Under the pieces are notes generated by a model. It made no database searches. It had not been told where the DNA came from and was given only the letters and a program-made list of their open reading frames with translations. Source: Pseudomonadota bacterium (GTDB taxonomy: Bacteria; Myxococcota_A; Polyangia; Fen-1088). Taken from it: a stretch of DNA of 64,000 nucleotides. The stretch covers positions 5,713 to 69,712 of the forward strand of contig JANOJB010000060.1 in assembly GCA_031407985.1 (NCBI GenBank). The letters run 5' to 3'. Below are positions 1-64,000 of the stretch, one piece after another (within the stretch, counting starts at the first letter, position 1; every line of letters starts with the position of its first letter). The position numbers were made by a program, and so were the translations under genes.

Positions 1-166
1 GCCGGCACCCTGACAACGCGCCCGTTCCCCCAACGCAAAGGCCCAACGACATCGCGACACCCGTCGCGATGGCAAGATACGAGGTACGCGAAGCCGCCAT
101 CATGACCACCAGTCTAATCGCCGCGCCCGCGTTCGCCAGCGACGCCTGGCACGATCGGGGTCAATC

Positions 167-625
167 TCAGTTCACGGAAACCAGAGCCGATCCATCGCGG
201 CCACAGACCATCGCTACGGCGTCGTATCGTCGCGAGCAACTGGGGCATATCTTGCCGGGGTTCGCCGGGGGATTCACGGCCGAATCCCCGGGAGCCGCAG
301 CCGTCAGGTGCGTGTCCAGCGTCAGCACCCTGGCGTCGTACGGACAGAACCGCAGGCCGGGCGCGTACTGCCTACGACAGGTCGGGCACAACATGAAGGC
401 ACCCGGTGGTGGGGGTGGCGTCGCCCCCTTCACCGTAGGGGTCTCACCTGTGTGGTGGGCGATCGCCGGTTTATCCGGCGGTGGCGAACCCGGACTAGGA
501 CCTCCATGCGTCTGATCGGTTCCTCTGGCCCGTGGACCGCGCCACCGGGGTGCGACCAGAACCACCACCAAGGTCAACGCGAGGGCCGCAACCGCCATGA
601 ACAAGATGATTTGCTCGACCTGCAT
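167..625 (-). CDS. Membrane-anchored protein with two zinc-ribbon-like motifs
   Basis: N-terminal hydrophobic helix (IILFMAVAALALTLVVVLVAP) and a Pro-rich linker. Two CxxC...C motifs follow (CPTCRRQY..FCPYD and CPSCSRRY..VCGRDG). The opposite-strand ORF 69..515 has junk-like composition. Confidence 0.55.
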   Translation of the reverse strand: MQVEQIILFMAVAALALTLVVVLVAPRWRGPRARGTDQTHGGPSPGSPPPDKPAIAHHTGETPTVKGATPPPPPGAFMLCPTCRRQYAPGLRFCPYDARVLTLDTHLTAAAPGDSAVNPPANPGKICPSCSRRYDAVAMVCGRDGSALVSVN

Positions 626-657
626 CTGGTCAGTTCTCGCTTGGGTCTTCCTGGCAA

Positions 658-774
658 CCCTTCTTGGTAGCTCTTCTTGGTAGCTCTTCTTGCTAACTCT
701 TCTTGCTAACTCTTCTTGGTAACTCTTTTTGGTAACTCTTTTTGGTAACTCTTTTTGCTAACTCTTTTTGCGCT
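658..774. repeat. Tandem array of nine 13-bp units (ctcttcttggtag / ctcttcttgctaa / ctctttttggtaa variants)
   Basis: Read directly from the sequence. Units start at 658, 671, 684, 697, 710, 723, 736, 749 and 762. The array is AT-rich in a GC-rich background, and neighbouring units are often identical pairs. Confidence 0.95.
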
Positions 775-1381
775 TCCGCTTCGCTTCGTTGAACGGTACG
801 GATTTTGGCGCACCCAACTTCTGGACGGCCTGATCGACGGCCTGTTTCACCGCGTCCTTGATGGCGTCCCTGGTCATGGCCTCGGCCTCGGTGTCGAGGC
901 GGCTTTCCGGGACCTCTGCTTCCACGCTGGCTTCGCCGTCCCCGCCAAACGAAATCTTCTCCCCCGGAAGCGTCGTTCCCAGTACCGAAAGCTTCACGTT
1001 CACGGACAGACGTTTCAACCGGGAGCCGGGGTTGGGTTCCTTCACCTCTTTCTTGAGCTGGGTGATCTTCACGACGACGTCAAAACCAGCGAGATTTCGT
1101 TTCTTCAGCTCGCTCAGGACCATCTCACGGTTCTTCGCGCCTCCCAGGTCCGACGCCCATTCAGGACGCGAGGCCAGTTCTTCCCGAACCGCATCGCCGG
1201 TGAAGCTGCGAATATCGCCATTCAGCGGAAGCCGGGACTCAACCTCGTGTAATTCAAAATAGTACTTGGCTCCTGCCGCCAGCGCCGACGGCGCCGCCAG
1301 TACCAGCGAAAGCGTCGCGACCGACAAAAGTCCACGGAAGGTGAATTTCGCGATTCCGCTTCGGATTGACTGGTCTCCCAT
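758..1381 (-). CDS. Secreted hypothetical protein with signal peptide and Lys/Arg-rich tail
   Basis: Signal-peptide-like N-terminus (LLSVATLSLVLAAPSALAAG). No family recognised. The C-terminal KRKRKKS and the stop codon lie inside the 13-bp repeat array. Confidence 0.6.
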   Translation of the reverse strand: MGDQSIRSGIAKFTFRGLLSVATLSLVLAAPSALAAGAKYYFELHEVESRLPLNGDIRSFTGDAVREELASRPEWASDLGGAKNREMVLSELKKRNLAGFDVVVKITQLKKEVKEPNPGSRLKRLSVNVKLSVLGTTLPGEKISFGGDGEASVEAEVPESRLDTEAEAMTRDAIKDAVKQAVDQAVQKLGAPKSVPFNEAKRKRKKS

Positions 1382-1703
1382 GCCGGCGATTGTATACTGC
1401 CGCGCGTGCCGGTTCGAACCAGCGCCGTGGTTGCCATCGGTCTTGGATTGATGACATTGATTGGCGTGGGAACAATCTTCGGAGAATCGATCGTCGCGCT
1501 GGTTGCGCCTCCGCCGATCGAGACGGTGTCATCGGCCGCTGACAAGGGGACCGGCAAGGCCTCTCCTCCGGCCGCGACATCGGTGAGCACGACTGCCCCC
1601 GGGGTACCCCGCCGGGCAGATCGGGACGGCGGGAGCAACGCGGCCCCCGACGGCAGTTCTTGACCGGGATGCACAGCCTGACCTACCGTCTGACCGAGGT
1701 GCC

Positions 1704-3542
1704 ATGATCAAGCTCACGATCACAGAAAAAGGCGGGGAGCCCCGGGCTCTGACTTTTGTCCAGGATGAGGTGACAATCGGGCGGGTGCAGGGCAACGACA
1801 TCGTGCTGCCGAAAGGGAACATCTCGAAGCGGCACACCAAGTTGACGCTGTCGGATGGACGGATGACGGTCGCCGACGTCAAAAGCACGAACGGTACCTA
1901 CGTGAACGGGCGCAAGATCGGTGAACCCACCGCCGTGCGGGCGGGCGACAAGATCTTCGTAGGTGACTTCTTGATCGTCCTTGATCCCGGTGCCGCTGCC
2001 GCGGAAACCTCGGCGGTCAGCGGACGTCGCGGACCGCCGCCGCCGCCGCCACCCCCACCGCGTCCGGGATCGAGCGCGCGCCCCGCGCCAAGTCCCGACG
2101 TTGCCGAGCCAGACGAAGCCACCGGTGGATTTGGAGGACTGGGCGATAAGGCACCAAGCACGGGTCGGGGACGTCCCCCCACACCGCCACCTCCTCCCCC
2201 ACGACGAACCATCGTCACCACGTCGCTTCAGGACGACAGCGTCGACATCGGCATCGACGAGGCGCCTCCATCACCCGACGAGATCGGTCCCGATGCGTCG
2301 GCCGCCAGCCAGGATCCGCTGGCGGATCTTGCCGCCGACGTCGACGACGTGGGGTTGGGCAGCGACGTCTTCGGATCCCAGGCCGCCGATGACGAAGACG
2401 AAGGCGCGGGTGAGAGCACGAACTTCCCGCCGTCGTCGCCCAGTCGACTAAGCGGTCCCGCGCTCGCCGTCGCGGATGACACCGAGCGTCCGGAGCGCTC
2501 GGGCCGCTCGCAGTCCGCCTCGGCGGCTCAGTCACGGCCGGTGCTTTCTCCTGATGCCACGTCCGCAGGAGGCGTCACCCTGGAGGCGCTGCTCGCGGAT
2601 CCGACGGTCACCAGCATCTTGATTGCATCGGGTGGCGCCATGCACGTCGAGCGTGGCGGCAAATCGGAACCGGCCGGTCCGGTGGCGGATGCCAACGCAA
2701 TCGCAGAAACCGTCTGGCAGATCGCGAACACGGCGGTGCCTCCGCCCCCCTCCGACAACCCGGTGGTTGATGTTCGGTTGCTGGACGGAACCCGCGTCAC
2801 CGCGTTGTTCCCCCCCATCACGCCAGGGTCGGTCTGTGCGGCCATTCGAAAATCGACGGTGCCCGAGATTCCGCTCGCCGAAATCGCGGGCAGCGGCGAC
2901 GTCGAACGGATCCTGACCGCGGCGCTTGCAAGCCGTCGCAACCTGTTGCTGGGTGGCGAAACCGCCGCGGTCGCCGCGTTGGCGGGAGCGTTGGCGGGAG
3001 CGTTTCCCGCCGGACGACGAATCGTCAGCATCGGAGCGGGCGTCAAATCCCGTCCCGACTGGATTGAGCTTGGGCCTGGCAATGATCCGGCCGCCCTGGT
3101 TCGTGCCGCGGTCGCTTTTCGCGCCGATCACCTGTTGGTTGCGGATGCCGGTGGCGCCGAGTTGCCCGAACTGTTGCTGGCCGCAGCACGCGGACAAGAG
3201 GGTGTGATCGCGTCCATGGCGGCACGTTCGGCCACCGAGGCCCTTTCGCGCCTGCGTGCGTTCTCCGTCGGAGCGCTGGGAGCGTCGGCGTTCGCGTCGC
3301 TGGTGCACAGCACCATCGATTTGATTGTCATCGCGGGTACGACCGCCTCGGGCGGCGTTCGGATTCTGGAAATCGCAGAGCCCAACGCAGAGGGAGACAA
3401 CCTGGTCGCCGCGACCGTGGCCCGTCGGCCCGAGCGAAATCGCGCCGCCACGACTCTGGATGTGGCCGGTGTATCATCGCGGCTGGCCGCCGCCATCGCC
3501 GTCGCGGCGGACGGATTGCCCACGCACCTGGTCCGGCGCTGA
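1704..3542 (+). CDS. FHA domain protein fused to a degenerate CpaF/VirB11-like (T2SSE) ATPase domain
   Basis: N-terminal FHA signature (IGRVQGNDIVL..SKRHTKL..STNGTYVNG). A Pro/Asp-rich linker follows. The C-terminal half matches T2SSE blocks (LEALLADPTVTSILI..HVERGG, VDVRLLDGTRVTALFPP..IRK), but Walker A, Walker B and the His box are replaced. Confidence 0.85.
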   Translation: MIKLTITEKGGEPRALTFVQDEVTIGRVQGNDIVLPKGNISKRHTKLTLSDGRMTVADVKSTNGTYVNGRKIGEPTAVRAGDKIFVGDFLIVLDPGAAAAETSAVSGRRGPPPPPPPPPRPGSSARPAPSPDVAEPDEATGGFGGLGDKAPSTGRGRPPTPPPPPPRRTIVTTSLQDDSVDIGIDEAPPSPDEIGPDASAASQDPLADLAADVDDVGLGSDVFGSQAADDEDEGAGESTNFPPSSPSRLSGPALAVADDTERPERSGRSQSASAAQSRPVLSPDATSAGGVTLEALLADPTVTSILIASGGAMHVERGGKSEPAGPVADANAIAETVWQIANTAVPPPPSDNPVVDVRLLDGTRVTALFPPITPGSVCAAIRKSTVPEIPLAEIAGSGDVERILTAALASRRNLLLGGETAAVAALAGALAGAFPAGRRIVSIGAGVKSRPDWIELGPGNDPAALVRAAVAFRADHLLVADAGGAELPELLLAAARGQEGVIASMAARSATEALSRLRAFSVGALGASAFASLVHSTIDLIVIAGTTASGGVRILEIAEPNAEGDNLVAATVARRPERNRAATTLDVAGVSSRLAAAIAVAADGLPTHLVRR

Positions 3543-3580
3543 TCACGCGCTCCCTGTTCTTCGAGTACTTCCGCGAGGCG

Positions 3581-4654
3581 GTGGCGCGCCTGCCCGCCGG
3601 ACTGATTCGCCCCGGACCGGCTGCTGAACCAGCCGAAATCGCCCGGGTCGAGTCCACGCTGGGAGCCGCGCTGCCGACCTCATTCGTGTCGTTCCTGCGA
3701 TCGTTCGATGGTGCCGATCTGTTTCACGAGGCCGTGGTCATCGCGGGCGTCGGCGGCAGTGCCCCATTGGGCCTGATGGACATCAACACCGATCTCCCGG
3801 GGCCCGGCGAGATCATCTTCGCCGAGGTGCTGGGGGGCGATCGGTACGCGTTCGACGTCGCGGGGCGGGTGTTGCGTCTGCGCGCCGGCTCCGACGAACG
3901 GTGGATCGCGGGTGGCGACTATGCTCATTGGTTGGACGGAATCGTGGCGTACCAAAGGGTGCTGTACGGCCCAGACGGTGAATTCATGCCGGAGGCATTC
4001 GAGCCCGACGGTGGCGAGGTGTCCCCCCCCGTTGCGTTGAAGCAAGCCGACCGGGCCTTGCGACGTTGTGACGATTCGGCGGAATGGCACCACGAACGCG
4101 GCGTGGCCTTGCGCCGTCTGGGACGCATTTTGGATGCAAAGGAAGCGTTCGCGCATGCGGCGGCGGCGGATCCCGAAAACCCCTGGCCGCTGTTCGACCT
4201 GGGACGCGCGGCTCTGACCCTGGGCCCCGGTGGTGCCCGCGAGGCGGGCGCCGGGTTCGAAGCCGCAGCCAAATTGGATCGTGATGAATCCGCCGCGCGC
4301 ATGTGGATATGGGCAGCGCGGGCAGCGCTCCTGGAGGCCGCACCCGAACGCCTGGCCCTGTGCCGGCGGGAAGCCATCGCGCGCGATCCGGTGATTGGCG
4401 TGGCGCTACGCCGGGCGCGCGACGCCGCCCTGCTGGACGACGATCCGGACGAAGTTGAAGAGGCTCAGGCCCTCCTGGACGCCTTGGAAATCATTCCGCC
4501 ACCCGGGCGCACACGATTGCCCGTCGTGACTGAAAACGAGATCAGCGCGACGCCGGCAGCGCCAACTCACCGAACGCGACGACCTGACCAGCAGCATCCT
4601 GCCCGGTCAACACCGCGGCGATCCGCCGGGCCCCGGACGGGACGCCGACACTGA
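3581..4654 (+). CDS. SMI1/KNR4 (SUKH)-like domain protein with TPR-like C-terminal half
   Basis: The N-terminus IARVESTLGAALPTSFVSFLRSFDGADLF resembles the SMI1/KNR4 motif. The helical Ala/Arg-rich second half is TPR-like. GTG start at 3581. The tail overlaps the convergent gene by 113 nt. Confidence 0.65.
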   Translation: MARLPAGLIRPGPAAEPAEIARVESTLGAALPTSFVSFLRSFDGADLFHEAVVIAGVGGSAPLGLMDINTDLPGPGEIIFAEVLGGDRYAFDVAGRVLRLRAGSDERWIAGGDYAHWLDGIVAYQRVLYGPDGEFMPEAFEPDGGEVSPPVALKQADRALRRCDDSAEWHHERGVALRRLGRILDAKEAFAHAAAADPENPWPLFDLGRAALTLGPGGAREAGAGFEAAAKLDRDESAARMWIWAARAALLEAAPERLALCRREAIARDPVIGVALRRARDAALLDDDPDEVEEAQALLDALEIIPPPGRTRLPVVTENEISATPAAPTHRTRRPDQQHPARSTPRRSAGPRTGRRH

Positions 4655-6077
4655 CGGTGTCGGGGGCGCCAGCATCGGTCGCAAAAGATCCGATCGGGCG
4701 CCTCCGTCCATTTTCGTCATCGGCGAACAACCGCAACTGCCCGCCTGTAATTCGTCCCATCGGTGACGCGATCCTCGCACGGACTTGATCACCATCCTTC
4801 TCCAGCGCGATTTCGCCGCGCAGAAGGTGGTCAATCAGACCTGCGGAGTAACCCGCGATTTCGGGCAACAAAACCCGCGCGCTGTCCGCGTGAACACGCG
4901 CGTCCAGAAAGAATCGAACGCGCCCCGGGACGCGTTGGTATCCCAGAACCCGACGCGCGGGGCCACCCACCGCATCGGTAACGGTGACGTATCGACGCCG
5001 TCCCAATTCACGCAGTTCCAACCTTGGCACCGTCGGCAACCCGAAGGTCAATGACTTGCGTGCCTCGCGAACAACGTCGGCCGCCGAGGTGTCGTGATCG
5101 ACAACGCCGTCCTCGGGAATAGTCCCCTCCGAGAAAAAATGTCTCTGCGTGCGATCGGCCAGGCCCTGACCGTCGGCCGCGGTGAAGAATGCCCGCAGGT
5201 TGTCGCGGCGCACCACCTTCGACGGTGCCGGAATGCCACCCATCCCGTACAACTGGACCACGACACGCTCGTACGGCGACGCGCGGTCGAATGGACTTCC
5301 CGCGCTTCCCGCCAGATAAGCGGACCGAAAATCGTTCCGCACCTGCGCCGGATTTCCCGCGTCCTGCAGAATCGTCAAGACGCCTCCCAGCGCCATCAGC
5401 GCCCGCGCCAAGGCTGAAACGCGCTGTGCTGGGTCGGGATCGGCGATGGCACGTTCCAACTGACGATGAAAGACCGATAAACCGACATCGTTGCCCGGGG
5501 CCTCCAGCCAGCGCAGAGACGGATCACCCACGAAAGAAAACCCAGCCCCGGTGGCGACTCCCCGCAGGCTTCCGCCAGCGTCGGCCACCAGTCTTATCGC
5601 GTGCACAAAATCGTCGACGCCGGCAGCGTCCCGCAAACCCTGCCCCGTGCTGGGATCGAAGTACATGTGTTGAATCCGCTCGGGTGGGGTCTTGGCTATC
5701 ACCGATCCGGCGACGACAAACGCCAGTGCTGACGCGACCCCGTCGTCGCCAGGTCGGTAGCCGCCCGCCGGATCCAGGGCACCCAGGCGCGCGACCAGCA
5801 ATCGGCGTTCGTCGATGGCAATCAACCCGGGGTGCAGCGACAAGGGTGCGAAAATCCCCTGTGGTCGGGCCAACCTGCGCACCAGCGTTTGATGCAAGCC
5901 CGAGGCAACCACCGCCTGTTGAGTCAGTCCTGCGTGGGTTGTCGCGGGATCGTAGGCATGGACACTGGTCGTACCGAGGCAGATCCCCGCCAACGCCACA
6001 ACTGCTGCCGCCGTCCGCCGTCGCAAACGGACACCAGCACATGCGCGTACCTGCATCGCGCTTCCGTCGTTCCTCAC
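4542..6077 (-). CDS. Secreted hypothetical protein (possible zinc-dependent phospholipase C-like N-terminus, weak)
   Basis: Signal peptide (AAAVVALAGICLGTTSVHA) followed by YDPATTHAGLTQQAV. The start is either GTG at 6077 (GTGA overlap with the upstream gene) or ATG at 6056. The family call is from memory only. Confidence 0.6.
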   Translation of the reverse strand: MRNDGSAMQVRACAGVRLRRRTAAAVVALAGICLGTTSVHAYDPATTHAGLTQQAVVASGLHQTLVRRLARPQGIFAPLSLHPGLIAIDERRLLVARLGALDPAGGYRPGDDGVASALAFVVAGSVIAKTPPERIQHMYFDPSTGQGLRDAAGVDDFVHAIRLVADAGGSLRGVATGAGFSFVGDPSLRWLEAPGNDVGLSVFHRQLERAIADPDPAQRVSALARALMALGGVLTILQDAGNPAQVRNDFRSAYLAGSAGSPFDRASPYERVVVQLYGMGGIPAPSKVVRRDNLRAFFTAADGQGLADRTQRHFFSEGTIPEDGVVDHDTSAADVVREARKSLTFGLPTVPRLELRELGRRRYVTVTDAVGGPARRVLGYQRVPGRVRFFLDARVHADSARVLLPEIAGYSAGLIDHLLRGEIALEKDGDQVRARIASPMGRITGGQLRLFADDENGRRRPIGSFATDAGAPDTVSVGVPSGARRIAAVLTGQDAAGQVVAFGELALPASR

Positions 6078-7240
6078 GGCTCCTCCTGAACTTCGCCAGG
6101 CGCGGCCGGTTCGGGCACGGCGGGAAGTTGTGACGGTGGTAGGGCCAGGCTGGAAGCCTCAGGAAGCTCCGGAAGACGAGATTCGACCAACTTACCCAGC
6201 CTGACGATCTGGCTCGAATCCGTGCACTGGCCCGCGCCGCAGGTCAGCGAAACGACCACACCCCGCTCGCGGACCAGAAAAACCAGGCCCTGGATCTGGC
6301 CGGTCTGTGCCCGAAAAGATGCGTCACCAATCTCGTCGGTGATGTTGGCCTTGGGCAGGTCCTTCTGCAGTTTGCCGTACTGCACTTCGGCGGCGGCTGC
6401 GCCCAAACGCCAGACACGCAAACCGACGTCGTGGCTCTCCGTTCGGCCTTTCGCCTTGAAGTGCCTGCTGTCGTAGAACTCGGTCGTCGGCAAGTCGGCC
6501 AGTTTGCCGTCGTCGAAGGTCCCCACGTACCCGGTGACGCCGCGTATTTCGTCGTCCGTCAGCAATCCGGCGATGTTCAGCATCGCCACAGGCGCACCGG
6601 CGGTGGAACCCACTGTTCCGCTTCGTCCCGACGCCTCCCCGTCCAGATCCAAACCCGCTTGCTCTGCTTCCCAGGCGGCAGCCTCTCGAAGTCTCGCCCC
6701 GCCGCCCAAGAACATCAGATGCTGCCCGTGCGCAAACGTTGGCTGCCAGCGCTCCAGCCGCACCAGATTGCCGCGCTGACTGAAGTCACGTCGCGCCTGC
6801 CTCCCCGGAAAACGGCGGTCGCTTCTCCAGCCGACGTATCCGCGCCGGTAGACAATGATCGTGAATCGGCGTACCCGTGCCGACATCCCGGTTGGCAGTC
6901 GAGACAACCGCGCGATCGTGTACCGCCCGTCGGCCCCGGTTTGCGTGACCACCTCCTCGGCATCAAGGGGTCCCGCCGCCCCAATACCCCGCTCGAACGC
7001 CCAGGAGGCCGCGACGATGGCACCTGCGATAGGCCGCTCTGAATCGGCGTCCACGACTTTGCCGTCGTAGGGGCCCAACAAATCGGCGGGTCGCACGGAA
7101 TCGGGTCGGGACGGAAACGGGGCGCGGTCGATGATCGGACCACAGGCCGCCCCCGCGACTCCCCACAGCGCGAAAGCGACCACGAACGACAGCCCCGTCG
7201 AATTGACCGCGGCGGGTGAACTTGTTAATCGTCGACTCAA
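6074..7240 (-). CDS. Lipoprotein with carboxypeptidase-regulatory-like domain
   Basis: Lipobox-like signal (LSFVVAFALWGVAGAAC). A YDGKVVDADSERPIAGAIV...TGADGRYTI segment is typical of CarboxypepD_reg-like domains. I chose TTG at 7240; ATG at 7360 is an alternative. The track ORF extending to 7609 overlaps the divergent gene and looks spurious. Confidence 0.6.
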   Translation of the reverse strand: MSRRLTSSPAAVNSTGLSFVVAFALWGVAGAACGPIIDRAPFPSRPDSVRPADLLGPYDGKVVDADSERPIAGAIVAASWAFERGIGAAGPLDAEEVVTQTGADGRYTIARLSRLPTGMSARVRRFTIIVYRRGYVGWRSDRRFPGRQARRDFSQRGNLVRLERWQPTFAHGQHLMFLGGGARLREAAAWEAEQAGLDLDGEASGRSGTVGSTAGAPVAMLNIAGLLTDDEIRGVTGYVGTFDDGKLADLPTTEFYDSRHFKAKGRTESHDVGLRVWRLGAAAAEVQYGKLQKDLPKANITDEIGDASFRAQTGQIQGLVFLVRERGVVVSLTCGAGQCTDSSQIVRLGKLVESRLPELPEASSLALPPSQLPAVPEPAAPGEVQEEP

Positions 7241-7426
7241 GGCGGATTTAACACTGAGTGACAGGTCCGGGGAGGTGATTGGCAATTGGAAAGAGGCGGC
7301 AAGTGGGCGACGGATTACAACAATGCAAACGGCCGTGTTCCCGCCGGTCTGGATGCACATTGAGCGCTCGCCTGTTACCAGAGCTTCCGCCGCCACGCAA
7401 TCGTTCCCGGAGAGGAACCTAACGGG

Positions 7427-8263
7427 ATGGTCCGTTGTGGAAGCTGTCGGTTGGAGAATCAAGATGGCGCCGTCACGTGTCGTCGCTGTGGGACTCGGAT
7501 GGGGGCCATCCCGTTGTCCAGCGCCGCCATCGGGGCGGGCATGACGACGGTTGGACCGACGGCCCCCAAGGCAGCGCGGCCGCCTGCCCCGGCACGTCGC
7601 GGTCCCCAAGCGCCGGTAGCGATTCGCGGACGTCTAGTTTCTGTTTTGCCCGATGGGCGCGATGACACGGTCTACTGGCTGGAGGACGATCAGGTCGACA
7701 TCGGACGGAAGGACGGTGACATTCGGATCGACGATCCCCAACTTGCGCCCCGCCACGTGCGTTTGAATCTGACGCTGGGGGGGGCCATGTTGACTCCGCT
7801 TGACCATCGCAATGGCGTTTACCTGCGCCTGCGCGCGCCTGTCGAACTTGGCGATGGTGACCACATCCTTCTGGGCCGGCAGGTTTTGAGGTTCGAAATC
7901 GTTCCGGAGCACGAGCGCCTCGCGCGCCCCGCCGTCGAGGATGGCGTCGTATTTTTCGGAACACCGGCGCCTTCCGCCTGGGGTCGCCTGCGGCAAATCA
8001 CCTCGAGCGGTCTTGGCCGGGACCTGTACCACCTGTCGCGGACCGAAATGACCCTGGGCCGGGATCACGCCGATTTGGTGTTCGCCGACGACGAATTCCT
8101 GTCCCGGCGTCACGCGCAACTGGCTATTTCCAGGGGCAAACCCGTCTTAAAGGACCTTGGGAGCTCGAACGGCACCTATATCCGCCTTCGGGCGCCCCAG
8201 GTTCTGGTCCCCGGCGACATGATACGCATCGGCGACCAACTATTGCGATTCGAGCTCGGTTGA
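7427..8263 (+). CDS. Zinc-ribbon protein with two FHA domains
   Basis: N-terminal CGSCRLEN..CRRCG motif. Two FHA signatures are present (DIGRKDGDIRIDD..APRHVRL..NGVYL and LGRDHADLVFADDEFLSRRHAQL..SSNGTYI). Confidence 0.85.
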   Translation: MVRCGSCRLENQDGAVTCRRCGTRMGAIPLSSAAIGAGMTTVGPTAPKAARPPAPARRGPQAPVAIRGRLVSVLPDGRDDTVYWLEDDQVDIGRKDGDIRIDDPQLAPRHVRLNLTLGGAMLTPLDHRNGVYLRLRAPVELGDGDHILLGRQVLRFEIVPEHERLARPAVEDGVVFFGTPAPSAWGRLRQITSSGLGRDLYHLSRTEMTLGRDHADLVFADDEFLSRRHAQLAISRGKPVLKDLGSSNGTYIRLRAPQVLVPGDMIRIGDQLLRFELG

Positions 8264-8310
8264 GGCGAGACTAGAGGGCCACCGGTCGACGGCGCCACCC
8301 CACTTCATCG

Positions 8311-9618
8311 ATGAGCTCACCCGACATTCAGATCGAGGTCTTCGGTAAGACCGATGTGGGGCTGATCCGCGAGCACAACGAGGACAATCTCCTCGTTGCC
8401 GATCTCGGCGGCGCGCTGAAAGAATCCGATCTCGACGCGCCCGCGAAACTGAACCTGGGCGATCACGGCGCGCTTTTCCTTGTCTGCGACGGCATGGGTG
8501 GCGCGGCCGCCGGCGAGGTGGCCTCGCAAATGGCCGTGGACGTCATCTTCGATGTGCTGGCGGCGACGGATCCTCTTCCCCGCGAAGGGTTCGCCCGCGC
8601 CCTACGCCATGCTGTCGAAACAGCCAACGATCGCATCTTCCAACAGTCACGCGACAACCAGAACGAACGCGGCATGGGCACCACCTGCACGGCCGCGGCG
8701 CTGATAGACGACACGCTGATCGTCGCCCAGATCGGCGATTCGCGCTGCTACGTCCTGCGCAACGGGCAACTGGGACAGGTCACAAAGGATCAGTCGCTGG
8801 CGTGGCAACTGATCGAAGCGGGGGCGATGACGCCCGAGGACGCCAAAGCGTTCGAACACGCGAACATCATCCTGCAGGCGCTGGGCGTTCAAGATCGCGT
8901 CGACGTGGTCTTGTCCCAGGTTCAGTTGCGCCGCGGGGACATCATGGTCCTTTGTTCGGACGGACTGCACGGTCCCGTGGTGGATCAGGAAATTCAGGAG
9001 GTTCTGATCGGCGAACCTGATCTCAAGAAAGCGGGAGAAGGACTGCTGCAAAAGGCGCTGGAGCGCGACGGCCCCGACAACATCACGGTCGTTCTGGCTC
9101 GGTTCGACGGAACGGGTCTTTCCGATCCAACGCCCGACGACAGTGTCGGATTTCTCGCCTACGATCCCGGTCCCGATCCGGTCTCGGAGTCCGGCACGGC
9201 GTCCGTGTCCGCATCGTCAAGTGGCCGCGTTCGCACATCGGGCGCGACGGTGATCGCCGCGGCGATGGTCGAAACCACGGAAGAAACCGCCACCGCGCCT
9301 AGGTCGAATGGCAAAAGAGGCAAAAACCACGAAGATGGCACGAACGCGAACCGAGCCTTGGAAAGCGTGCCTGCCGGTGTCGAGTCAAAACCCAAGTGGT
9401 CAGATTGGTCCGGCCTGACGCGCCTGGCGGATTGGCTCGAACGATTCGGACGACGCACCTCTTCCGACAAGGAGGTCGGTCTCTACACACCGACCCGCAA
9501 CGGACGATCGGTGATGGCGCTGTTCTTCATCGCGTTACTCACCGTGGCGGCCGGCGGCATTCTGGTGCTCAAATGCGAACGCGACCCGATCGTACGCAGC
9601 GACGGGCAAACACCATGA
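8311..9618 (+). CDS. PP2C-family Ser/Thr protein phosphatase with C-terminal TM helix
   Basis: PP2C motifs are present: REHNEDN, VCDGMGGAAAGEVAS, IGDSRCY, LCSDGL and DNITVV. C-terminal helix MALFFIALLTVAAGGILVL. Confidence 0.9.
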   Translation: MSSPDIQIEVFGKTDVGLIREHNEDNLLVADLGGALKESDLDAPAKLNLGDHGALFLVCDGMGGAAAGEVASQMAVDVIFDVLAATDPLPREGFARALRHAVETANDRIFQQSRDNQNERGMGTTCTAAALIDDTLIVAQIGDSRCYVLRNGQLGQVTKDQSLAWQLIEAGAMTPEDAKAFEHANIILQALGVQDRVDVVLSQVQLRRGDIMVLCSDGLHGPVVDQEIQEVLIGEPDLKKAGEGLLQKALERDGPDNITVVLARFDGTGLSDPTPDDSVGFLAYDPGPDPVSESGTASVSASSSGRVRTSGATVIAAAMVETTEETATAPRSNGKRGKNHEDGTNANRALESVPAGVESKPKWSDWSGLTRLADWLERFGRRTSSDKEVGLYTPTRNGRSVMALFFIALLTVAAGGILVLKCERDPIVRSDGQTP

Positions 9619-9628
9619 GGTCCCGTCG

Positions 9629-10963
9629 ATGATCTGCCCCCATTGTCGATCGGATCTCGAGGATGGTGCTCGCTTCTGCGGGGCCTGCGGAACGCGGATC
9701 GATCCAGAATCCCTGTCCGACTCCGCCCCCACCCTTAGCCTAGATGTCCCCGCCACGTCCGACGAACCGCCCCCCGCAAGCCACATGGGTGGTGCCAGGT
9801 CGGAGAAGGCCGCAGCGACCAGCGCGCGTTCCGCGAATCCCGCGCTGGACGCGACGATGTTGGCGGCTCCCGTGCCGCTGATCGCCGGCGCCCAGGGGGG
9901 GCCCACACGTCCCGCCATCCTCCCGTCATTCCTTCCGCCTACTTCAACCGCACAACCCGCCGGGACGGAACGCACCGAACGAAAATCAGAGAACTCCGGA
10001 TCTCGCGACGACATGGTCGGCCGTACGCTGAACAAGCGCTATGTCGTCGGTGAAAAGGTGGGCGAAGGCGGTTTCGGGGCGGTATTTCGGGGCAAGCAGC
10101 TGGCCACCGGTCGCGAGGTGGCGCTGAAGATTCTTCATCCCTACAACCTTTCCGACAAGACCATCATCGCGCGGTTCAAGCGCGAGGCCGAGGCCTGTTC
10201 GAGGTTGCGCAATCCCCATACGGTCATCACGTACGACTTTGATCAAACCGAGGACGGCGTGTTGTACCTGGCGATGGAGATGTTGCGCGGCAAGAGTTTG
10301 CATCAGCTGCAACGAAGCGAGGGACACCTCCATCCCGACCGCGTGCTGCACATCATCGATCAGGTGGCCGAAGCGCTGGGCGAAGCGCATCAAAACGGAA
10401 TCATCCACCGCGACATGAAGCCCGAGAATATCTTCATCGAACGACGCGGCGACGAGGACTACGTGAAGGTTCTGGACTTCGGCATCGCGAAGATCGCGGG
10501 CGACGATCGCACCCAGGCCGCCCTGACCGCCGTCGGTCAAACGCTGGGGACACTGGAATTCATGTCACCCGAGCAATTGCGCGGACTACCTCTCGATGGG
10601 CGGTCGGACATCTACGCGCTGGGCATCATGGCGTACGAAATGCTGACCGGCGAATTGCCCTTCAAGGACGCGAAGACGCCGGTCCAGATCATCAACTTCC
10701 ACATGCAGAAGCCGGCGCCGGCGCCGTCACGGATGAATCCGAACCTGCAAATTCCCAGCTACGTCGACGAGGTCATTCTGAAGATGGTGGAAAAAGCCCG
10801 CGATGACCGTCATGCGGACACGGCCGCGTTGCAGGCCCACATCGCCAGGGTCCTGAAGGGCGCGGACAAACGCGCTGATCGTTTCGAGGCGTACCGGGTC
10901 GTGGGCGTCGTCGGCGCCGCGGTGCTGATCATCAGCACTCTGGTCTTCTTCCTGAGCCGGTGA
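9629..10963 (+). CDS. Hanks-type Ser/Thr protein kinase with N-terminal zinc ribbon and C-terminal TM helix
   Basis: CPHCRSD..CGACG at the N-terminus. Kinase motifs are present: GEGGFGAV, VALKIL, HRDMKPENI, DFGIAK and MSPEQ. C-terminal helix VVGVVGAAVLIISTLVFFL. Confidence 0.9.
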   Translation: MICPHCRSDLEDGARFCGACGTRIDPESLSDSAPTLSLDVPATSDEPPPASHMGGARSEKAAATSARSANPALDATMLAAPVPLIAGAQGGPTRPAILPSFLPPTSTAQPAGTERTERKSENSGSRDDMVGRTLNKRYVVGEKVGEGGFGAVFRGKQLATGREVALKILHPYNLSDKTIIARFKREAEACSRLRNPHTVITYDFDQTEDGVLYLAMEMLRGKSLHQLQRSEGHLHPDRVLHIIDQVAEALGEAHQNGIIHRDMKPENIFIERRGDEDYVKVLDFGIAKIAGDDRTQAALTAVGQTLGTLEFMSPEQLRGLPLDGRSDIYALGIMAYEMLTGELPFKDAKTPVQIINFHMQKPAPAPSRMNPNLQIPSYVDEVILKMVEKARDDRHADTAALQAHIARVLKGADKRADRFEAYRVVGVVGAAVLIISTLVFFLSR

Positions 10964-10987
10964 ATCCGGTCCGGGGAATGAGGCGAC

Positions 10988-11959
10988 CTAGCGGACGACG
11001 CTGAAGAAGCGTTTGAAGCGAATCGATTTCGCCCAGGCAACGGGCTGGGCGTACCAGGGCGCCTCGTCCACCGAAGCGCGCGACCACCAGACAATCAACG
11101 CCTTGCCCTTGATCAAGTCGTGTTTGACCGTTCCCCAGACGCGCGAATCGGACGAATTGTCCCGGTTGTCTCCCATGACGAAGACGTTGCCGGCGGGCAC
11201 GGTGATGGGACCGAAACTCGCGGGCTGCCGTCCCATTTCCTGGATGTCCTGGTGACGGTTGTCGTCCAGGGTCTCGACCCACAGATCGCATTCCTTCTCG
11301 TCGACATAGCCACGCCCGCCCTCGCTGTACCGGTAGATGCCAACATGTTCACGGGGCATGGGACGGTCGTTGATGAACAACTCGTTTTGTCGCAGTTCCA
11401 GGCGATCCCCCGGTAGACCGACGACCCGCTTGATGTAATCGGTGCTGTGATCCTGCGGGAACTTGAACACGATCACGTCCCCGCGCTTGGGAAACGAGTA
11501 TTCGAAGATCTTCTTGTCCGTGAACGGGATCCCCAGACCATAGGAAAACTTGGCCACGAAGATGTGGTCACCCACCTCCAGGGTCGGAATCATCGAGCCG
11601 GACGGGATCTGAAAGGCCTCGACCACGAACGCCCGCAACAAAAGGGCGATCGCCACGGCGATGCCAATCGACTCGGAATACTCGCGAATCGTCGATTTGC
11701 GCGCGAAGGCCAGCCGGTCCTCCATCACCTCGTCCAACCCCGTCAAGGCGACGCGCTGTCGCTCGACGTCTTCCGTGAGCAGCGACGATTCCAACTCCGC
11801 GACAGCAACCGTGACACCTTCCGCGGCGGACTGGGGGATACGGAAGCTCTTACGCTTCAGGATCCGGCGGGCCTCTTTGATCAGATGCTGCGCCTCCGCT
11901 TTCGTGCGGCGCCGGGCACCACGCACCCGCCACCATTCAAGGAAACCGTTCGCCGTCAT
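10988..11959 (-). CDS. lepB: Signal peptidase I
   Basis: Motifs PSGSMIPTL, GDVIVFKFP, YIKRVVGLPGD and VMGDNRDNSSDSRVWG. There is a long cytoplasmic N-terminal extension before the TM helix. Confidence 0.9.
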   Translation of the reverse strand: MTANGFLEWWRVRGARRRTKAEAQHLIKEARRILKRKSFRIPQSAAEGVTVAVAELESSLLTEDVERQRVALTGLDEVMEDRLAFARKSTIREYSESIGIAVAIALLLRAFVVEAFQIPSGSMIPTLEVGDHIFVAKFSYGLGIPFTDKKIFEYSFPKRGDVIVFKFPQDHSTDYIKRVVGLPGDRLELRQNELFINDRPMPREHVGIYRYSEGGRGYVDEKECDLWVETLDDNRHQDIQEMGRQPASFGPITVPAGNVFVMGDNRDNSSDSRVWGTVKHDLIKGKALIVWWSRASVDEAPWYAQPVAWAKSIRFKRFFSVVR

Positions 11960-11993
11960 CTTTTGATCATCTGATCATCGACCGTCAGCCAGC

Positions 11994-13796
11994 TTAGTCG
12001 ACCTTCAGGATCGCCAGAAAAGCTTCCTGGGGAATCTCGACGTTGCCGACTTGCTTCATACGTTTCTTACCTTCCTTCTGACGCTCCAGCAACTTACGTT
12101 TTCGCGTGATGTCACCCCCGTAACACTTGGCGGTCACGTTCTTGCGCAACGCCTTGACCGTCGTTCGCGCGATAACCTTGGAACCGATCGCCGCCTGGAT
12201 GGCAACCTCGAACTGTTGTGGTGGGATCAGCTCCTTCATCTTCACGCACAGATCGCGGCCCTTGTTGAACGATCCCTCGCGATGGACGATCAGCGACAGG
12301 GAATCCACCCGATCGCCGTTGACCAGCAGGTCCATGCGAACCAGATCGGCCGCCACGTAGTCCTTGGGCTCATAGTCCAGGGACGCGTAGCCCCGCGACA
12401 CCGATTTCAGGCGGTCGTAGAAACCGAACACCATCTCGGTCAGCGGCAGGTCGTATCGAATGATGACCCGTTTTTCGCCGGCGTAGGTCAATCCGGTCTG
12501 TGTGCCCCGTTTGTCCTCGCACAGTTTCAGAATTGCCCCCACGTATTCGGGGGGGGTGTGGATGGTTAGTGCAATGACCGGTTCTTCGATGCGGTCGATT
12601 TCACCGTCCGACGGAAACTTGGCGGGGTTGTCCAGTTCAAAGACCTCCCCGTTGTTTCGCACCACGCGAAACCGAACCGTCGGAGCGGTGGTGATCAGGT
12701 CCAGGTTGTACTCACGCTCCAGACGTTCCTGCACGATCTCCATGTGAAGCAGACCCAGGAACCCGCAACGAAAACCGAAACCCAGGGCCGCCGACGATTC
12801 GGGCTCACGCGAAAACGAGGCGTCGTTCAGACGCAGTTTGTCGAGGGCATCGCGAAAATCCTCGTATTTGGCGGAGTCGACCGGAAAAATTCCGGCGAAC
12901 ACCATCGGTTTGGCCGGCTGAAAGCCCGGCAACGCCTCGACCTGCGGGGGCCCGGCCTCGGTTATCGTGTCGCCCACCCGGGCATCCGCGACATCCTTGA
13001 TCGCCGCCGTCAGGAAACCGACCTCGCCGGGCCCCAACTCCGGGATCTCCCGGGCAAAAGGGGCAAACGCACCGATGGTCTGGATCTCGTATTCACGCGC
13101 CGCCGCCATGAAGCGAATCTTCTGTTTCGGGCGTAGCGTGCCGTCGATCACCCGAACCAGGATCACGACGCCGCGGTAGGCGTCGTACCAACTGTCCAGC
13201 AGCAACACGCGCAAGGTCTTGCCCGCGTCCCCGACCGGAGGCGGCAGTTTCTTCACCACCGCTTCCAGAATCTCGTGGATGCCGACGCCCTCCTTGGCCG
13301 AACACAGGATCGCCTCAGATGCGTCGATACCGACCACCTCCTCGATCTGGCGTCGAACGTTTTCGGGATCGGCCGCAGGCAGATCGATCTTGTTGATCAC
13401 CGGAACGATCGCCAGGTTGTTGTTCACCGCCAGATAGACGTTCGCCAGCGTCTGCGCCTCCACCCCTTGCGACGCGTCCACCACAAGGACAGCGCCTTCA
13501 CACGCCGCCAGAGATCGCGACACCTCGTAGTGAAAATCGACGTGCCCGGGGGTATCGATCAGATTCAGTTCGTAGGTCTCGCCATCCTCGGCGGTGTAGG
13601 ACAGGCGAACGGTCGCCGCCTTGATCGTGATACCGCGCTCGCGCTCCAGATCCATGCTGTCCATGAACTGCGCCTTGCGTTCGCGATCCGTCAGCGCGCC
13701 GGTGGCGTCCAACAGGCGGTCGGCCAAAGTGGACTTGCCGTGATCGATGTGGGCGATGATCGAAAAGTTGCGGATGAATTTCGTGGGTATGGACAT
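11994..13796 (-). CDS. lepA: Elongation factor 4
   Basis: [34 protein letters not shown] and the conserved LepA C-terminus ([23 protein letters not shown]). Confidence 0.97.
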
Positions 13797-13868
13797 AGGT
13801 GGAAATCGGAGTCGGAAGTCGAAGGATCGGAGTTTCGAAGTGGGAGCCTGCCCACGGGGGGGCGCAGC

Positions 13869-14099
13869 TTAGCGCCGATCCCGTCCGGGCAAGTCGCGAT
13901 TGCTGTCCCGATCGACTTGTCGCTCGACCTCGAACGTCATCTGCCCCGGCAGGTTGCGCTTCTCGCGATCCAACACCAGGTCGATTCCCTGCCGGATGAA
14001 CTCCGCGACGGGAACCTTGGTCTTCTGGTGCAGTTGCTTCAGGAGATCGTTCTGCTCGGGCGTGATGTACACGGTGGTGGAGATCTTCTTACGTCCCAT
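13869..14099 (-). CDS. Ribbon-helix-helix (CopG-like) DNA-binding protein
   Basis: MGRKKISTTVYITPEQNDLLKQLHQKTKVPVAEFIRQGIDLVL fits a strand-helix-helix pattern. ATG at 14099 was chosen over the longer track ORF. Confidence 0.55.
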   Translation of the reverse strand: MGRKKISTTVYITPEQNDLLKQLHQKTKVPVAEFIRQGIDLVLDREKRNLPGQMTFEVERQVDRDSNRDLPGRDRR

Positions 14100-14251
14100 G
14101 TCGATCCGGTGACAATGCATGGCCATACGTGCGGTGTCAAAGGCCACCTGCCTCCGCACCCCGGCGATGGCAGCGACTGGTCCACAGGTATTCGCCAAAC
14201 ATGCCCTCAACTTGCGGTATCCGAACTTTCGGCCTAGTTTAGGACCCCATC

Positions 14252-15049
14252 ATGAGCGACTTGCAAGCTGGGCCCAGGCAGGCGTTTCGTTTCGGGATTC
14301 CCTTCCTCGCAACCGCGCTGGGCCTATCGGCCGTAGCGGGTTGCGGCGGTTCCCAGAACGCACCGCCCCAGACGGCGGCTAACGCGGGGGCCACCAACGT
14401 CGAAGCCCCACCTCCGGTGGATCGCACGCGCTGCAAATCCGATGGCAAGCAGGTCATCGGGTCCGATACGAATCTCGACAAGAAGCCGGACGTTTGGAAG
14501 TACTACGTTCCGAATGGCCAGGGAGCCCAGGTCGCGACCTGTAAGCAGGTCGACCTGAATCACGACGGCAAGGTCGACATCACGTACTACTTCGACAACA
14601 CCGGATCGCAGTCGGCCCTTGAGGAGTTCGACCTGGATTTCGATGGACGCATCGATCAGACCGTCTACTTTTCGAACGGCAAGAAGGTGCGCCTGGAGAT
14701 GGACACCAACTTCGACAACCGGTCCGACGTCTGGAAGTTCTATGAGGACGAAAAGCTGGTTCGCATCGAGCGTGACTCCGACAACAATGCGCGCGCCGAC
14801 CAGTGGGAGTACTACGAGGGCGGCAGGCTGGACCGTATCGGGTACGACTCGTCCGGCTCGGGCCGCGTGGACAAGTGGGACCGCGCGCCCGACGGGCTCG
14901 ATGAAGGTGGAGCTGCAGCAGCGGGCGCAGCGCCAGCCGGTGCCGCACCGGTTCCTGCCGGACTTACGCCTGCCGGCGCACCGGGCCCCATCGCTGCGCC
15001 GGTACCCGCCCCCGCTCCCGCTGCCCCGGCGGCAGCCCCGAAGAAATAG
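14252..15049 (+). CDS. Lipoprotein with about six Asp-rich ~20-aa repeats (EF-hand/dockerin-like DxDxDGxxD)
   Basis: Lipobox LSAVAGC. Repeats include DLNHDGKVDITYYF, DLDFDGRIDQTVYF, DTNFDNRSDVWKFY, DSDNNARADQWEYY and DSSGSGRVDKW. Ala/Pro-rich tail. Confidence 0.75.
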   Translation: MSDLQAGPRQAFRFGIPFLATALGLSAVAGCGGSQNAPPQTAANAGATNVEAPPPVDRTRCKSDGKQVIGSDTNLDKKPDVWKYYVPNGQGAQVATCKQVDLNHDGKVDITYYFDNTGSQSALEEFDLDFDGRIDQTVYFSNGKKVRLEMDTNFDNRSDVWKFYEDEKLVRIERDSDNNARADQWEYYEGGRLDRIGYDSSGSGRVDKWDRAPDGLDEGGAAAAGAAPAGAAPVPAGLTPAGAPGPIAAPVPAPAPAAPAAAPKK

Positions 15050-15154
15050 TCGACCTCCGCGCGTAGGGTCTGTCGAACGCGACGCCACGCGGATGGACGG
15101 GAGGGTCGTTGTCGGCCAGACTGTCTCCCCGAGTTGGCCATAGGAGGCCCCGCC

Positions 15155-16606
15155 ATGGCTCGAGTTCGTTCGCTTTGTATTGCCCCCCTGACACTGGCTG
15201 CGTGTAGCCTTTTCGTGGCTCCGTTCGCGGGGTGCGTGAAGATCGGCGCCGGTGGCCCCATGAATTCCGGAGGTTCCGGCAGCGGCACGGGCGGGCGGAT
15301 CGGTACCGGGGGTACCCCCGGAAGCGGCGGCGCGATCGCCAGCAGCGGCGGCGCAACATCGACGGGTGGCAGCGGCACGGGCGGCACCGTTGGCAGTGGT
15401 GGCGTCGCCAGCACCGGCGGCGCGGGCACCGGGGGCGCCGTCGGAAGCGGCGGTGCCTTGGCATCGGGCGGAACCACCTCCGTGGACGGCGGCACATCCG
15501 ACCGCGTCTGCCAAACCGCTCAGCTGAACTGGGTGCCCAAGATCCCGACCGTTTTCTTGATGGTCGACCGGTCGGGCAGCATGTTCGACTGCATTTCGAC
15601 AACCGGCGCGGTAGAGCCGTCCTGTCCGACACCCGCCGATACGCCCTGGGCGAAGCTGAAGGACGCGGTGCTGATGGTGGTCGCGTCGCTGCAGGCGGAA
15701 GTCCGCTTCGGATTTGCCTCCTTCACCGGAACGAACGTCACCAGCGGGGGAACGTGCCCCATCATCAATCGTGTGGCACCTGCTCTCAACAACTCAGGCG
15801 CGATCGCAACCCTCTACAATTCCCTGCCCTTCCAGCCCAATACCACCGAACAGGGTAAGAAGTTCGAGACGCCTGCCCGTCAGTCCCTGGACATGATCGG
15901 GGCCCAATTGATGGCCGATCCCTCCCCCGGCGACAAGTTCATCCTGTTCGTCACTGATGGACAACCTGATTACTGCGATGACGCGAACTCGCTCTGCGCT
16001 CCCGATTCCGTGATCGGTGGATTGCAAGCGCTAAAGGCAATGGGAATTACGACCATTGTCATGGGCCTGAAGTCCGCCGTTAATGATTTGGCGCCGGGAA
16101 TCCTGGAGGGATTCGCGAACGCGGGCGCTGGGGAGCCGACGCTGGCGCCGCTTCGCGCGGGACTGGACGCATTTGCCTTCTATGACCAATGCAACGGGGT
16201 CGCGGGCTGGCACGCGGATCTGGTCACGTCGGCAAAGGTGCAGGCACGGGGCGTGACGGTGGGGACCTACGCGACAGCGGCCGGACCAACCAAGCCCTAC
16301 GCCCCGGATGCCGCCAACCAGACAATGCTTGTCAACCAATTGTCCCTGGCGTTGTCGGGCGTCAAAAGCTGCATTTTCGATCTGGGCAACGTCGATGGAA
16401 AAGCCATCAAGGTCGACCTGGCCCAACTAACGAACGCGCACGTTCTGGTCATGGGCACGGAGGTTGCCCGCAACGACACCAACGGCTGGCGCATGAATTC
16501 GGTCACGCAGCTTGAGTTGGTGGGAAGCGCTTGCACCGCTTGGCGGATGCCGAACGTCACCGTGATCGACTTTCAGTTCCCCTGCGGAACCATCATCTTC
16601 GAGTAA
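15155..16606 (+). CDS. vWA-domain lipoprotein with Gly/Ser/Thr-rich linker
   Basis: AGGAGG lies 7 nt upstream of ATG 15155. Lipobox VAPFAGC. A ~75-aa (S/T)GG-rich linker follows. MIDAS motif in VFLMVDRSGSM, and FVTDGQPD. Confidence 0.8.
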   Translation: MARVRSLCIAPLTLAACSLFVAPFAGCVKIGAGGPMNSGGSGSGTGGRIGTGGTPGSGGAIASSGGATSTGGSGTGGTVGSGGVASTGGAGTGGAVGSGGALASGGTTSVDGGTSDRVCQTAQLNWVPKIPTVFLMVDRSGSMFDCISTTGAVEPSCPTPADTPWAKLKDAVLMVVASLQAEVRFGFASFTGTNVTSGGTCPIINRVAPALNNSGAIATLYNSLPFQPNTTEQGKKFETPARQSLDMIGAQLMADPSPGDKFILFVTDGQPDYCDDANSLCAPDSVIGGLQALKAMGITTIVMGLKSAVNDLAPGILEGFANAGAGEPTLAPLRAGLDAFAFYDQCNGVAGWHADLVTSAKVQARGVTVGTYATAAGPTKPYAPDAANQTMLVNQLSLALSGVKSCIFDLGNVDGKAIKVDLAQLTNAHVLVMGTEVARNDTNGWRMNSVTQLELVGSACTAWRMPNVTVIDFQFPCGTIIFE

Positions 16607-16612
16607 TCCTTC

Positions 16613-18121
16613 ATGAGACAACAATCCCTGTTCTGCATCCCGGGGCTGGTCGCGCTGGCGGTTGCCCTGCTGGGCTGTCCGTCGGTGAAGTACACGAATC
16701 TGGCGCCGGTCGAAGCAGGTGTCGATGGGGTCGTGGCCGGTTCCGGTGGACGCACCGGTTCGGGGGGCATCATCGGAACCACGGGCACGGGCGGCGCGCT
16801 GGTAGGTACCGACGGCGGCGCGACCGACGGCGCATGCGCCACGAAGTCGGCGGCCGCCGAGCCGCTTCCGCTGGACTTGTACCTGATGATGGATACATCC
16901 CGTTCCATGTTGAACAGAATCGGCAGTGGTGCGACCACCGATCCCACAAAATGGGAGGCGGTGAAGGGCGCCATGACGGCATTCTTCAACGATTCACGTT
17001 CCGCGGGATTGGGCATCGGAATCGGATATTTCCCCGCCGTTCAGGCCAGCCTGCCTGGTACCTGCACCGCCGACAGCGCGTGCGCGACGTTCGGCCCCTG
17101 TGACCGACGCAGCACCTGCGTCCGGACAGGCAACAACACGACAACCGTGGTTCCTCTGTGCCTTACGGCGGGCACCTGTCAGGCCGACGAGACCTGTGCC
17201 TTGATCCAGGATTGCGGGGCACCCAACTACTGCGCCTCCGCGGGAACGGCTTGTCCGGCCAACTGCGCGCCCATGGCCGGGTACTGCCACGCCCGGGATA
17301 TCTGCGACCCAGCGGTCTATGCCACCCCCGCAGTGGCCATTGCCGCGCTTCCTGGCGCGGCGGCGAATCTGGTGGGGTCCCTCAACCTTCCAACGCGTAT
17401 GCCGGATGGCTATACCCCGACGGCCCCCGCATTGACGGGAGCCATTCAGTACGCCCGGCAGCAGGCGCTGGCCACACCGGATCACAAGCTGGCGGTCGTG
17501 TTGGTTACGGACGGCCTACCAGGTGGGTTCACCGATCTGTACGACACCGGTGTTCTCAAACGGGGATTTCCGCGCACCGAATGCGATCCCTTGGATATCC
17601 CAGGCATTGCCGCCATTGCCGCGGCGGGGGCCGCGGGCGCGGCGGGAGCGCCCGCGATCCCGACCTTCGTGATTGGTGTCTTCTCGCCCCTGGAGGAACC
17701 AGTCGTGCGGGGCCAATTGGATCAACTGGCGCGGGGTGGCGGTACGGGAGCGGCCGTCCTGATCAACACCACGCAAAATGTCACGCAGTTGCTGCAGACA
17801 GAACTCGACAAGATCCGCAGCAAGGCGATCGCCTGCGAGTACAAGATCCCGCCCCCCGCCGCGGGAACGGGTCTCGACCTCGGCAAGGTGAACGTCAACT
17901 TCGTCGGCGGAGGCGGCACGTCCGCAACGATTCCATACGTGCCGGGTGGAAAAGCGGCCTGCGACGCGCGTGGCGGTTGGTACTACGACGTGGATCCCAA
18001 GGCGGACGTCGGGCGGCCCACGTCGATCATCGCGTGTGAGTCCAGTTGCACCATGTTCCAGGCCGATCTGGCCGGGCGCGTGGATATCGTGCTCGGCTGC
18101 CTGACGATCGTAATCGGGTAA
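16613..18121 (+). CDS. vWA-domain lipoprotein (paralog-like of the preceding gene)
   Basis: Lipobox VALLGC and a short Gly-rich linker. MIDAS motif in LYLMMDTSRSM, and LVTDGLPGG. Cys-rich C-terminal domain. Confidence 0.8.
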   Translation: MRQQSLFCIPGLVALAVALLGCPSVKYTNLAPVEAGVDGVVAGSGGRTGSGGIIGTTGTGGALVGTDGGATDGACATKSAAAEPLPLDLYLMMDTSRSMLNRIGSGATTDPTKWEAVKGAMTAFFNDSRSAGLGIGIGYFPAVQASLPGTCTADSACATFGPCDRRSTCVRTGNNTTTVVPLCLTAGTCQADETCALIQDCGAPNYCASAGTACPANCAPMAGYCHARDICDPAVYATPAVAIAALPGAAANLVGSLNLPTRMPDGYTPTAPALTGAIQYARQQALATPDHKLAVVLVTDGLPGGFTDLYDTGVLKRGFPRTECDPLDIPGIAAIAAAGAAGAAGAPAIPTFVIGVFSPLEEPVVRGQLDQLARGGGTGAAVLINTTQNVTQLLQTELDKIRSKAIACEYKIPPPAAGTGLDLGKVNVNFVGGGGTSATIPYVPGGKAACDARGGWYYDVDPKADVGRPTSIIACESSCTMFQADLAGRVDIVLGCLTIVIG

Positions 18122-18191
18122 CGGGACCGCCATGCCGTACACGCCCGCCGTATCGGGGCGTCGGCCTCGGCCTCGGATGTTCCCGACCGCG

Positions 18192-19409
18192 TCAGGCCTT
18201 GGCCAAGCCGAAGCCGTCGTGCAGCGAGCGCACGGCCAACTCGGCGTATTTCGCCTCGATCACGCACGAAATCTTGATCTCGGATGTCGAGATCAGATGA
18301 ACGTGGATGTTCTCATTGGCCAGGATCTCGAACATTTTCAGTGCAACGCCCGCGTGTGACCGCATACCGACGCCCACCACGGACACCTTGGATAGGTTCT
18401 CCTCGGTCTTGACCTGTTCGGGAGGACAGATGTCCGAGCACTGCTTGGTCAGGATGTCCTTGGCCCGCGCCAGATCGCTGGACGACAGGGTGAAGGTCAG
18501 ATTGGTCTTGCCGTTGAAGATGTGTGCCTGAACGATGACGTCGACCACGATCCCGGCCTCCGCCAACGGGCGCAAGACCTGGGCCTGAATGCCCGGTTTG
18601 TCGGGCACGCCGGACAAGGTGATCTTCGCCTCGTCCCGCGTCGCGGTTACTCCGGCGACCAGTACTGCTTCCATGGCTTTCTCCTCGGGCACGACCCAGG
18701 TTCCTGGGTTGTCGTTGAAGCTGGACCGAACGTGGATCGGAACGTTGTATTTCATTCCGAATTCGACCGATCGAATTTGCAACACCTTGGCGCCCAAGGA
18801 CGCCAGTTCCAGCATTTCCTCGTAGCTGATGCGATCGATCTTGCGCGCGTCGCGAACCACGTTTGGATCCGCGGTGTAGACACCATCGACATCGGTGTAA
18901 ATTTCGCACGAATCGGCTTTCAAGGCAGCGGCGACCGCGACGGCCGACGTATCGGAGCCACCACGACCCAAGGTGGTGATGTTGCCGTCCTTGTCGACGC
19001 CCTGGAACCCGGCGATGACCGCGATTCGCCCGGCCGCGAGGGCTTTCCGAACCGCCTGGACATCGATGTCCTGGATGCGGGCCCGTGCGAACGCGCTGTC
19101 GGTCAGGATACGCACCTGGTGCCCCAGCAGCGATTGTGCCTGCCCGCCTTCGGCTTGAATCGCCAGCGCCATCAGTCCCACCGTCACCTGCTCGCCGGTC
19201 GACGCGATGACGTCCAATTCGCGCTCGTCTGGAATCGCCGCGATCTGCTGCGCGAGGCCCAGCAGACGATTCGTTTCACCCGACATCGCCGACACCACGA
19301 CCACGACCTCGTGTCCCTGGCGTTGCGTCGCCAAAGCGCGACGGGCGACGTTTCGAATTCGTTCCACCGTTCCGACGGAGGTCCCGCCGTATTTCTGGAC
19401 AATCACCAA
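18192..19409 (-). CDS. lysC: Aspartate kinase
   Basis: [11 protein letters not shown] at the N-terminus, [14 protein letters not shown], and two ACT-like C-terminal domains. The start is probably TTG 19409 or GTG 19406 rather than the track TTG at 19472. Confidence 0.9.
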
Positions 19410-19513
19410 GGCCGCGCGAATTTCCACCACGCCCCCCGCGCCGTCAAGTGCCTGATGAAATGAGAAGCGCAAAGGCGCGTCAGAAGCGAATGCGGTGTCT
19501 TAGACTCCCGCGA

Positions 19514-19831
19514 ATGGGACGAGCGCTGGAAATTCACATCACCGCGCCGGATCGCGCGCGGGCGGAGACCATCGCGCGTGCCCTGGTGGACGAGCGTTTG
19601 GCCGCGTGCGTGAACATCGTCGGCCCGGTTCGGTCGATCTACCGGTGGGAGGGCCGCATCCAGGAGGACGACGAGGTGCTTTGCCTGGTCAAGACGCGGC
19701 CCGAACTCTTTGCCGCGCTCTGCGAGCGGGTTCGTGAGTTGCACCCGTACCAGGTCCCGGAAATCTTGGCGTTCGAGGTCGCCGACGGTAGCGCCGCGTA
19801 CCTCGACTGGCTGACGGCTGCCACGACCTAA
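19514..19831 (+). CDS. cutA: Divalent-cation tolerance protein CutA
   Basis: LAACVNIVGPVRSIYRWEGRIQEDDEVLCLVKT...YQVPEI is typical of CutA. ATG at 19514. Confidence 0.85.
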   Translation: MGRALEIHITAPDRARAETIARALVDERLAACVNIVGPVRSIYRWEGRIQEDDEVLCLVKTRPELFAALCERVRELHPYQVPEILAFEVADGSAAYLDWLTAATT

Positions 19832-19855
19832 AATCAGGCCGGACGGCCGGCGTCC

Positions 19856-22570
19856 TCAGCCCGGGCGGCCGGCGCGAATCGCGGCGATGGCTTCGCGCGC
19901 GGCGGCCGAAACCGAGTCCTCGGAGTCCTCCCGGGCGGCGCTTTCCAGCGCGGGCAAGACGTCGATGCGACCGATCTTGGCCAGGGCCCGGGCGGCCTGG
20001 GCGCGCACGGGAACGTATTCGTCGTGGCGCAGCCGTTCGATCAGCGCCGCTATAGCCTTCGGATCGCCGATGTCTCCCAACGCGTCGACCATCTCGCGAC
20101 GGTTCTGCACCTCGGGCAGATGTTTCAGCAGGGATGGAACGGCGCGGCGATCCTTCAGCTTGCCCAGTTGGATGATGACCAGACGGCAGAACAGGACATC
20201 GTCCTGACAGTCGTCAAGGGATTCAGCCAGCGTGGGAACGCCCGCCGGATCGCCGCGCGCCGCCAGCGCAAGTGCCCCTCGGATGCGTAGCATGCGGGGA
20301 AGTTTTTGATCGCCCAGCAGCCGGGCCACGGGCCCGACGGCGCGCGCGTCGCCACCGCGAACTGCCCCCACCGCGGCCCAGTTTGCGACCAGGGGATCGC
20401 GATCATTCACGGCGATTGACAGCTGCGCCGCTGTTTCCTTGCGCGGCGGCAAGGTCACCAGAAGCTGCACCGCCTCGCGACGAACGGCGATGGACTCGTC
20501 GGTGGACAACATCAACGCGGCCAGGGCCGGCCCGGCCAACAGATCGCCCAGCCGTCCGCGCTCGATGGCCTTCGGAACCTGTTCACCGTTCGGGTTCGAC
20601 GCCCCCCGCGCCAGCACGGGCTCGAAGCGGGTGTGGCCGTCCAGCCACCGATCCAACATCCCGCGTAGCGCCGCCGCGCGCTCCGGGCGTTCGTCCGCCA
20701 GGTTGATCCGCTCGCCGGGATCGGCTGCCAGGTCGTGGTAGGCGCAGTATCCCCAGTTCAGATCGCAGATCAGCTTTTCCTGTCCCGCGACGATCATCCG
20801 TTTGTCCTCGACCTCGGCAAACGCCGGCGGCAACCGCATCTCGTCCGCCGGCGGGGTGGCCAACCAGGGACCCAGATTCGTACCGCGCATCCGCGCCGGC
20901 ACGGGGATGTTCAGCAGACCCAGGATCGTCGGCGCGATATCGATCAATTCCACCGGCCGGCTGATAACGCGCGCGTTGACACCCGGAACGCTCACTATCA
21001 GAGGAACGCGAATCTGCTCGTCGAACAACGACGATCCGTGATAACGCCCGCCGTGTTCGTCGAATTCCTCGCCGTGATCGGCGGCCAAAATCACGATGGC
21101 CCCCGGCCGCTGGTCGCGCACGAAGGCCAGCAATCTGCCGACGGCGGCGTCGACGTACGCTATCTCGCTGTCGTAGCGATCCATGTCACCGCTACCGAAC
21201 GGAAATGCGGCGTGCGCGACATAGGGCTCGTGGGGTTCGAAAAAATGGACCCAGACGAACGATCGTTTGGGTTTCTCGTTCTGGTAGTAGGCGATCACCT
21301 GATCGACCCGCTTCTGCGCGTCGAGATACTCGAATTTGACGTACTCGAACGAAAAATTGCTGTCGGCGTAGGCCTTCAGTTTTTGCGCGTCGACGAAAAA
21401 AATGGCCGGGGGATAGAACCCGGCGTTGTGCCAGCCATGCTGCCGCAGTACGGACGTGATGGGATCGTGAACCTCCGCCGGGGCCAGACGCGCCAGAGTG
21501 GGGAAGTATTTGCCCGTCAACATCGACGCCACGGAAAAGGACGTGTGCGGTGCCTGCGCGTACGCACGAACGAAACGCGTTCCTGTGGCGGCCAGCCTAT
21601 CGATGTGAGGTGTGGTTGGACGTCGGGTGTAGCCGTAGGCACCGACGTGATCCGCGCGCAGCGCGTCCACGGTGATCACGATGACATCAGCATCCGGGCG
21701 TTCGGGCCCCTCTGGCAATGGTGGCAAATCACCGGCTCCCTCCAGACCCTCGACCGCGATGGGCGCCCGCGACCGCAGCGACACCGGAGACAGGCGAAAC
21801 AACTGGGCCGTGACGGTGGTGCGTTCCAGCGCCGCGAAGCGGATGCTCTGGCTGCGGCGCGCCTCGACCGCCGAAAAAGCAGCGAGAACACCCACAGCAG
21901 CGATGAGCCCAACCAGACGGCCGGGCGAGAACATGCGTGAGACGCCCTGCCCCGCCAGCCACAACCGGACGGCCAGCAAGACGGACATACCCGTCAGCAC
22001 CGCCAGCGATGCATGAAACCAGGGGTACAGGCGCCGCAACACCAGCTGGTTGCAGATTTCGGTGGCGATGGCGGCCGCACCCAGACCCACGATCATCAGG
22101 ACAACCCGCACGGACCGCTTCGACGGGATTCCTGTTGCCTCGGCAAGAAGCAGCCGAAAGTTCCACGCCATACCAAACGCCGCCGCCGTACCCAGAAACG
22201 CGACGGCGCCGATCAGCGGCGCCCGTCCCGACATTTCGGCCGCGCGCCTACCGCTGAACGCAGCGAAGGCAACAAACATGGCGAACGGCGCGACCGCCAG
22301 CGCGGCCAGGCCCGCCTCCGCGAGATGGCGCCGGCGACCGCTGCGCGCAGCCACAATTCCACCGAGCGCGATCAGAAGGCCGACCACCCCACCCGCCAGG
22401 GTCAGCCAGCTGGCTCCAAGGAGAATCAGTTTACCAGCCTTCAGGGCATCCAATCCCCCGACCCCGCGGGTCACGGCCCACAGGGTGTCGCCCACGCCAA
22501 CGATTGCACCGGCGCCCAGGCCCGCCCGCAACCACGGCGCCGCGGCAGGTCCCTGCTCCCCCGACGCCAC
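19856..22570 (-). CDS. Polytopic membrane protein with sulfatase-like (alkaline phosphatase superfamily) domain and C-terminal HEAT repeats
   Basis: About 7 N-terminal TM helices. Sulfatase-like block VIVITVDALRADHVGAYGY..PHIDRL..APHTSFSVASMLTGKY and AADHGEEF. The C-terminal 250 aa has HEAT/PBS-lyase-like repeats (VRAQAARALAKIG). The GTG start overlaps the recG stop (TAGTG). Confidence 0.85.
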   Translation of the reverse strand: MASGEQGPAAAPWLRAGLGAGAIVGVGDTLWAVTRGVGGLDALKAGKLILLGASWLTLAGGVVGLLIALGGIVAARSGRRRHLAEAGLAALAVAPFAMFVAFAAFSGRRAAEMSGRAPLIGAVAFLGTAAAFGMAWNFRLLLAEATGIPSKRSVRVVLMIVGLGAAAIATEICNQLVLRRLYPWFHASLAVLTGMSVLLAVRLWLAGQGVSRMFSPGRLVGLIAAVGVLAAFSAVEARRSQSIRFAALERTTVTAQLFRLSPVSLRSRAPIAVEGLEGAGDLPPLPEGPERPDADVIVITVDALRADHVGAYGYTRRPTTPHIDRLAATGTRFVRAYAQAPHTSFSVASMLTGKYFPTLARLAPAEVHDPITSVLRQHGWHNAGFYPPAIFFVDAQKLKAYADSNFSFEYVKFEYLDAQKRVDQVIAYYQNEKPKRSFVWVHFFEPHEPYVAHAAFPFGSGDMDRYDSEIAYVDAAVGRLLAFVRDQRPGAIVILAADHGEEFDEHGGRYHGSSLFDEQIRVPLIVSVPGVNARVISRPVELIDIAPTILGLLNIPVPARMRGTNLGPWLATPPADEMRLPPAFAEVEDKRMIVAGQEKLICDLNWGYCAYHDLAADPGERINLADERPERAAALRGMLDRWLDGHTRFEPVLARGASNPNGEQVPKAIERGRLGDLLAGPALAALMLSTDESIAVRREAVQLLVTLPPRKETAAQLSIAVNDRDPLVANWAAVGAVRGGDARAVGPVARLLGDQKLPRMLRIRGALALAARGDPAGVPTLAESLDDCQDDVLFCRLVIIQLGKLKDRRAVPSLLKHLPEVQNRREMVDALGDIGDPKAIAALIERLRHDEYVPVRAQAARALAKIGRIDVLPALESAAREDSEDSVSAAAREAIAAIRAGRPG

Positions 22571-24960
22571 TACCCCGCCTCCTCGCCGAAGACCTCGGCC
22601 GCCGCCCAGCGTGCATCCACGGCCGATCGCAGGGGCTGGTGTTCGGCCCGGTCCAACGCAGGATCGTCGTCGAGAATTCTGGTGGCCTCGACCCGGGCTA
22701 GTTCCAGCAGGCGACCCATGCCGGCCAAATCCGCGAACCGCAAGCGGGGCATGCCCGCCTGCCTGACGCCGAACAGATCGCCGCAGCCCCGCAATTCCAG
22801 ATCAGCCTCGGCGATCTTGAATCCGTCGTTGGTCGACGCAAGTACCGATAGGCGCCTGGCCGCATCCCCGGACGAGGGGCCCGTGGGTTCACCCGTCATC
22901 AGCAGACAGTCGGCCGCGTCGCCACCGCGCCCGACGCGACCCCGCAACTGGTGCAGTTGCGCAAGCCCGAAGCGATCGGCCTCCTCGACCACCATCAGCG
23001 ATGCCTCGGGCACGTCGATTCCAACTTCAATCACGGTCGTCGCCACCAACACGTCCAGGCGCCCCGCCGCGAACGCGCGGAGGCTGGCATCCTTGGTGCG
23101 CGCGTCCATCTGGCCGTGTACCAGTCCCACGCGCGCGGGCGCCAGTGTCTTTTCCAGTTCACGATGGCGGTCGACGGCTGTCACCCCACCCTCGCGCGCC
23201 GAAATCTCGCGCACGGGACAAACCACGAACACGCGCCGACCCAAAGCGACCGCCGCGCGCATGGTGGTTTCCGCAGTGGCCCGGCCACCGTCCCCGACCA
23301 CGATCCGCGTGGCGACCGGCTTTCGACCGGGGGGCAGCTCGTCCAGAATGCTCAGATCCAAATCCCCATACAGCGTGAACGCCAGCGTGCGCGGAATCGG
23401 TGTCGCGGTCATGACCAGCAGGTGGGGCACCGTCCCTGTGTCGGCCTCGTCCCGCTGGCGTAACCGCGCGCGCTGGGCGACGCCGAAGCGGTGCTGTTCA
23501 TCGACGATCGCCAGCCTCAGCTGGGGCAACGCCAACCGATCCGCCAGCAACGCTTGCGTACCTATGATGATCGCGATCTGCCCCGCCCGGGCCAGCGCCA
23601 GCAACGATTCGCGCTGGGGCCGCGGTGTCGATGCCGTCAACAGCGCCACCCGCAAGCCCAGACGGGTCGCCAGCGGTTGCAGGGTACGCAGGTGCTGCTC
23701 GGCCAGGATCTCGGTTGGCACCATCAACAAGGTTTGGCCGCCCGACAGCGCCGCCTGGGCGGCCGCGGCAAACGCCACGGCGGTCTTGCCGCTACCCACG
23801 TCGCCGACCAGCAGGCGCTGCATCGGTCGTGCACCGACCATGTCTCCTTGAATCTCGGCAATGGACCGCAGCTGCGCGCCGGTCAACGCGAACGGCAGGG
23901 CCTCCCGGACCCGCGCCAGTACGTCGGCCTCGGACGCCTCGCAGGGGCGACCAGGCTGCGACCGCGCCGCCCACAGCCGTCGCGCCAAGCCGACCTGAAT
24001 GATCAACAGATCCTCGACCGCCAGCCGCCGGTGGGCATCCGATCGGCCGGCCACCAACGCATCCAGCAGGGCGGGAGTCGCGTCGGGTTCGGGACGATGA
24101 ATCAGCCGCAGGGCCTCGCCTATCGAGGGCAAGTCCAGGCGGGCGCGGGTGGCCCGCGGGAGCACGTCGGGAACCGCCGGCGCGTGACGATCCACCGCCG
24201 CCCCTATGATCCGTTCCAGAACCCGACCAGCGACGCCAGGTACCGCGGGGTACCGCGGCCTAATCCCCAGGCCAAGGCCGCCCGCGTCGCCCAGGCCCGC
24301 CGCCCCGAACGCCGCGGTCAAATTGGTCGGATGCAAAAGCTCCGGTTGTCCCCCGGCCGCAAGGCGCAATGGCCCGGCCAGCACCACCTCCTTGCCCTTT
24401 TCGAATGCCCGGGCCATCCCGCCAGGCACCCGGAACCAGCGGGCCGTTAGGCGCGCCGGCGCCGGCGGCTGACCTTGAGTCTGAACCTGCGCCGGCGCCT
24501 GATCGACGTCGCGCAGATGCACGGCCAGAAACCGGCCCGGAAACACGTTGATGCGTTCGACGATGCCGCGGACCAACACTACGGCGCCGTCGGGCTTCAT
24601 CGGCAGTTCGCCAAGCGGCGTCACCGTGCGCAGATCGTCATAGCCGCGCGGAACGTAACCCAGGATGTCGCCCACGGTGGCGAGACCGTGCTCAACCAGC
24701 CGCGCCGTCGTCGCGGGCCCAGCCCCCGGCAGAACCGACACGGGCAACGCGATACCATCAACCTGGGCCGTGGCGGTGGCTGGCACGGCTGACGGCGGGG
24801 CCGGGGCCCTCGACGAGGCGGCCGCCACCATTGCTCCAGACAAGGCCGAATCTACCTTTCGCCCGCGCGGTCGCGGAACGACCCCCGATTGCGCGCCCGG
24901 CAGCGCCCCGGGACGCTCCTTACGGAGGTTCTCACCGGGCAGCGGACTCATCGGAATCAC
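22570..24960 (-). CDS. recG: ATP-dependent DNA helicase RecG
   Basis: Helicase motifs GDVGSGKT, DEQHRFG, TATPIPRT and QLHQLRGRVGRG, preceded by a wedge domain. The true start may be internal (for example ATG at 24831). Confidence 0.92.
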   Translation of the reverse strand: MIPMSPLPGENLRKERPGALPGAQSGVVPRPRGRKVDSALSGAMVAAASSRAPAPPSAVPATATAQVDGIALPVSVLPGAGPATTARLVEHGLATVGDILGYVPRGYDDLRTVTPLGELPMKPDGAVVLVRGIVERINVFPGRFLAVHLRDVDQAPAQVQTQGQPPAPARLTARWFRVPGGMARAFEKGKEVVLAGPLRLAAGGQPELLHPTNLTAAFGAAGLGDAGGLGLGIRPRYPAVPGVAGRVLERIIGAAVDRHAPAVPDVLPRATRARLDLPSIGEALRLIHRPEPDATPALLDALVAGRSDAHRRLAVEDLLIIQVGLARRLWAARSQPGRPCEASEADVLARVREALPFALTGAQLRSIAEIQGDMVGARPMQRLLVGDVGSGKTAVAFAAAAQAALSGGQTLLMVPTEILAEQHLRTLQPLATRLGLRVALLTASTPRPQRESLLALARAGQIAIIIGTQALLADRLALPQLRLAIVDEQHRFGVAQRARLRQRDEADTGTVPHLLVMTATPIPRTLAFTLYGDLDLSILDELPPGRKPVATRIVVGDGGRATAETTMRAAVALGRRVFVVCPVREISAREGGVTAVDRHRELEKTLAPARVGLVHGQMDARTKDASLRAFAAGRLDVLVATTVIEVGIDVPEASLMVVEEADRFGLAQLHQLRGRVGRGGDAADCLLMTGEPTGPSSGDAARRLSVLASTNDGFKIAEADLELRGCGDLFGVRQAGMPRLRFADLAGMGRLLELARVEATRILDDDPALDRAEHQPLRSAVDARWAAAEVFGEEAG

Positions 24961-25580
24961 CGCTTGTACGTGAACTTCAGCTCGTACTCGCAGATGTGAA
25001 ACACATCGCCTTCATCTATCCGTTTATTGTCGATGCGCATCCCATTGAAATCAATGCCATTTGTAGACCCAAGATCTTTAATAAAGAACGTCCCGTTGCG
25101 GCGAATCACCGCCGCGTGTTTTCGCGAGATGTTCCCATCCTTGATCGGCAGGTCGGACGATTTCGTGCCGCGACCGATAATGAACTGTTCCTTGTCGATG
25201 CGGTATTTCTGGTTGTCGAACGTCAAGTACAACGTCGCGCCACCGGAAGCGCCGTCCGGCGCGGGCGGAGGTCCCCCGGCGCCCGTTCCGATTCCAGGCC
25301 GAGGCGCGTGCGATGTCGGACGGCCAGGACGCGCCGGCGCGGGTGGAATGAACGGCTGCGGCCGCGCTCCTCGGAGCGGCGAAGGTGTCGGCGCCGGCGT
25401 CTGCGCGTGAACAGCGGTTTCGTATCCCGCGATCTGGGCATACCCCGTCATCGCGTCGTTGATCAGGTCTTCCAGACTTTTTTCCTGCTCCTCGGCCATC
25501 TGTTCGAACGTTTGCCACAGGCGGTCCCGGCAGCGAATCTCGCGCATGCTGCTGCGATTTCGGTCATCGATGGACATCAT
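24957..25580 (-). CDS. RHH-like N-terminal domain fused to FHA domain
   Basis: The C-terminal FHA signature is IIGRGTKSSDLPI..ISRKHAAV..STNGIDFNG. The N-terminal MREIRCRDRLWQTFEQMAEEQEKSLEDLINDAMTGY has a strand-helix-helix pattern. A Pro-rich linker joins them. There are 4-nt overlaps with both neighbours. Confidence 0.8.
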   Translation of the reverse strand: MMSIDDRNRSSMREIRCRDRLWQTFEQMAEEQEKSLEDLINDAMTGYAQIAGYETAVHAQTPAPTPSPLRGARPQPFIPPAPARPGRPTSHAPRPGIGTGAGGPPPAPDGASGGATLYLTFDNQKYRIDKEQFIIGRGTKSSDLPIKDGNISRKHAAVIRRNGTFFIKDLGSTNGIDFNGMRIDNKRIDEGDVFHICEYELKFTYKR

Positions 25581-26896
25581 CCCTTGCTCCGAATCACACC
25601 CGCGACGCGAGTGGCTTCCTTGCCGATGGTCTCACCCGACGGGAAACCCTTGATGACGGTCGTGTCCTTGGCAATCTTATCCAGCGCCGGTGCGTCGGCA
25701 GCCTTGCCCACGCTCTCCAGGGACAGGACCGCTGTCATGCGCGCCAGGGGATATTTCGATTCCAATGCCTTCACAAGGACTGGCCTCGCCGGTTGGCCCA
25801 ACTTCTCGATGAGTTTGACCAACAGATCCTCGACGTCCACTTTCTTGCTGGGAGCGCTGGCGGGAAACGCCTCCAGGCCGGGCACAACGCCGTCATGTTT
25901 GGCCACCGCCAGGAGGGATTCGAACGCGCGGTAGCGGACCAGCTCCTCCTTGTCGGTTTGGATGATGCGAATCAAACCATCGCGGGCCTCCAGACCACCG
26001 ATGCTCTCGACGACGCCGAACATTTCATCGCGGATGGTGCGATCACCCTTGGAATCGGCGGCGATTTTCATCGCAAACGGCAGTACCGATGGGTCGCGGC
26101 GCTGCTGGAGCGCGCGCACTGCTGCCGAGGCCTCGTCGCGGTTTCCGGCCAAGACGCGCTCTTCCAGGAACTTCACGGCGTCGGGGCCACCCAGAAGGCC
26201 TATCGCCTTCCACATCGGTTCGGAGACCGGCTTGTCGCGCCGCGCGCGCGCCACCAGATTCTGCGCGCCCTTGCTACGCGTCGGCTCATCGCCGATCTTG
26301 GCCAGCAGTTCAGCGACCGCCGGGTATCCGATGATCGGCTCGCCCAGCAGGCCCGCCAACATGCCGCCCGCGGAAACCCCGACTGCGGTCAGGATCTTTT
26401 CGACGGAATGCCTTCCATTGCGCACCTTGCCGCCACGAAGGTCCTGCTCGATTCCCGGCACCAGGGCGGCGTCGATTCGGGCCTGATCCTCGGCCTGTCC
26501 CCATGCGCGCAGGGAGAACAGCGCATCCCGAAAACCCAGGTATTTCTCGGGCGCCGAGTCCTTGTTCGCGGCCATGTTGGTCATGTACAAGGGCAGCAAG
26601 GTCTTGAATACCTCCCAACGTTCGTTGGCGGGCATGGACGCCAGCGCGGCATCAACCTGATCGGCCTTGCCGATCTCCAACAAAGCGACGGCCGCCTCGG
26701 CGCGCAGCTTGGGCTCGGTCGCGCGGTCAGACAGCGCGTCGGCCAGTTTTCCCGGTCCTTTCTCGGTCGACTTCCACAACTGGATGTTGTCGGAGGTCGG
26801 CTTGCTACAGGCGAGTTGCGGCAAGATCGCCGCGATCGTGATCAACCAACCCGCGAAACAAACTCGACAAAAGGGCGGGAGCGGTCGAAATATCAT
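25577..26896 (-). CDS. HEAT-repeat lipoprotein
   Basis: Start trimmed to ATG 26896, giving MIFRPLPPFCRVCFAGWLITIAAILPQLAC (lipobox). Helical HEAT-like repeats run throughout. The track extension to 27685 overlaps a better-supported plus-strand gene. Confidence 0.75.
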   Translation of the reverse strand: MIFRPLPPFCRVCFAGWLITIAAILPQLACSKPTSDNIQLWKSTEKGPGKLADALSDRATEPKLRAEAAVALLEIGKADQVDAALASMPANERWEVFKTLLPLYMTNMAANKDSAPEKYLGFRDALFSLRAWGQAEDQARIDAALVPGIEQDLRGGKVRNGRHSVEKILTAVGVSAGGMLAGLLGEPIIGYPAVAELLAKIGDEPTRSKGAQNLVARARRDKPVSEPMWKAIGLLGGPDAVKFLEERVLAGNRDEASAAVRALQQRRDPSVLPFAMKIAADSKGDRTIRDEMFGVVESIGGLEARDGLIRIIQTDKEELVRYRAFESLLAVAKHDGVVPGLEAFPASAPSKKVDVEDLLVKLIEKLGQPARPVLVKALESKYPLARMTAVLSLESVGKAADAPALDKIAKDTTVIKGFPSGETIGKEATRVAGVIRSKG

Positions 26897-27031
26897 TGGG
26901 TCCCGGGATGTTAGCCACGCTCGGATCGGAGCGTCAAGGCTGACGGGGCTTTCGGGGCCTTTCGGATCGCTTACCTGATCTTGGTTGGCAACCTGTCGAC
27001 CCACGAGCCCGACCTGAAGTAGCCTAGCCGC

Positions 27032-27565
27032 ATGTACCCGAAACCCGCGGTATGGACCGCTATCGTTGTGGCCGTGGTCCTGAGCATCGTGATCGTCCAA
27101 GGCTGCTGGTGGTCGCATGGCGGTTGCAACAACGGAAGCTGCGAATGTCCCTCTGGTGACAGCTGCGATCTCGGATGTTCCGCGCCACCGTGTCACGCCA
27201 AATGCAACGGGGACAATCCATCCTGCAACGCCGTCTGCGCGAACGGAACCTGCACCTGCGGAAGCGGCAGTCAATGCAGTTTTCAGTGCAAAGCGCCTCC
27301 CTGCCACGTGACTTGCGCCGCCAACACCACGTGCAGCGGCACGTGCGCCAACGGACAGTGTGTCTGCGGCGCCGGCAGCACGTGCACGTTCACTTGTTCG
27401 GCGTCCCCCTGCCACTCGACCTGCGCGGCCGGCGCCGCCTGCGTGGTTTTGTGCCCGGCTGGGTTGGCGGGAACCCAGGGCTGCGACATCGTGGCGTGCG
27501 CGGCCGGCGCTCCGGTGATCTGTCCCGGTGGAGGCGCGACCACCTGTGGCGCGCCCTGTCCCTAG
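27032..27565 (+). CDS. Membrane-anchored Cys/His-rich repeat protein
   Basis: TM or signal anchor (VWTAIVVAVVLSIVIV). Three ~36-aa repeats follow, each CxCx4Cx3Cx4CHx2Cx5-6Cx3C-ANG. There are about 31 Cys in the ~150-aa ectodomain. Confidence 0.7.
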   Translation: MYPKPAVWTAIVVAVVLSIVIVQGCWWSHGGCNNGSCECPSGDSCDLGCSAPPCHAKCNGDNPSCNAVCANGTCTCGSGSQCSFQCKAPPCHVTCAANTTCSGTCANGQCVCGAGSTCTFTCSASPCHSTCAAGAACVVLCPAGLAGTQGCDIVACAAGAPVICPGGGATTCGAPCP

Positions 27566-27648
27566 ACAGCGAAAACCAACCGGTCTTGGGCTGCCGGGAT
27601 GCCTTTCGTTGCCGGGGGCATACCGTTCGGATAACGTCGCCGCCACCC

Positions 27649-29166
27649 ATGTTGTCGCCGCGCGCGGCCGGCCTGTCCCGATCAAGGACCATCCCCTGGA
27701 TCCTGGCGCGCGCGGCGTTCGTCGCGTGGACGCTGTTTCCGATGGGCCGGGCTGGCGCGGTTCCGATCGACGATCCCCACGTGGGAGGCATCGGTTTTTC
27801 CGGTCCGACCACGGGTGATCTGGCCGCTGTGTACTGGAATCCGGCCGCGCTGGGGTTGATCAGCGGCCCTCAGTTGATGTTCGCGGGCATCGGGACCAAC
27901 GCCACGACGACAGTGGCGCGCGCGCCCATCGACGCCACCGGAGTCCCAGGATCGGGTACCAGTTTCACCGACGTTCGCGCGTCGGATCGCTCCCATCCGT
28001 TCATCTGGCCGCCCGGACCGGGCGCGTTCGCCGGATTCGGTACTCCCATCGGAGGTGATCGCTTCACCCTAGCCGTCGCGACATACATGCCGTTCGTCGA
28101 TCGGTCCCGGTACCAGGCTCCCGCTGGCGAGGTCCTGGCGACCCGCTATCACCGCATCTCGTCGGATCTACGAAACCTGGCGCTGGTACCGGCGCTGGCC
28201 GTCAGGTTCATGGGCGATCTTCGGGTGGGCTTTGCCCCCGGCGTATTGTTTTCGACCGGACGGCTGTCGTTTGTCGAATCGACCTGCGTGCAGACCGGTA
28301 CCTGCGCGGGGGAAGATCCCGCGGGCGATGCCACGCTGGATCTGGGTTCCAACCAGGGAATTCTTTCATCGACGGTTTCATTCACCCTGGCGGCGGGTGT
28401 GTACTACCGTCGGCGCGCCTGGGAATTTGGTCTTTCGTTTTCCAGCCGGCCTCTCGGCGCTGACGTTTCTGGCGCGGCCGTGATCGCGGGCGACAAATCA
28501 AAGATCACCGCGCCAGGCGGGACCGGGGTAACTTGCGGCAATCAAAATCCCGTCGACGGCAGCAACTGCCTGTTCGCCGACATCGCCTACAAATTGCCGA
28601 ATACTTGGACGGCGGCCGTGGCGTGGCACCCGCGGCCGGGATGGGAAATCGCGGCGATTGGTCGAATCCTGACCTTTCCCGGGAACGACGTGATCGACAT
28701 TCGCCTGACCGGATCGGTGGTGTCCGAGGCCGGCGTTCCCTCACACATCGTGCTTCAAAGGGGCTACGGCACTGTCATCGACACGCGCCTGCGTGCCGCC
28801 TACTGGCTGGGCGAACGGATTCGGATCGGCGGGGGCCTACGGGTCGAAACCAGCGCGCTTCCCGATCGCTCGATCAGTCCGGCCGCGCTTGATGGGCGTA
28901 AGATGGAACCGACGGTCATGGTGCTGTTGCGCCCGATGAAGCATGTGTGGGTCGGCGCCGGCTACGGGTTCACGTATATGTTTCCGGTGACCGCCACGAC
29001 GTCCGCGTTCGACCCCACCGCGGCGGCGGGTTGCGTCGCCGCCGGAGGTAATCTGGACGCCGACGCTTGCATCAAGCGCAATCAAGGATTGGCCCGTCCC
29101 ACGGCCGCCGGAACCTACAACCGCATGTCGCACGCGTTCGGCTTGTCGATAACCGCGCAGTTCTGA
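27649..29166 (+). CDS. FadL/OMPP1/TodX-like outer-membrane transport protein
   Basis: Signal peptide, then GGIGFSGPTTGDLAAVYWNPAALG, a hallmark of the FadL/Toluene_X family. C-terminal aromatic residue (ITAQF). ATG at 27649 is in frame with track ORF 27175..29166. Confidence 0.75.
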   Translation: MLSPRAAGLSRSRTIPWILARAAFVAWTLFPMGRAGAVPIDDPHVGGIGFSGPTTGDLAAVYWNPAALGLISGPQLMFAGIGTNATTTVARAPIDATGVPGSGTSFTDVRASDRSHPFIWPPGPGAFAGFGTPIGGDRFTLAVATYMPFVDRSRYQAPAGEVLATRYHRISSDLRNLALVPALAVRFMGDLRVGFAPGVLFSTGRLSFVESTCVQTGTCAGEDPAGDATLDLGSNQGILSSTVSFTLAAGVYYRRRAWEFGLSFSSRPLGADVSGAAVIAGDKSKITAPGGTGVTCGNQNPVDGSNCLFADIAYKLPNTWTAAVAWHPRPGWEIAAIGRILTFPGNDVIDIRLTGSVVSEAGVPSHIVLQRGYGTVIDTRLRAAYWLGERIRIGGGLRVETSALPDRSISPAALDGRKMEPTVMVLLRPMKHVWVGAGYGFTYMFPVTATTSAFDPTAAAGCVAAGGNLDADACIKRNQGLARPTAAGTYNRMSHAFGLSITAQF

Positions 29167-29178
29167 TAAACCGACCCT

Positions 29179-30642
29179 GTGCGATTCGAATCGCGCGTTT
29201 GGTCGACCGCTTCGTCGGCCGTCGGGATTTTCGGCATGCTGTCGATAGGCGGAGTCACTTTGTCCTGCGTGGGCTCGCGCGGCGGCGCGGGGGGCGGCGT
29301 GCCCGCCAAGCGGTCCGCAGGATCCGCCATTGGCGGCGCGGTCGCGGTCTCTTCCGTCGCGCTGGGAGCCCTCACCGTTCGCAAATGGCGGCTCGACAAC
29401 GGTCTGGAGATCATTACGATTCCAGATGCAGGCGCCCGCGCGGTCAGTTACGTCACGGCTTTCCGGGTCGGCTCGCGCGATGAAAATGCCGCTGCAGGTG
29501 AAACCGGACTGGCTCACCTGTTCGAGCATCTGATGTTCACGGGAACGCGACTGGCGGACGGCGGCGGTGATTTCGATCAGCAGATCGAGGAAGCCGGCGG
29601 GTCGAGCAACGCGATGACCTCCCAGGATTTCACGTCCTACATCGACGAGGTTCCTCCCGAGGCACTGGATCGAACCATTCGCCTTGAAGCCGATCGCATG
29701 GTCAACCTGAACCTGGAACCGAAGCAGGTCTCCAACGAACGCGACGTGGTGATTCAGGAACGCCTCGGTACCGTGGAAGACAGCGTCGACGGCCTGCTGG
29801 ACGAGATGCTGTGGCGGCAGTCGTTCCGGGCGCACCCGTATCGTTGGCCCGTCATCGGCCGCATGGAGGACATCAAGGCGGTCACAAGAGACAAGGCCCT
29901 AGCGTTCTACCGGCGCCACTACGCGCCCAACCGTGCGGTCGTGGTCGTGGCTGGGCGTTTTGACGAAAACACGGTGTTGGCATCGATTCGAGCAGCCTAC
30001 GGGTCCCTGCCCCCGGGCAGCGGGACACCAGCCGCGGTGATTCCTCCCGAACGGGCGCCCGCGGCCGAAATCCGCGCGGACATCGAACGGCCCATCTCGG
30101 CCGATCGCCTGTTGATCGGCTTTCCCGCGCCGGCGCTCGGCGACGGGGATCGCGCCGCCTACGACGTGGTCGGTGAATTGCTGGCGGGGGGACCGTCGTC
30201 GCGACTGTACCGATTGCTGGTTGTCGAACGCGAGATCGCTTCGTCAATCACGTCGGACATCGCACCCACGCGCGATCCCAGTCTGGGGATGTTCTGGGTG
30301 CAAATGACCCAGGGACACGCGGCGCGCGAGGCGGAAGACACCATTTTGCGCGAGATCAAACATTTGGTCACCCAACCAATCGCTGCCGCCGAATTGGCCG
30401 CGGCCCAGAACCGCCTGGAGACCCAGTTCTGGCTGGAACTGGGATCAAGTCGCGGTCGGGCCGAGTCGTTCGCTGAATTCGACGTGACGACCGGCGACTT
30501 CCGCAATCTGGTCGCACGAGGCGCGGGCTACGCGCGGGTGACCGTCGACGACGTCGTCCGGGTTGCACGTACCTACCTGGACAGTGGCGCGCGATCGGTC
30601 GTGGTCGCGCGCCCCAAAGAACAACCCAAAGGGCAGCCTTAG
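29179..30642 (+). CDS. M16 (pitrilysin) family zinc peptidase, catalytic HxxEH subunit
   Basis: GLAHLFEHLMFTG contains HxxEH, with a downstream E-rich region (ERDVVIQE). Confidence 0.88.
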   Translation: MRFESRVWSTASSAVGIFGMLSIGGVTLSCVGSRGGAGGGVPAKRSAGSAIGGAVAVSSVALGALTVRKWRLDNGLEIITIPDAGARAVSYVTAFRVGSRDENAAAGETGLAHLFEHLMFTGTRLADGGGDFDQQIEEAGGSSNAMTSQDFTSYIDEVPPEALDRTIRLEADRMVNLNLEPKQVSNERDVVIQERLGTVEDSVDGLLDEMLWRQSFRAHPYRWPVIGRMEDIKAVTRDKALAFYRRHYAPNRAVVVVAGRFDENTVLASIRAAYGSLPPGSGTPAAVIPPERAPAAEIRADIERPISADRLLIGFPAPALGDGDRAAYDVVGELLAGGPSSRLYRLLVVEREIASSITSDIAPTRDPSLGMFWVQMTQGHAAREAEDTILREIKHLVTQPIAAAELAAAQNRLETQFWLELGSSRGRAESFAEFDVTTGDFRNLVARGAGYARVTVDDVVRVARTYLDSGARSVVVARPKEQPKGQP

Positions 30643-32105
30643 TGCCACGCGCATCGGCAATCGCTGTTGTTGCCGTCGCCGCCACCATCGTTTTGACCAT
30701 GCCCCGAAGCGCCAAAGGTCAATCGGCCACCGGACCGAAATCCAGCCTGGGCCCCGGTGCCGTGTCCCAGGCACCGGCGGGGACCACCGTCGTGCGGCGC
30801 TCCGGACCTTCTGGATCGCTGATCCTGGTCGAACCGAACCACGCGCTCCCGTTGGTCCACGTGGTTGTGGCGCTGCGATCCGGATCGGCCTGGGATCCAC
30901 GCAAGAAGGACGGCCTCTCGAACCTGATGGCGGAGGTTGCCCGTCGTGGCGCGGCGGGCAAGACGCGCGACCAACTGGACGCACGGCTCGACGGGCTGGG
31001 TGCCACGCTGGGCGTTCACACCGGCCCCGATTCTCTTCACCTTGAAGGTCATGTTCTTGGCCGATACCTGGGCGAATACCTGGCGATCGTCGCGGACGTG
31101 TTGCTGCGTCCCGATTTCGCCGCCGCCGAGATCGCCCGCACACGGCGCGAAACACTGGCCGACATCGACGAACTTCGGAACGACGACCAGTCACTTTGCC
31201 GTCGATTTTTCGTGCGCAATTTGTACGGCGACCATCCCTACGGTCATCCCGCAGAAGGAGATCGGGCCAGCCTGGAAAGGCTCAGGCGCGAAGACCTTCA
31301 GTCCTACCACCGACAACATGTTGTCGGACCGAACGTCATTTTCGCCGCCGCTGGCGCCGTGACCCCGGACGATTTCCATGGACGCATCCAGCAGTTGTTC
31401 AAGTCGCTACCCAAAACGGCGGCCCCCGGACCAAATCCCCTTGCCGTGCGCGAACCGTCGCCACCCAGCGGCTGGCGCATCCAGATCGTCGACAAACCGG
31501 ACCGGCAGCAGGCGCAGATCCTGTTCGGACAGTTTGGCGTGCGCGCGACGGATCCCGACTATGTACCGCTGCTGGTGGCCGTCACCAGTTTCGGCGGCCA
31601 CGGGATGAAGGCCACGCTGATGGACGAGGTTCGGTCAAAGCGCGGGTTGGCCTACGGGGCGTACATGACCCTGTCACAGCGTCGCGGCCGGGGATCACTG
31701 ACGGGATGGGTCTTCACCGCCAACGACAAGGCGGTTCCCACGTTGAAGCTGGTTCTGAAACTTTTCGTCGGACTGATGGACAAGGGAATCGACGACGTTC
31801 GGCTGGCGTTCGCGAAGGCATTCCTGGCAGGCTCGCAGGCCGCGGAGATGGACGACCCCGGCCAACGCCTGGACGCGCGCGTCGCGGCCGAGGTCGTCGG
31901 ATTGCCCCCGGATTTTGTCGACAACCTTCCGGCCCGAATCAGGACCGTGACCGCCTTGGAGGTCAAGGCGGCGCTGGCTCGAAACCTTCACGCGCGTGAT
32001 CTGGCCATCACCGTCGTTGCCACCGCCGCCACCCTGCGCCAGCGCTTGCTCGACGCCAAGGTCGATTCCGGGGCCATCGATGTCGTTCCGTACGAGAGTT
32101 ATTGA
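30642..32105 (+). CDS. M16 family peptidase-like protein lacking HxxEH
   Basis: M16 fold by similarity to the upstream gene, but the motif position reads GLSNLMAEVARRG. Signal peptide present. The GTG start overlaps the upstream TAG. Confidence 0.85.
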   Translation: MPRASAIAVVAVAATIVLTMPRSAKGQSATGPKSSLGPGAVSQAPAGTTVVRRSGPSGSLILVEPNHALPLVHVVVALRSGSAWDPRKKDGLSNLMAEVARRGAAGKTRDQLDARLDGLGATLGVHTGPDSLHLEGHVLGRYLGEYLAIVADVLLRPDFAAAEIARTRRETLADIDELRNDDQSLCRRFFVRNLYGDHPYGHPAEGDRASLERLRREDLQSYHRQHVVGPNVIFAAAGAVTPDDFHGRIQQLFKSLPKTAAPGPNPLAVREPSPPSGWRIQIVDKPDRQQAQILFGQFGVRATDPDYVPLLVAVTSFGGHGMKATLMDEVRSKRGLAYGAYMTLSQRRGRGSLTGWVFTANDKAVPTLKLVLKLFVGLMDKGIDDVRLAFAKAFLAGSQAAEMDDPGQRLDARVAAEVVGLPPDFVDNLPARIRTVTALEVKAALARNLHARDLAITVVATAATLRQRLLDAKVDSGAIDVVPYESY

Positions 32106-32134
32106 ACGAATCCTGGTTCTGCTAAGAAGTCCGC

Positions 32135-32686
32135 GTGCACGACAAATCCAGCGCGCCGCGGCCGCATCGCATCTTGGGGCGGGGACGATTCCTTGAACTG
32201 GTGGACGAGCAAGGGTGGGAATACGTCCGTCGCCACGCCTCTTCCGGCGTTGTGGTCATCGTGGCCACCACGGATCAACAGGAATTGGTGCTGGTCGAGC
32301 AGCCGCGCATTCCCGTGCGGCGACGCACCATCGAACTGCCGGCGGGACTGGTCGGAGATCTTCCGGACAGCGTCGCCGAATCGCTGGAGACAGCCGCCAT
32401 CCGCGAACTGGAGGAGGAAACCGGGTTCGTGGCGACTGCCTGGCGGTTGCTGGCCGAGGGACCATCGTCTGTCGGCATCTCGACCGAGGTCGTAACATTC
32501 TTTCGCGCGACCGGCCTGGCTCGGGTCGGTCCCGGTGGGGGTGACGATACCGAGGACATCACCGTGCACGTGGTGCCTGTGGCCGGCGTAAGCGCCTTTC
32601 TCGCCGAGAAGGCAGCCGCCGGCGCCTTGGTCGATCCCAAGGTCTTCGCGGCCCTGTATTTTCTGACCACCGAGGGCGTGAAGTGA
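32135..32686 (+). CDS. NUDIX hydrolase (ADP-ribose pyrophosphatase-like)
   Basis: Nudix box GLVGD..ESLETAAIRELEEETGF. Confidence 0.85.
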   Translation: MHDKSSAPRPHRILGRGRFLELVDEQGWEYVRRHASSGVVVIVATTDQQELVLVEQPRIPVRRRTIELPAGLVGDLPDSVAESLETAAIRELEEETGFVATAWRLLAEGPSSVGISTEVVTFFRATGLARVGPGGGDDTEDITVHVVPVAGVSAFLAEKAAAGALVDPKVFAALYFLTTEGVK

Positions 32687-33096
32687 GCGGTCCGAAAGTT
32701 CCACCCCCGACGCCATTCAACATGGTCGTGGACCAACCACAGGGCCCTCTGCCCTTCGTGCCCCGTGTCGACAAGGACCGGGGCGTCGTTTGGGAGTACT
32801 CCGTTGATCCCAATCACTACAATCCCTACGGGGTTCTTCATGGTGGCGTCACCATGGCGTTGCTGGATTCAGCGATGGGATACGCGGTCGCGGCCCACGT
32901 TCATCCGCAAGGGCGGTTCAACGCCGTCGCTCAGATGAGCATCACCTTCATCGCGCCGGTGAAGACCGGTGTTCTGCGCGCGCACGCCACGGTCATCAAG
33001 CTGGGTAAACGCTTGGCCGTCGTCGAGGCCCGAGCGGAGGCCGGTGACGGAACCCTGGTGGCGACCGCGACCGCCACCCACGCGCTGTTGCCCTGA
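32683..33096 (+). CDS. PaaI-family hotdog thioesterase
   Basis: NPYGVLHGGVTMALLDSAMGYAV and a C-terminal GTLVATATATHALL pattern. GTGA overlap with the NUDIX gene. Confidence 0.8.
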   Translation: MSGPKVPPPTPFNMVVDQPQGPLPFVPRVDKDRGVVWEYSVDPNHYNPYGVLHGGVTMALLDSAMGYAVAAHVHPQGRFNAVAQMSITFIAPVKTGVLRAHATVIKLGKRLAVVEARAEAGDGTLVATATATHALLP

Positions 33097-33130
33097 CTTC
33101 GTCCCCCGGTCCGACACCCGTTGCAGCGGC

Positions 33131-33943
33131 TTACGAACGGCGCGGCGCCCGGTTCAAAACGCGCCGGCTGCGCGCTGGATCGTTGGTGATGATCCCGTCG
33201 ACTCCCATGGCGGCGAATCGACGCAGTTCGGCCGGGGCGTCCACAGTCCAAACGTTCACGCGATAGCCACGCCGGTGCCAGTCCCGCACGGCGGCCTCCG
33301 TGCACAACACGTCCTCGGGATGCATCGAGAAAAGTTCCACCTTGGCCAGCAGGGGGCGGCGCGGCGCACGTGCCCCCGGCAGCACCACGGCCCGCTCGAT
33401 CAGCAAGCCCGCACGCACCCGCGGAGCCCGCATGGCCCAAGTCGCAACCGCGCGCGGATGAAACGACGACACCAACACCTGCTCCGCGACCTTACGCCCC
33501 GCTCGATCGAGCACACCGGCCACGCGGTCGACCAAGGACCGCACGCCGGTCGGTTTGATGCCCGATGCCTTCAACTCGACGTTGACCAACAACTTCCGCG
33601 CGCACAGCTCAAGTACTTCTTCAAGGGTTGGAATCGTCGCGCCCGATGTCAGTCGGATCGAGCGTATCGATTTCAGCGAGAGATCCGCGATGCGGTCAGG
33701 ACGGCCCCCCAAACGTTGAAGATCGTCATCGTGAAAGACCACGACCTCGCCCGTTGCGCAAAGCAAAACATCCAACTCCACGCCGTCCGCCCCGTCCTTG
33801 ACAGCCCTTGCGAAAGCCGCGAGAGAATTCTCCGGCTGAACCGCGCTGGCACCCCGGTGCGCGATCAGCAGCGGCGACCGACCCCGCCCGCGGGCTCCCC
33901 CAGACCACGACGGAGGGTTCCTCAACGTCCCCGGTTTGCGCAT
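33131..33943 (-). CDS. Glycerophosphodiester phosphodiesterase
   Basis: LLIAHRGAS..PENSLAAF..GADGVELDV..VVFHDDDL and VNVWTVD motifs. Confidence 0.85.
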   Translation of the reverse strand: MRKPGTLRNPPSWSGGARGRGRSPLLIAHRGASAVQPENSLAAFARAVKDGADGVELDVLLCATGEVVVFHDDDLQRLGGRPDRIADLSLKSIRSIRLTSGATIPTLEEVLELCARKLLVNVELKASGIKPTGVRSLVDRVAGVLDRAGRKVAEQVLVSSFHPRAVATWAMRAPRVRAGLLIERAVVLPGARAPRRPLLAKVELFSMHPEDVLCTEAAVRDWHRRGYRVNVWTVDAPAELRRFAAMGVDGIITNDPARSRRVLNRAPRRS

Positions 33944-34059
33944 TCCGACCGTGCGAAACTACCACGACCTCCCGCTGTCGCGTCGACCGCGCCACCTTTC
34001 TCCCGATCCACACTGAATATTCGGAGCCACGGAACCGGCGGCGAACTACACTCGTGGGC

Positions 34060-36477
34060 ATGTCAAAGTGGTTTGGCGCGCCCTGCCGGACTCGGGTTCC
34101 GGTTGCGTTGTTGTCCGTCGCTCTGCTGGCTGGCGCGACGGCGTCCTGCGCCCACCGGCCCGTGGCGGCGCCCGATGGTCCGGGCCGGCGTTTCCAGGTC
34201 GCCGCCGCTGCCGTCACGACCGTGCAATTCGAGGACGAATTGGTCGAGGCCCGGCTGGTTCTCCAGGCATTGCCCGCTGAATCCGCCGAGCGGGGCCCGC
34301 TGCGCGCGAAGCTCGTCCGGTACCTGTTGCAACCCCTGGCGGGGCTGGATCCCCAGAAGCTGCGCGGCGAGGCGCGGGATCTCGGCAGCACAGATGTCTT
34401 CGACCGCATCTTCGAATCCCTCCGTGATGCTTCGAACCTGTACGAGCCCGGCGAATTGTGGGCCAATCCGACGGCCATCGCCGCCGCGGAGCGGGATCTG
34501 CTGGGACGCGCGGCGCGCCTGGTGCTGGCGTTGTTTTCCCCTCGCGGAGCCGAAGCACAGTCCGCGCTGGCCTTGGCCGTACTGGTCACCGTCGAACCGA
34601 ACGCACCGGAATGGACCGAACGTTTCGATCGATTGTTGACTTGGACCGACGAGGCCGGGTTCTCCGCCGAAGGGGGCGGCCCCCGCCGCGGTCTCACGGC
34701 GGTCGATCTGCTTCAATCGGTCCTGGGCGACTGGCCCGCGCCCGCAGTGGCCGACCGCCTAAGCAGACTGTATGTCGATCGACAGCGGAACTTCTCGTCG
34801 ATTCTCAAGAAGCCCCTGCCGGGCGGCGAGGAGGCCCGGAGGGCACTGGGCGATCTGCTGCTGGCGCAAGGGGATGAAATGCAGCGGACGGTTCCCAACG
34901 TCGCCGCCACCTACCTGCGGTGCGCCCGCCTTGATCGGGCCGCGGCCGCAACCGCGCCGCTCGGCGACAAGCCCGGGGACGACCCCGAAATGCGGGCGCT
35001 GATCTCCTCGGCCGCCGCTCCCAACGCCGGTCCCGAGGCTACCCTCAAACTGGCCCGGCGTTTCCTCCCCCGTGTCGCGCTGCTGGGAGGGACCGCGACC
35101 GATAACCCTGATTTGGTCGTTGCCTTTCGGGTCCTCCAGGTTGGGCTTCTCCGCACACCCAACCACGCCGAGATGTTGCTGCTGTCGGCCGAGATCGCGA
35201 AGCTGATCTCCGCCCCCTTCCTGGCTATCAGGCAACTCGAAGAAGCGGAACAGCTCCTGCAGCGCAACCCCCATGCCGCCGGCGGCGATCAACTGGCACG
35301 TATCTCGGCCGAGCTGCTCGATCTCCATTTTCTGCGCTTGCGGCTGGTGCTGGATCCGGAACGCGCAAACCCGCCGCCGTCCGAAGAAGTCGAGCGGGTA
35401 CGCCAGCGTTCATCCGACACGCGACGCCGCTTCCAGGGCACCGAGATCAACGTCAAGGATGCGCAAATCGACTTCGAATTGGCGCGCAGCTACGTCAACT
35501 CCGGCATGATTGACCGCGCCCTCCCCCTGTTTTTGCGCGCCCAGGGTGAGGATCCGAAATCCAATCCTGAAATCACCGCCGAGTTCGCGAACCTGATGTT
35601 GAAGCGGGGCAACCCGCAAGAGGCCAGCAAGATTCTGCGTGACGGCCTTACCGCCTTGCGCACCGCCCCGCAGGCCAGCGCCACCATCGGCAGCGTCGAG
35701 GGGCAGTCGCGGCTCGAAAGACTGCTAGGAGATGCCCTCGATATCGGCGGCGACCGCTCGGGAGCCGAAAAGGCCTGGCGCAGCGCCGTCGCGGGGTGGG
35801 AACGCCTGATGATCGAACATCTGCACCGCAAGAACTACTCCCGCTCGGCCGAGGCGACATTCGAAATCGGGCGCGTGTTGTATCTGCTCGGTCGGCACGC
35901 CGACGGTATCCAGAAATTCGAGGAAGCGATCGAGCAAGACAACGATCGCGATCAGTCGTACATCGACTCCATCGCGTTTCTGGTGCAAAACGGCGAGGTC
36001 GACGCGGCGCTGGGCATCTACCGTCGGGCGTTGTCGCGTCCGGATCGTAGCGTGTCCGAGTACGTCAAGGTCTACGCATCGCTGTGGATCGTGGACTTGA
36101 CCCGTCGAACGCAGAAGGTGGCCGATCCCACCGCCGAAGCGTTTCTTCGCACCCTCGCCCAGCGCCATCCCGAGATTCGTCCTCAGCGCGGCGCCGCCTG
36201 GTACAGGCAGCTGGCGGCCTTCTCGGTAGGACGGATCGACTACGGGCATCTGGTGGCGGTTGCCAACACGACCGGCAAACGCGCCGAGGTGTTTTTCTAC
36301 CGCGCGATGCAGCTCCTAGCGGATGGCAAAGCCGATGAGGCGCACGAGCTGTGGCGCAAGGTTCTGGAAACGCACATGGTCTCGTTCTTCGAGTTCGAGA
36401 TGGCCTCCCGCTACCTGAGAACCGGCGCCCCCATGGTCCCTCCGTCCCCGGCCCTCCCCAGTACCGAAACGATTTGA
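34060..36477 (+). CDS. Large TPR-like helical-repeat lipoprotein
   Basis: ATG 34060 gives MSKWFGAPCRTRVPVALLSVALLAGATASC (lipobox). The rest is helical repeat sequence with TPR-like YxxA/LG patterns. Confidence 0.7.
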   Translation: MSKWFGAPCRTRVPVALLSVALLAGATASCAHRPVAAPDGPGRRFQVAAAAVTTVQFEDELVEARLVLQALPAESAERGPLRAKLVRYLLQPLAGLDPQKLRGEARDLGSTDVFDRIFESLRDASNLYEPGELWANPTAIAAAERDLLGRAARLVLALFSPRGAEAQSALALAVLVTVEPNAPEWTERFDRLLTWTDEAGFSAEGGGPRRGLTAVDLLQSVLGDWPAPAVADRLSRLYVDRQRNFSSILKKPLPGGEEARRALGDLLLAQGDEMQRTVPNVAATYLRCARLDRAAAATAPLGDKPGDDPEMRALISSAAAPNAGPEATLKLARRFLPRVALLGGTATDNPDLVVAFRVLQVGLLRTPNHAEMLLLSAEIAKLISAPFLAIRQLEEAEQLLQRNPHAAGGDQLARISAELLDLHFLRLRLVLDPERANPPPSEEVERVRQRSSDTRRRFQGTEINVKDAQIDFELARSYVNSGMIDRALPLFLRAQGEDPKSNPEITAEFANLMLKRGNPQEASKILRDGLTALRTAPQASATIGSVEGQSRLERLLGDALDIGGDRSGAEKAWRSAVAGWERLMIEHLHRKNYSRSAEATFEIGRVLYLLGRHADGIQKFEEAIEQDNDRDQSYIDSIAFLVQNGEVDAALGIYRRALSRPDRSVSEYVKVYASLWIVDLTRRTQKVADPTAEAFLRTLAQRHPEIRPQRGAAWYRQLAAFSVGRIDYGHLVAVANTTGKRAEVFFYRAMQLLADGKADEAHELWRKVLETHMVSFFEFEMASRYLRTGAPMVPPSPALPSTETI

Positions 36478-36524
36478 ACCTGACCGCTGTCGTTGCCCGT
36501 GTTAAACACGGGCCCGTAACGAAC

Positions 36525-36596
36525 GGTGCCGTGGCCAAGTGGTAAGGCGAGGGTCTGCAAAACCCTTATTCCCCGGTTCAAATCCGGGCGGCACCT
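36525..36596 (+). tRNA. tRNA-Cys (anticodon GCA)
   Basis: Cloverleaf folded by hand. Acceptor stem GGTGCCG/CGGCACC, D arm GCC..GGC, anticodon stem AGGGT/ACCCT with loop CTGCAAA, and T arm CCCGG-TTCAAAT-CCGGG. The discriminator is U, as expected for tRNA-Cys. No CCA is encoded. Confidence 0.9.
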
Positions 36597-36734
36597 CCGA
36601 AGCACCGGGCGGTCTATTGGACCCGCCCGTGTGCCCCCCCTCCGGCGCTCCGAAACCACGAAAACATCGGGTTGAGGTTCAGCCCGCGACGGTGCGCCGC
36701 CCCTGACCGGGGAACGCGAATCTGCCGGCGCCAC

Positions 36735-38108
36735 CTAACCGGGGACCCGGAGCTGCCAACGGGCAACCAGCCTCGTCGGATCCCCGTCGCACGCGTAAAA
36801 ATCGTCCAGCATGTCGTCCGCGGGAGCGCGCCCGCTGGTAGCACGTTCTTCGAGCGGTTCCAGGAGCGGCAAGTCATTGGGACCGCCGGGCAGGCGGGAC
36901 AAACCATCGCCGGCGATCCTACAAAGTTCAAGCGCCAGCTCCCGGACGGATCTACCCACAAACCGCGCGCCCATACCTTCCTTGGGCACCGCTCGGCGCA
37001 GGACCTCGCGCTCGTCCATGCTCGCGTCCCGCACCAAGTTCCATGCCGCGCGCCGGGCTTCCCTGTCGTCAAGCAGGCCTCGCCACAACGCAGCCAACCC
37101 GGTTGCCATCGGCAGCGGGCCCGCGTCGGCACCACGCACCTCGATGTATTGCTTCAGCCGCACCTCGGGGAACAGCGTCGACAGATGGATGGTCCAGTCC
37201 CGCATGGTCGCGCGCTCTGCGCCCCACCCATCGCGTAGAAATCGACGAAACGTCATCCCGCCCGCGGGATGATAGACGTCGGCGGGACCATGGACGTCGG
37301 ATCGAACCACGAAGAACATCGGGACATCCAGGGCCCACTCGACGTAGTGGCGAAAACCAAAATCGTCACGAAAAACGAATGGCAGCAATCCACAGCGATC
37401 CTCGTCCGTGTCCAACCAGGTCGCGGCCCGAAAACTTCTGTAACCATTCGGTCGCCCTTCACTGATTGACGACGCCGCGAACAACGCGGTCACGATCGAT
37501 GTCACGCCAAAAGCGGTCCGCAACTTCTCGGCGGCGGTGGGCTGGTCGTCGTAGTCGAGGTTCGCTTGCACGGTCGCCGTTCGCTTCATCATGTGATGAC
37601 CCAGACGACCGCGTGGCGGTAGAAAATCACGCATCATCCTGTAGCGACGCTTCGGCAGCCAGGGCAAGGAATCGATCCCGCTGAACGGTTCTAGTCCCAC
37701 GCCCAGAAATCTGATTCCCAGGGCGCCCCCGACATCCTCCATCTCCCGAACGTGATGAAGCAGGTTCGCCCGACATTCCAAGGCGTTGACCAGTGCGGTC
37801 CCAGCGTGCTCTACCTGCCCACCTGGCTCGACGGTTATCTTTTCCTCTTGCCGCTCCAAAGCCAAGAGATGCCCGTCCTCTCGAATACCCTGGTAACCCC
37901 CGGCCTCAAGGCGACGGAGCAACTCCTCAATACCCGCCGGCCCGTCGAACGCAACGGGGCCCCCATTATCGCGAACGGCGATCTTCTCTTGCTCCACGCC
38001 GACCCGCCAGGCAGTCGCCGGCTTACCCGCCGCCTCGAAATAATCAACCAGGTCCTCCACGGACCCCACCGGCACCGGTTGGTCTTCGCTACTGACTGGG
38101 CCTGACAT
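36735..38108 (-). CDS. gshA: Glutamate--cysteine ligase, plant/alpha-proteobacterial type (GSH1 family)
   Basis: Long blocks resemble plant GSH1: PGGQVEHAGTAL, LPKRRYRMMRDFLPPRG, MMKRTATVQANLDY, ALFAASSISEGRPNGY and LLPFVFRDDFGFRHYVEWALDVPMFF. ATG at 38108. Confidence 0.88.
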   Translation of the reverse strand: MSGPVSSEDQPVPVGSVEDLVDYFEAAGKPATAWRVGVEQEKIAVRDNGGPVAFDGPAGIEELLRRLEAGGYQGIREDGHLLALERQEEKITVEPGGQVEHAGTALVNALECRANLLHHVREMEDVGGALGIRFLGVGLEPFSGIDSLPWLPKRRYRMMRDFLPPRGRLGHHMMKRTATVQANLDYDDQPTAAEKLRTAFGVTSIVTALFAASSISEGRPNGYRSFRAATWLDTDEDRCGLLPFVFRDDFGFRHYVEWALDVPMFFVVRSDVHGPADVYHPAGGMTFRRFLRDGWGAERATMRDWTIHLSTLFPEVRLKQYIEVRGADAGPLPMATGLAALWRGLLDDREARRAAWNLVRDASMDEREVLRRAVPKEGMGARFVGRSVRELALELCRIAGDGLSRLPGGPNDLPLLEPLEERATSGRAPADDMLDDFYACDGDPTRLVARWQLRVPG

Positions 38109-38326
38109 ACATGTCCCCAACTCAGCATTTCCGGGGAACCGAAACCTAGCACCCCCCTCCCCTCCGTCAATCGCTCGATTGCCATCAACAACCACATTGA
38201 TGATTCCGCAAAACCTCCCACACTCACCGCTGGAAAGTGGAACCAGGTCCTCTTTGGCGGATGCCCCGCCCGGCGTATACTTCGGACCTTCGCTCGGTCC
38301 CCGACCCGGGCACCGACGGAAGCCAG

Positions 38327-40231
38327 ATGGCCCAGCTCTCGCAATTGTTGCTCTTCGACCCCGACCCCAGTGGCCTCGATACCCTTAGTTACGGATTCGA
38401 GAAGGACGGCTGCTCGGTCACCGCCACGGCCGATCCAGCCAAGGCGCGGGATCTGATCCTGGGCGCCAATCCCGCCTTGGTGGTGATCAACCTCGGCGAC
38501 TCGGAAAAAATCGGCACTGGGCTGCTTCGGTCCACCACTTCGAATCCACGCACCCGGAATCTTCCCTGCGTGGCCATCGGTCGCGAAAGTCTTCGCCGGG
38601 CGGCGATGGATGCCGGTGCATTTGTGTTCCTGTCGACCCCCCTGTTCGTACGCGACGTCCTTGGCGCCTGCAGATTGGTCGCGGCCGCCTCCGTTCCAGG
38701 CAGCCGCCCTTCACCCGACACAGAGCTGTCGCTGAAACTGGCGGAACTGGATGGGTTGTATTTCCTTGTACGGTCCCTCGCGGTTGCCGGACGTTCGGCC
38801 GTAGTCGACCTTCAGGGCGCTACCAAACACGGTGAGCTGCGTTTTATCGACGGCACCTTGACCTCAGCCCAAATGGGGTCGGTCCAGGGCCTTCCCGCCC
38901 TGCATCAGATGTTGTTGTGGGAGGAGGCCTCGCTTCACTTCAAGTTCAAGAACGTGGTCAGGCGTGGCACCCCGCTGTCCATGAAAGGCAGCGAGGTCAT
39001 CGAGGAGTGTGACCGATTTCTTCGAGATTTTGCCCACGAAGCAAAGGATCTCGGATCCGCCCGCACCGTCTACGCGACCGACGGAGACATCATCCACCCA
39101 ACGGCTACACTGCCCAGCGAAGTCATTCCGGTCCTGAAGCTATTTGATGGTCAGCGCGACCTGGCGCAGGTGCTTGATGAAAGCCCCTTTCGGATCTTCG
39201 ACACCTTGAAAATCATCAAGCGGTTTGTCGAAGGAGAAGCCATCCGTGCCAAGACACAGGCGCTTCCGAGGAGCGGCGAGATAGGACCCACGTTGAGCGG
39301 TCCCGGCGCCCTCGACTATTGGCTACAGAAACTGGCCCCCGCACTGGGCGCCGAGGTGGGTGTCGGTATACCTCGGCCTCCTTCCGAAGACCTGCATCGA
39401 AAAACCTCCAGCGGCGGACCCGGTGGAAGGCGCCAGAACGCCGGTTTCACCGGAACCGATACAAATTCGCGGCCCTCGTCACCTTTCGTTGCCGTCAGAG
39501 ACGGACTCACCGGAGCGGACGAGAAAGCGACCTCCGGCGGTCGCACAAGAACCATCACGAGGAAGGAACACGTCCCCAAACCATCGGTTCCGGCGATCGC
39601 TCCAGAGGACATCGTCACACCCCCACCGGTGGTGCAGGCCGCCGCCACGCCGCCACCAGTAATGGAACCCGTCGCCACGCCGCCCCCAGTAATGCAACCC
39701 GTCGCCACGCCGCCACCAGTGATGCAATCCGTCTCCGCACCGCCACCAGTGATGCAGACTCCCGATACGCCTCCAGCCGCATTGCAAGCCACTGAAGCGG
39801 CATCGAAACCAGCTGTTGCAAGAGGTGAGATCAAGGTGGCGGTAGCGTCCTCACGTCAAACTGGATCCATGCCCGCGGAGGGTACCCCCTCTGTTCTTGT
39901 GGAGATCGGTCCCCTGCCGACCACTTTTTTGCCGCCCGGCGCCACCGAGCCGGTGCCTGGCGGCGAGAACCCAGCACCGCCTACGGTGATCGTCCAACAC
40001 ATGACACCGCCGCCAGTCGCGGCCGAGCGACAACGCAAGTACACCCCGACGCCGGGCATAGACGCGAAACGCAACCCGCGATCTCCAGCCGATAGCTTCA
40101 ACGCTGTGGAGGCGGACTTCTTCGAACGTGAGGCTGACCTCTACAAGCGCGAATCCGTCGAGAACTTCGAGGATCTGGATGGTGCATCCCGAAGCGCCCG
40201 TCGACCGAACGGTCCCTCCCGCAAGGGCTGA
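38327..40231 (+). CDS. Pseudo-receiver + DUF4388 (PATAN-like) protein with Pro-rich repeat tail
   Basis: GGAAG RBS lies before ATG 38327. The receiver-like fold lacks the acidic pocket and phospho-Asp (LLLFDPDPS, ALVVINLGD). The DUF4388-like block is LDGLYFLVRSLAVAGRSAVVDL..GELRFIDGTL.. The C-terminal half is Pro-rich. Confidence 0.75.
   Translation: MAQLSQLLLFDPDPSGLDTLSYGFEKDGCSVTATADPAKARDLILGANPALVVINLGDSEKIGTGLLRSTTSNPRTRNLPCVAIGRESLRRAAMDAGAFVFLSTPLFVRDVLGACRLVAAASVPGSRPSPDTELSLKLAELDGLYFLVRSLAVAGRSAVVDLQGATKHGELRFIDGTLTSAQMGSVQGLPALHQMLLWEEASLHFKFKNVVRRGTPLSMKGSEVIEECDRFLRDFAHEAKDLGSARTVYATDGDIIHPTATLPSEVIPVLKLFDGQRDLAQVLDESPFRIFDTLKIIKRFVEGEAIRAKTQALPRSGEIGPTLSGPGALDYWLQKLAPALGAEVGVGIPRPPSEDLHRKTSSGGPGGRRQNAGFTGTDTNSRPSSPFVAVRDGLTGADEKATSGGRTRTITRKEHVPKPSVPAIAPEDIVTPPPVVQAAATPPPVMEPVATPPPVMQPVATPPPVMQSVSAPPPVMQTPDTPPAALQATEAASKPAVARGEIKVAVASSRQTGSMPAEGTPSVLVEIGPLPTTFLPPGATEPVPGGENPAPPTVIVQHMTPPPVAAERQRKYTPTPGIDAKRNPRSPADSFNAVEADFFEREADLYKRESVENFEDLDGASRSARRPNGPSRKG
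39614..39763 (+). repeat. Five in-frame 30-bp tandem repeats encoding (A/S)(T/A)PPPVMQxV decapeptides
   Basis: The units encode VTPPPVVQAA, ATPPPVMEPV, ATPPPVMQPV, ATPPPVMQSV and SAPPPVMQTP, read directly from the sequence. Confidence 0.9.
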
Positions 40232-40249
40232 CGTGACTGGTTAGCGCCC

Positions 40250-40915
40250 TTAGCGCCCCGCCCAGACAAGATCCGCGCGGCCCATCGGTCCGGCGATCCG
40301 AAGAATGATGCGCCCGGAGCGTTCGCCCGCGAAATCATCTCCCTTACCGGCGGTACGTGGGAACCGGACCAAATAGGTCCTGGTAAAGGGAGTCTTCGCA
40401 GGGAAGAACTCTCGCTCGAAAATGTCTGGCAACTTCTCAATCTTCAGTTCGTCGGGAACAATTTCTCGACCCAACCCGTCAGCCAGCGTTACCCGCCAGG
40501 GCGAGTTCTTCTTTTCGAGATCATTCCAACGGTAGTTCGCGCTCTGCGCCGTCACGAGGAACTCGTACCCAGCCAGCGCGAATTCGCGCTGGGCGGCCCG
40601 CAGCCGTGTCCGATCGGCGTCGGCCAAAGAATACAATTCGGAGTAGTGCGCAACGAAGGCTTCGCGAAAATCCAGGCTCTTGTAGGTCGCCCATACTTCC
40701 AACGCGGATTCCACTGCGTGAACGACCGTCTCATGACGTGTCCAACGCTCGTAGACCTCGGGATAGTCCTCCGAACGGTAGTCACGCGGCACATCCGAAA
40801 AACTCACAACCGGGGGCTTCGGGGCCGTACACCCGCACGTGATCAATAGCGCCAAACACAACAACGACCAGGGTCCGTTGTGCGAATCCAACTTCCTGTC
40901 GGCGGGTTGACTCAC
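40250..40915 (-). CDS. Hypothetical lipoprotein
   Basis: Lipobox LLITCGC. No family recognised. The start overlaps the pyrE stop by 4 nt. Confidence 0.7.
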   Translation of the reverse strand: MSQPADRKLDSHNGPWSLLCLALLITCGCTAPKPPVVSFSDVPRDYRSEDYPEVYERWTRHETVVHAVESALEVWATYKSLDFREAFVAHYSELYSLADADRTRLRAAQREFALAGYEFLVTAQSANYRWNDLEKKNSPWRVTLADGLGREIVPDELKIEKLPDIFEREFFPAKTPFTRTYLVRFPRTAGKGDDFAGERSGRIILRIAGPMGRADLVWAGR

Positions 40916-41487
40916 CCGAAGTCCCGCTTTCGAAACAGCGTCACCACGGGCGCTTCTCGCTCCAGCGCTTCCCGTCCACCTTCCTCCCGATCCACCAAAC
41001 CCACGACCAGCTTAACCTCCAAGCCGAACTCTCGGACCCGCGTTATCGCTTTCAGCGCCGATCCTCCGGTTGTCACAACGTCCTCCAAGATCGCGACAGG
41101 CATTCCCGGGCTCAGGGATTTCGCTCCCTCGATCCACTGACCCGTGCCGTGCCCCTTGGGCTCTTTACGCACGTAGAACGCAGCGAGTGCCCTCCCCGAA
41201 ACGTAGCTGAGAGTGGAAACGGCTGAGGCCAGGGGATCAGCGCCCATCGTCAAGCCACCAATCGCCTCGACGGAGGGGGCCCGTTCCCGCAGCAGTCCCA
41301 GCATCAGCGAACCGACCAGGAAGTGACCCTCCGCCGTCAGAACGGTCTGCTTGCAGTCGATATAGAAATCACTCTTCTGACCCGAGGCCAGAGTGACCTC
41401 CCGGCGCTCGTAGGAAAGGCGCGCCATCTGCACAAGCAACCGCGCACGCTTCAACTCGAAAAGTTCATCGCCCAGAATTTCCACCAT
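40912..41487 (-). CDS. pyrE: Orotate phosphoribosyltransferase
   Basis: SGQKSDFYIDCK and the PRPP-binding VAILEDVVTTGGS motif. Confidence 0.9.
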   Translation of the reverse strand: MVEILGDELFELKRARLLVQMARLSYERREVTLASGQKSDFYIDCKQTVLTAEGHFLVGSLMLGLLRERAPSVEAIGGLTMGADPLASAVSTLSYVSGRALAAFYVRKEPKGHGTGQWIEGAKSLSPGMPVAILEDVVTTGGSALKAITRVREFGLEVKLVVGLVDREEGGREALEREAPVVTLFRKRDFG

Positions 41488-41643
41488 GGTGGCGACATTT
41501 GTACCACCGGGTGACCTCGAACAAAGCGGAGATTGCTTACACCCTGCTTACGCTGGCCAATCACGCTCACGCAAGCGGACCCGGCAGTGCGGGACCGCCT
41601 GGTTCGTGATTGCGGTCGTCGGCTCCGTGACTGGATCGGCTAC

Positions 41644-42402
41644 TTACAGGCCATCAAGGATGTTGTCGTTGATGTCCCGCTTGCCGGGGATCCGCGCGCC
41701 AGTCTTTGGCGCCTCGGGCGTCGACGCCGAACCGCCTCTGGTCTTGGAACGCACCTTGGCTTGCCGCTCCTCGGCCACCTCGTTCCTCCTCTGTAGGGCT
41801 TCCGCGCGAATCTGCGCCCGCTCCGCATCGGTCTTTGCGGCCTTCAGCCGGTCATCCATATCCTTCGTGATGGCCGTAATCCGTTTCTCCAACTCGGCCT
41901 GGGCCGCCCTGGCGGCGGTACGATCCTGCTCGGCCTTCTTCTGGGCTTCGGCAATTTCTTGCCTGTTGGCCGCCTGAATCTTGTATACGATCACGCCGCC
42001 GACCAGCGCCAAGACCAGTGCCACGGCCGCTATCGCTTTTAGCGGTGACTTGCCGACGCGCGACTGAATCTCAAGCCGCATCTTTTGCTCACGCAGTTTC
42101 ATCTCGCCATCGACCCGGGCCCGGCGGTCCGCGTCTTCGACCCGAAGATGCTCCTCGCGAATCTTGGCGGCCTTTTCTTCCTCGATCCGCCGCAGGCGAT
42201 CCTCCTCGGCCAACCGACGGCTTTCCTCTTCCTCCCGCAGCCGCTTTTCCGCCACTTCCTTGGCGAGTCGCTCGGCCTCCACACGAGCGCGGGCATCATC
42301 CTGTTCGCGCTTTACGCGATCATCCTCGATGCCACGCAACTCTTTCAAAGCGACAAGAACAGAGTTCTCGCGGCGTTCGGACATCTGATCCCTTTCGCTC
42401 AA
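41644..42402 (-). CDS. Bitopic coiled-coil protein (Glu/Arg-rich, central TM helix)
   Basis: Charged heptad-like N-terminal half, TM helix PLKAIAAVALVLALVGGVIVY, a second coiled-coil segment, and tail DINDNILDGL. Confidence 0.65.
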   Translation of the reverse strand: MSERDQMSERRENSVLVALKELRGIEDDRVKREQDDARARVEAERLAKEVAEKRLREEEESRRLAEEDRLRRIEEEKAAKIREEHLRVEDADRRARVDGEMKLREQKMRLEIQSRVGKSPLKAIAAVALVLALVGGVIVYKIQAANRQEIAEAQKKAEQDRTAARAAQAELEKRITAITKDMDDRLKAAKTDAERAQIRAEALQRRNEVAEERQAKVRSKTRGGSASTPEAPKTGARIPGKRDINDNILDGL

Positions 42403-42460
42403 AGTTCTTCCTCTAAGGTGAAGGTGACGGTTGTCTCTAACATGAAACCCATTCGGCAGC

Positions 42461-42967
42461 TCATTTCATCTTCTTCAATAGGTCGTCGATCGCATCCGGT
42501 CTGTACGACGTGGTCTTGCTTGCATCCGGCTTTCCGGTCGACTTTGAGGCGAGCTTGGTCCCCTTCCCTCCGCGCGAGGCACGGCCACGATGCCCGCTGC
42601 TGGCCTTCGCGGACTTCCCGTTCACTGCCGTAGTTGCCGAAGCTCCCGTGGTGGACGTGGCGGCGGCTGCCATAGCCTCGGCATTCTGTTTTTTGGCCGC
42701 GACAGCCGCTTCTCGTTCAGCCTTGGCCGCTGCGACGGCGGCCAGGGCCATGGCAACCTTTCCTTCGGCTTCCGCTTTGACCTTCGCGATTGCTTCGGCT
42801 TTCGCGATATGAGCCTGGGTCTGACGGGTTTGGTGATTGACCATTGCGGCGACCAACCCAATCACCGAAATCAGCAACAGCCCTCCGGCAATCCACGCCG
42901 TCTTGACCGCCCAGTGACGCCTGTCACCGGGTAGCTCGAACTTTGGTAACACCACTGGTTGGCCCAT
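42461..42967 (-). CDS. Bitopic Ala/Lys-rich coiled-coil protein
   Basis: TM helix AWIAGGLLLISVIGLVAAMV, an Ala/Lys/Glu-rich helix, a basic Ser/Thr/Lys tail, and the ending DAIDDLLKKMK. Confidence 0.6.
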   Translation of the reverse strand: MGQPVVLPKFELPGDRRHWAVKTAWIAGGLLLISVIGLVAAMVNHQTRQTQAHIAKAEAIAKVKAEAEGKVAMALAAVAAAKAEREAAVAAKKQNAEAMAAAATSTTGASATTAVNGKSAKASSGHRGRASRGGKGTKLASKSTGKPDASKTTSYRPDAIDDLLKKMK

Positions 42968-43182
42968 TCTTTACCTGCCCTTCCTGGGGTCGGGGTCGGG
43001 GTGACGCTATTCTAGCTGGTTCCGCAACCGTTGAGCGTCGGTGTTGCGCAACGACTAATGCCGCCTATCACTGTATTCCGAACCCTCGTGGGCGGCCATC
43101 GAAAGAATCAGCCCTCGTCGGGTCCAGTCTGCCGGAGCGGCAGTGTAGCGCGCTTCCGTTGGGCGAGCTATCGTGCACCGAC

Positions 43183-43911
43183 ATGTCAGGCTTCGTGGAT
43201 CTCCACGCCCACCACCTTTTTGCCATCGACGACGGTGCCCCCGACATCCAAGTCGCGATTCAAATGGTTACGACGGTCGCGGAGTTGGGGTTCTCGGATC
43301 TTTACGCAACGCCCCACCAGCGCTCGGGAATGTTCCTGCCCACCAGAGAGGAGATCGACGCCGCTCTCGGCCTGTTAAACGAGACGCTGCGCGGCACCGG
43401 AGGTCCCCACGTGGGGTTGGGCTTCGAGAATTTTTGGGACGACGTGCTGCTGCGCCGCATGGGCGAAAAGGCGATTCCCAGTTACGACGACGGATCGGCC
43501 TTCCTGTTCGAGGTGACCACCCAACTGATGCCCAGTGGAATCGAGAGCACCCTCTTCGATCTGCGGATCGCCGGCAAGCTACCCGTGATGGCGCATCCCG
43601 AGCGTTATCACGCGATCCAAACCAACATCGATCGAGCGGAGGTTCTGGGACGCACGGCCGCCTTGGTCGTCGATTTGGGGGCTCTCGACGGAGCCCATGG
43701 AAAGGCCGAAATGCGCTGTGCACGTCAGCTTCTTTCTGACGGCCTCGCGCACGCCGCCGCGACCGACATTCACAGCCCTGACGACGGGCGGTCGATTGCC
43801 GCTGGAATATCCTGGATTCGCAAGCACCTCGGCCCGGACACATTGCGAACGCTTCTTTGCGACAATCCCCGGCGCATTCTGGCGGGTGACCTCCCCGATC
43901 AAGGACGATGA
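43183..43911 (+). CDS. PHP-domain protein-tyrosine phosphatase (CpsB/YwqE-like)
   Basis: [22 protein letters not shown] and ATDIHSP motifs are characteristic of CpsB/CapC PHP phosphatases. ATG at 43183. Confidence 0.78.
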
Positions 43912-43927
43912 CTGCGGAGCAAGCGGC

Positions 43928-44980
43928 GTGAAGCTGGCTTGGAAGATTCTCGCCTCGGCCCTCGTGACGGCCGCGTGCGTCTACTATGCGCTTCACGGTG
44001 TCGACAAGACTCAGGCAATCGCCGAACTGCGCGCGCTGCCGACGATCGGTGCGTTGTTGTACCTCGTGACACTGGCCCTGACCCATTTGTTCCGTGCCTG
44101 GCGCTGGGAGTACCTGTTGAGGCCGGTGGGCGTATCGATTCCCCTGCGAAGGCTCTTACCGATCTCGTCAGTGGGCTTCATGGCCATCCTGGTGCTGCCG
44201 ATGCGCCTGGGTGAGTTCGTGCGTCCCTACTATGTGGCGCGTGAGGGACACGTTCGCATGAGCACGGCTTTGGGCACCGTCGCGGTCGAAAGAATCATCG
44301 ACGGCTTGATGATTTCGATTCTGTTCTTCGGCTCCTATTTGGTATCGGAGGGTGAGCTCTATCCTCGCGAATTGCGTGTCGCGGCGTGGCTATCCTTGGG
44401 GGCATTCCTGGGACTGACAACATTCCTGGCTCTGGCACTGCTGCAAACCGAGCTGACCATTCGTGTATTTCTCAAACTATCGCTGATGCGCGTCCTGGCC
44501 CCGTCGCGTGCCGACCGAATCGCCGACAAGATCCGTTCGATGATTTCCGGTTTCAGGGTGCTGACCGACGCTCGTAATTTCGGACGATTTCTGGGCCTAA
44601 CGGTCGCGTACTGGGGCTCCAACGGGATTGGCATGTGGCTGCTCGCCCGGCAGATGAACCTACCGATTTCACTGGGAGCTGCCTTCACGACCATGGCCTT
44701 CACGGGCGTGGTGCTCAGTTTGCCCAACGCCCCGGGACTGGTCGGTCAGTTTCATGCCGGAATCAAGATGTCTCTGGGGGCCTACCTCCCGCTTGCCGTC
44801 GTCAACTCAAAGGGGTTTGCCTATTCGGTGGTTCTCCACGGCTTGCAGACCGTTTGGTACGTGGGGGTTGGGATCATCGCGCTGGCGGTTGTTTCAGGCG
44901 GACGAAGGGGATACCTGCGCGACGCGCTGAAGGCGTCGACAAGCGCCGCCGAGACTCCGGAAGTCGAGCCTGCCACATGA
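43928..44980 (+). CDS. Polytopic membrane protein, UPF0104 / lysylphosphatidylglycerol-synthase TM-region-like
   Basis: About 8 TM helices. The N-terminal KILASALVTAACVYYAL...RAWRWEYLLRP pattern is typical of this family. GTG at 43928. Confidence 0.72.
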   Translation: MKLAWKILASALVTAACVYYALHGVDKTQAIAELRALPTIGALLYLVTLALTHLFRAWRWEYLLRPVGVSIPLRRLLPISSVGFMAILVLPMRLGEFVRPYYVAREGHVRMSTALGTVAVERIIDGLMISILFFGSYLVSEGELYPRELRVAAWLSLGAFLGLTTFLALALLQTELTIRVFLKLSLMRVLAPSRADRIADKIRSMISGFRVLTDARNFGRFLGLTVAYWGSNGIGMWLLARQMNLPISLGAAFTTMAFTGVVLSLPNAPGLVGQFHAGIKMSLGAYLPLAVVNSKGFAYSVVLHGLQTVWYVGVGIIALAVVSGGRRGYLRDALKASTSAAETPEVEPAT

Positions 44981-46044
44981 CCTCGGCGAAGAGCATCCCA
45001 ACGGCCATCGATCTGCGCAGCGACACGGTGACGCGACCGTCGGTGGGAATGCGGGCAGCCCTGGCGGCCGCGGAGGTCGGAGATGACGTTCTCGGTGATG
45101 ATCCGACCGTTGATCGCCTGCAACGCCGAGTCGCCGCCCTCCTGGGTCAGCAAGCCTCCCTGTTCGTTCCGTCGGGCTCGATGGCCAATCAGATCGCGCT
45201 TCTGATTCACTGCCGACCGGGCGACGAGGTCATCGTCGGCGAAGGAGCGCATACCGCCTTTCACGAGGCCGGGGCCGCGTCCGCGATCGCGGGTGTTCAG
45301 TTGGTCACCGTCGGGCCGGGACGCGACGGCACGTTCACGGGAGAAGATGTCGCCGCCGCGACGAAGCTGGAAAGTCGACTGGCTCCCCCGACGCGCTTGG
45401 TTTGCGTCGAAAACACCCACAATCGCGGCGGCGGGATCGTGTGGTCCCAGGGCGATCTGGACGATGTGATTCAGACGGCGCGGGGGCGTGGACTTGCCCT
45501 ACATCTGGACGGCGCCCGGTTGATGAATGCCGCGGTGGCCTGTGGCCGCTCGGCGGCGGAACTGGCGGCACCTTTTGACACTGTCGCGTTCGCGTTTTCG
45601 AAAGCGCTGGGTGCTCCGGTTGGATCCGTCATCGCTGGACGAATCTCCGACATCGAACACGCTGCTCGCCTGCGCAAGATGCTGGGCGGCGGCATGCGCC
45701 AGGTTGGGATTCTGGCGGCCGCCGCGTTGTGGGCATTGGACCACAACGTGGATCGGATTGCGGAAGATCACGCCAACGCGAGATTGCTCGCCGAACGCCT
45801 GGCGGATCTGGCGGGAGTATCCGTCAATCTGTCCCGCGTACAAACCAACATCGTGATGGCCGATCTCGGGGAATCCCTCCCACCTGCCGCGCATATCGTC
45901 GCGGCACTGGACGCGCAGGGGGTCAAGGTGCTCGCGTTCGCCCCGAGGCGAATCCGACTGGTGACCCACCTCGATGTCGATCGCCCCGCCTGTCAAGAAG
46001 CGGCGGATCGGATCGCGGACGTCCTGGCGCGCTTGCGGATCTGA
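44977..46044 (+). CDS. ltaE: Low-specificity L-threonine aldolase
   Basis: IDLRSDTVTRPS, GDDVLGDDPTV, SGSMANQIAL and FSKALGAPVGS (PLP Lys). ATGA overlap with the upstream gene. Confidence 0.88.
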   Translation: MTSAKSIPTAIDLRSDTVTRPSVGMRAALAAAEVGDDVLGDDPTVDRLQRRVAALLGQQASLFVPSGSMANQIALLIHCRPGDEVIVGEGAHTAFHEAGAASAIAGVQLVTVGPGRDGTFTGEDVAAATKLESRLAPPTRLVCVENTHNRGGGIVWSQGDLDDVIQTARGRGLALHLDGARLMNAAVACGRSAAELAAPFDTVAFAFSKALGAPVGSVIAGRISDIEHAARLRKMLGGGMRQVGILAAAALWALDHNVDRIAEDHANARLLAERLADLAGVSVNLSRVQTNIVMADLGESLPPAAHIVAALDAQGVKVLAFAPRRIRLVTHLDVDRPACQEAADRIADVLARLRI

Positions 46045-46266
46045 TCAGCCCGGGTCCAGTTCCACTAGGACCGCGCCCTCTTCGACAGATGCGCCCTGTT
46101 GGATCAGCACGGCGCTGACCCGTCCCGGGGCGGGTGATTCGACCGGCATCTCCATCTTCATCGATTCCAAGATCACCAGCGTCTGCCCCTCAATGACGGA
46201 GTCCCCAGGGGAGACTTCGATCTTCCAGACCGTGCCAGTCATGTGCGCGCGTACGCTGATAAGCAT
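46045..46266 (-). CDS. Small biotinyl/lipoyl-domain protein (biotin carboxyl carrier-like)
   Basis: The 73-aa product carries the biotinylation motif LESMKMEMPV. Confidence 0.8.
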   Translation of the reverse strand: MLISVRAHMTGTVWKIEVSPGDSVIEGQTLVILESMKMEMPVESPAPGRVSAVLIQQGASVEEGAVLVELDPG

Positions 46267-46329
46267 GTGCGGTTGGACAGTAGAAGCCAGTCCGCCGGAT
46301 CGGTCAAGTCAAGACGCTGCTGCCCGCGG

Positions 46330-47073
46330 CTATCGCCGAATCTGAGCGAAGGAGGCGTTCATGTGAAACGCCAACTGGTCCTGCGGATAGCCGTGGGCCG
46401 TCCCCACCGGGCAGCGCACGCGGGCAACACACGATTCGCGACAAGACGTATCCAAGCGACGATGAGCGATGCAGCGGTCTGGCGCGAATCCCGTCCCCGA
46501 TACCGCCACCCCCGGGCAGACAGGGATGCACGGCTGTGGGCAATCGACACAAGGCGCGGTGACTGCCGCCCCGGTTTGCAGAGACGCCGAGACGACAATC
46601 AGGGCCCGATAGGCCCACCATGGCCCAAAGACGGGGTGAATCTGAATACCAAGCGGCCCGGGCGCGGGCAGCCCAGCCGCGTGCCCCAGTCGCTGGAAAG
46701 GAAGCACGGGTCGCTCGTTCGCGAAGGGGTAAAGAATCCGAAAGGTTGTGGTGAGTTGCGATTCACCCTCGTGGTCAAGCACGGCGCTCCGAACCGCTTC
46801 GGCGACGCGGCCACGCGTGTACTGGTCCAGTGGATCTGGATCTCCGCCATCTGCGCTGCGCGCCGCTCGAAATAGAGAGAAGAACGACGAGCCGCCGTCT
46901 CCCACGAGCACGGCCCCAGCAGCGCCCGGCAGTAGAGTCGCCAGCGAGGGAATACCGACGCCAGCGCAGACAAAATCAAACGCGGTTTGACCTAACGGCA
47001 GGACGATGTGCAGTCCCTCGCGCGCCAAGCGGGCCCGCATGACGCTCAGGAAATCGGGCCCTCTATCCTTCAC
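46330..47073 (-). CDS. Putative Fe-S protein (ferredoxin-like Cys cluster; possibly MMACHC-like N-terminal part)
   Basis: CVDCPQPCIPVCP is a ferredoxin-like Cys motif, and further Cys residues lie downstream. IHPVFGPWWAYRALI resembles the MMACHC-like family, but that is a memory-based call and weak. Confidence 0.55.
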   Translation of the reverse strand: MKDRGPDFLSVMRARLAREGLHIVLPLGQTAFDFVCAGVGIPSLATLLPGAAGAVLVGDGGSSFFSLFRAARSADGGDPDPLDQYTRGRVAEAVRSAVLDHEGESQLTTTFRILYPFANERPVLPFQRLGHAAGLPAPGPLGIQIHPVFGPWWAYRALIVVSASLQTGAAVTAPCVDCPQPCIPVCPGVAVSGTGFAPDRCIAHRRLDTSCRESCVARVRCPVGTAHGYPQDQLAFHMNASFAQIRR

Positions 47074-47102
47074 GGCGCTATCTTGCCCGAGGGCTCGAAA
47101 GG

Positions 47103-48872
47103 CTACCGGAGCGTAAACGGATACGGTGTGCTCAAGCCTTCGGACGGTGGGAAGGATGCCGTCTTTATAGCGTTCTCAACGCAGGTTCCCGTTGGGGTCC
47201 CCGCAAACTTTCCAGTGACTGTCGCACCCGACACCTTGCCACTCTTGGCGATCACGACGTTCACCATGGCAAGGCCCGGCACCTTAAACTGGGCATAACA
47301 CGCCGACACCTTGGGTTTGACCCCGTTCATCCCAGCAACAACCGCCGCTTTCGCCAACGGGCCTCCGCCGCCACCCCCACCGCCCGCCTCGGTCTTCTTC
47401 CCCGGCGATGGTTCATCCTCCACTTTCGGTTTTGTCTTGCGACCGTTGAGGGCGCCTTCAAGCAAATCGTCCAAGGAACCTTTGACCGGCTTCGCCTTCT
47501 CGGGCTCGCTGGGCGTGGCCGACGCGGATGGAGCGCCGGCGACAGCACTGCCACCCGCACTCTTCGTCTCCCCTGTTCCTCCACCTTTCTTGTTACCTTT
47601 GCCCTTCTTGCCTTTCGCGCTGCCTTTGTCCGAAGCGCCCTTCTCAGGCGCCTTGTCGGAGGCCGCCGCCATTGCGGATCCCGCGCTGTCGCGGGGTGGC
47701 AGATCCCCTTCCTTCACGGGTTTGGACGAAGCGCCACCGGGTTCATCGCCCGTACCAGTTCCCGCCTTGGCCGCCGGAACGGGGGCCGGCGCAACCGGCG
47801 GAGGAGCCGCCTGTTCGACGATCACAGGCTTCCCCAGAATGCTGAAAGCCGCCACGCCCACTGCGATGAACATCACCGCGGCCAGTCCGATCAGAATGTA
47901 GATCCACTTGGGCGGACCGCTTGAGGACGGAAATGCCAACAAGACCGGCGCGGCGGGGGAAAAGGCTCCGAATGCCGGGAGATCGTCGTCGGCACTCCTC
48001 GATTCGGAGCCGAACAGCGGCATGCCACCGCCTGCCGGCGCTTTGAGCGTCGAGGCAGCCATCGCGCGGATGTCGATCAGGCCCGAACCCTCCGTCGAGG
48101 CGATCGCGCTGGGCTTGGCGGTCGCCGCGGGTGCAGCCAGCGACTGCAAATTCGAGAGTGAAAACAAGACCGAATTCTCACTTCGCTGCGCGGTCAAGTT
48201 CTCGACACGACCTCCGTCGTGCCGCCCCGCCGCCGTACCGTTCGAGCCCCGCGCACGTGTTCTACCCGACTCGGCGCGCGCCGCCACCGGCGCCACTGCT
48301 CCAAAAAGATCCGCGTTGTCCGTGCCGGCGGAAGAAGTCGCGGGCATCGAAAAGACGTCTTCCTCCGAGGCTGCGGGCGCGTGTGTCCGTCCGGACAAGC
48401 TACCCGCCCGCGCTGCCTCTTGGCCGGCCGCGCCCGCACCAAAAAAACCACCTGCTTCGGTGGCGCGTGGACCCGATGACTCCCCGATCACGGCCGTCCC
48501 GCTGTCGGAAAAAAGCTCACCTCCCACTGACACCGAAGGAGATCCCGCGACGTCCGCGAACTCCGGAACATCGGCCAACCTCAACCAGTCGGAGAAGCCC
48601 TCCTTCCAGGCATAGTTCTCGGAGCTGATCTCGTTCCGAGACAAACGCGCACGCACGTCGGCATCCGTCAAAGGTCCCACCTGATCGCCATCCACCACCA
48701 GGTGCCAAACAGCATCGGTCGGTACCTCCGGAGCGGAGGTAGCCGCTTCCGTGGTTCCTTTGACAACGATGATGTGGCTGCACTTCTTGCAGCGGATCTT
48801 AAAGACTTTTCCCCGAACCTTGTCGTCCGAGATCGAGTACTTCGTCGAGCAGGAATCGCAAACGATCTTCAT
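47103..48872 (-). CDS. MJ0042-type zinc finger + GYF_2 domain + TM + Pro/Lys-rich spacer + AgmX/TonB-C-like tail
   Basis: MKIVCDSCSTKYSISDDKV..FKIRCKKCSHII is the zinc finger. WHLVVDGDQVGPLT..ENYAWKEGFSDWLRL is GYF-like. The TM helix is WIYILIGLAAVMFIAVGVAAF. The C-terminus is CYAQFKVPGLAMVNVVIAKSGKVSGATV..TCVENAIKTASFPP. Confidence 0.85.
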   Translation of the reverse strand: MKIVCDSCSTKYSISDDKVRGKVFKIRCKKCSHIIVVKGTTEAATSAPEVPTDAVWHLVVDGDQVGPLTDADVRARLSRNEISSENYAWKEGFSDWLRLADVPEFADVAGSPSVSVGGELFSDSGTAVIGESSGPRATEAGGFFGAGAAGQEAARAGSLSGRTHAPAASEEDVFSMPATSSAGTDNADLFGAVAPVAARAESGRTRARGSNGTAAGRHDGGRVENLTAQRSENSVLFSLSNLQSLAAPAATAKPSAIASTEGSGLIDIRAMAASTLKAPAGGGMPLFGSESRSADDDLPAFGAFSPAAPVLLAFPSSSGPPKWIYILIGLAAVMFIAVGVAAFSILGKPVIVEQAAPPPVAPAPVPAAKAGTGTGDEPGGASSKPVKEGDLPPRDSAGSAMAAASDKAPEKGASDKGSAKGKKGKGNKKGGGTGETKSAGGSAVAGAPSASATPSEPEKAKPVKGSLDDLLEGALNGRKTKPKVEDEPSPGKKTEAGGGGGGGGPLAKAAVVAGMNGVKPKVSACYAQFKVPGLAMVNVVIAKSGKVSGATVTGKFAGTPTGTCVENAIKTASFPPSEGLSTPYPFTLR

Positions 48873-49115
48873 TTCCGCCTCGTTGGGGCGCAGGCGCGGC
48901 CCGGGTGAACCGCAATCGGCCCAATGAAAGGGAGCATCATATAGCCAGCCCCCAAAGCACGCAAGCGTTTCCGGGCCGTTTCCAAAGCAATTCCAATGCT
49001 TAAGCCGTGGGGCAAGGATTCCGGGCGAATAGGGACCGCGGGACTGACGGCATCCTCACCGTCTGAGCTCGTCCCCCTCAAAGCGCTCGCTATCGAGCCC
49101 TTTTCATTGGGCGAT

Positions 49116-50435
<1,320 letters not shown>

Positions 50436-51713
50436 CTATTTCTTCCTTTGCCCTTTCTTTCGCGACGACGAGGTCCCGGATGATCGCCCCGCGTACACGA
50501 TCGCACGATAACCCCAGCGGGCGGCAAACGCCGTGATTTCCGGGCCACTCATCGACACCAGCAACGGCGCCGCTCGCTGTCCCTTGGCGCGGAGTGAAGC
50601 CACCTCTTCCTGGGCTGCCTGATCGGCACCGACGACCAGAATCGGACCGTCGCCCCATGCCACATCAATGGTGGAGTCATCCATCCGCGCCTGGCGACTT
50701 TCCAAGGCCCCGGCGGCCGCTTCAACATCGACGGCGAATCCGACCGCGGGGTTGGGGCGTCCATAACGTCCAAGCAAATCGTCGTAGCGTCCGCCTTGCA
50801 AAACCGGCTCGGCGGCCCCCGCCACGAACGCCTGAAACCGAACGCCGGTGTAGTAGTCGAATCCACGCACCTCCGCGAGATCGATGTGCAGGCGCGCTGG
50901 AATCGACCGTGCCTCGACGGCCCGAACGATCGCCCGTAAATCCGAAATCGACCGTCGGATCTTGAGGCTGGGAGCCTCGCGCGCGGCCACCGCCAGCACG
51001 GAAGGATCTCCCGACAGATCGGGCAGCGCATGAAGAAAGCGCAGGATCGAAGGCGAGGTCGAAACACGCCCGCCGGCCCCGGGAGCGCGCAATGCCTGAT
51101 CGATCCCAACGCGATCGCGTTTGGCGATCGCGGCGCGAACAGCCCGGGCGGCGGCGGCCGGTAGGTTCAGTTCCGCGAGGATCTCCCGCATGAGGCCCAG
51201 GTGGCCCAGGTCGATTGTCAGATCGAAATCGCGTGTGCCCAGTCCCGCCGCTGCCAAGGCAGCCACGCCCAGTGCGATCACCTCGGCATCTCCAGCGGGC
51301 GACGGAACACCGGCCAGTTCGACCCCGGCCTGAATCAACTCTCGCTGCGATCGGGCTCCCCGCTCCAATCGCAACACAGTTCCCTCGTAACAAAGACGGA
51401 CAGGGCCGGTCTCGTCTCGAAAACGCGTCGCGATAAGACGCGCGATCTGCGGCGTAATGTCTGGTCGCAACGCCACCACCCGACCCGAACTGGGTTCGAC
51501 GAACTTCAACGCCGCGGCGCGACCGTCACTGCCCAGGCCCAGGCCCAAGACGTCCTCGTATTCGAAGGCCGGCGTGATGACGCGCGCAAAACCCCAATCC
51601 TCGAAAACGCCGAGCAAAGCCTCAGCGATGCGGCGGCGGGCCGCGGTTGCACGCGGCGCGAAGTCACGCATCCCCGCGGGCAGGCGCAACGAGGGGGTGT
51701 CCAACATGGTCAC
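50436..51713 (-). CDS. hisZ: ATP phosphoribosyltransferase regulatory subunit (HisRS paralog)
   Basis: LPAGMRDFAP, RLCYEGTVLR and RELIQAGVELAG. It lies immediately upstream of purA, which is common synteny. A divergent HisS cannot be excluded. Confidence 0.7.
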   Translation of the reverse strand: MTMLDTPSLRLPAGMRDFAPRATAARRRIAEALLGVFEDWGFARVITPAFEYEDVLGLGLGSDGRAAALKFVEPSSGRVVALRPDITPQIARLIATRFRDETGPVRLCYEGTVLRLERGARSQRELIQAGVELAGVPSPAGDAEVIALGVAALAAAGLGTRDFDLTIDLGHLGLMREILAELNLPAAAARAVRAAIAKRDRVGIDQALRAPGAGGRVSTSPSILRFLHALPDLSGDPSVLAVAAREAPSLKIRRSISDLRAIVRAVEARSIPARLHIDLAEVRGFDYYTGVRFQAFVAGAAEPVLQGGRYDDLLGRYGRPNPAVGFAVDVEAAAGALESRQARMDDSTIDVAWGDGPILVVGADQAAQEEVASLRAKGQRAAPLLVSMSGPEITAFAARWGYRAIVYAGRSSGTSSSRKKGQRKK

Positions 51714-51756
51714 TGACGGAGTTCCTTGGGCAGCGATGTCCGCCCGGTGGAGATGA

Positions 51757-52710
51757 CTACTTGCGATTGACGGCGTTGCGAACCACGCCGCCCTTCAGAA
51801 ACGACACGAAGACCTCGGCCAATTCGACCGCGACCTTCTCCTGCGCTTCCTTCGTCGACGCCCCCAGGTGGGGAACCGCGATCAGATTTTCATGCGCGAA
51901 CAACGGCGACGGATCGGGCGGCTCTTTACCAAACACATCCAGAGCCGCGCCCGCGAGCTGCCCGGACGTGAGCGCCTCCAGCAAAGCATCCTCGTTCACG
52001 ATCCCGCCGCGAGCAGCGTTGATCAAACAGGCACCCTTCTTCATCTTCGCCAGCATCGCGCTGTCGAACAGGTTCTTCGTGTCTTTGGTCATCGGAACGT
52101 GCAACGTCAGAAAATCGGAACGTTCGATCAGTTCATGAAACGTCACGTTCTCGACGCCCGCCGGCAGAACGGCGTCCGCGGACAAAACGGGATCATGCCC
52201 AATGACCCGCATCTTGAGGCCAATGCCGCGCTCGGCGACCTGGCGTCCGATGTTGCCAAGGCCCATCACGCCCAAGGTCTTGCCGGCCAGCTCCACGCCC
52301 ATGAACTTCTTTTTTTCCCAAATTCCCTGGCGCATCAAAGCCGCGGCCTGTGGAATCTTGCGCGCCAACGCGAACAACAACCCCACCGCCAGTTCAGCCG
52401 CCGCCGTCGAGTTTCCGGCCGGCGTGTTGATGACCAGAATGTCCTTCGCCGTAGCGGCGGCGACATCAATGTTGTCCACACCGACACCAGCACGACCGAT
52501 GATCCGTAGTTTTCCCGGATTGGCGAGAACCGCGGCCGTCACCTTCGACGCGGATCGCACGCCCAGACCATGGTAGTTGCCAACCACCGCGGCAAGTTCC
52601 TCTGGCTTCATGCCCGTCTTGACGTCAACCGAGAATCCGGCCTCCTGGAGAACGACAACGGCGCTCTTGGACATCTCATCGGCGATCAGCACGGAAATGG
52701 ACTCAGACAT
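51757..52710 (-). CDS. serA: D-3-phosphoglycerate dehydrogenase-like 2-hydroxyacid dehydrogenase (no ACT domain)
   Basis: GRAGVGVDNIDV, the NAD-binding motif GVMGLGNIGRQVA, and NAARGGIV. The product is only 317 aa. Confidence 0.8.
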   Translation of the reverse strand: MSESISVLIADEMSKSAVVVLQEAGFSVDVKTGMKPEELAAVVGNYHGLGVRSASKVTAAVLANPGKLRIIGRAGVGVDNIDVAAATAKDILVINTPAGNSTAAAELAVGLLFALARKIPQAAALMRQGIWEKKKFMGVELAGKTLGVMGLGNIGRQVAERGIGLKMRVIGHDPVLSADAVLPAGVENVTFHELIERSDFLTLHVPMTKDTKNLFDSAMLAKMKKGACLINAARGGIVNEDALLEALTSGQLAGAALDVFGKEPPDPSPLFAHENLIAVPHLGASTKEAQEKVAVELAEVFVSFLKGGVVRNAVNRK

Positions 52711-52885
52711 GGTTCGTGTCTCCTCGATCGGGGAATGGGGCCTGACGAAGGAAGATCCCCGGGCCGGATGTCGGGCCCGTGGTCAGCAAATACTCCTTCA
52801 TTGCGACCCAGGTTCTATTACATTCTGTGCCCGGGGCAAAGCCCATTCCCTTTGCTCGCGGCACCGAAAACACCCCGCCCTCTTC

Positions 52886-54856
52886 ATGTCGCTAGCACAG
52901 TTCGCCGACGTCCATTTTGGATATCCGGGCACGGACATTCTGACCGGAGCCTCGCTGCTGATCCGCCCTGGCGATCGCTTGGCACTGGTGGGACCAAACG
53001 GAACGGGCAAGTCGACCGCTTTGCGACTTCTGGCGGGCGATCTGGCGGCCGATACGGGGGATGTACGCATCCTGGGTCGCGCGTCGGTGTCGTACCTGCG
53101 CCAGTCGCAAGAATTCGCGGGGCGAGGCAGCCTGCTGGATGCCTTGTTGGAACCGTTCGCGGAGCTACAAAAACTGCATGATCAGTTCACGACCATCGAG
53201 GCCCATCTGGGAAACGCCACACCAGCCGAACTGGAAAACTACGGCGAACTTCAAGAGCGGTATCTGCGCGAGGGCGGCTACGAAATCGAATCGCGGGTCA
53301 AACGTCTGACCGCGGATGTCGGCTTTTCGGAAGCGGATTTGTCCCGGGGCGTTGAGACGTTGTCGGGGGGAGAGCGCGGACGACTGGAGTTGGCCAAGGT
53401 ACTTGTCAGGCAACCCGCGTTGCTGCTGCTGGACGAGCCGACCAACCACCTGGACCTGGCCGCCATCGAACGACTGGAAGCGTTTCTGGCTGAGTACCCG
53501 GGGGCGTTCGTTCTGGTGTCGCACGATCGCGCCTTCATTCGCGCCACCTGCAAAGAGATCGTGGAACTTGAGGGTGGAAAGTTCGTTCGCTACCCGTTCA
53601 CCTACGACAAGTACGTCGTCGAGCGCGACGCACGCCTGGAACGCGCCCGGGCCGACTATGAGCGTCAGAAGAATCACGTCGACAAGACCGAGGACTTCAT
53701 CCGCCGGAATCTGGCCGGCCAAAAAACCAAGCAGGCGCAAAGCCGGCGCAAGATGTTGGAGAAACTGGATCGTCTGGAGCGACCGGAGGACCACTGGCAG
53801 CACGCGGGTCACGTGGCGCTCAATTTCTCAACGGGCGGCGAACTGGGCGCCAAGGAAACCATTCGCGCGCCACTGATCACGGTCGGATACCCCAACTCAC
53901 CCATTCTTCGCGACGTGAACGCGAACATCTACAGGGGTGAAAAGGTCGGAATCGTCGGACCAAACGGCGCGGGAAAATCCACTCTACTGAAGACCCTTCT
54001 CGGTGAGTTGCCGCCCCTGGCAGGCAAGGTCGAGGTCGGCACAGGCGTGCGCATCGGCTACTTCGATCAGACCCTGGGAAAACTGAACGAAGACGGATCG
54101 CTGATTGACGAAATCCGCAGCGTACGCGCCGATCTGACCCCAGATGTCGTCCGCACGTACCTGGCCAAGTTTCGTTTCTTCGGCGACGATCCGTTTCGAA
54201 TCGTGCGCGGCCTGTCGGGCGGCGAGCGTAGTCGCCTGGCGATGGCGAAAATTCTCTTGTTTCCGCGCAATGTGCTGGTGCTGGACGAGCCGACCAATCA
54301 TCTGGACATTCCGGCACGCGAAACCCTGGAACAGGCCCTCACAAGCTATGAGGGAACGCTGATCGTCGTCAGTCACGATCGCTATTTCCTGGACCGTGTC
54401 ACCACGCGTTTGTTGGTGATCGAAGGGTCCCGCGTGGAAAGCCACCTGGGTAACTACTCCGACTGGCGTCGTCGGCGGCGCGAGGTCGAATGCGCCGACC
54501 GCGCGCGAATCAACAACCCCGTCGCTCCATCTCGTTCTCCAGTCGTGGCGCGGGTAGCGGCGCCACCTTCAAACACCCAGGTCGCTTCCGAGGCGACCGC
54601 GGCACGAACCGCGTCAAAGGAAAAAGAACGCGAACGCCGCCGTCTGGAACGACGGATCGAGACCCTGGAAGCCGACGTTGCCAAGTTGGAAACCGAACTG
54701 GCCGAAGTCCGTGCAGCCCTGACCAGCGACCACGCCGGGGACTGGCAGAAGCTTCATACCCTGGCCGACCGTGAACGCCATCTGGACGAATTGTTGGCTC
54801 GACGTATGTCGGAGTGGGAGGGCGCCAGTGCCGCTCTCACGCAAGCCGATTCGTAA
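52886..54856 (+). CDS. ABC-F family ATPase (Uup-like, C-terminal coiled coil)
   Basis: Two ABC cassettes (GPNGTGKST/LSGGERGRL/LLLDEPTNHLD and GPNGAGKSTLL/LSGGERSRL/LVLDEPTNHLD). No TM domain. Charged coiled-coil tail. ATG at 52886. Confidence 0.92.
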   Translation: MSLAQFADVHFGYPGTDILTGASLLIRPGDRLALVGPNGTGKSTALRLLAGDLAADTGDVRILGRASVSYLRQSQEFAGRGSLLDALLEPFAELQKLHDQFTTIEAHLGNATPAELENYGELQERYLREGGYEIESRVKRLTADVGFSEADLSRGVETLSGGERGRLELAKVLVRQPALLLLDEPTNHLDLAAIERLEAFLAEYPGAFVLVSHDRAFIRATCKEIVELEGGKFVRYPFTYDKYVVERDARLERARADYERQKNHVDKTEDFIRRNLAGQKTKQAQSRRKMLEKLDRLERPEDHWQHAGHVALNFSTGGELGAKETIRAPLITVGYPNSPILRDVNANIYRGEKVGIVGPNGAGKSTLLKTLLGELPPLAGKVEVGTGVRIGYFDQTLGKLNEDGSLIDEIRSVRADLTPDVVRTYLAKFRFFGDDPFRIVRGLSGGERSRLAMAKILLFPRNVLVLDEPTNHLDIPARETLEQALTSYEGTLIVVSHDRYFLDRVTTRLLVIEGSRVESHLGNYSDWRRRRREVECADRARINNPVAPSRSPVVARVAAPPSNTQVASEATAARTASKEKERERRRLERRIETLEADVAKLETELAEVRAALTSDHAGDWQKLHTLADRERHLDELLARRMSEWEGASAALTQADS

Positions 54857-54952
54857 GAATCTCCCGCCCGCGTCCGCGCTTTTTTTCCGCCTGACTTCCG
54901 CCTCCGCCCCCCTCAAGACGGGACGAGAGCGTGCCGATATCCTGAAGTGAGG

Positions 54953-54988
54953 ATCCGGCATCCAAGGGAATGGATGCCTGGATTTTCT
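54953..54988 (+). terminator. Candidate intrinsic terminator
   Basis: Hairpin CCGGCATCCA-AGGGAA-TGGATGCC(T)GG followed by ATTTTCT. It lies between the ABC-F stop and the RBS (GGGAGG) of the next gene. Confidence 0.4.
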
Positions 54989-55020
54989 AAGCTACGCTGT
55001 AACAAGCGGGAGGTAACCGC

Positions 55021-56055
55021 ATGAGGTTCGCAGGTCTTGGGTTGCTGTTCGTCGGACTGCTTTCCGGCGGGTGTGCGAGCCGAGCATTGCCAGCCGGCCC
55101 CGCCGTGCCGTTATCCGTGCGCGCTGACACCATCGCGATAGCGGGTGTGTGGGACGGCGTGGTTCGGGAAATCGTGGCGGAAGGAATCAGCGCCGGCGAC
55201 AGCCGCGTGGAGAGACAGGAGTGGCACCTGCAGCAGAGCGGGCCCCGGGTCTCGGGTTACTACCTGGCCGCGCTGACCTACACGTCCGGTGATGGGCGGC
55301 CCTACGTCTGCAGCCGGCAGCCGAGCTTTTCAACGTTGGTTCGCTTCGACGTCAGCGGCCAGGTGCGGGGTGGAACGATTGATCTGGATGAGATCAACCA
55401 ACGCACCTCCGAAGGGCGTTGTACACCGGGACAGAGGCCTTTGGCGCACTACCGCGCTCGGGTAGAGGGTGATGTCCTGACCTTGGTCGTCGCAGGCCAG
55501 CAGCAGACCCTGTATCGCAACCGAGGCAAGCCCGAGGTGAGTGAGTTGGTGGCTGCGGCCGCGGTGAACAGCGCCGACGAGCCCATGCTTCCGACGCTCA
55601 AGGGAGGTTCCAGCGTTTCGGGCGGCCCTTCCAGCACGTCGCCGGTCGATGTCAGCGGGGTGTGGATCTGGGAACACCGTGGAGAAATCCCTACCGGCGA
55701 CGAGAAACAAGAACGAGAGGAGTGGCACGTCGATCAGGACGGCGATCGCCTGTCCGGCTACTACGACCGCGTCGTCCGCGAGATATCAACCGACGGGCAC
55801 GCGTTCAGATGCAGCATGGAGATGCAGTTCCAAATCGCCACGCGGTACAAGTTTCGCGGCGAGGTCCGCGGCAACCAGTTGCTCATCTACGAAAGTTCAT
55901 ACGAGGTCCTTGAGCCGAGCGCATGCGACAACGGTAAGCGCCGCCTGGACGCGTACGAGGGAATGGCCAACGGAGATGAAGTGAGGCTGCTTTGGGGAGT
56001 CGGCGGCCAGGTTCTGAGACGCCCGCGCCCCGATGTCCCCACGCAACGATTCTAG
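55021..56055 (+). CDS. Hypothetical lipoprotein with internal two-fold duplication
   Basis: GGGAGG RBS and lipobox LLSGGC. The two halves share VW..ER(Q/E)EWH(L/V).Q.G.R(V/L)SGYY...C....F...F.G.VRG. Confidence 0.7.
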   Translation: MRFAGLGLLFVGLLSGGCASRALPAGPAVPLSVRADTIAIAGVWDGVVREIVAEGISAGDSRVERQEWHLQQSGPRVSGYYLAALTYTSGDGRPYVCSRQPSFSTLVRFDVSGQVRGGTIDLDEINQRTSEGRCTPGQRPLAHYRARVEGDVLTLVVAGQQQTLYRNRGKPEVSELVAAAAVNSADEPMLPTLKGGSSVSGGPSSTSPVDVSGVWIWEHRGEIPTGDEKQEREEWHVDQDGDRLSGYYDRVVREISTDGHAFRCSMEMQFQIATRYKFRGEVRGNQLLIYESSYEVLEPSACDNGKRRLDAYEGMANGDEVRLLWGVGGQVLRRPRPDVPTQRF

Positions 56056-56156
56056 TCCCGTCGAACAACATCGGGTTACCCTCCGCTTGTGGGCCTGGCC
56101 GCCCTGAGGTTCCCGGGGAAGGCCCAAGCCCGAGGCGGCCCTGCTGCGCCAGCCTG

Positions 56157-56345
56157 CTACTCCTCGTCATCGACCTCTTCGTGTCGCGCCGCCCGGCCGC
56201 TGGATGAGTCGAGGTCGAGTTCTTCCGCGAACATGTCGTCGAACAGGGCGTCAACGGCGCCCCCAATCGAATCGGCGCGGCGCATCTCTTCGCGCTCGAA
56301 CTCCTCGAACGTGCGGTACATCGGCAGGTCGTTGTCGTTGCTCAT
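56157..56345 (-). CDS. Small acidic hypothetical protein (62 aa)
   Basis: A strong RBS (GGAGGGA) precedes ATG 56345. The product is highly acidic and ends in EEVDDEE. Confidence 0.5.
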   Translation of the reverse strand: MSNDNDLPMYRTFEEFEREEMRRADSIGGAVDALFDDMFAEELDLDSSSGRAARHEEVDDEE

Positions 56346-56489
56346 TGGTCCCTCCTGAGTGGCGAACATGAATGGCTTGAGTCCAAGCACCTACATGTAA
56401 GGTTTAGTATCCCTTTGTCTCACTGGAGGCAATTTTTTTTCACTCCGATTCCGTTTCCGCGCCGCGTGATAGGTAGATTCCCGCGCCGT

Positions 56490-57308
56490 ATGGCCCGGGT
56501 GATAGCCGTTGCGAATCAGAAAGGGGGCGTGGGTAAGACCACGACAGCGGTGAACCTTGCGGCGTCGCTGGCCACGGCCGAAAAACGGGTCCTGGTGGTG
56601 GACATGGATCCCCAGGGCAACGCCAGTTCGGGCCTTGGCTTTTCACGGGGTACCGCCAGCGAGGGGAGCATCTACGATGTTCTGCTGGGCGAGCAGCCCA
56701 TCGCGGCGGTTATTCGAAAGACTGACCTTCCGCACCTGGATCTGGTTCCGTCGACCGCCGATCTGGCGGGCGGCGAGATTGAACTGGTCGCATTGGAAGG
56801 GCGCGAAACGCGGCTACGCGGCCCGATTGACGCTGTACGCGATCGCTACGACTTCATCCTGATCGATACCCCACCGTCGCTGGGATTGTTGACCTTGAAT
56901 GCGCTATGCGCGGCGGATGGGGTACTGGTCCCGTTGCAGTGTGAATATTATGCTCTTGAGGGTTTGTCGGATTTGCGTTCGACGGTCGAACTGGTCGGGC
57001 GATCGCTGAACCCGGGATTGGGAATCGACGGTATCGTCCTGTGCATGGTGGACAGCCGCCAAAACCTGACCGAACAGGTGGCCAGCGAGGTGCGCACGCA
57101 TTTCGCCGGCAAGGTCTACGCGACCACCGTGCCCCGAAACGTACGCCTTTCCGAGGCCCCGTCGTTCGGAAAGCCCGCGCTGCTTTACGACGTGAGTTCC
57201 AAAGGAGCGCGCAGCTACCTGGACCTGGCGCGGGAATTTCTGGCCCGCGAGGCCACCCGACTTTCCGACAGGACCGCTTTGCAGCCGCCGCCGGGAGCGT
57301 CCACATGA
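56490..57308 (+). CDS. parA: Chromosome partitioning ATPase ParA/Soj
   Basis: IAVANQKGGVGKTTTAVNLA (deviant Walker A), and the DMDPQGN and IDTPPSLG motifs. Confidence 0.92.
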   Translation: MARVIAVANQKGGVGKTTTAVNLAASLATAEKRVLVVDMDPQGNASSGLGFSRGTASEGSIYDVLLGEQPIAAVIRKTDLPHLDLVPSTADLAGGEIELVALEGRETRLRGPIDAVRDRYDFILIDTPPSLGLLTLNALCAADGVLVPLQCEYYALEGLSDLRSTVELVGRSLNPGLGIDGIVLCMVDSRQNLTEQVASEVRTHFAGKVYATTVPRNVRLSEAPSFGKPALLYDVSSKGARSYLDLAREFLAREATRLSDRTALQPPPGAST

Positions 57309-58348
57309 GTATCAAGCGCCGCGCATTGGGCCGCGGGTTGGCCGCGCTGATTCCCGCCGCCGCGGGTCCGACCTCCGCCTCTGAAACGCTGCCGGGGGAC
57401 GCGACCGAGGCATCCCCTTCGCGAGCAGCCTCCACTCCGATGGGGGGTCGGCCGTTGGGTGAGGCGCGGGAGGGATTGCGCGTGGTTGGCATCGAGGAGG
57501 TTCACCCTGCCCGGTCGCAACCCCGGAAGACCTTCGACGACGCGAAGTTGGACGAACTGGCGGCATCGATTCGCACGCAAGGGCTGATCCAGCCTTTGGT
57601 CGTGCGTGTACGCGAGACCGGCGGCTACGAGATCATCGCCGGCGAACGCCGCTGGCGCGCGGCCCAACGCGCGGGCCTGCACACGATATCGATCGTCGTG
57701 CGCGAAATCGCGAATGCCCGTGCGTTCGAACTGGCGATGGTTGAGAACCTGCAACGCGAGGATCTGAATCCCATCGAGGAAGCCGAGGGCTTCGACCGAC
57801 TGATTCGCGAATTCGGGTACACCCAGGAATCCCTGGCGGCGCGCGTCGGCAAGGATCGGACGACCGTAACCAACGCCATTCGCCTGCTGAAACTGCCCGC
57901 GGGCGTGCGCTCTCTGGTGATTGCCGGCCGCCTGTCAATGGGACATGCCCGGGCCATTCTGGGACTCGAATCATTGACGGCGACCCCGTCATCGCCGGGA
58001 GAGTCAACAAGATCGTCGGAAGGATCGGCGCCAGGATTGCCGACCGGATTGACCACGGACATCAGAGACCGGATGGAGCGACTTGGCCGTGTGGCCGCGA
58101 CGCGCGACATGTCCGTACGTCAGGTCGAGGCGTTGGTGCGTCGCGAAAAATCCGGTGCGATAGGGACACCGGCCCCGGCTGAGCCCGCGAACTCCACCGT
58201 CTCGGGGCGCGATCTGGCGACCCGGCTGTCGCGGGCGTTGGGAACACGGGTCCGCGTGGTGGAATCCGGCGCGGGGCGTGGATACATTGAGGTCCACTAT
58301 GCCTCGCTTGATCAGCTTGACGGCCTGCTCGCGAAGATACTGACATGA
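57305..58348 (+). CDS. parB: Chromosome partitioning protein ParB/Spo0J
   Basis: RRALGRGLAALI at the N-terminus, IIAGERRWRAAQRAG (CTP-binding box) and ENLQREDLNPIEEA. ATGA overlap with parA. A ~35-aa Ser/Pro-rich insert follows the HTH region. Confidence 0.92.
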   Translation: MSIKRRALGRGLAALIPAAAGPTSASETLPGDATEASPSRAASTPMGGRPLGEAREGLRVVGIEEVHPARSQPRKTFDDAKLDELAASIRTQGLIQPLVVRVRETGGYEIIAGERRWRAAQRAGLHTISIVVREIANARAFELAMVENLQREDLNPIEEAEGFDRLIREFGYTQESLAARVGKDRTTVTNAIRLLKLPAGVRSLVIAGRLSMGHARAILGLESLTATPSSPGESTRSSEGSAPGLPTGLTTDIRDRMERLGRVAATRDMSVRQVEALVRREKSGAIGTPAPAEPANSTVSGRDLATRLSRALGTRVRVVESGAGRGYIEVHYASLDQLDGLLAKILT

Positions 58349-59124
58349 CCGGGGAACATCTCCTGCGTCCTGCCGAGGCCCCGTCCCGTGCGCGCGCGGA
58401 ATCAAGAGCGTCGCTGGAACTCAGGTACCGATCCGTGGGCGCATTCCTTTGCGCTTATTCCTCCCGCTTGTCGCGCGGCGAGCTGTTCCTTGAGGCCGAG
58501 AAACCCCTGTCGCCAGGAACTCGAACCACCCTGCGCCTGTTGGTACCGGGAGCCGCGCCGCTGGATGTCGAGGGAGTCGTCTCGTGGAACCGCATCATCG
58601 GCATCGGCCCCGGCCAGCCCTCCGGTATGGGAATCGCACTTTCGTCGTCTATTGAGGCCCATGGGTCGATCATCGACGAGCTTGCTGGTCGCTACGCAAG
58701 AATACGCATCCTGGTCGTTGGAGCCGCGCCCACTTCCCGCGCGGTCACCAGTCGCTATCTGCGATCGATCCTCGCCTGCGACGTGATTGAGGTAGTGCCA
58801 CAACCGGCGGGCCCCGGGGCGTCCCCCGACGCGGGCTCCGGGCTTGGAGCAGAGATCGACAAGGAAATCGCCGTCGGCCTCGACCTTTGCACCATCGACC
58901 TGGATTCCGATCGGGTGGCGGGCGAAACCATCATTCGACGGATGAAGACAGGCAACGCGACATCCGATCTGCCGATCATCGCGATGGCGCAGTTTGAACG
59001 GGAACGTGCCAGTGCCGCGGCCCTGGGTGCGGACGAGGTTCTGACGACTCCCCCGTTGTTTTCCGAACTGAAGACCGCCGTGATTCACACGTTGTCGCAG
59101 CCCAGCGTCTGGGTGATCCGCTAG
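58345..59124 (+). CDS. PilZ-like domain + atypical receiver-like domain protein
   Basis: N-terminal PilZ-like region with RAESR but a degenerate second motif (RLSRGE). The C-terminal CheY-like fold (IRILVVGAAP..DLCTIDLDSD..PIIAMAQ) lacks the DD pocket. ATGA overlap with parB. Confidence 0.72.
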   Translation: MTGEHLLRPAEAPSRARAESRASLELRYRSVGAFLCAYSSRLSRGELFLEAEKPLSPGTRTTLRLLVPGAAPLDVEGVVSWNRIIGIGPGQPSGMGIALSSSIEAHGSIIDELAGRYARIRILVVGAAPTSRAVTSRYLRSILACDVIEVVPQPAGPGASPDAGSGLGAEIDKEIAVGLDLCTIDLDSDRVAGETIIRRMKTGNATSDLPIIAMAQFERERASAAALGADEVLTTPPLFSELKTAVIHTLSQPSVWVIR

Positions 59125-59130
59125 CCCCAA

Positions 59131-59976
59131 TTACAAACGGCGGGCGGACGCCAGTGTGTTCGAAAGCAGCATAGCGATCGTCATCGGCCCCACCCCACCT
59201 GGAACCGGGGTGATGGCCCGGGCGCGCAGCGCGGCCGCGGCAAACTCCACATCGCCCACCAGTTTGCCGTCATCTCCGCGGTTCATCCCCACGTCGATGA
59301 CCGTGGCGCCTGGTTTGATCCAGGCACCTTTGACCATTTGCGCTCGCCCGATCGCGGCGACAACAACGTCCGCCCGGCCCACCTTTTCAGGCAGATCTCG
59401 TGACCGCGAGTGGCAGATCGTCACCGTGGCGTCGGCCGATATCAGCAGCGCCGCCATCGGCTTGCCCACAATGTTCGACCGCCCGATGACAACCACGTCG
59501 GCCCCCGCAAGCGGCGTATGTGACTCATCGAGTAGGCGCATGACCCCCAACGGCGTACAAGCTACGAAGCGTGGCTCGCCCATCAACAAACGTCCCAGGT
59601 TGTCGGGATGAAACCCGTCGACATCTTTTTCGGGATCGATGGCCAACAAAATCCTGCGCGCATCAATCCCGGGGGGGAGCGGCAACTGGACCAGAATACC
59701 GTGAACCTCCGGATCGCGGTTCAATTGCTCGACCAGCGCCAGGAGGTTCTTCTCGGTCACGGTCGCGGGCAAACGGTGATCGAAGGTGCGAAAACCGACT
59801 TCGGCGCAGGCGGCGGTCTTGTTTCGCACGTAGACCTGCGAAGCCGCATTGTCCCCGGCCAGGACAACCGCCAGGCCCGGACGAATACCACGGGTTCCCA
59901 ACTGGGCCACCTCTGCCGTCAAATCGGCGCGAATCCGTGCCGCGATCTGCTTCCCGTCGATGATTTCGGCCGCCAT
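59131..59976 (-). CDS. folD: Bifunctional methylenetetrahydrofolate dehydrogenase/cyclohydrolase
   Basis: [40 protein letters not shown] and [14 protein letters not shown] at 59976. Confidence 0.93.
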
Positions 59977-60055
59977 CCGTCTCGATATATCACGAGGCGC
60001 CCGATGCACGCGGAGATGGCCGCAACAGATCTTGCCGGTTGCCGATGCCTCGGTC

Positions 60056-61729
60056 GTGCTCGTCCAAAAACCCAACATTCCTACCATCGTCACGATCCTG
60101 ACCACCTCGATGCTGGCCCTTCCATTTGCTCCTTCCACGTCGGCCGTTGCGGCGGTTCCAGACGTTGCGGACGTTGCTGCCGCGGGCCCCGCGCCGGGCG
60201 TTCCAGCCGCTGCACCCGCGCCAGGCGTTTCAGCCGGTTCACATGGGCCAGGCGTTTCAAGCGTTCCCGTCACTGTGAGCGCCCCGGTTGGTCGGGCCAT
60301 GGTCGTCGTGCCGTTCCCGGCATCAATGCAGGTTCTGGCCGCGTCCCATGTCGGCATCGTGTCCTTGGTGGACGGTGTGCCGCGGGTGTTCGACCAACTT
60401 GGACGGCCGGTTCGAACCATCCCACCCCCCTCCCACACACACGAACGGGGACAGGCTCGGGCCGTCGGGCTCTCCGGGCCATCAGCGCCCCTTGTGCTGC
60501 CCGGTACGACCGCCGATTCAGGTTGGGTAGTGCCGTACGATCCAGACGACGTCGACTACCGAGACGACCCGCGTTTGGCCGATGAGGTTGGCGCGACCCG
60601 CAGATCTCGATCCCAAGATCGAAGCAAATCCGCCCCCGCGTCTGCTCCGGTGCGTGGTTTGGTCGTCGCGGGGGGCGGATACGCATGGATGGTCCGCGCT
60701 GACGGTCTGTGGAGGATTGATCTGGAGAATGGCGCCGCCGCTCGCGCGCTTGCTTCGACAGGCAACGGCATGCGCGCGGTGGCCGTCAGCCCTGACGGGG
60801 GCACGGTGGCCGCTGTCAACGCCACCGAACTGCTGCGATCGCGGGACGGCGGCACCACGTTCGATGTCCTAGGTTCGATCCCGACGGCCCCCGCGGCGGT
60901 CGCGGCCACGCGGACGGGCAACCTGTTCATTGTTGATCACTATGGCGTTCGCATGGTCCGCTCTGATCGCATCGAGATGGAACGCGTCGAGCTTCCAGGG
61001 GCACGCGACGTGGCCCCGTGTGCGGATGAAGCGATCGTCTTGGCGAACGGCGCGGTGTACACGATCTCGGATGCATCGATCTCGTTGCCGGTGAGGCCGA
61101 TAGCAACCGCTCCGCCCGGCGCGGACCGGATTGCATGCCCACCGGCCGGTTCGCCGTGGTTCGCCTGGGGATTCGGACTGTGGACCAGCAACGATCGCGG
61201 GCGGTCATGGACGCCCCGGTCCGACCTTCCATCCGTGCCGATTCTGGACGTTGCGGTGACCAGCTTCACCGTCTGGATCGCGACCACTTCCGGCCTTGTC
61301 GGCCTGCCAATCGCTGGCTCGACGACGACGTTGGATCAATCGGCCGGGCACCGGCATTCATCATCGCCAACGTCGGCACCACCACCACCGCAAGGATTCG
61401 CGGACGCGACGTCCTTGCCGCTGCCTCGGCAGTGGTGGCGCACCGCCCTACCTCGAATCGACGTGTCTGTCACAAGCAGTCACGCGACCAGCACATCCGG
61501 TCAAACGACCGCGCGACGGGAGTTCTGCGCCTGGATTGTGGCGACGTTCACTCTTGATCGGCGCCAGCCCATCCCGCATCCGTCTGACGACGCCCGGGAG
61601 AACTCTCAGCGACGGGCCGTCCGCGAACAGACACGGGCCCTCCTGGCGGCCACCCCTTTCGTCCCGAACGATCCGCTCGCCGACGAGGAGCGGCGAGAGC
61701 TGGCCCGAATCCTAGAGGAGAAACCATGA
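60056..61729 (+). CDS. Secreted BNR/Ycf48-like beta-propeller protein (start uncertain)
   Basis: BNR-like SxDxGxT(F/W) motifs ([16 protein letters not shown]) and repeated strand-rich segments. The N-terminus is low-complexity Ala/Pro/Val. GTG 60056 was chosen to avoid overlap with folD; ATG 60110 is also possible. Confidence 0.55.
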
Positions 61730-62424
61730 CCACCGTCTTTCCCTGTAAGCGATCGATTGTATTGTTGGCTGGCCTTCTGGCGATATCAGCACCGCTGCAA
61801 AGTCATGCCAACGAGGCTGAATCGCCTGCCCCCATCCACGTTCCACCTGCCGGCAGCGCCGCTTCGGCGCACGCCCCCCGCATCGCAGACACCCCGGTCG
61901 ATGTGATCTGCAAAGCGGCGGTGGCAATGGCCCTGGCCGATCCGGAACGGGCACGCGGGTTTGTGAAACGCGCGCGCTTGGCGGGGTGGCTCCCCGAGGT
62001 TTCCTTCCGCGTTTATCGCCGGTTCGCCCGAACCGAGGGTCTGTCCTTCGACGACCCAGGCACGGGGACGGGAACGGTTGCCCCCGTGGACATCAGCGCC
62101 ATCGATGACGTCAGATACGAGTGGCGGGCAACGTGGGACCTGTCTAGGATGGTATTCAATCCCGACGAATTGCAGGCGCATCACGAGGCCCTTCGCATGT
62201 CAGACGTCAGACGCGACATTCAGTCTTTGGTCATCCGCCTCTACTTTGAGCGGCGCCGCCTCGTGTCCGAGGAACGGCGGACGGGCGTCCCCGTGACCGA
62301 CCTGGCCGGCGGCGAACGACGCTTCCTGCGGATTTCGGAAATTGAGGCGCAGCTTGACGCTTTGTCCGACGGGTCCTTCTCGCAGGGGTCATCCACGCGA
62401 CCCGAGGCGGCGCAAGCACCGTGA
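61726..62424 (+). CDS. Secreted hypothetical protein
   Basis: Signal peptide (IVLLAGLLAISAPLQSHA). No family recognised. ATGA overlap with the upstream gene. Confidence 0.6.
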   Translation: MTTVFPCKRSIVLLAGLLAISAPLQSHANEAESPAPIHVPPAGSAASAHAPRIADTPVDVICKAAVAMALADPERARGFVKRARLAGWLPEVSFRVYRRFARTEGLSFDDPGTGTGTVAPVDISAIDDVRYEWRATWDLSRMVFNPDELQAHHEALRMSDVRRDIQSLVIRLYFERRRLVSEERRTGVPVTDLAGGERRFLRISEIEAQLDALSDGSFSQGSSTRPEAAQAP

Positions 62425-62849
62425 GGGCGCGTCGCGACTCGCGACGCGAGCAGCGTCGGTCGGTCGAGGTCAATGCGACGATTTCGGTCGCCGGCCGGAA
62501 CGTGGTCGCGCGCACCCGCGACATGTCGCGCTCGGGCATCTGCCTGGTCACCGAAACCGAAATTCCCCGGGACACGGAGCTACAGATCAAGCTGGTCCTT
62601 TCGCTAGGCACCGACACGATGTCCGAGCCCCTGCTGGTCACCGGGCGATCCATCTGGTGTACGCCCATGTTCGGCAAGTATCAGATCGGCGCCATGTTTG
62701 TGCAGTTGGACGCGGAACGACACCGCTTCCTGGATCTCTTCATGCGTTTTGTCGATGGAGACGTCAATCCCGTCGGCCACGAACCCGCATCCGACATTCC
62801 CGAACGCAAGGAGCGTCTGGAAGACAAGGACGATCCGTTCCGCCCCTAG
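62421..62849 (+). CDS. PilZ domain protein (canonical c-di-GMP motifs)
   Basis: RREQR (RxxxR) and DMSRSG (DxSxxG) are both present. GTGA overlap with the upstream gene. Confidence 0.78.
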   Translation: MRARRDSRREQRRSVEVNATISVAGRNVVARTRDMSRSGICLVTETEIPRDTELQIKLVLSLGTDTMSEPLLVTGRSIWCTPMFGKYQIGAMFVQLDAERHRFLDLFMRFVDGDVNPVGHEPASDIPERKERLEDKDDPFRP

Positions 62850-62888
62850 CGCCGCCACCCCTGAACCGGCCGACGCCCAGGAGATCCC

Positions 62889-63272
62889 ATGACAACAGCC
62901 GCAACCCCACGTCCGCAAGATCGACGACGGCAGTACACGCGGGTCCTCTTGCGGATGTCCGCCGAAATTCACCTCGGGGACACGTCGTTCACCGCCACGA
63001 CTCGGGATCTCTCGGAGGGCGGTTGTGGACTGGAGCTCAAGCAGCTGTTGCCCGAAGGCGCCGAAATCACCCTCGGTCTGTTCTTGGTCGTGGATGATGT
63101 CGAAGAGGAAAGAAACCCTCCCCTGTGGGTCAAGGGACGGATCGCCTGGGCAGGGGAACTCGACGAAGGCGGATTCATCGCTGGCATTCGTTTCGAAGTG
63201 ATCACCGAGCAGCAGAAGAAATGGATCGGCCAGGTTCTGTCGCACCTGACCCCGGGATCGCCCCTGCGCTAG
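62889..63272 (+). CDS. PilZ domain protein (canonical c-di-GMP motifs)
   Basis: RQYTR (RxxxR) and DLSEGG (DxSxxG) are both present. Confidence 0.78.
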   Translation: MTTAATPRPQDRRRQYTRVLLRMSAEIHLGDTSFTATTRDLSEGGCGLELKQLLPEGAEITLGLFLVVDDVEEERNPPLWVKGRIAWAGELDEGGFIAGIRFEVITEQQKKWIGQVLSHLTPGSPLR

Positions 63273-63279
63273 TTGGACT

Positions 63280-64000
63280 TCAAGCGCCCGCGATGACCTG
63301 TTCGGCGACGCGCAAACCATCCAATGCCGCGCTGACGATCCCTCCCGCGTAGCCGGCCCCTTCACCCGCGGGAAACAGCCCCGACGCTCCGGGTGATTCC
63401 AGGGTCACGTCGTCCCGCACCAGGCGAACGGGAGAGCTGGTTCGCGTCTCCGCCGCAATCAGTAGCGCGTCGGGATGCAGAAAACGCCGCATCTTTTGCC
63501 CCACCCCGCGCAGACCTTCGCGCAGCGCCTGAACCACGAAAGGCGGAAACACATCGTCCATCGATGCCGCACACAAACCGGGTCTGTAGCTCGACTGGCC
63601 AAGCGCTGTGCTGGTCCGACCGGCCAGAAAGTCCTCAAGACGTTGTGCCGGTGCCACGAACCCGCCCCCGCCCAAGCGGAACGCCGCCTGTTCAATCTCG
63701 CGCTGAAACGTCACGCCCGCCAGGTGACCCTTGGCGTCCGGCCCGAAATCTCCCACGTCCACGGCGACCACGAAACCAGAGTTCGCGTATGGAGAGTCCC
63801 GCCTGGACAAGCTCATGCCGTTGACCACAACCCCATCCGGTTCGGTCGCGGTGGGAACGATCCAGCCCCCGGGACACATACAGAAACTGTAGACGCCCCG
63901 ATCCGCACCCCGCGACGCCAGGTCGTAGTATGCCGGTGGCAACCCGGGATGCCCCGCCGCGGAGCCGTACTGGATCTCGTCTATCAATGCCTGCGGATGC
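63280..64000 (-). CDS. FAD-dependent oxidoreductase (COG2509-like), 3' part; gene continues past window end
   Basis: MCPGGWIVP, FPAGEGAGYAGGIVSAALDG and the C-terminal LRVAEQV are typical of this uncharacterised FAD-dependent dehydrogenase family. The reading frame is open to position 64000. Confidence 0.72.
   Translation of the reverse strand, partial: HPQALIDEIQYGSAAGHPGLPPAYYDLASRGADRGVYSFCMCPGGWIVPTATEPDGVVVNGMSLSRRDSPYANSGFVVAVDVGDFGPDAKGHLAGVTFQREIEQAAFRLGGGGFVAPAQRLEDFLAGRTSTALGQSSYRPGLCAASMDDVFPPFVVQALREGLRGVGQKMRRFLHPDALLIAAETRTSSPVRLVRDDVTLESPGASGLFPAGEGAGYAGGIVSAALDGLRVAEQVIAGA

Follow-up and report, generated by a model that had tools for sequence, protein, structure and literature searches.

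The gene g3, at positions 1704..3542 on the + strand of the 64-kb stretch of DNA analysed here (the window), is, as read from its sequence, an intact and conserved gene that joins an FHA domain to a CpaF-type ATPase domain in which the fold has been kept and the catalytic residues are gone. The pattern of substitution among its relatives and the predicted structure support the view that its product is a pseudoenzyme maintained by purifying selection.

Domain architecture and fold

The g3 reading frame starts with ATG and runs uninterrupted for 612 codons. Domain searches and a full-length AF2 model give the same layout as in KilF of Myxococcus xanthus, with an FHA domain at the N terminus, a disordered linker and a CpaF-type domain, here a pseudo-ATPase, at the C terminus; the pLDDT is ~96 in the FHA domain, below 50 over aa 97-287 and ~92 over aa 289-612. 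The FHA domain (aa 1-96; 1704..2003, + strand) matches Pfam PF00498 over aa 23-85 (nt 1770-1958) with E=3.6e-16 and 59.8 bits against a threshold of 20.7. Its phosphothreonine-pocket residues R27, S41, H44 and N63 are all present and are invariant in 34 orthologues, which bears out the original prediction of an intact frame with a canonical N-terminal FHA domain. To judge by these residues, the domain probably binds phosphothreonine. It is also the most conserved part of g3 (mean identity of 67% between the homologues and the window sequence), and is still 56-62% identical in P0113 and P0149, two distant relatives that share the synteny. Behind it lies a linker of ~190 aa (aa 101-288; 2004..2567, + strand), which is predicted to be disordered (AF2 pLDDT below 50) and is rich in Pro, Ser, Ala and Asp (35 Pro, 25 Ser, 24 Ala and 21 Asp among 188 residues). 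Two polyproline-Arg tracts in the linker, at nt 2034-2060 and 2175-2207, are conserved among orthologues, and its pairwise dN/dS is 0.2-0.36.

The remainder of the protein consists of a CpaF/TadA-like NTD (aa 289-385) and a degenerate ATPase domain (aa 386-569), encoded together at 2568..3410 on the + strand. This region aligns end to end in phmmer searches with the solved CpaF chains 8rkd, 8rjf and 9e24 (E=7.6e-14 to 1.9e-13), residues 289-569 of g3 corresponding to 147-449 of the 501-aa CpaF at an identity of ~23%. The NCBIfam models for TadA (TIGR03819; E=1.1e-22), TrbB (E=1.3e-17) and VirB11 (E=8.4e-16) also match, but with scores far under their curated cut-offs (80.7 bits against 373 for TadA and 57.9 against 250 for VirB11). 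The AF2 model of aa 285-612 (pLDDT 92.1, pTM 0.87) shows a two-domain fold of NTD and RecA-like domain, whose best Foldseek matches in the PDB are CpaF 9e24_A (E=2e-21, TMq 0.71) and 8rjf_A (TMq 0.74), followed by FlaI, archaeal GspE and VirB11. A CpaF/TadA/VirB11 fold had been proposed for residues ~291-560, in agreement with all of these results. The Pfam T2SSE model PF00437, named in advance as a test of that proposal, returned only 14.7 bits (E=0.012) against a gathering score of 24.9. By that one model the assignment failed; the homology to the CpaF/TadA family stands nevertheless, because the other searches and the fold establish it. By similarity and predicted fold, the C-terminal region of g3 belongs to the PilT/VirB11-like ATPases, in the CpaF/TadA subfamily. 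Its best match in both sequence and structure is thus CpaF/TadA, the bifunctional Tad pilus motor of Caulobacter crescentus (PDB 8RJF, 8RKD, 9E24), with which it shares the topology of the NTD and the RecA-like domain, the equivalents of D215, R217 and R223, and the C-terminal tail. It differs from CpaF in having no three-helix bundle at the N terminus of this region, no catalytic residues, no pore loop and no cpa/tad neighbourhood.

Catalytic residues and their history among relatives

The catalytic residues of g3 were mapped onto the numbering of C. crescentus CpaF, with residue roles taken from PMC12019362. All four motif strings of the original prediction were found in g3 at the places given for them. 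In the Walker A region (aa 411-428; 2934..2987, + strand), RRNLLLGGETAA-VAALAG replaces NLVISGGTGSGKTTLL in the alignments. The consensus GxxGxGK[ST] is absent; the sequence GGETAA-VAA has one residue deleted and neither Lys nor Thr, so that both K287 and T288 of CpaF are lost, and a CpaF K287A mutant has no ATPase activity (PMC12019362). A P-loop Lys displaced by an indel was considered and rejected, as no such Lys occurs in any alignment. The Asp box (aa 438-449; 3015..3050, + strand) reads RRIVSIGAGVKS and has lost its acidic residues for Mg2+ coordination, CpaF E308 being replaced by Gly, D309 by Ala and E312 deleted; the pore loop, seven residues long in CpaF (330-336), is missing directly past it. 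The inter-chain Arg finger R347 of CpaF is A471 in g3, immediately ahead of the Walker B stretch (FRADHLLVADAGGAEL, aa 472-487; 3117..3164, + strand). The latter reads LLVAD, with Gly changed to Ala and E357 of CpaF conservatively changed to D481, and some members of the g3 clade retain the GE of Walker B. The His box (ARGQEGVIASMAARSA, aa 495-510; 3186..3233, + strand) has become RGQEG....AAR, both His residues being lost (H374 to Q498 and H382 to A506).

The NTD has fared differently. In CpaF, D215, R217 and R223 of this domain contact the triphosphate, the Asp stabilizing the two arginines (PMC12019362). All three are kept in g3 as D356, R358 and R364, within the motif VVDVRLLDGTR (2763..2795, + strand; alignment to CpaF), and are invariant in the orthologues. 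The earlier claim that every catalytic motif had been replaced therefore holds for Walker A, the Asp box and the His box, and goes slightly too far for Walker B, where Glu to Asp is a conservative change, and for the three NTD residues. The substitutions suggest that g3 has lost ATP binding, and the retained arginines R358 and R364 might still bind a ligand that carries phosphate.

The loss of the P-loop is a shared trait. It is found in 32/32 close homologues of g3, none of which retains GKT, and also marks a monophyletic 'GDxxA' clade of database representatives; the whole P-loop-less clade has the signature NhhhxG[DE]xxA in place of Walker A, and RGQEG and ARS of the His-box region are conserved clade-wide. 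P-loop-less homologues occur in 44 species-level MAGs of Polyangia/Myxococcota, detected in a genome scan with peptide patterns from a narrow alignment that reaches only the closer g3 subfamily. All carriers found are uncultured MAGs, and cluster look-ups led to MAG or metagenome sources only; a homologue search with a profile of partly degenerate relatives gave mostly canonical CpaF, and no carrier in culture was named among its results. Pairwise dN/dS values, at dS 0.3-0.8, are 0.06-0.13 for the FHA domain, 0.06-0.15 for the NTD and 0.13-0.25 for the ATPase domain, that is, 0.06-0.25 across the folded domains; within the CpaF-like region conservation is highest in the NTD, and the replacement motifs NhhhxGD, RGQEG and ARS are themselves conserved across the orthologues.

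If g3 were a pseudogene in decay, a product of faulty assembly or similar to CpaF by chance alone, this would fit the T2SSE score under the gathering threshold, as well as the interruption of some MAG copies within the GC-rich linker. Yet frames of ~600 aa are intact in most of the 44 species, dN/dS stays far below 1 throughout the folded domains, E-values to CpaF/TadA range from 1e-13 to 1e-22, the CpaF fold is predicted with high confidence and the synteny is conserved. We consider such an explanation extremely improbable and have rejected it on the grounds of selection, conservation and fold. The prediction of a pseudoenzyme under selection rather than a decaying gene is supported by the clade-wide loss of the P-loop, the intact frames, the low dN/dS and the conserved replacement motifs.

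Relatives with the same type of FHA domain as in the window show a graded series of P-loop states: intact, K->R, K->V and wholly lost. P0172 has an intact GKTT and a lost His box, while P0113 and P0149 have K->R in Walker A, all three in the same synteny as g3. These milder forms would fit a protein that binds without hydrolysing, and so would the invariant triphosphate-contacting arginines and their stabilizing Asp. It is conceivable, then, that g3 is a ligand sensor, whose remodelled pocket binds a nucleotide or another phosphorylated ligand, with no hydrolysis, and thereby switches conformation or assembly, as in pseudokinases and further pseudo-NTPases that have kept their binding competence. 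The P-loop of the window clade, however, is one residue short, has an acidic residue (GD/GE) and contains neither Lys nor Thr, and the Mg2+-coordinating Asp-box residues are gone; we regard this possibility as rather remote.

A conserved kinase, phosphatase and FHA locus

The gene g3 lies in a block with the order g1-g2-g3-g4-g5-g6-g7(2xFHA)-g8(PP2C)-g9(STPK)-lepB-lepA, which recurs in the 44 species-level MAGs and is also found around more distant g3 members; in one of these, P0090, the downstream kinase block is missing within 10 kb. Its closest associate is g4 (3581..4654, + strand), a 357-aa protein of SUKH (SMI1/KNR4)-TPR architecture (Pfam SMI1_KNR4, 4.1e-6, plus TPR), which directly follows g3 in 42 of the 44 loci, mostly 40-90 nt downstream, and whose homologue also adjoins the distant members P0058, P0087, P0113, P0149 and P0071. 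It is a probable operon partner of g3. Searches of the PDB with g4 matched designed TPR proteins only.

Upstream, g2 (758..1381, - strand; 39/44 loci) is divergent from g3 and encodes an exported protein of 207 aa with a signal peptide and no family match in Pfam, NCBIfam or the PDB. Beyond it, g1 (167..625, - strand; 30/44 loci) encodes 152 aa with an N-terminal TM helix and a double zinc-ribbon. Downstream of g4 lie g5 (4542..6077, - strand; 37/44 loci), a 511-aa exported protein of unknown family with a signal peptide and no match in Pfam, NCBIfam or the PDB, and g6 (6074..7609, - strand; 34/44 loci), an exported or lipoprotein-like product with a weak CarboxypepD_reg match and none in NCBIfam or the PDB, whose true start is probably internal to the called frame. 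Anti-phage defence models of PADLOC matched none of g1, g2, g3, g5, g6 and g7, and g4 only marginally.

At the other end of the block, the 278-aa product of g7 (7427..8263, + strand; 36/44 loci) combines a zinc-ribbon with two FHA domains (Pfam FHA, 1.9e-24, in two stretches). Next comes g8 (8311..9618, + strand), a Stp1-type PP2C Ser/Thr phosphatase that reaches the cut-off of NCBIfam NF033484 (230 bits) and has a C-terminal tail anchor (TM helix aa 401-419). A zinc-ribbon Hanks-type Ser/Thr kinase, g9 (9629..10963, + strand; Pkinase 3.9e-50), likewise ends in a tail anchor (TM helix aa 424-442); in profile searches it matches a PknB-type kinase domain with a score under the equivalog cut-off.

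In Actinobacteria, the FHA proteins FhaA and FhaB (FipA) are encoded beside the membrane-anchored PP2C phosphatase PstP and the Hanks-type kinases PknA and PknB in a conserved core block. The g3 locus similarly groups FHA proteins, an anchored PP2C and a Hanks-type kinase in a core block, and both FHA domains match the FhaB_Rv0019c (FhaB/FipA) model, with 58.6 and 75.3 bits, under the equivalog cut-off. It differs in having no RodA or PbpA genes and in a kinase, g9, without PASTA domains, and we know of no actinobacterial FHA protein with a CpaF-like domain. The resemblance may best be described as one of organization, short of demonstrated orthology. Another parallel is the threonine-phosphorylation pathway PpkA-PppA-Fha1 of Pseudomonas aeruginosa, which controls the assembly of the T6SS, a machine with a ring ATPase; PMC8460266 cites this pathway. 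It combines an FHA adaptor with a kinase and a PP2C phosphatase, and the g3 locus encodes proteins of the same three kinds, but T6SS genes are absent near g3, and the FHA protein and the active ATPase ClpV are separate in that pathway, whereas in g3 the two are fused and the ATPase domain appears dead.

The nearest known protein to g3 is KilF of Myxococcus xanthus, an FHA-CpaF fusion. Seef et al. 2021 (PMC8460266) describe it as the hexameric motor ATPase of Kil, a Tad-like machine for killing prey; its gene cluster also encodes a secretin and a prepilin peptidase. The two come from the same phylum and share a two-domain architecture and an FHA-rich context, and for both contexts regulation through Ser/Thr phosphorylation has been suggested. 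In contrast to KilF, compared here by description rather than by sequence, g3 has lost Walker A together with the Asp and His boxes, the Arg finger and the pore loop, and sits in a kinase/phosphatase block without pilus or kil genes. The 64-kb window contains no Tad, Kil or other pilus or secretion genes (platform, secretin, pilins or prepilin peptidase), none of these was found in the Pfam-annotated flanks of 11 homologues (up to 10 kb, shorter at contig ends), and no Tad genes lie upstream in a 74%-identical relative; the survey of the 44 loci covered the window's own neighbours only, and Tad genes may occur there. Membership of g3 in a Tad/Kil cluster was rejected, as no such genes lie in the window or in the flanks inspected.

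A regulatory link to a pilus machine encoded elsewhere is a separate matter. As a subunit of a Tad/Kil apparatus, g3 might co-assemble or compete with the CpaF/KilF hexamer or its platform, acting as a phospho-controlled brake or recruiter. Its descent from CpaF would agree with this, as would the FHA-CpaF fusion of the Kil motor in a system rich in FHA proteins and the strong conservation of the NTD, the inter-subunit packing unit of the family, with D356, R358 and R364 kept. But the missing Tad, Kil and platform genes in the window and around the 11 homologues speak against it, as does the disappearance of the pore loop, the Arg finger R347 and the three-helix bundle. Moreover, the FHA domains of intact FHA-CpaF proteins share just 26-33% identity with that of g3, and a recent origin by duplication of KilF or of any such protein was therefore rejected. 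We hold a pilus-regulating role to be unlikely, if somewhat less so than ligand sensing.

A proposed phosphothreonine-recruited scaffold and its implications

Taken together, g3 is most likely a non-catalytic scaffold recruited by phosphothreonine, an inactive descendant of a CpaF/TadA-type ATPase kept as a protein-interaction module, a reading to which we give slightly better than even chances. The FHA domain would read a phosphothreonine mark, for which g9, the tail-anchored kinase, would be the writer and g8, the PP2C phosphatase, the eraser; it is their gene neighbourhood that suggests this link and the identity of the kinase. The disordered polyproline linker would tether the FHA domain to the body of NTD and RecA-like domain, which, turning over no ATP, would serve as a structural platform, possibly still forming a ring via the conserved NTD. 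Hexamer formation is an assumption here, the structure prediction being of a single chain. The platform may then bind partners, foremost the putatively co-transcribed SUKH-TPR protein g4, and the module, part of a core block of the chromosome that also encodes exported proteins, would be akin to FhaA/FhaB-PstP-PknB rather than to a pilus machine. In a bolder version, which we find tentative at best, a motor ATPase ring has been exapted as a nucleotide-independent, phosphothreonine-recruited hub and has become the core output of a lineage-wide Polyangia module for envelope or cell-cycle signalling, a myxobacterial counterpart of FhaA/FhaB-PstP-PknB, with the successive steps of its decay (GKTT with a lost His box, K->R, K->V and a shortened P-loop) preserved by relatives in the same neighbourhood.

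Literature searches on pseudo-ATPases with CpaF or pili, on FHA with T2SSE and on FHA with Polyangia or pseudoenzymes found nothing relevant, and neither a conserved catalytically dead PilT/VirB11-like lineage nor a protein of the g3 type was found described. The original statement that no function had been reported for such a protein agrees with these searches, although the FHA-CpaF architecture itself was already known from KilF. In public annotation, 'pilus assembly protein CpaF' or 'ATPase, T2SS/T4P/T4SS family' is the name given to g3-like proteins, which in genome-based trait prediction would falsely imply Tad pili. PilT/VirB11-like ATPases have so far been studied as motors. If the scaffold reading is true, their fold would be reusable as a signalling scaffold outside pilus and secretion machines, the relatives of g3 would offer a natural series for the transition from NTPase to pseudoenzyme, and g3 itself would be a candidate output component for the conserved kinase, phosphatase and FHA module of a branch of the Myxococcota that is large and uncultured.

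Fold and catalytic sites of the g3 protein

The gene g3 (1704-3542, +) is an intact ORF of 612 aa with the GC3 of a real gene, and its product carries a canonical FHA domain (aa 23-85, Pfam E=3.6e-16). The Pfam T2SSE match is sub-threshold (14.7 bits, E=0.012, gathering score 24.9), and the NCBIfam matches to TadA (TIGR03819, 1.1e-22), TrbB (1.3e-17) and VirB11 (8.4e-16) all lie far under the equivalog cut-offs. In a phmmer search of PDB sequences, Caulobacter CpaF (8rkd, 8rjf, 9e24) aligns end to end with aa 289-569 (E=7.6e-14 to 1.9e-13). AlphaFold2 models aa 285-612 with confidence (pLDDT 92.1, pTM 0.87), and the top matches of this model among solved structures are CpaF (E=2e-21; TM 0.71-0.74), then FlaI, archaeal GspE and VirB11. 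Together, these phmmer, NCBIfam, model and structure matches establish the homology of the C-terminal part to CpaF, which the original prediction had recognized by eye. In the full-length model, a well-folded FHA domain (pLDDT ~96) is followed by a disordered stretch (aa 97-287, pLDDT <50) and the CpaF-like body (pLDDT ~92). Since the alignment begins at CpaF residue 147, the N-terminal three-helix bundle of CpaF is absent from g3. The linker contains two polyproline tracts then Arg-Arg (2034-2060 and 2175-2207, +), as well as an 'LF' motif, all conserved within an otherwise fast-evolving sequence; these may be short linear binding motifs.

Residue roles were taken from C. crescentus CpaF (PMC12019362) and mapped to g3 through the CpaF alignment. 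Walker A (CpaF G281-T289, GGTGSGKTT) reads GGETAA-VAA, with one residue deleted and both K287 and T288 gone. In the Asp box, E308 and D309 are replaced by Gly and Ala and E312 is deleted, as is the pore loop (CpaF 330-336); the inter-chain arginine finger R347 is A471, Walker B G356-E357 is A480-D481, and His box residues H374 and H382 are Q498 and A506. The motif strings and coordinates initially read from the sequence were correct; the accompanying claim that every motif had been replaced holds for the most part, except that Walker B is still acidic (D481) and that the NTD residues D215, R217 and R223 are retained as D356, R358 and R364. In CpaF these three residues face the triphosphate (PMC12019362), and a ligand-binding, non-hydrolysing sensor acting via the retained NTD arginines can be envisaged; next to the substitutions at the other sites, we consider it quite improbable. 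The CpaF fold is thus preserved, while the aligned positions lack the residues on which Mg-ATP binding, its hydrolysis and coupling between subunits depend.

Conservation of the family and apparent decay of the P-loop

When the C-terminal part of g3 was searched against 5.8 billion proteins, 32 matched at E<=5.6e-59, with 43-75% identity, and a Walker A motif is absent from every one; genuine CpaFs first appear at 4.7e-23. Among 1.84 billion cluster representatives, scanned exhaustively, 29 matched at E<=1e-30, and many representatives of ~600 aa combine FHA with a CpaF-like domain lacking the P-loop. All clade members have the signature NhhhxG[DE]xxA with its one-residue deletion, new conserved motifs occupy former catalytic positions (RGQEG, and ARS replacing HAN), and the 'GD' clade is monophyletic in a neighbour-joining tree without support values. 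Among GTDB species representatives, homologues were found at 44 loci, all in uncultured MAGs labelled mostly Polyangia, Myxococcales or Myxococcota, and in most copies the reading frame is intact, about 600-670 aa long and with MIKLT at its start. For close pairs (dS 0.3-0.8), pairwise dN/dS by the Nei-Gojobori method is 0.06-0.13 in the FHA domain, 0.06-0.15 in the NTD, 0.13-0.25 in the dead ATPase domain and 0.2-0.36 in the linker. The proposal of a pseudoenzyme is thus supported by the clade-wide motif loss, the conserved replacement motifs and the low dN/dS; a decaying pseudogene is excluded by the shared motifs, the intact ORFs, the 44 loci and the same low ratios, and that g3 is a pseudogene or artefact of any kind is extremely improbable.

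The frame is broken before the CpaF-like part, in the GC-rich proline-coding linker, at five loci (L002, L013, L020, L028 and L043), and on one ENA contig (L053) the homologue is called as two pieces, a 141 aa FHA part and one of 380 aa; such interruptions in MAG loci are probably assembly indels, not real pseudogenes. One MAG (SMAG_U4998) has two g1-g2-g3 contigs (L001 and L037; 66% and 49% identical to the window), which are either paralogous copies of the block or contigs of different origin binned together.

Relatives whose FHA domain is 46-77% identical to that of g3 form a series of P-loop states, along which FHA is the most conserved part of the protein; the FHA of intact FHA-CpaF proteins is only 26-33% identical to it. 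At the mild end GKTT is intact and the His box lost (P0172, P0129); K->R follows (P0113, P0149, P0337, P0201), and beyond it lie K->V, other substitutions and the shortened GDxxA loop. P0115, also at the mild end, has nearly all motifs intact; it sits on a short contig with a neighbourhood unlike the g3 block, and is therefore only a possible orthologue. The surroundings of P0113, P0149 and P0172 are like those of g3, with genes for a SUKH-TPR or TPR protein and for a zinc-ribbon FHA protein, as well as two uncharacterized genes; a PP2C gene is also present beside P0113 and P0149, and a kinase with lepA/lepB beside P0149. Because graded P-loop states occur in relatives with similar FHA domains and neighbourhoods, it appears that catalysis was lost along a single orthologous line of FHA-CpaF proteins associated with this signalling block.

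Gene neighbourhood

Upstream of g3 lie g1 (-), with a TM helix and zinc ribbons, and g2 (-), a 207 aa exported protein; downstream are g4 (SUKH/SMI1-KNR4 and TPR), the exported proteins g5 and g6 of unassigned family (both -; g6, 6074-7609), g7 (zinc ribbon and two FHA domains; 7427-8263, +), g8 (Stp1-type PP2C phosphatase; 8311-9618, +), g9 (zinc-ribbon Hanks-type kinase; 9629-10963, +), and g10 and g11 (lepB, lepA). This order recurs across the 44 loci and is kept around a 35%-identical family member, with g4 directly after g3 in 42 of them, usually 40-90 nt downstream. Some distant members have a glutaredoxin-domain gene and a g2-sized gene (likened by size only) upstream and SUKH-TPR downstream, another has a glutaredoxin gene upstream and a TPR-only gene downstream, and one has only the upstream part of the block. 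The glutaredoxin-domain gene (~240 aa; L046-L047, L050 and one further locus) lies on the opposite strand just past the g2 position, which in window coordinates falls beyond the 5' end.

Both g8 and g9 are tail-anchored, each by one TM helix at its very C-terminus, essentially without an extracytoplasmic domain, and a zinc ribbon stands at the N-terminal start of g9 and g7. The 511-aa ORF of g6 overlaps g7 by 183 nt; translation probably begins inside this ORF, near nt 7200, because aa 142-160 resemble a signal peptide or lipobox and conservation in other loci is limited to the C-terminal 65-90%.

The rest of the window holds housekeeping genes including recG, purA, hisS, folD and parA-parB; the region looks core chromosomal, since parA-parB (56415-58348, +) lies ~53 kb from g3. 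Also present are a third FHA-domain protein (207 aa; 24957-25580, -) that is flanked by recG and a HEAT-repeat protein (22570-24960 and 25577-27685, both -) and apparently forms a same-strand run with them, two adjacent PilZ-domain genes (62421-63272, +) and a zinc-ribbon and GYF-domain protein (47103-48872, -). A second ORF of exactly 612 aa (22013-23851, +), opposite recG and sulfatase genes, was rejected as a g3 paralogue; it is a shadow ORF of a high-GC genome, passed over by GC3-based gene selection.

Possible role and relation to known systems

The constant companions of g3 are a kinase, a phosphatase, another FHA protein and a SUKH-TPR protein, and its FHA domain looks pThr-competent. 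We infer the function and mechanism of g3 as follows: g9 would generate pThr sites in its own chain or in a partner protein, g8 would remove them, and the g3 FHA would dock there, while the dead CpaF body, possibly oligomeric via its conserved NTD, would be a platform binding g4 and perhaps other cluster products. This is the reading towards which we lean slightly. Similar gene-cluster logic is seen in the actinobacterial FhaA/FhaB-PstP-PknB block and the T6SS PpkA-PppA-Fha1 pathway, a likeness drawn from general knowledge and weak NCBIfam similarities.

KilF of Myxococcus, a CpaF motor with a fused FHA domain that serves the prey-killing Tad system Kil (PMC8460266), has the same architecture, and g3 might regulate, under the control of phosphorylation, a Tad/Kil machine whose genes lie elsewhere; Tad, pilus and secretion genes were found neither in the 64-kb window nor in the inspected flanks of homologues, and we regard such a role as unlikely. 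Although g3 shares the CpaF fold, the catalytic and genomic features that define CpaF and KilF are missing from it, and it is therefore filed neither as a CpaF/TadA ATPase nor as a KilF orthologue; on its sequence, it is a non-catalytic derivative of a CpaF-type protein. Public annotations of such proteins read 'pilus assembly protein CpaF', 'ATPase, T2SS/T4P/T4SS family' or 'FHA domain-containing protein', and no description of a CpaF-family pseudo-ATPase, or of the g3 module, was found in the open-access full-text literature. A dead CpaF-type protein comes as a surprise to specialists in type IV filament motors and pseudoenzymes, and with this finding a conserved signalling module of uncultured Polyangia becomes directly testable.
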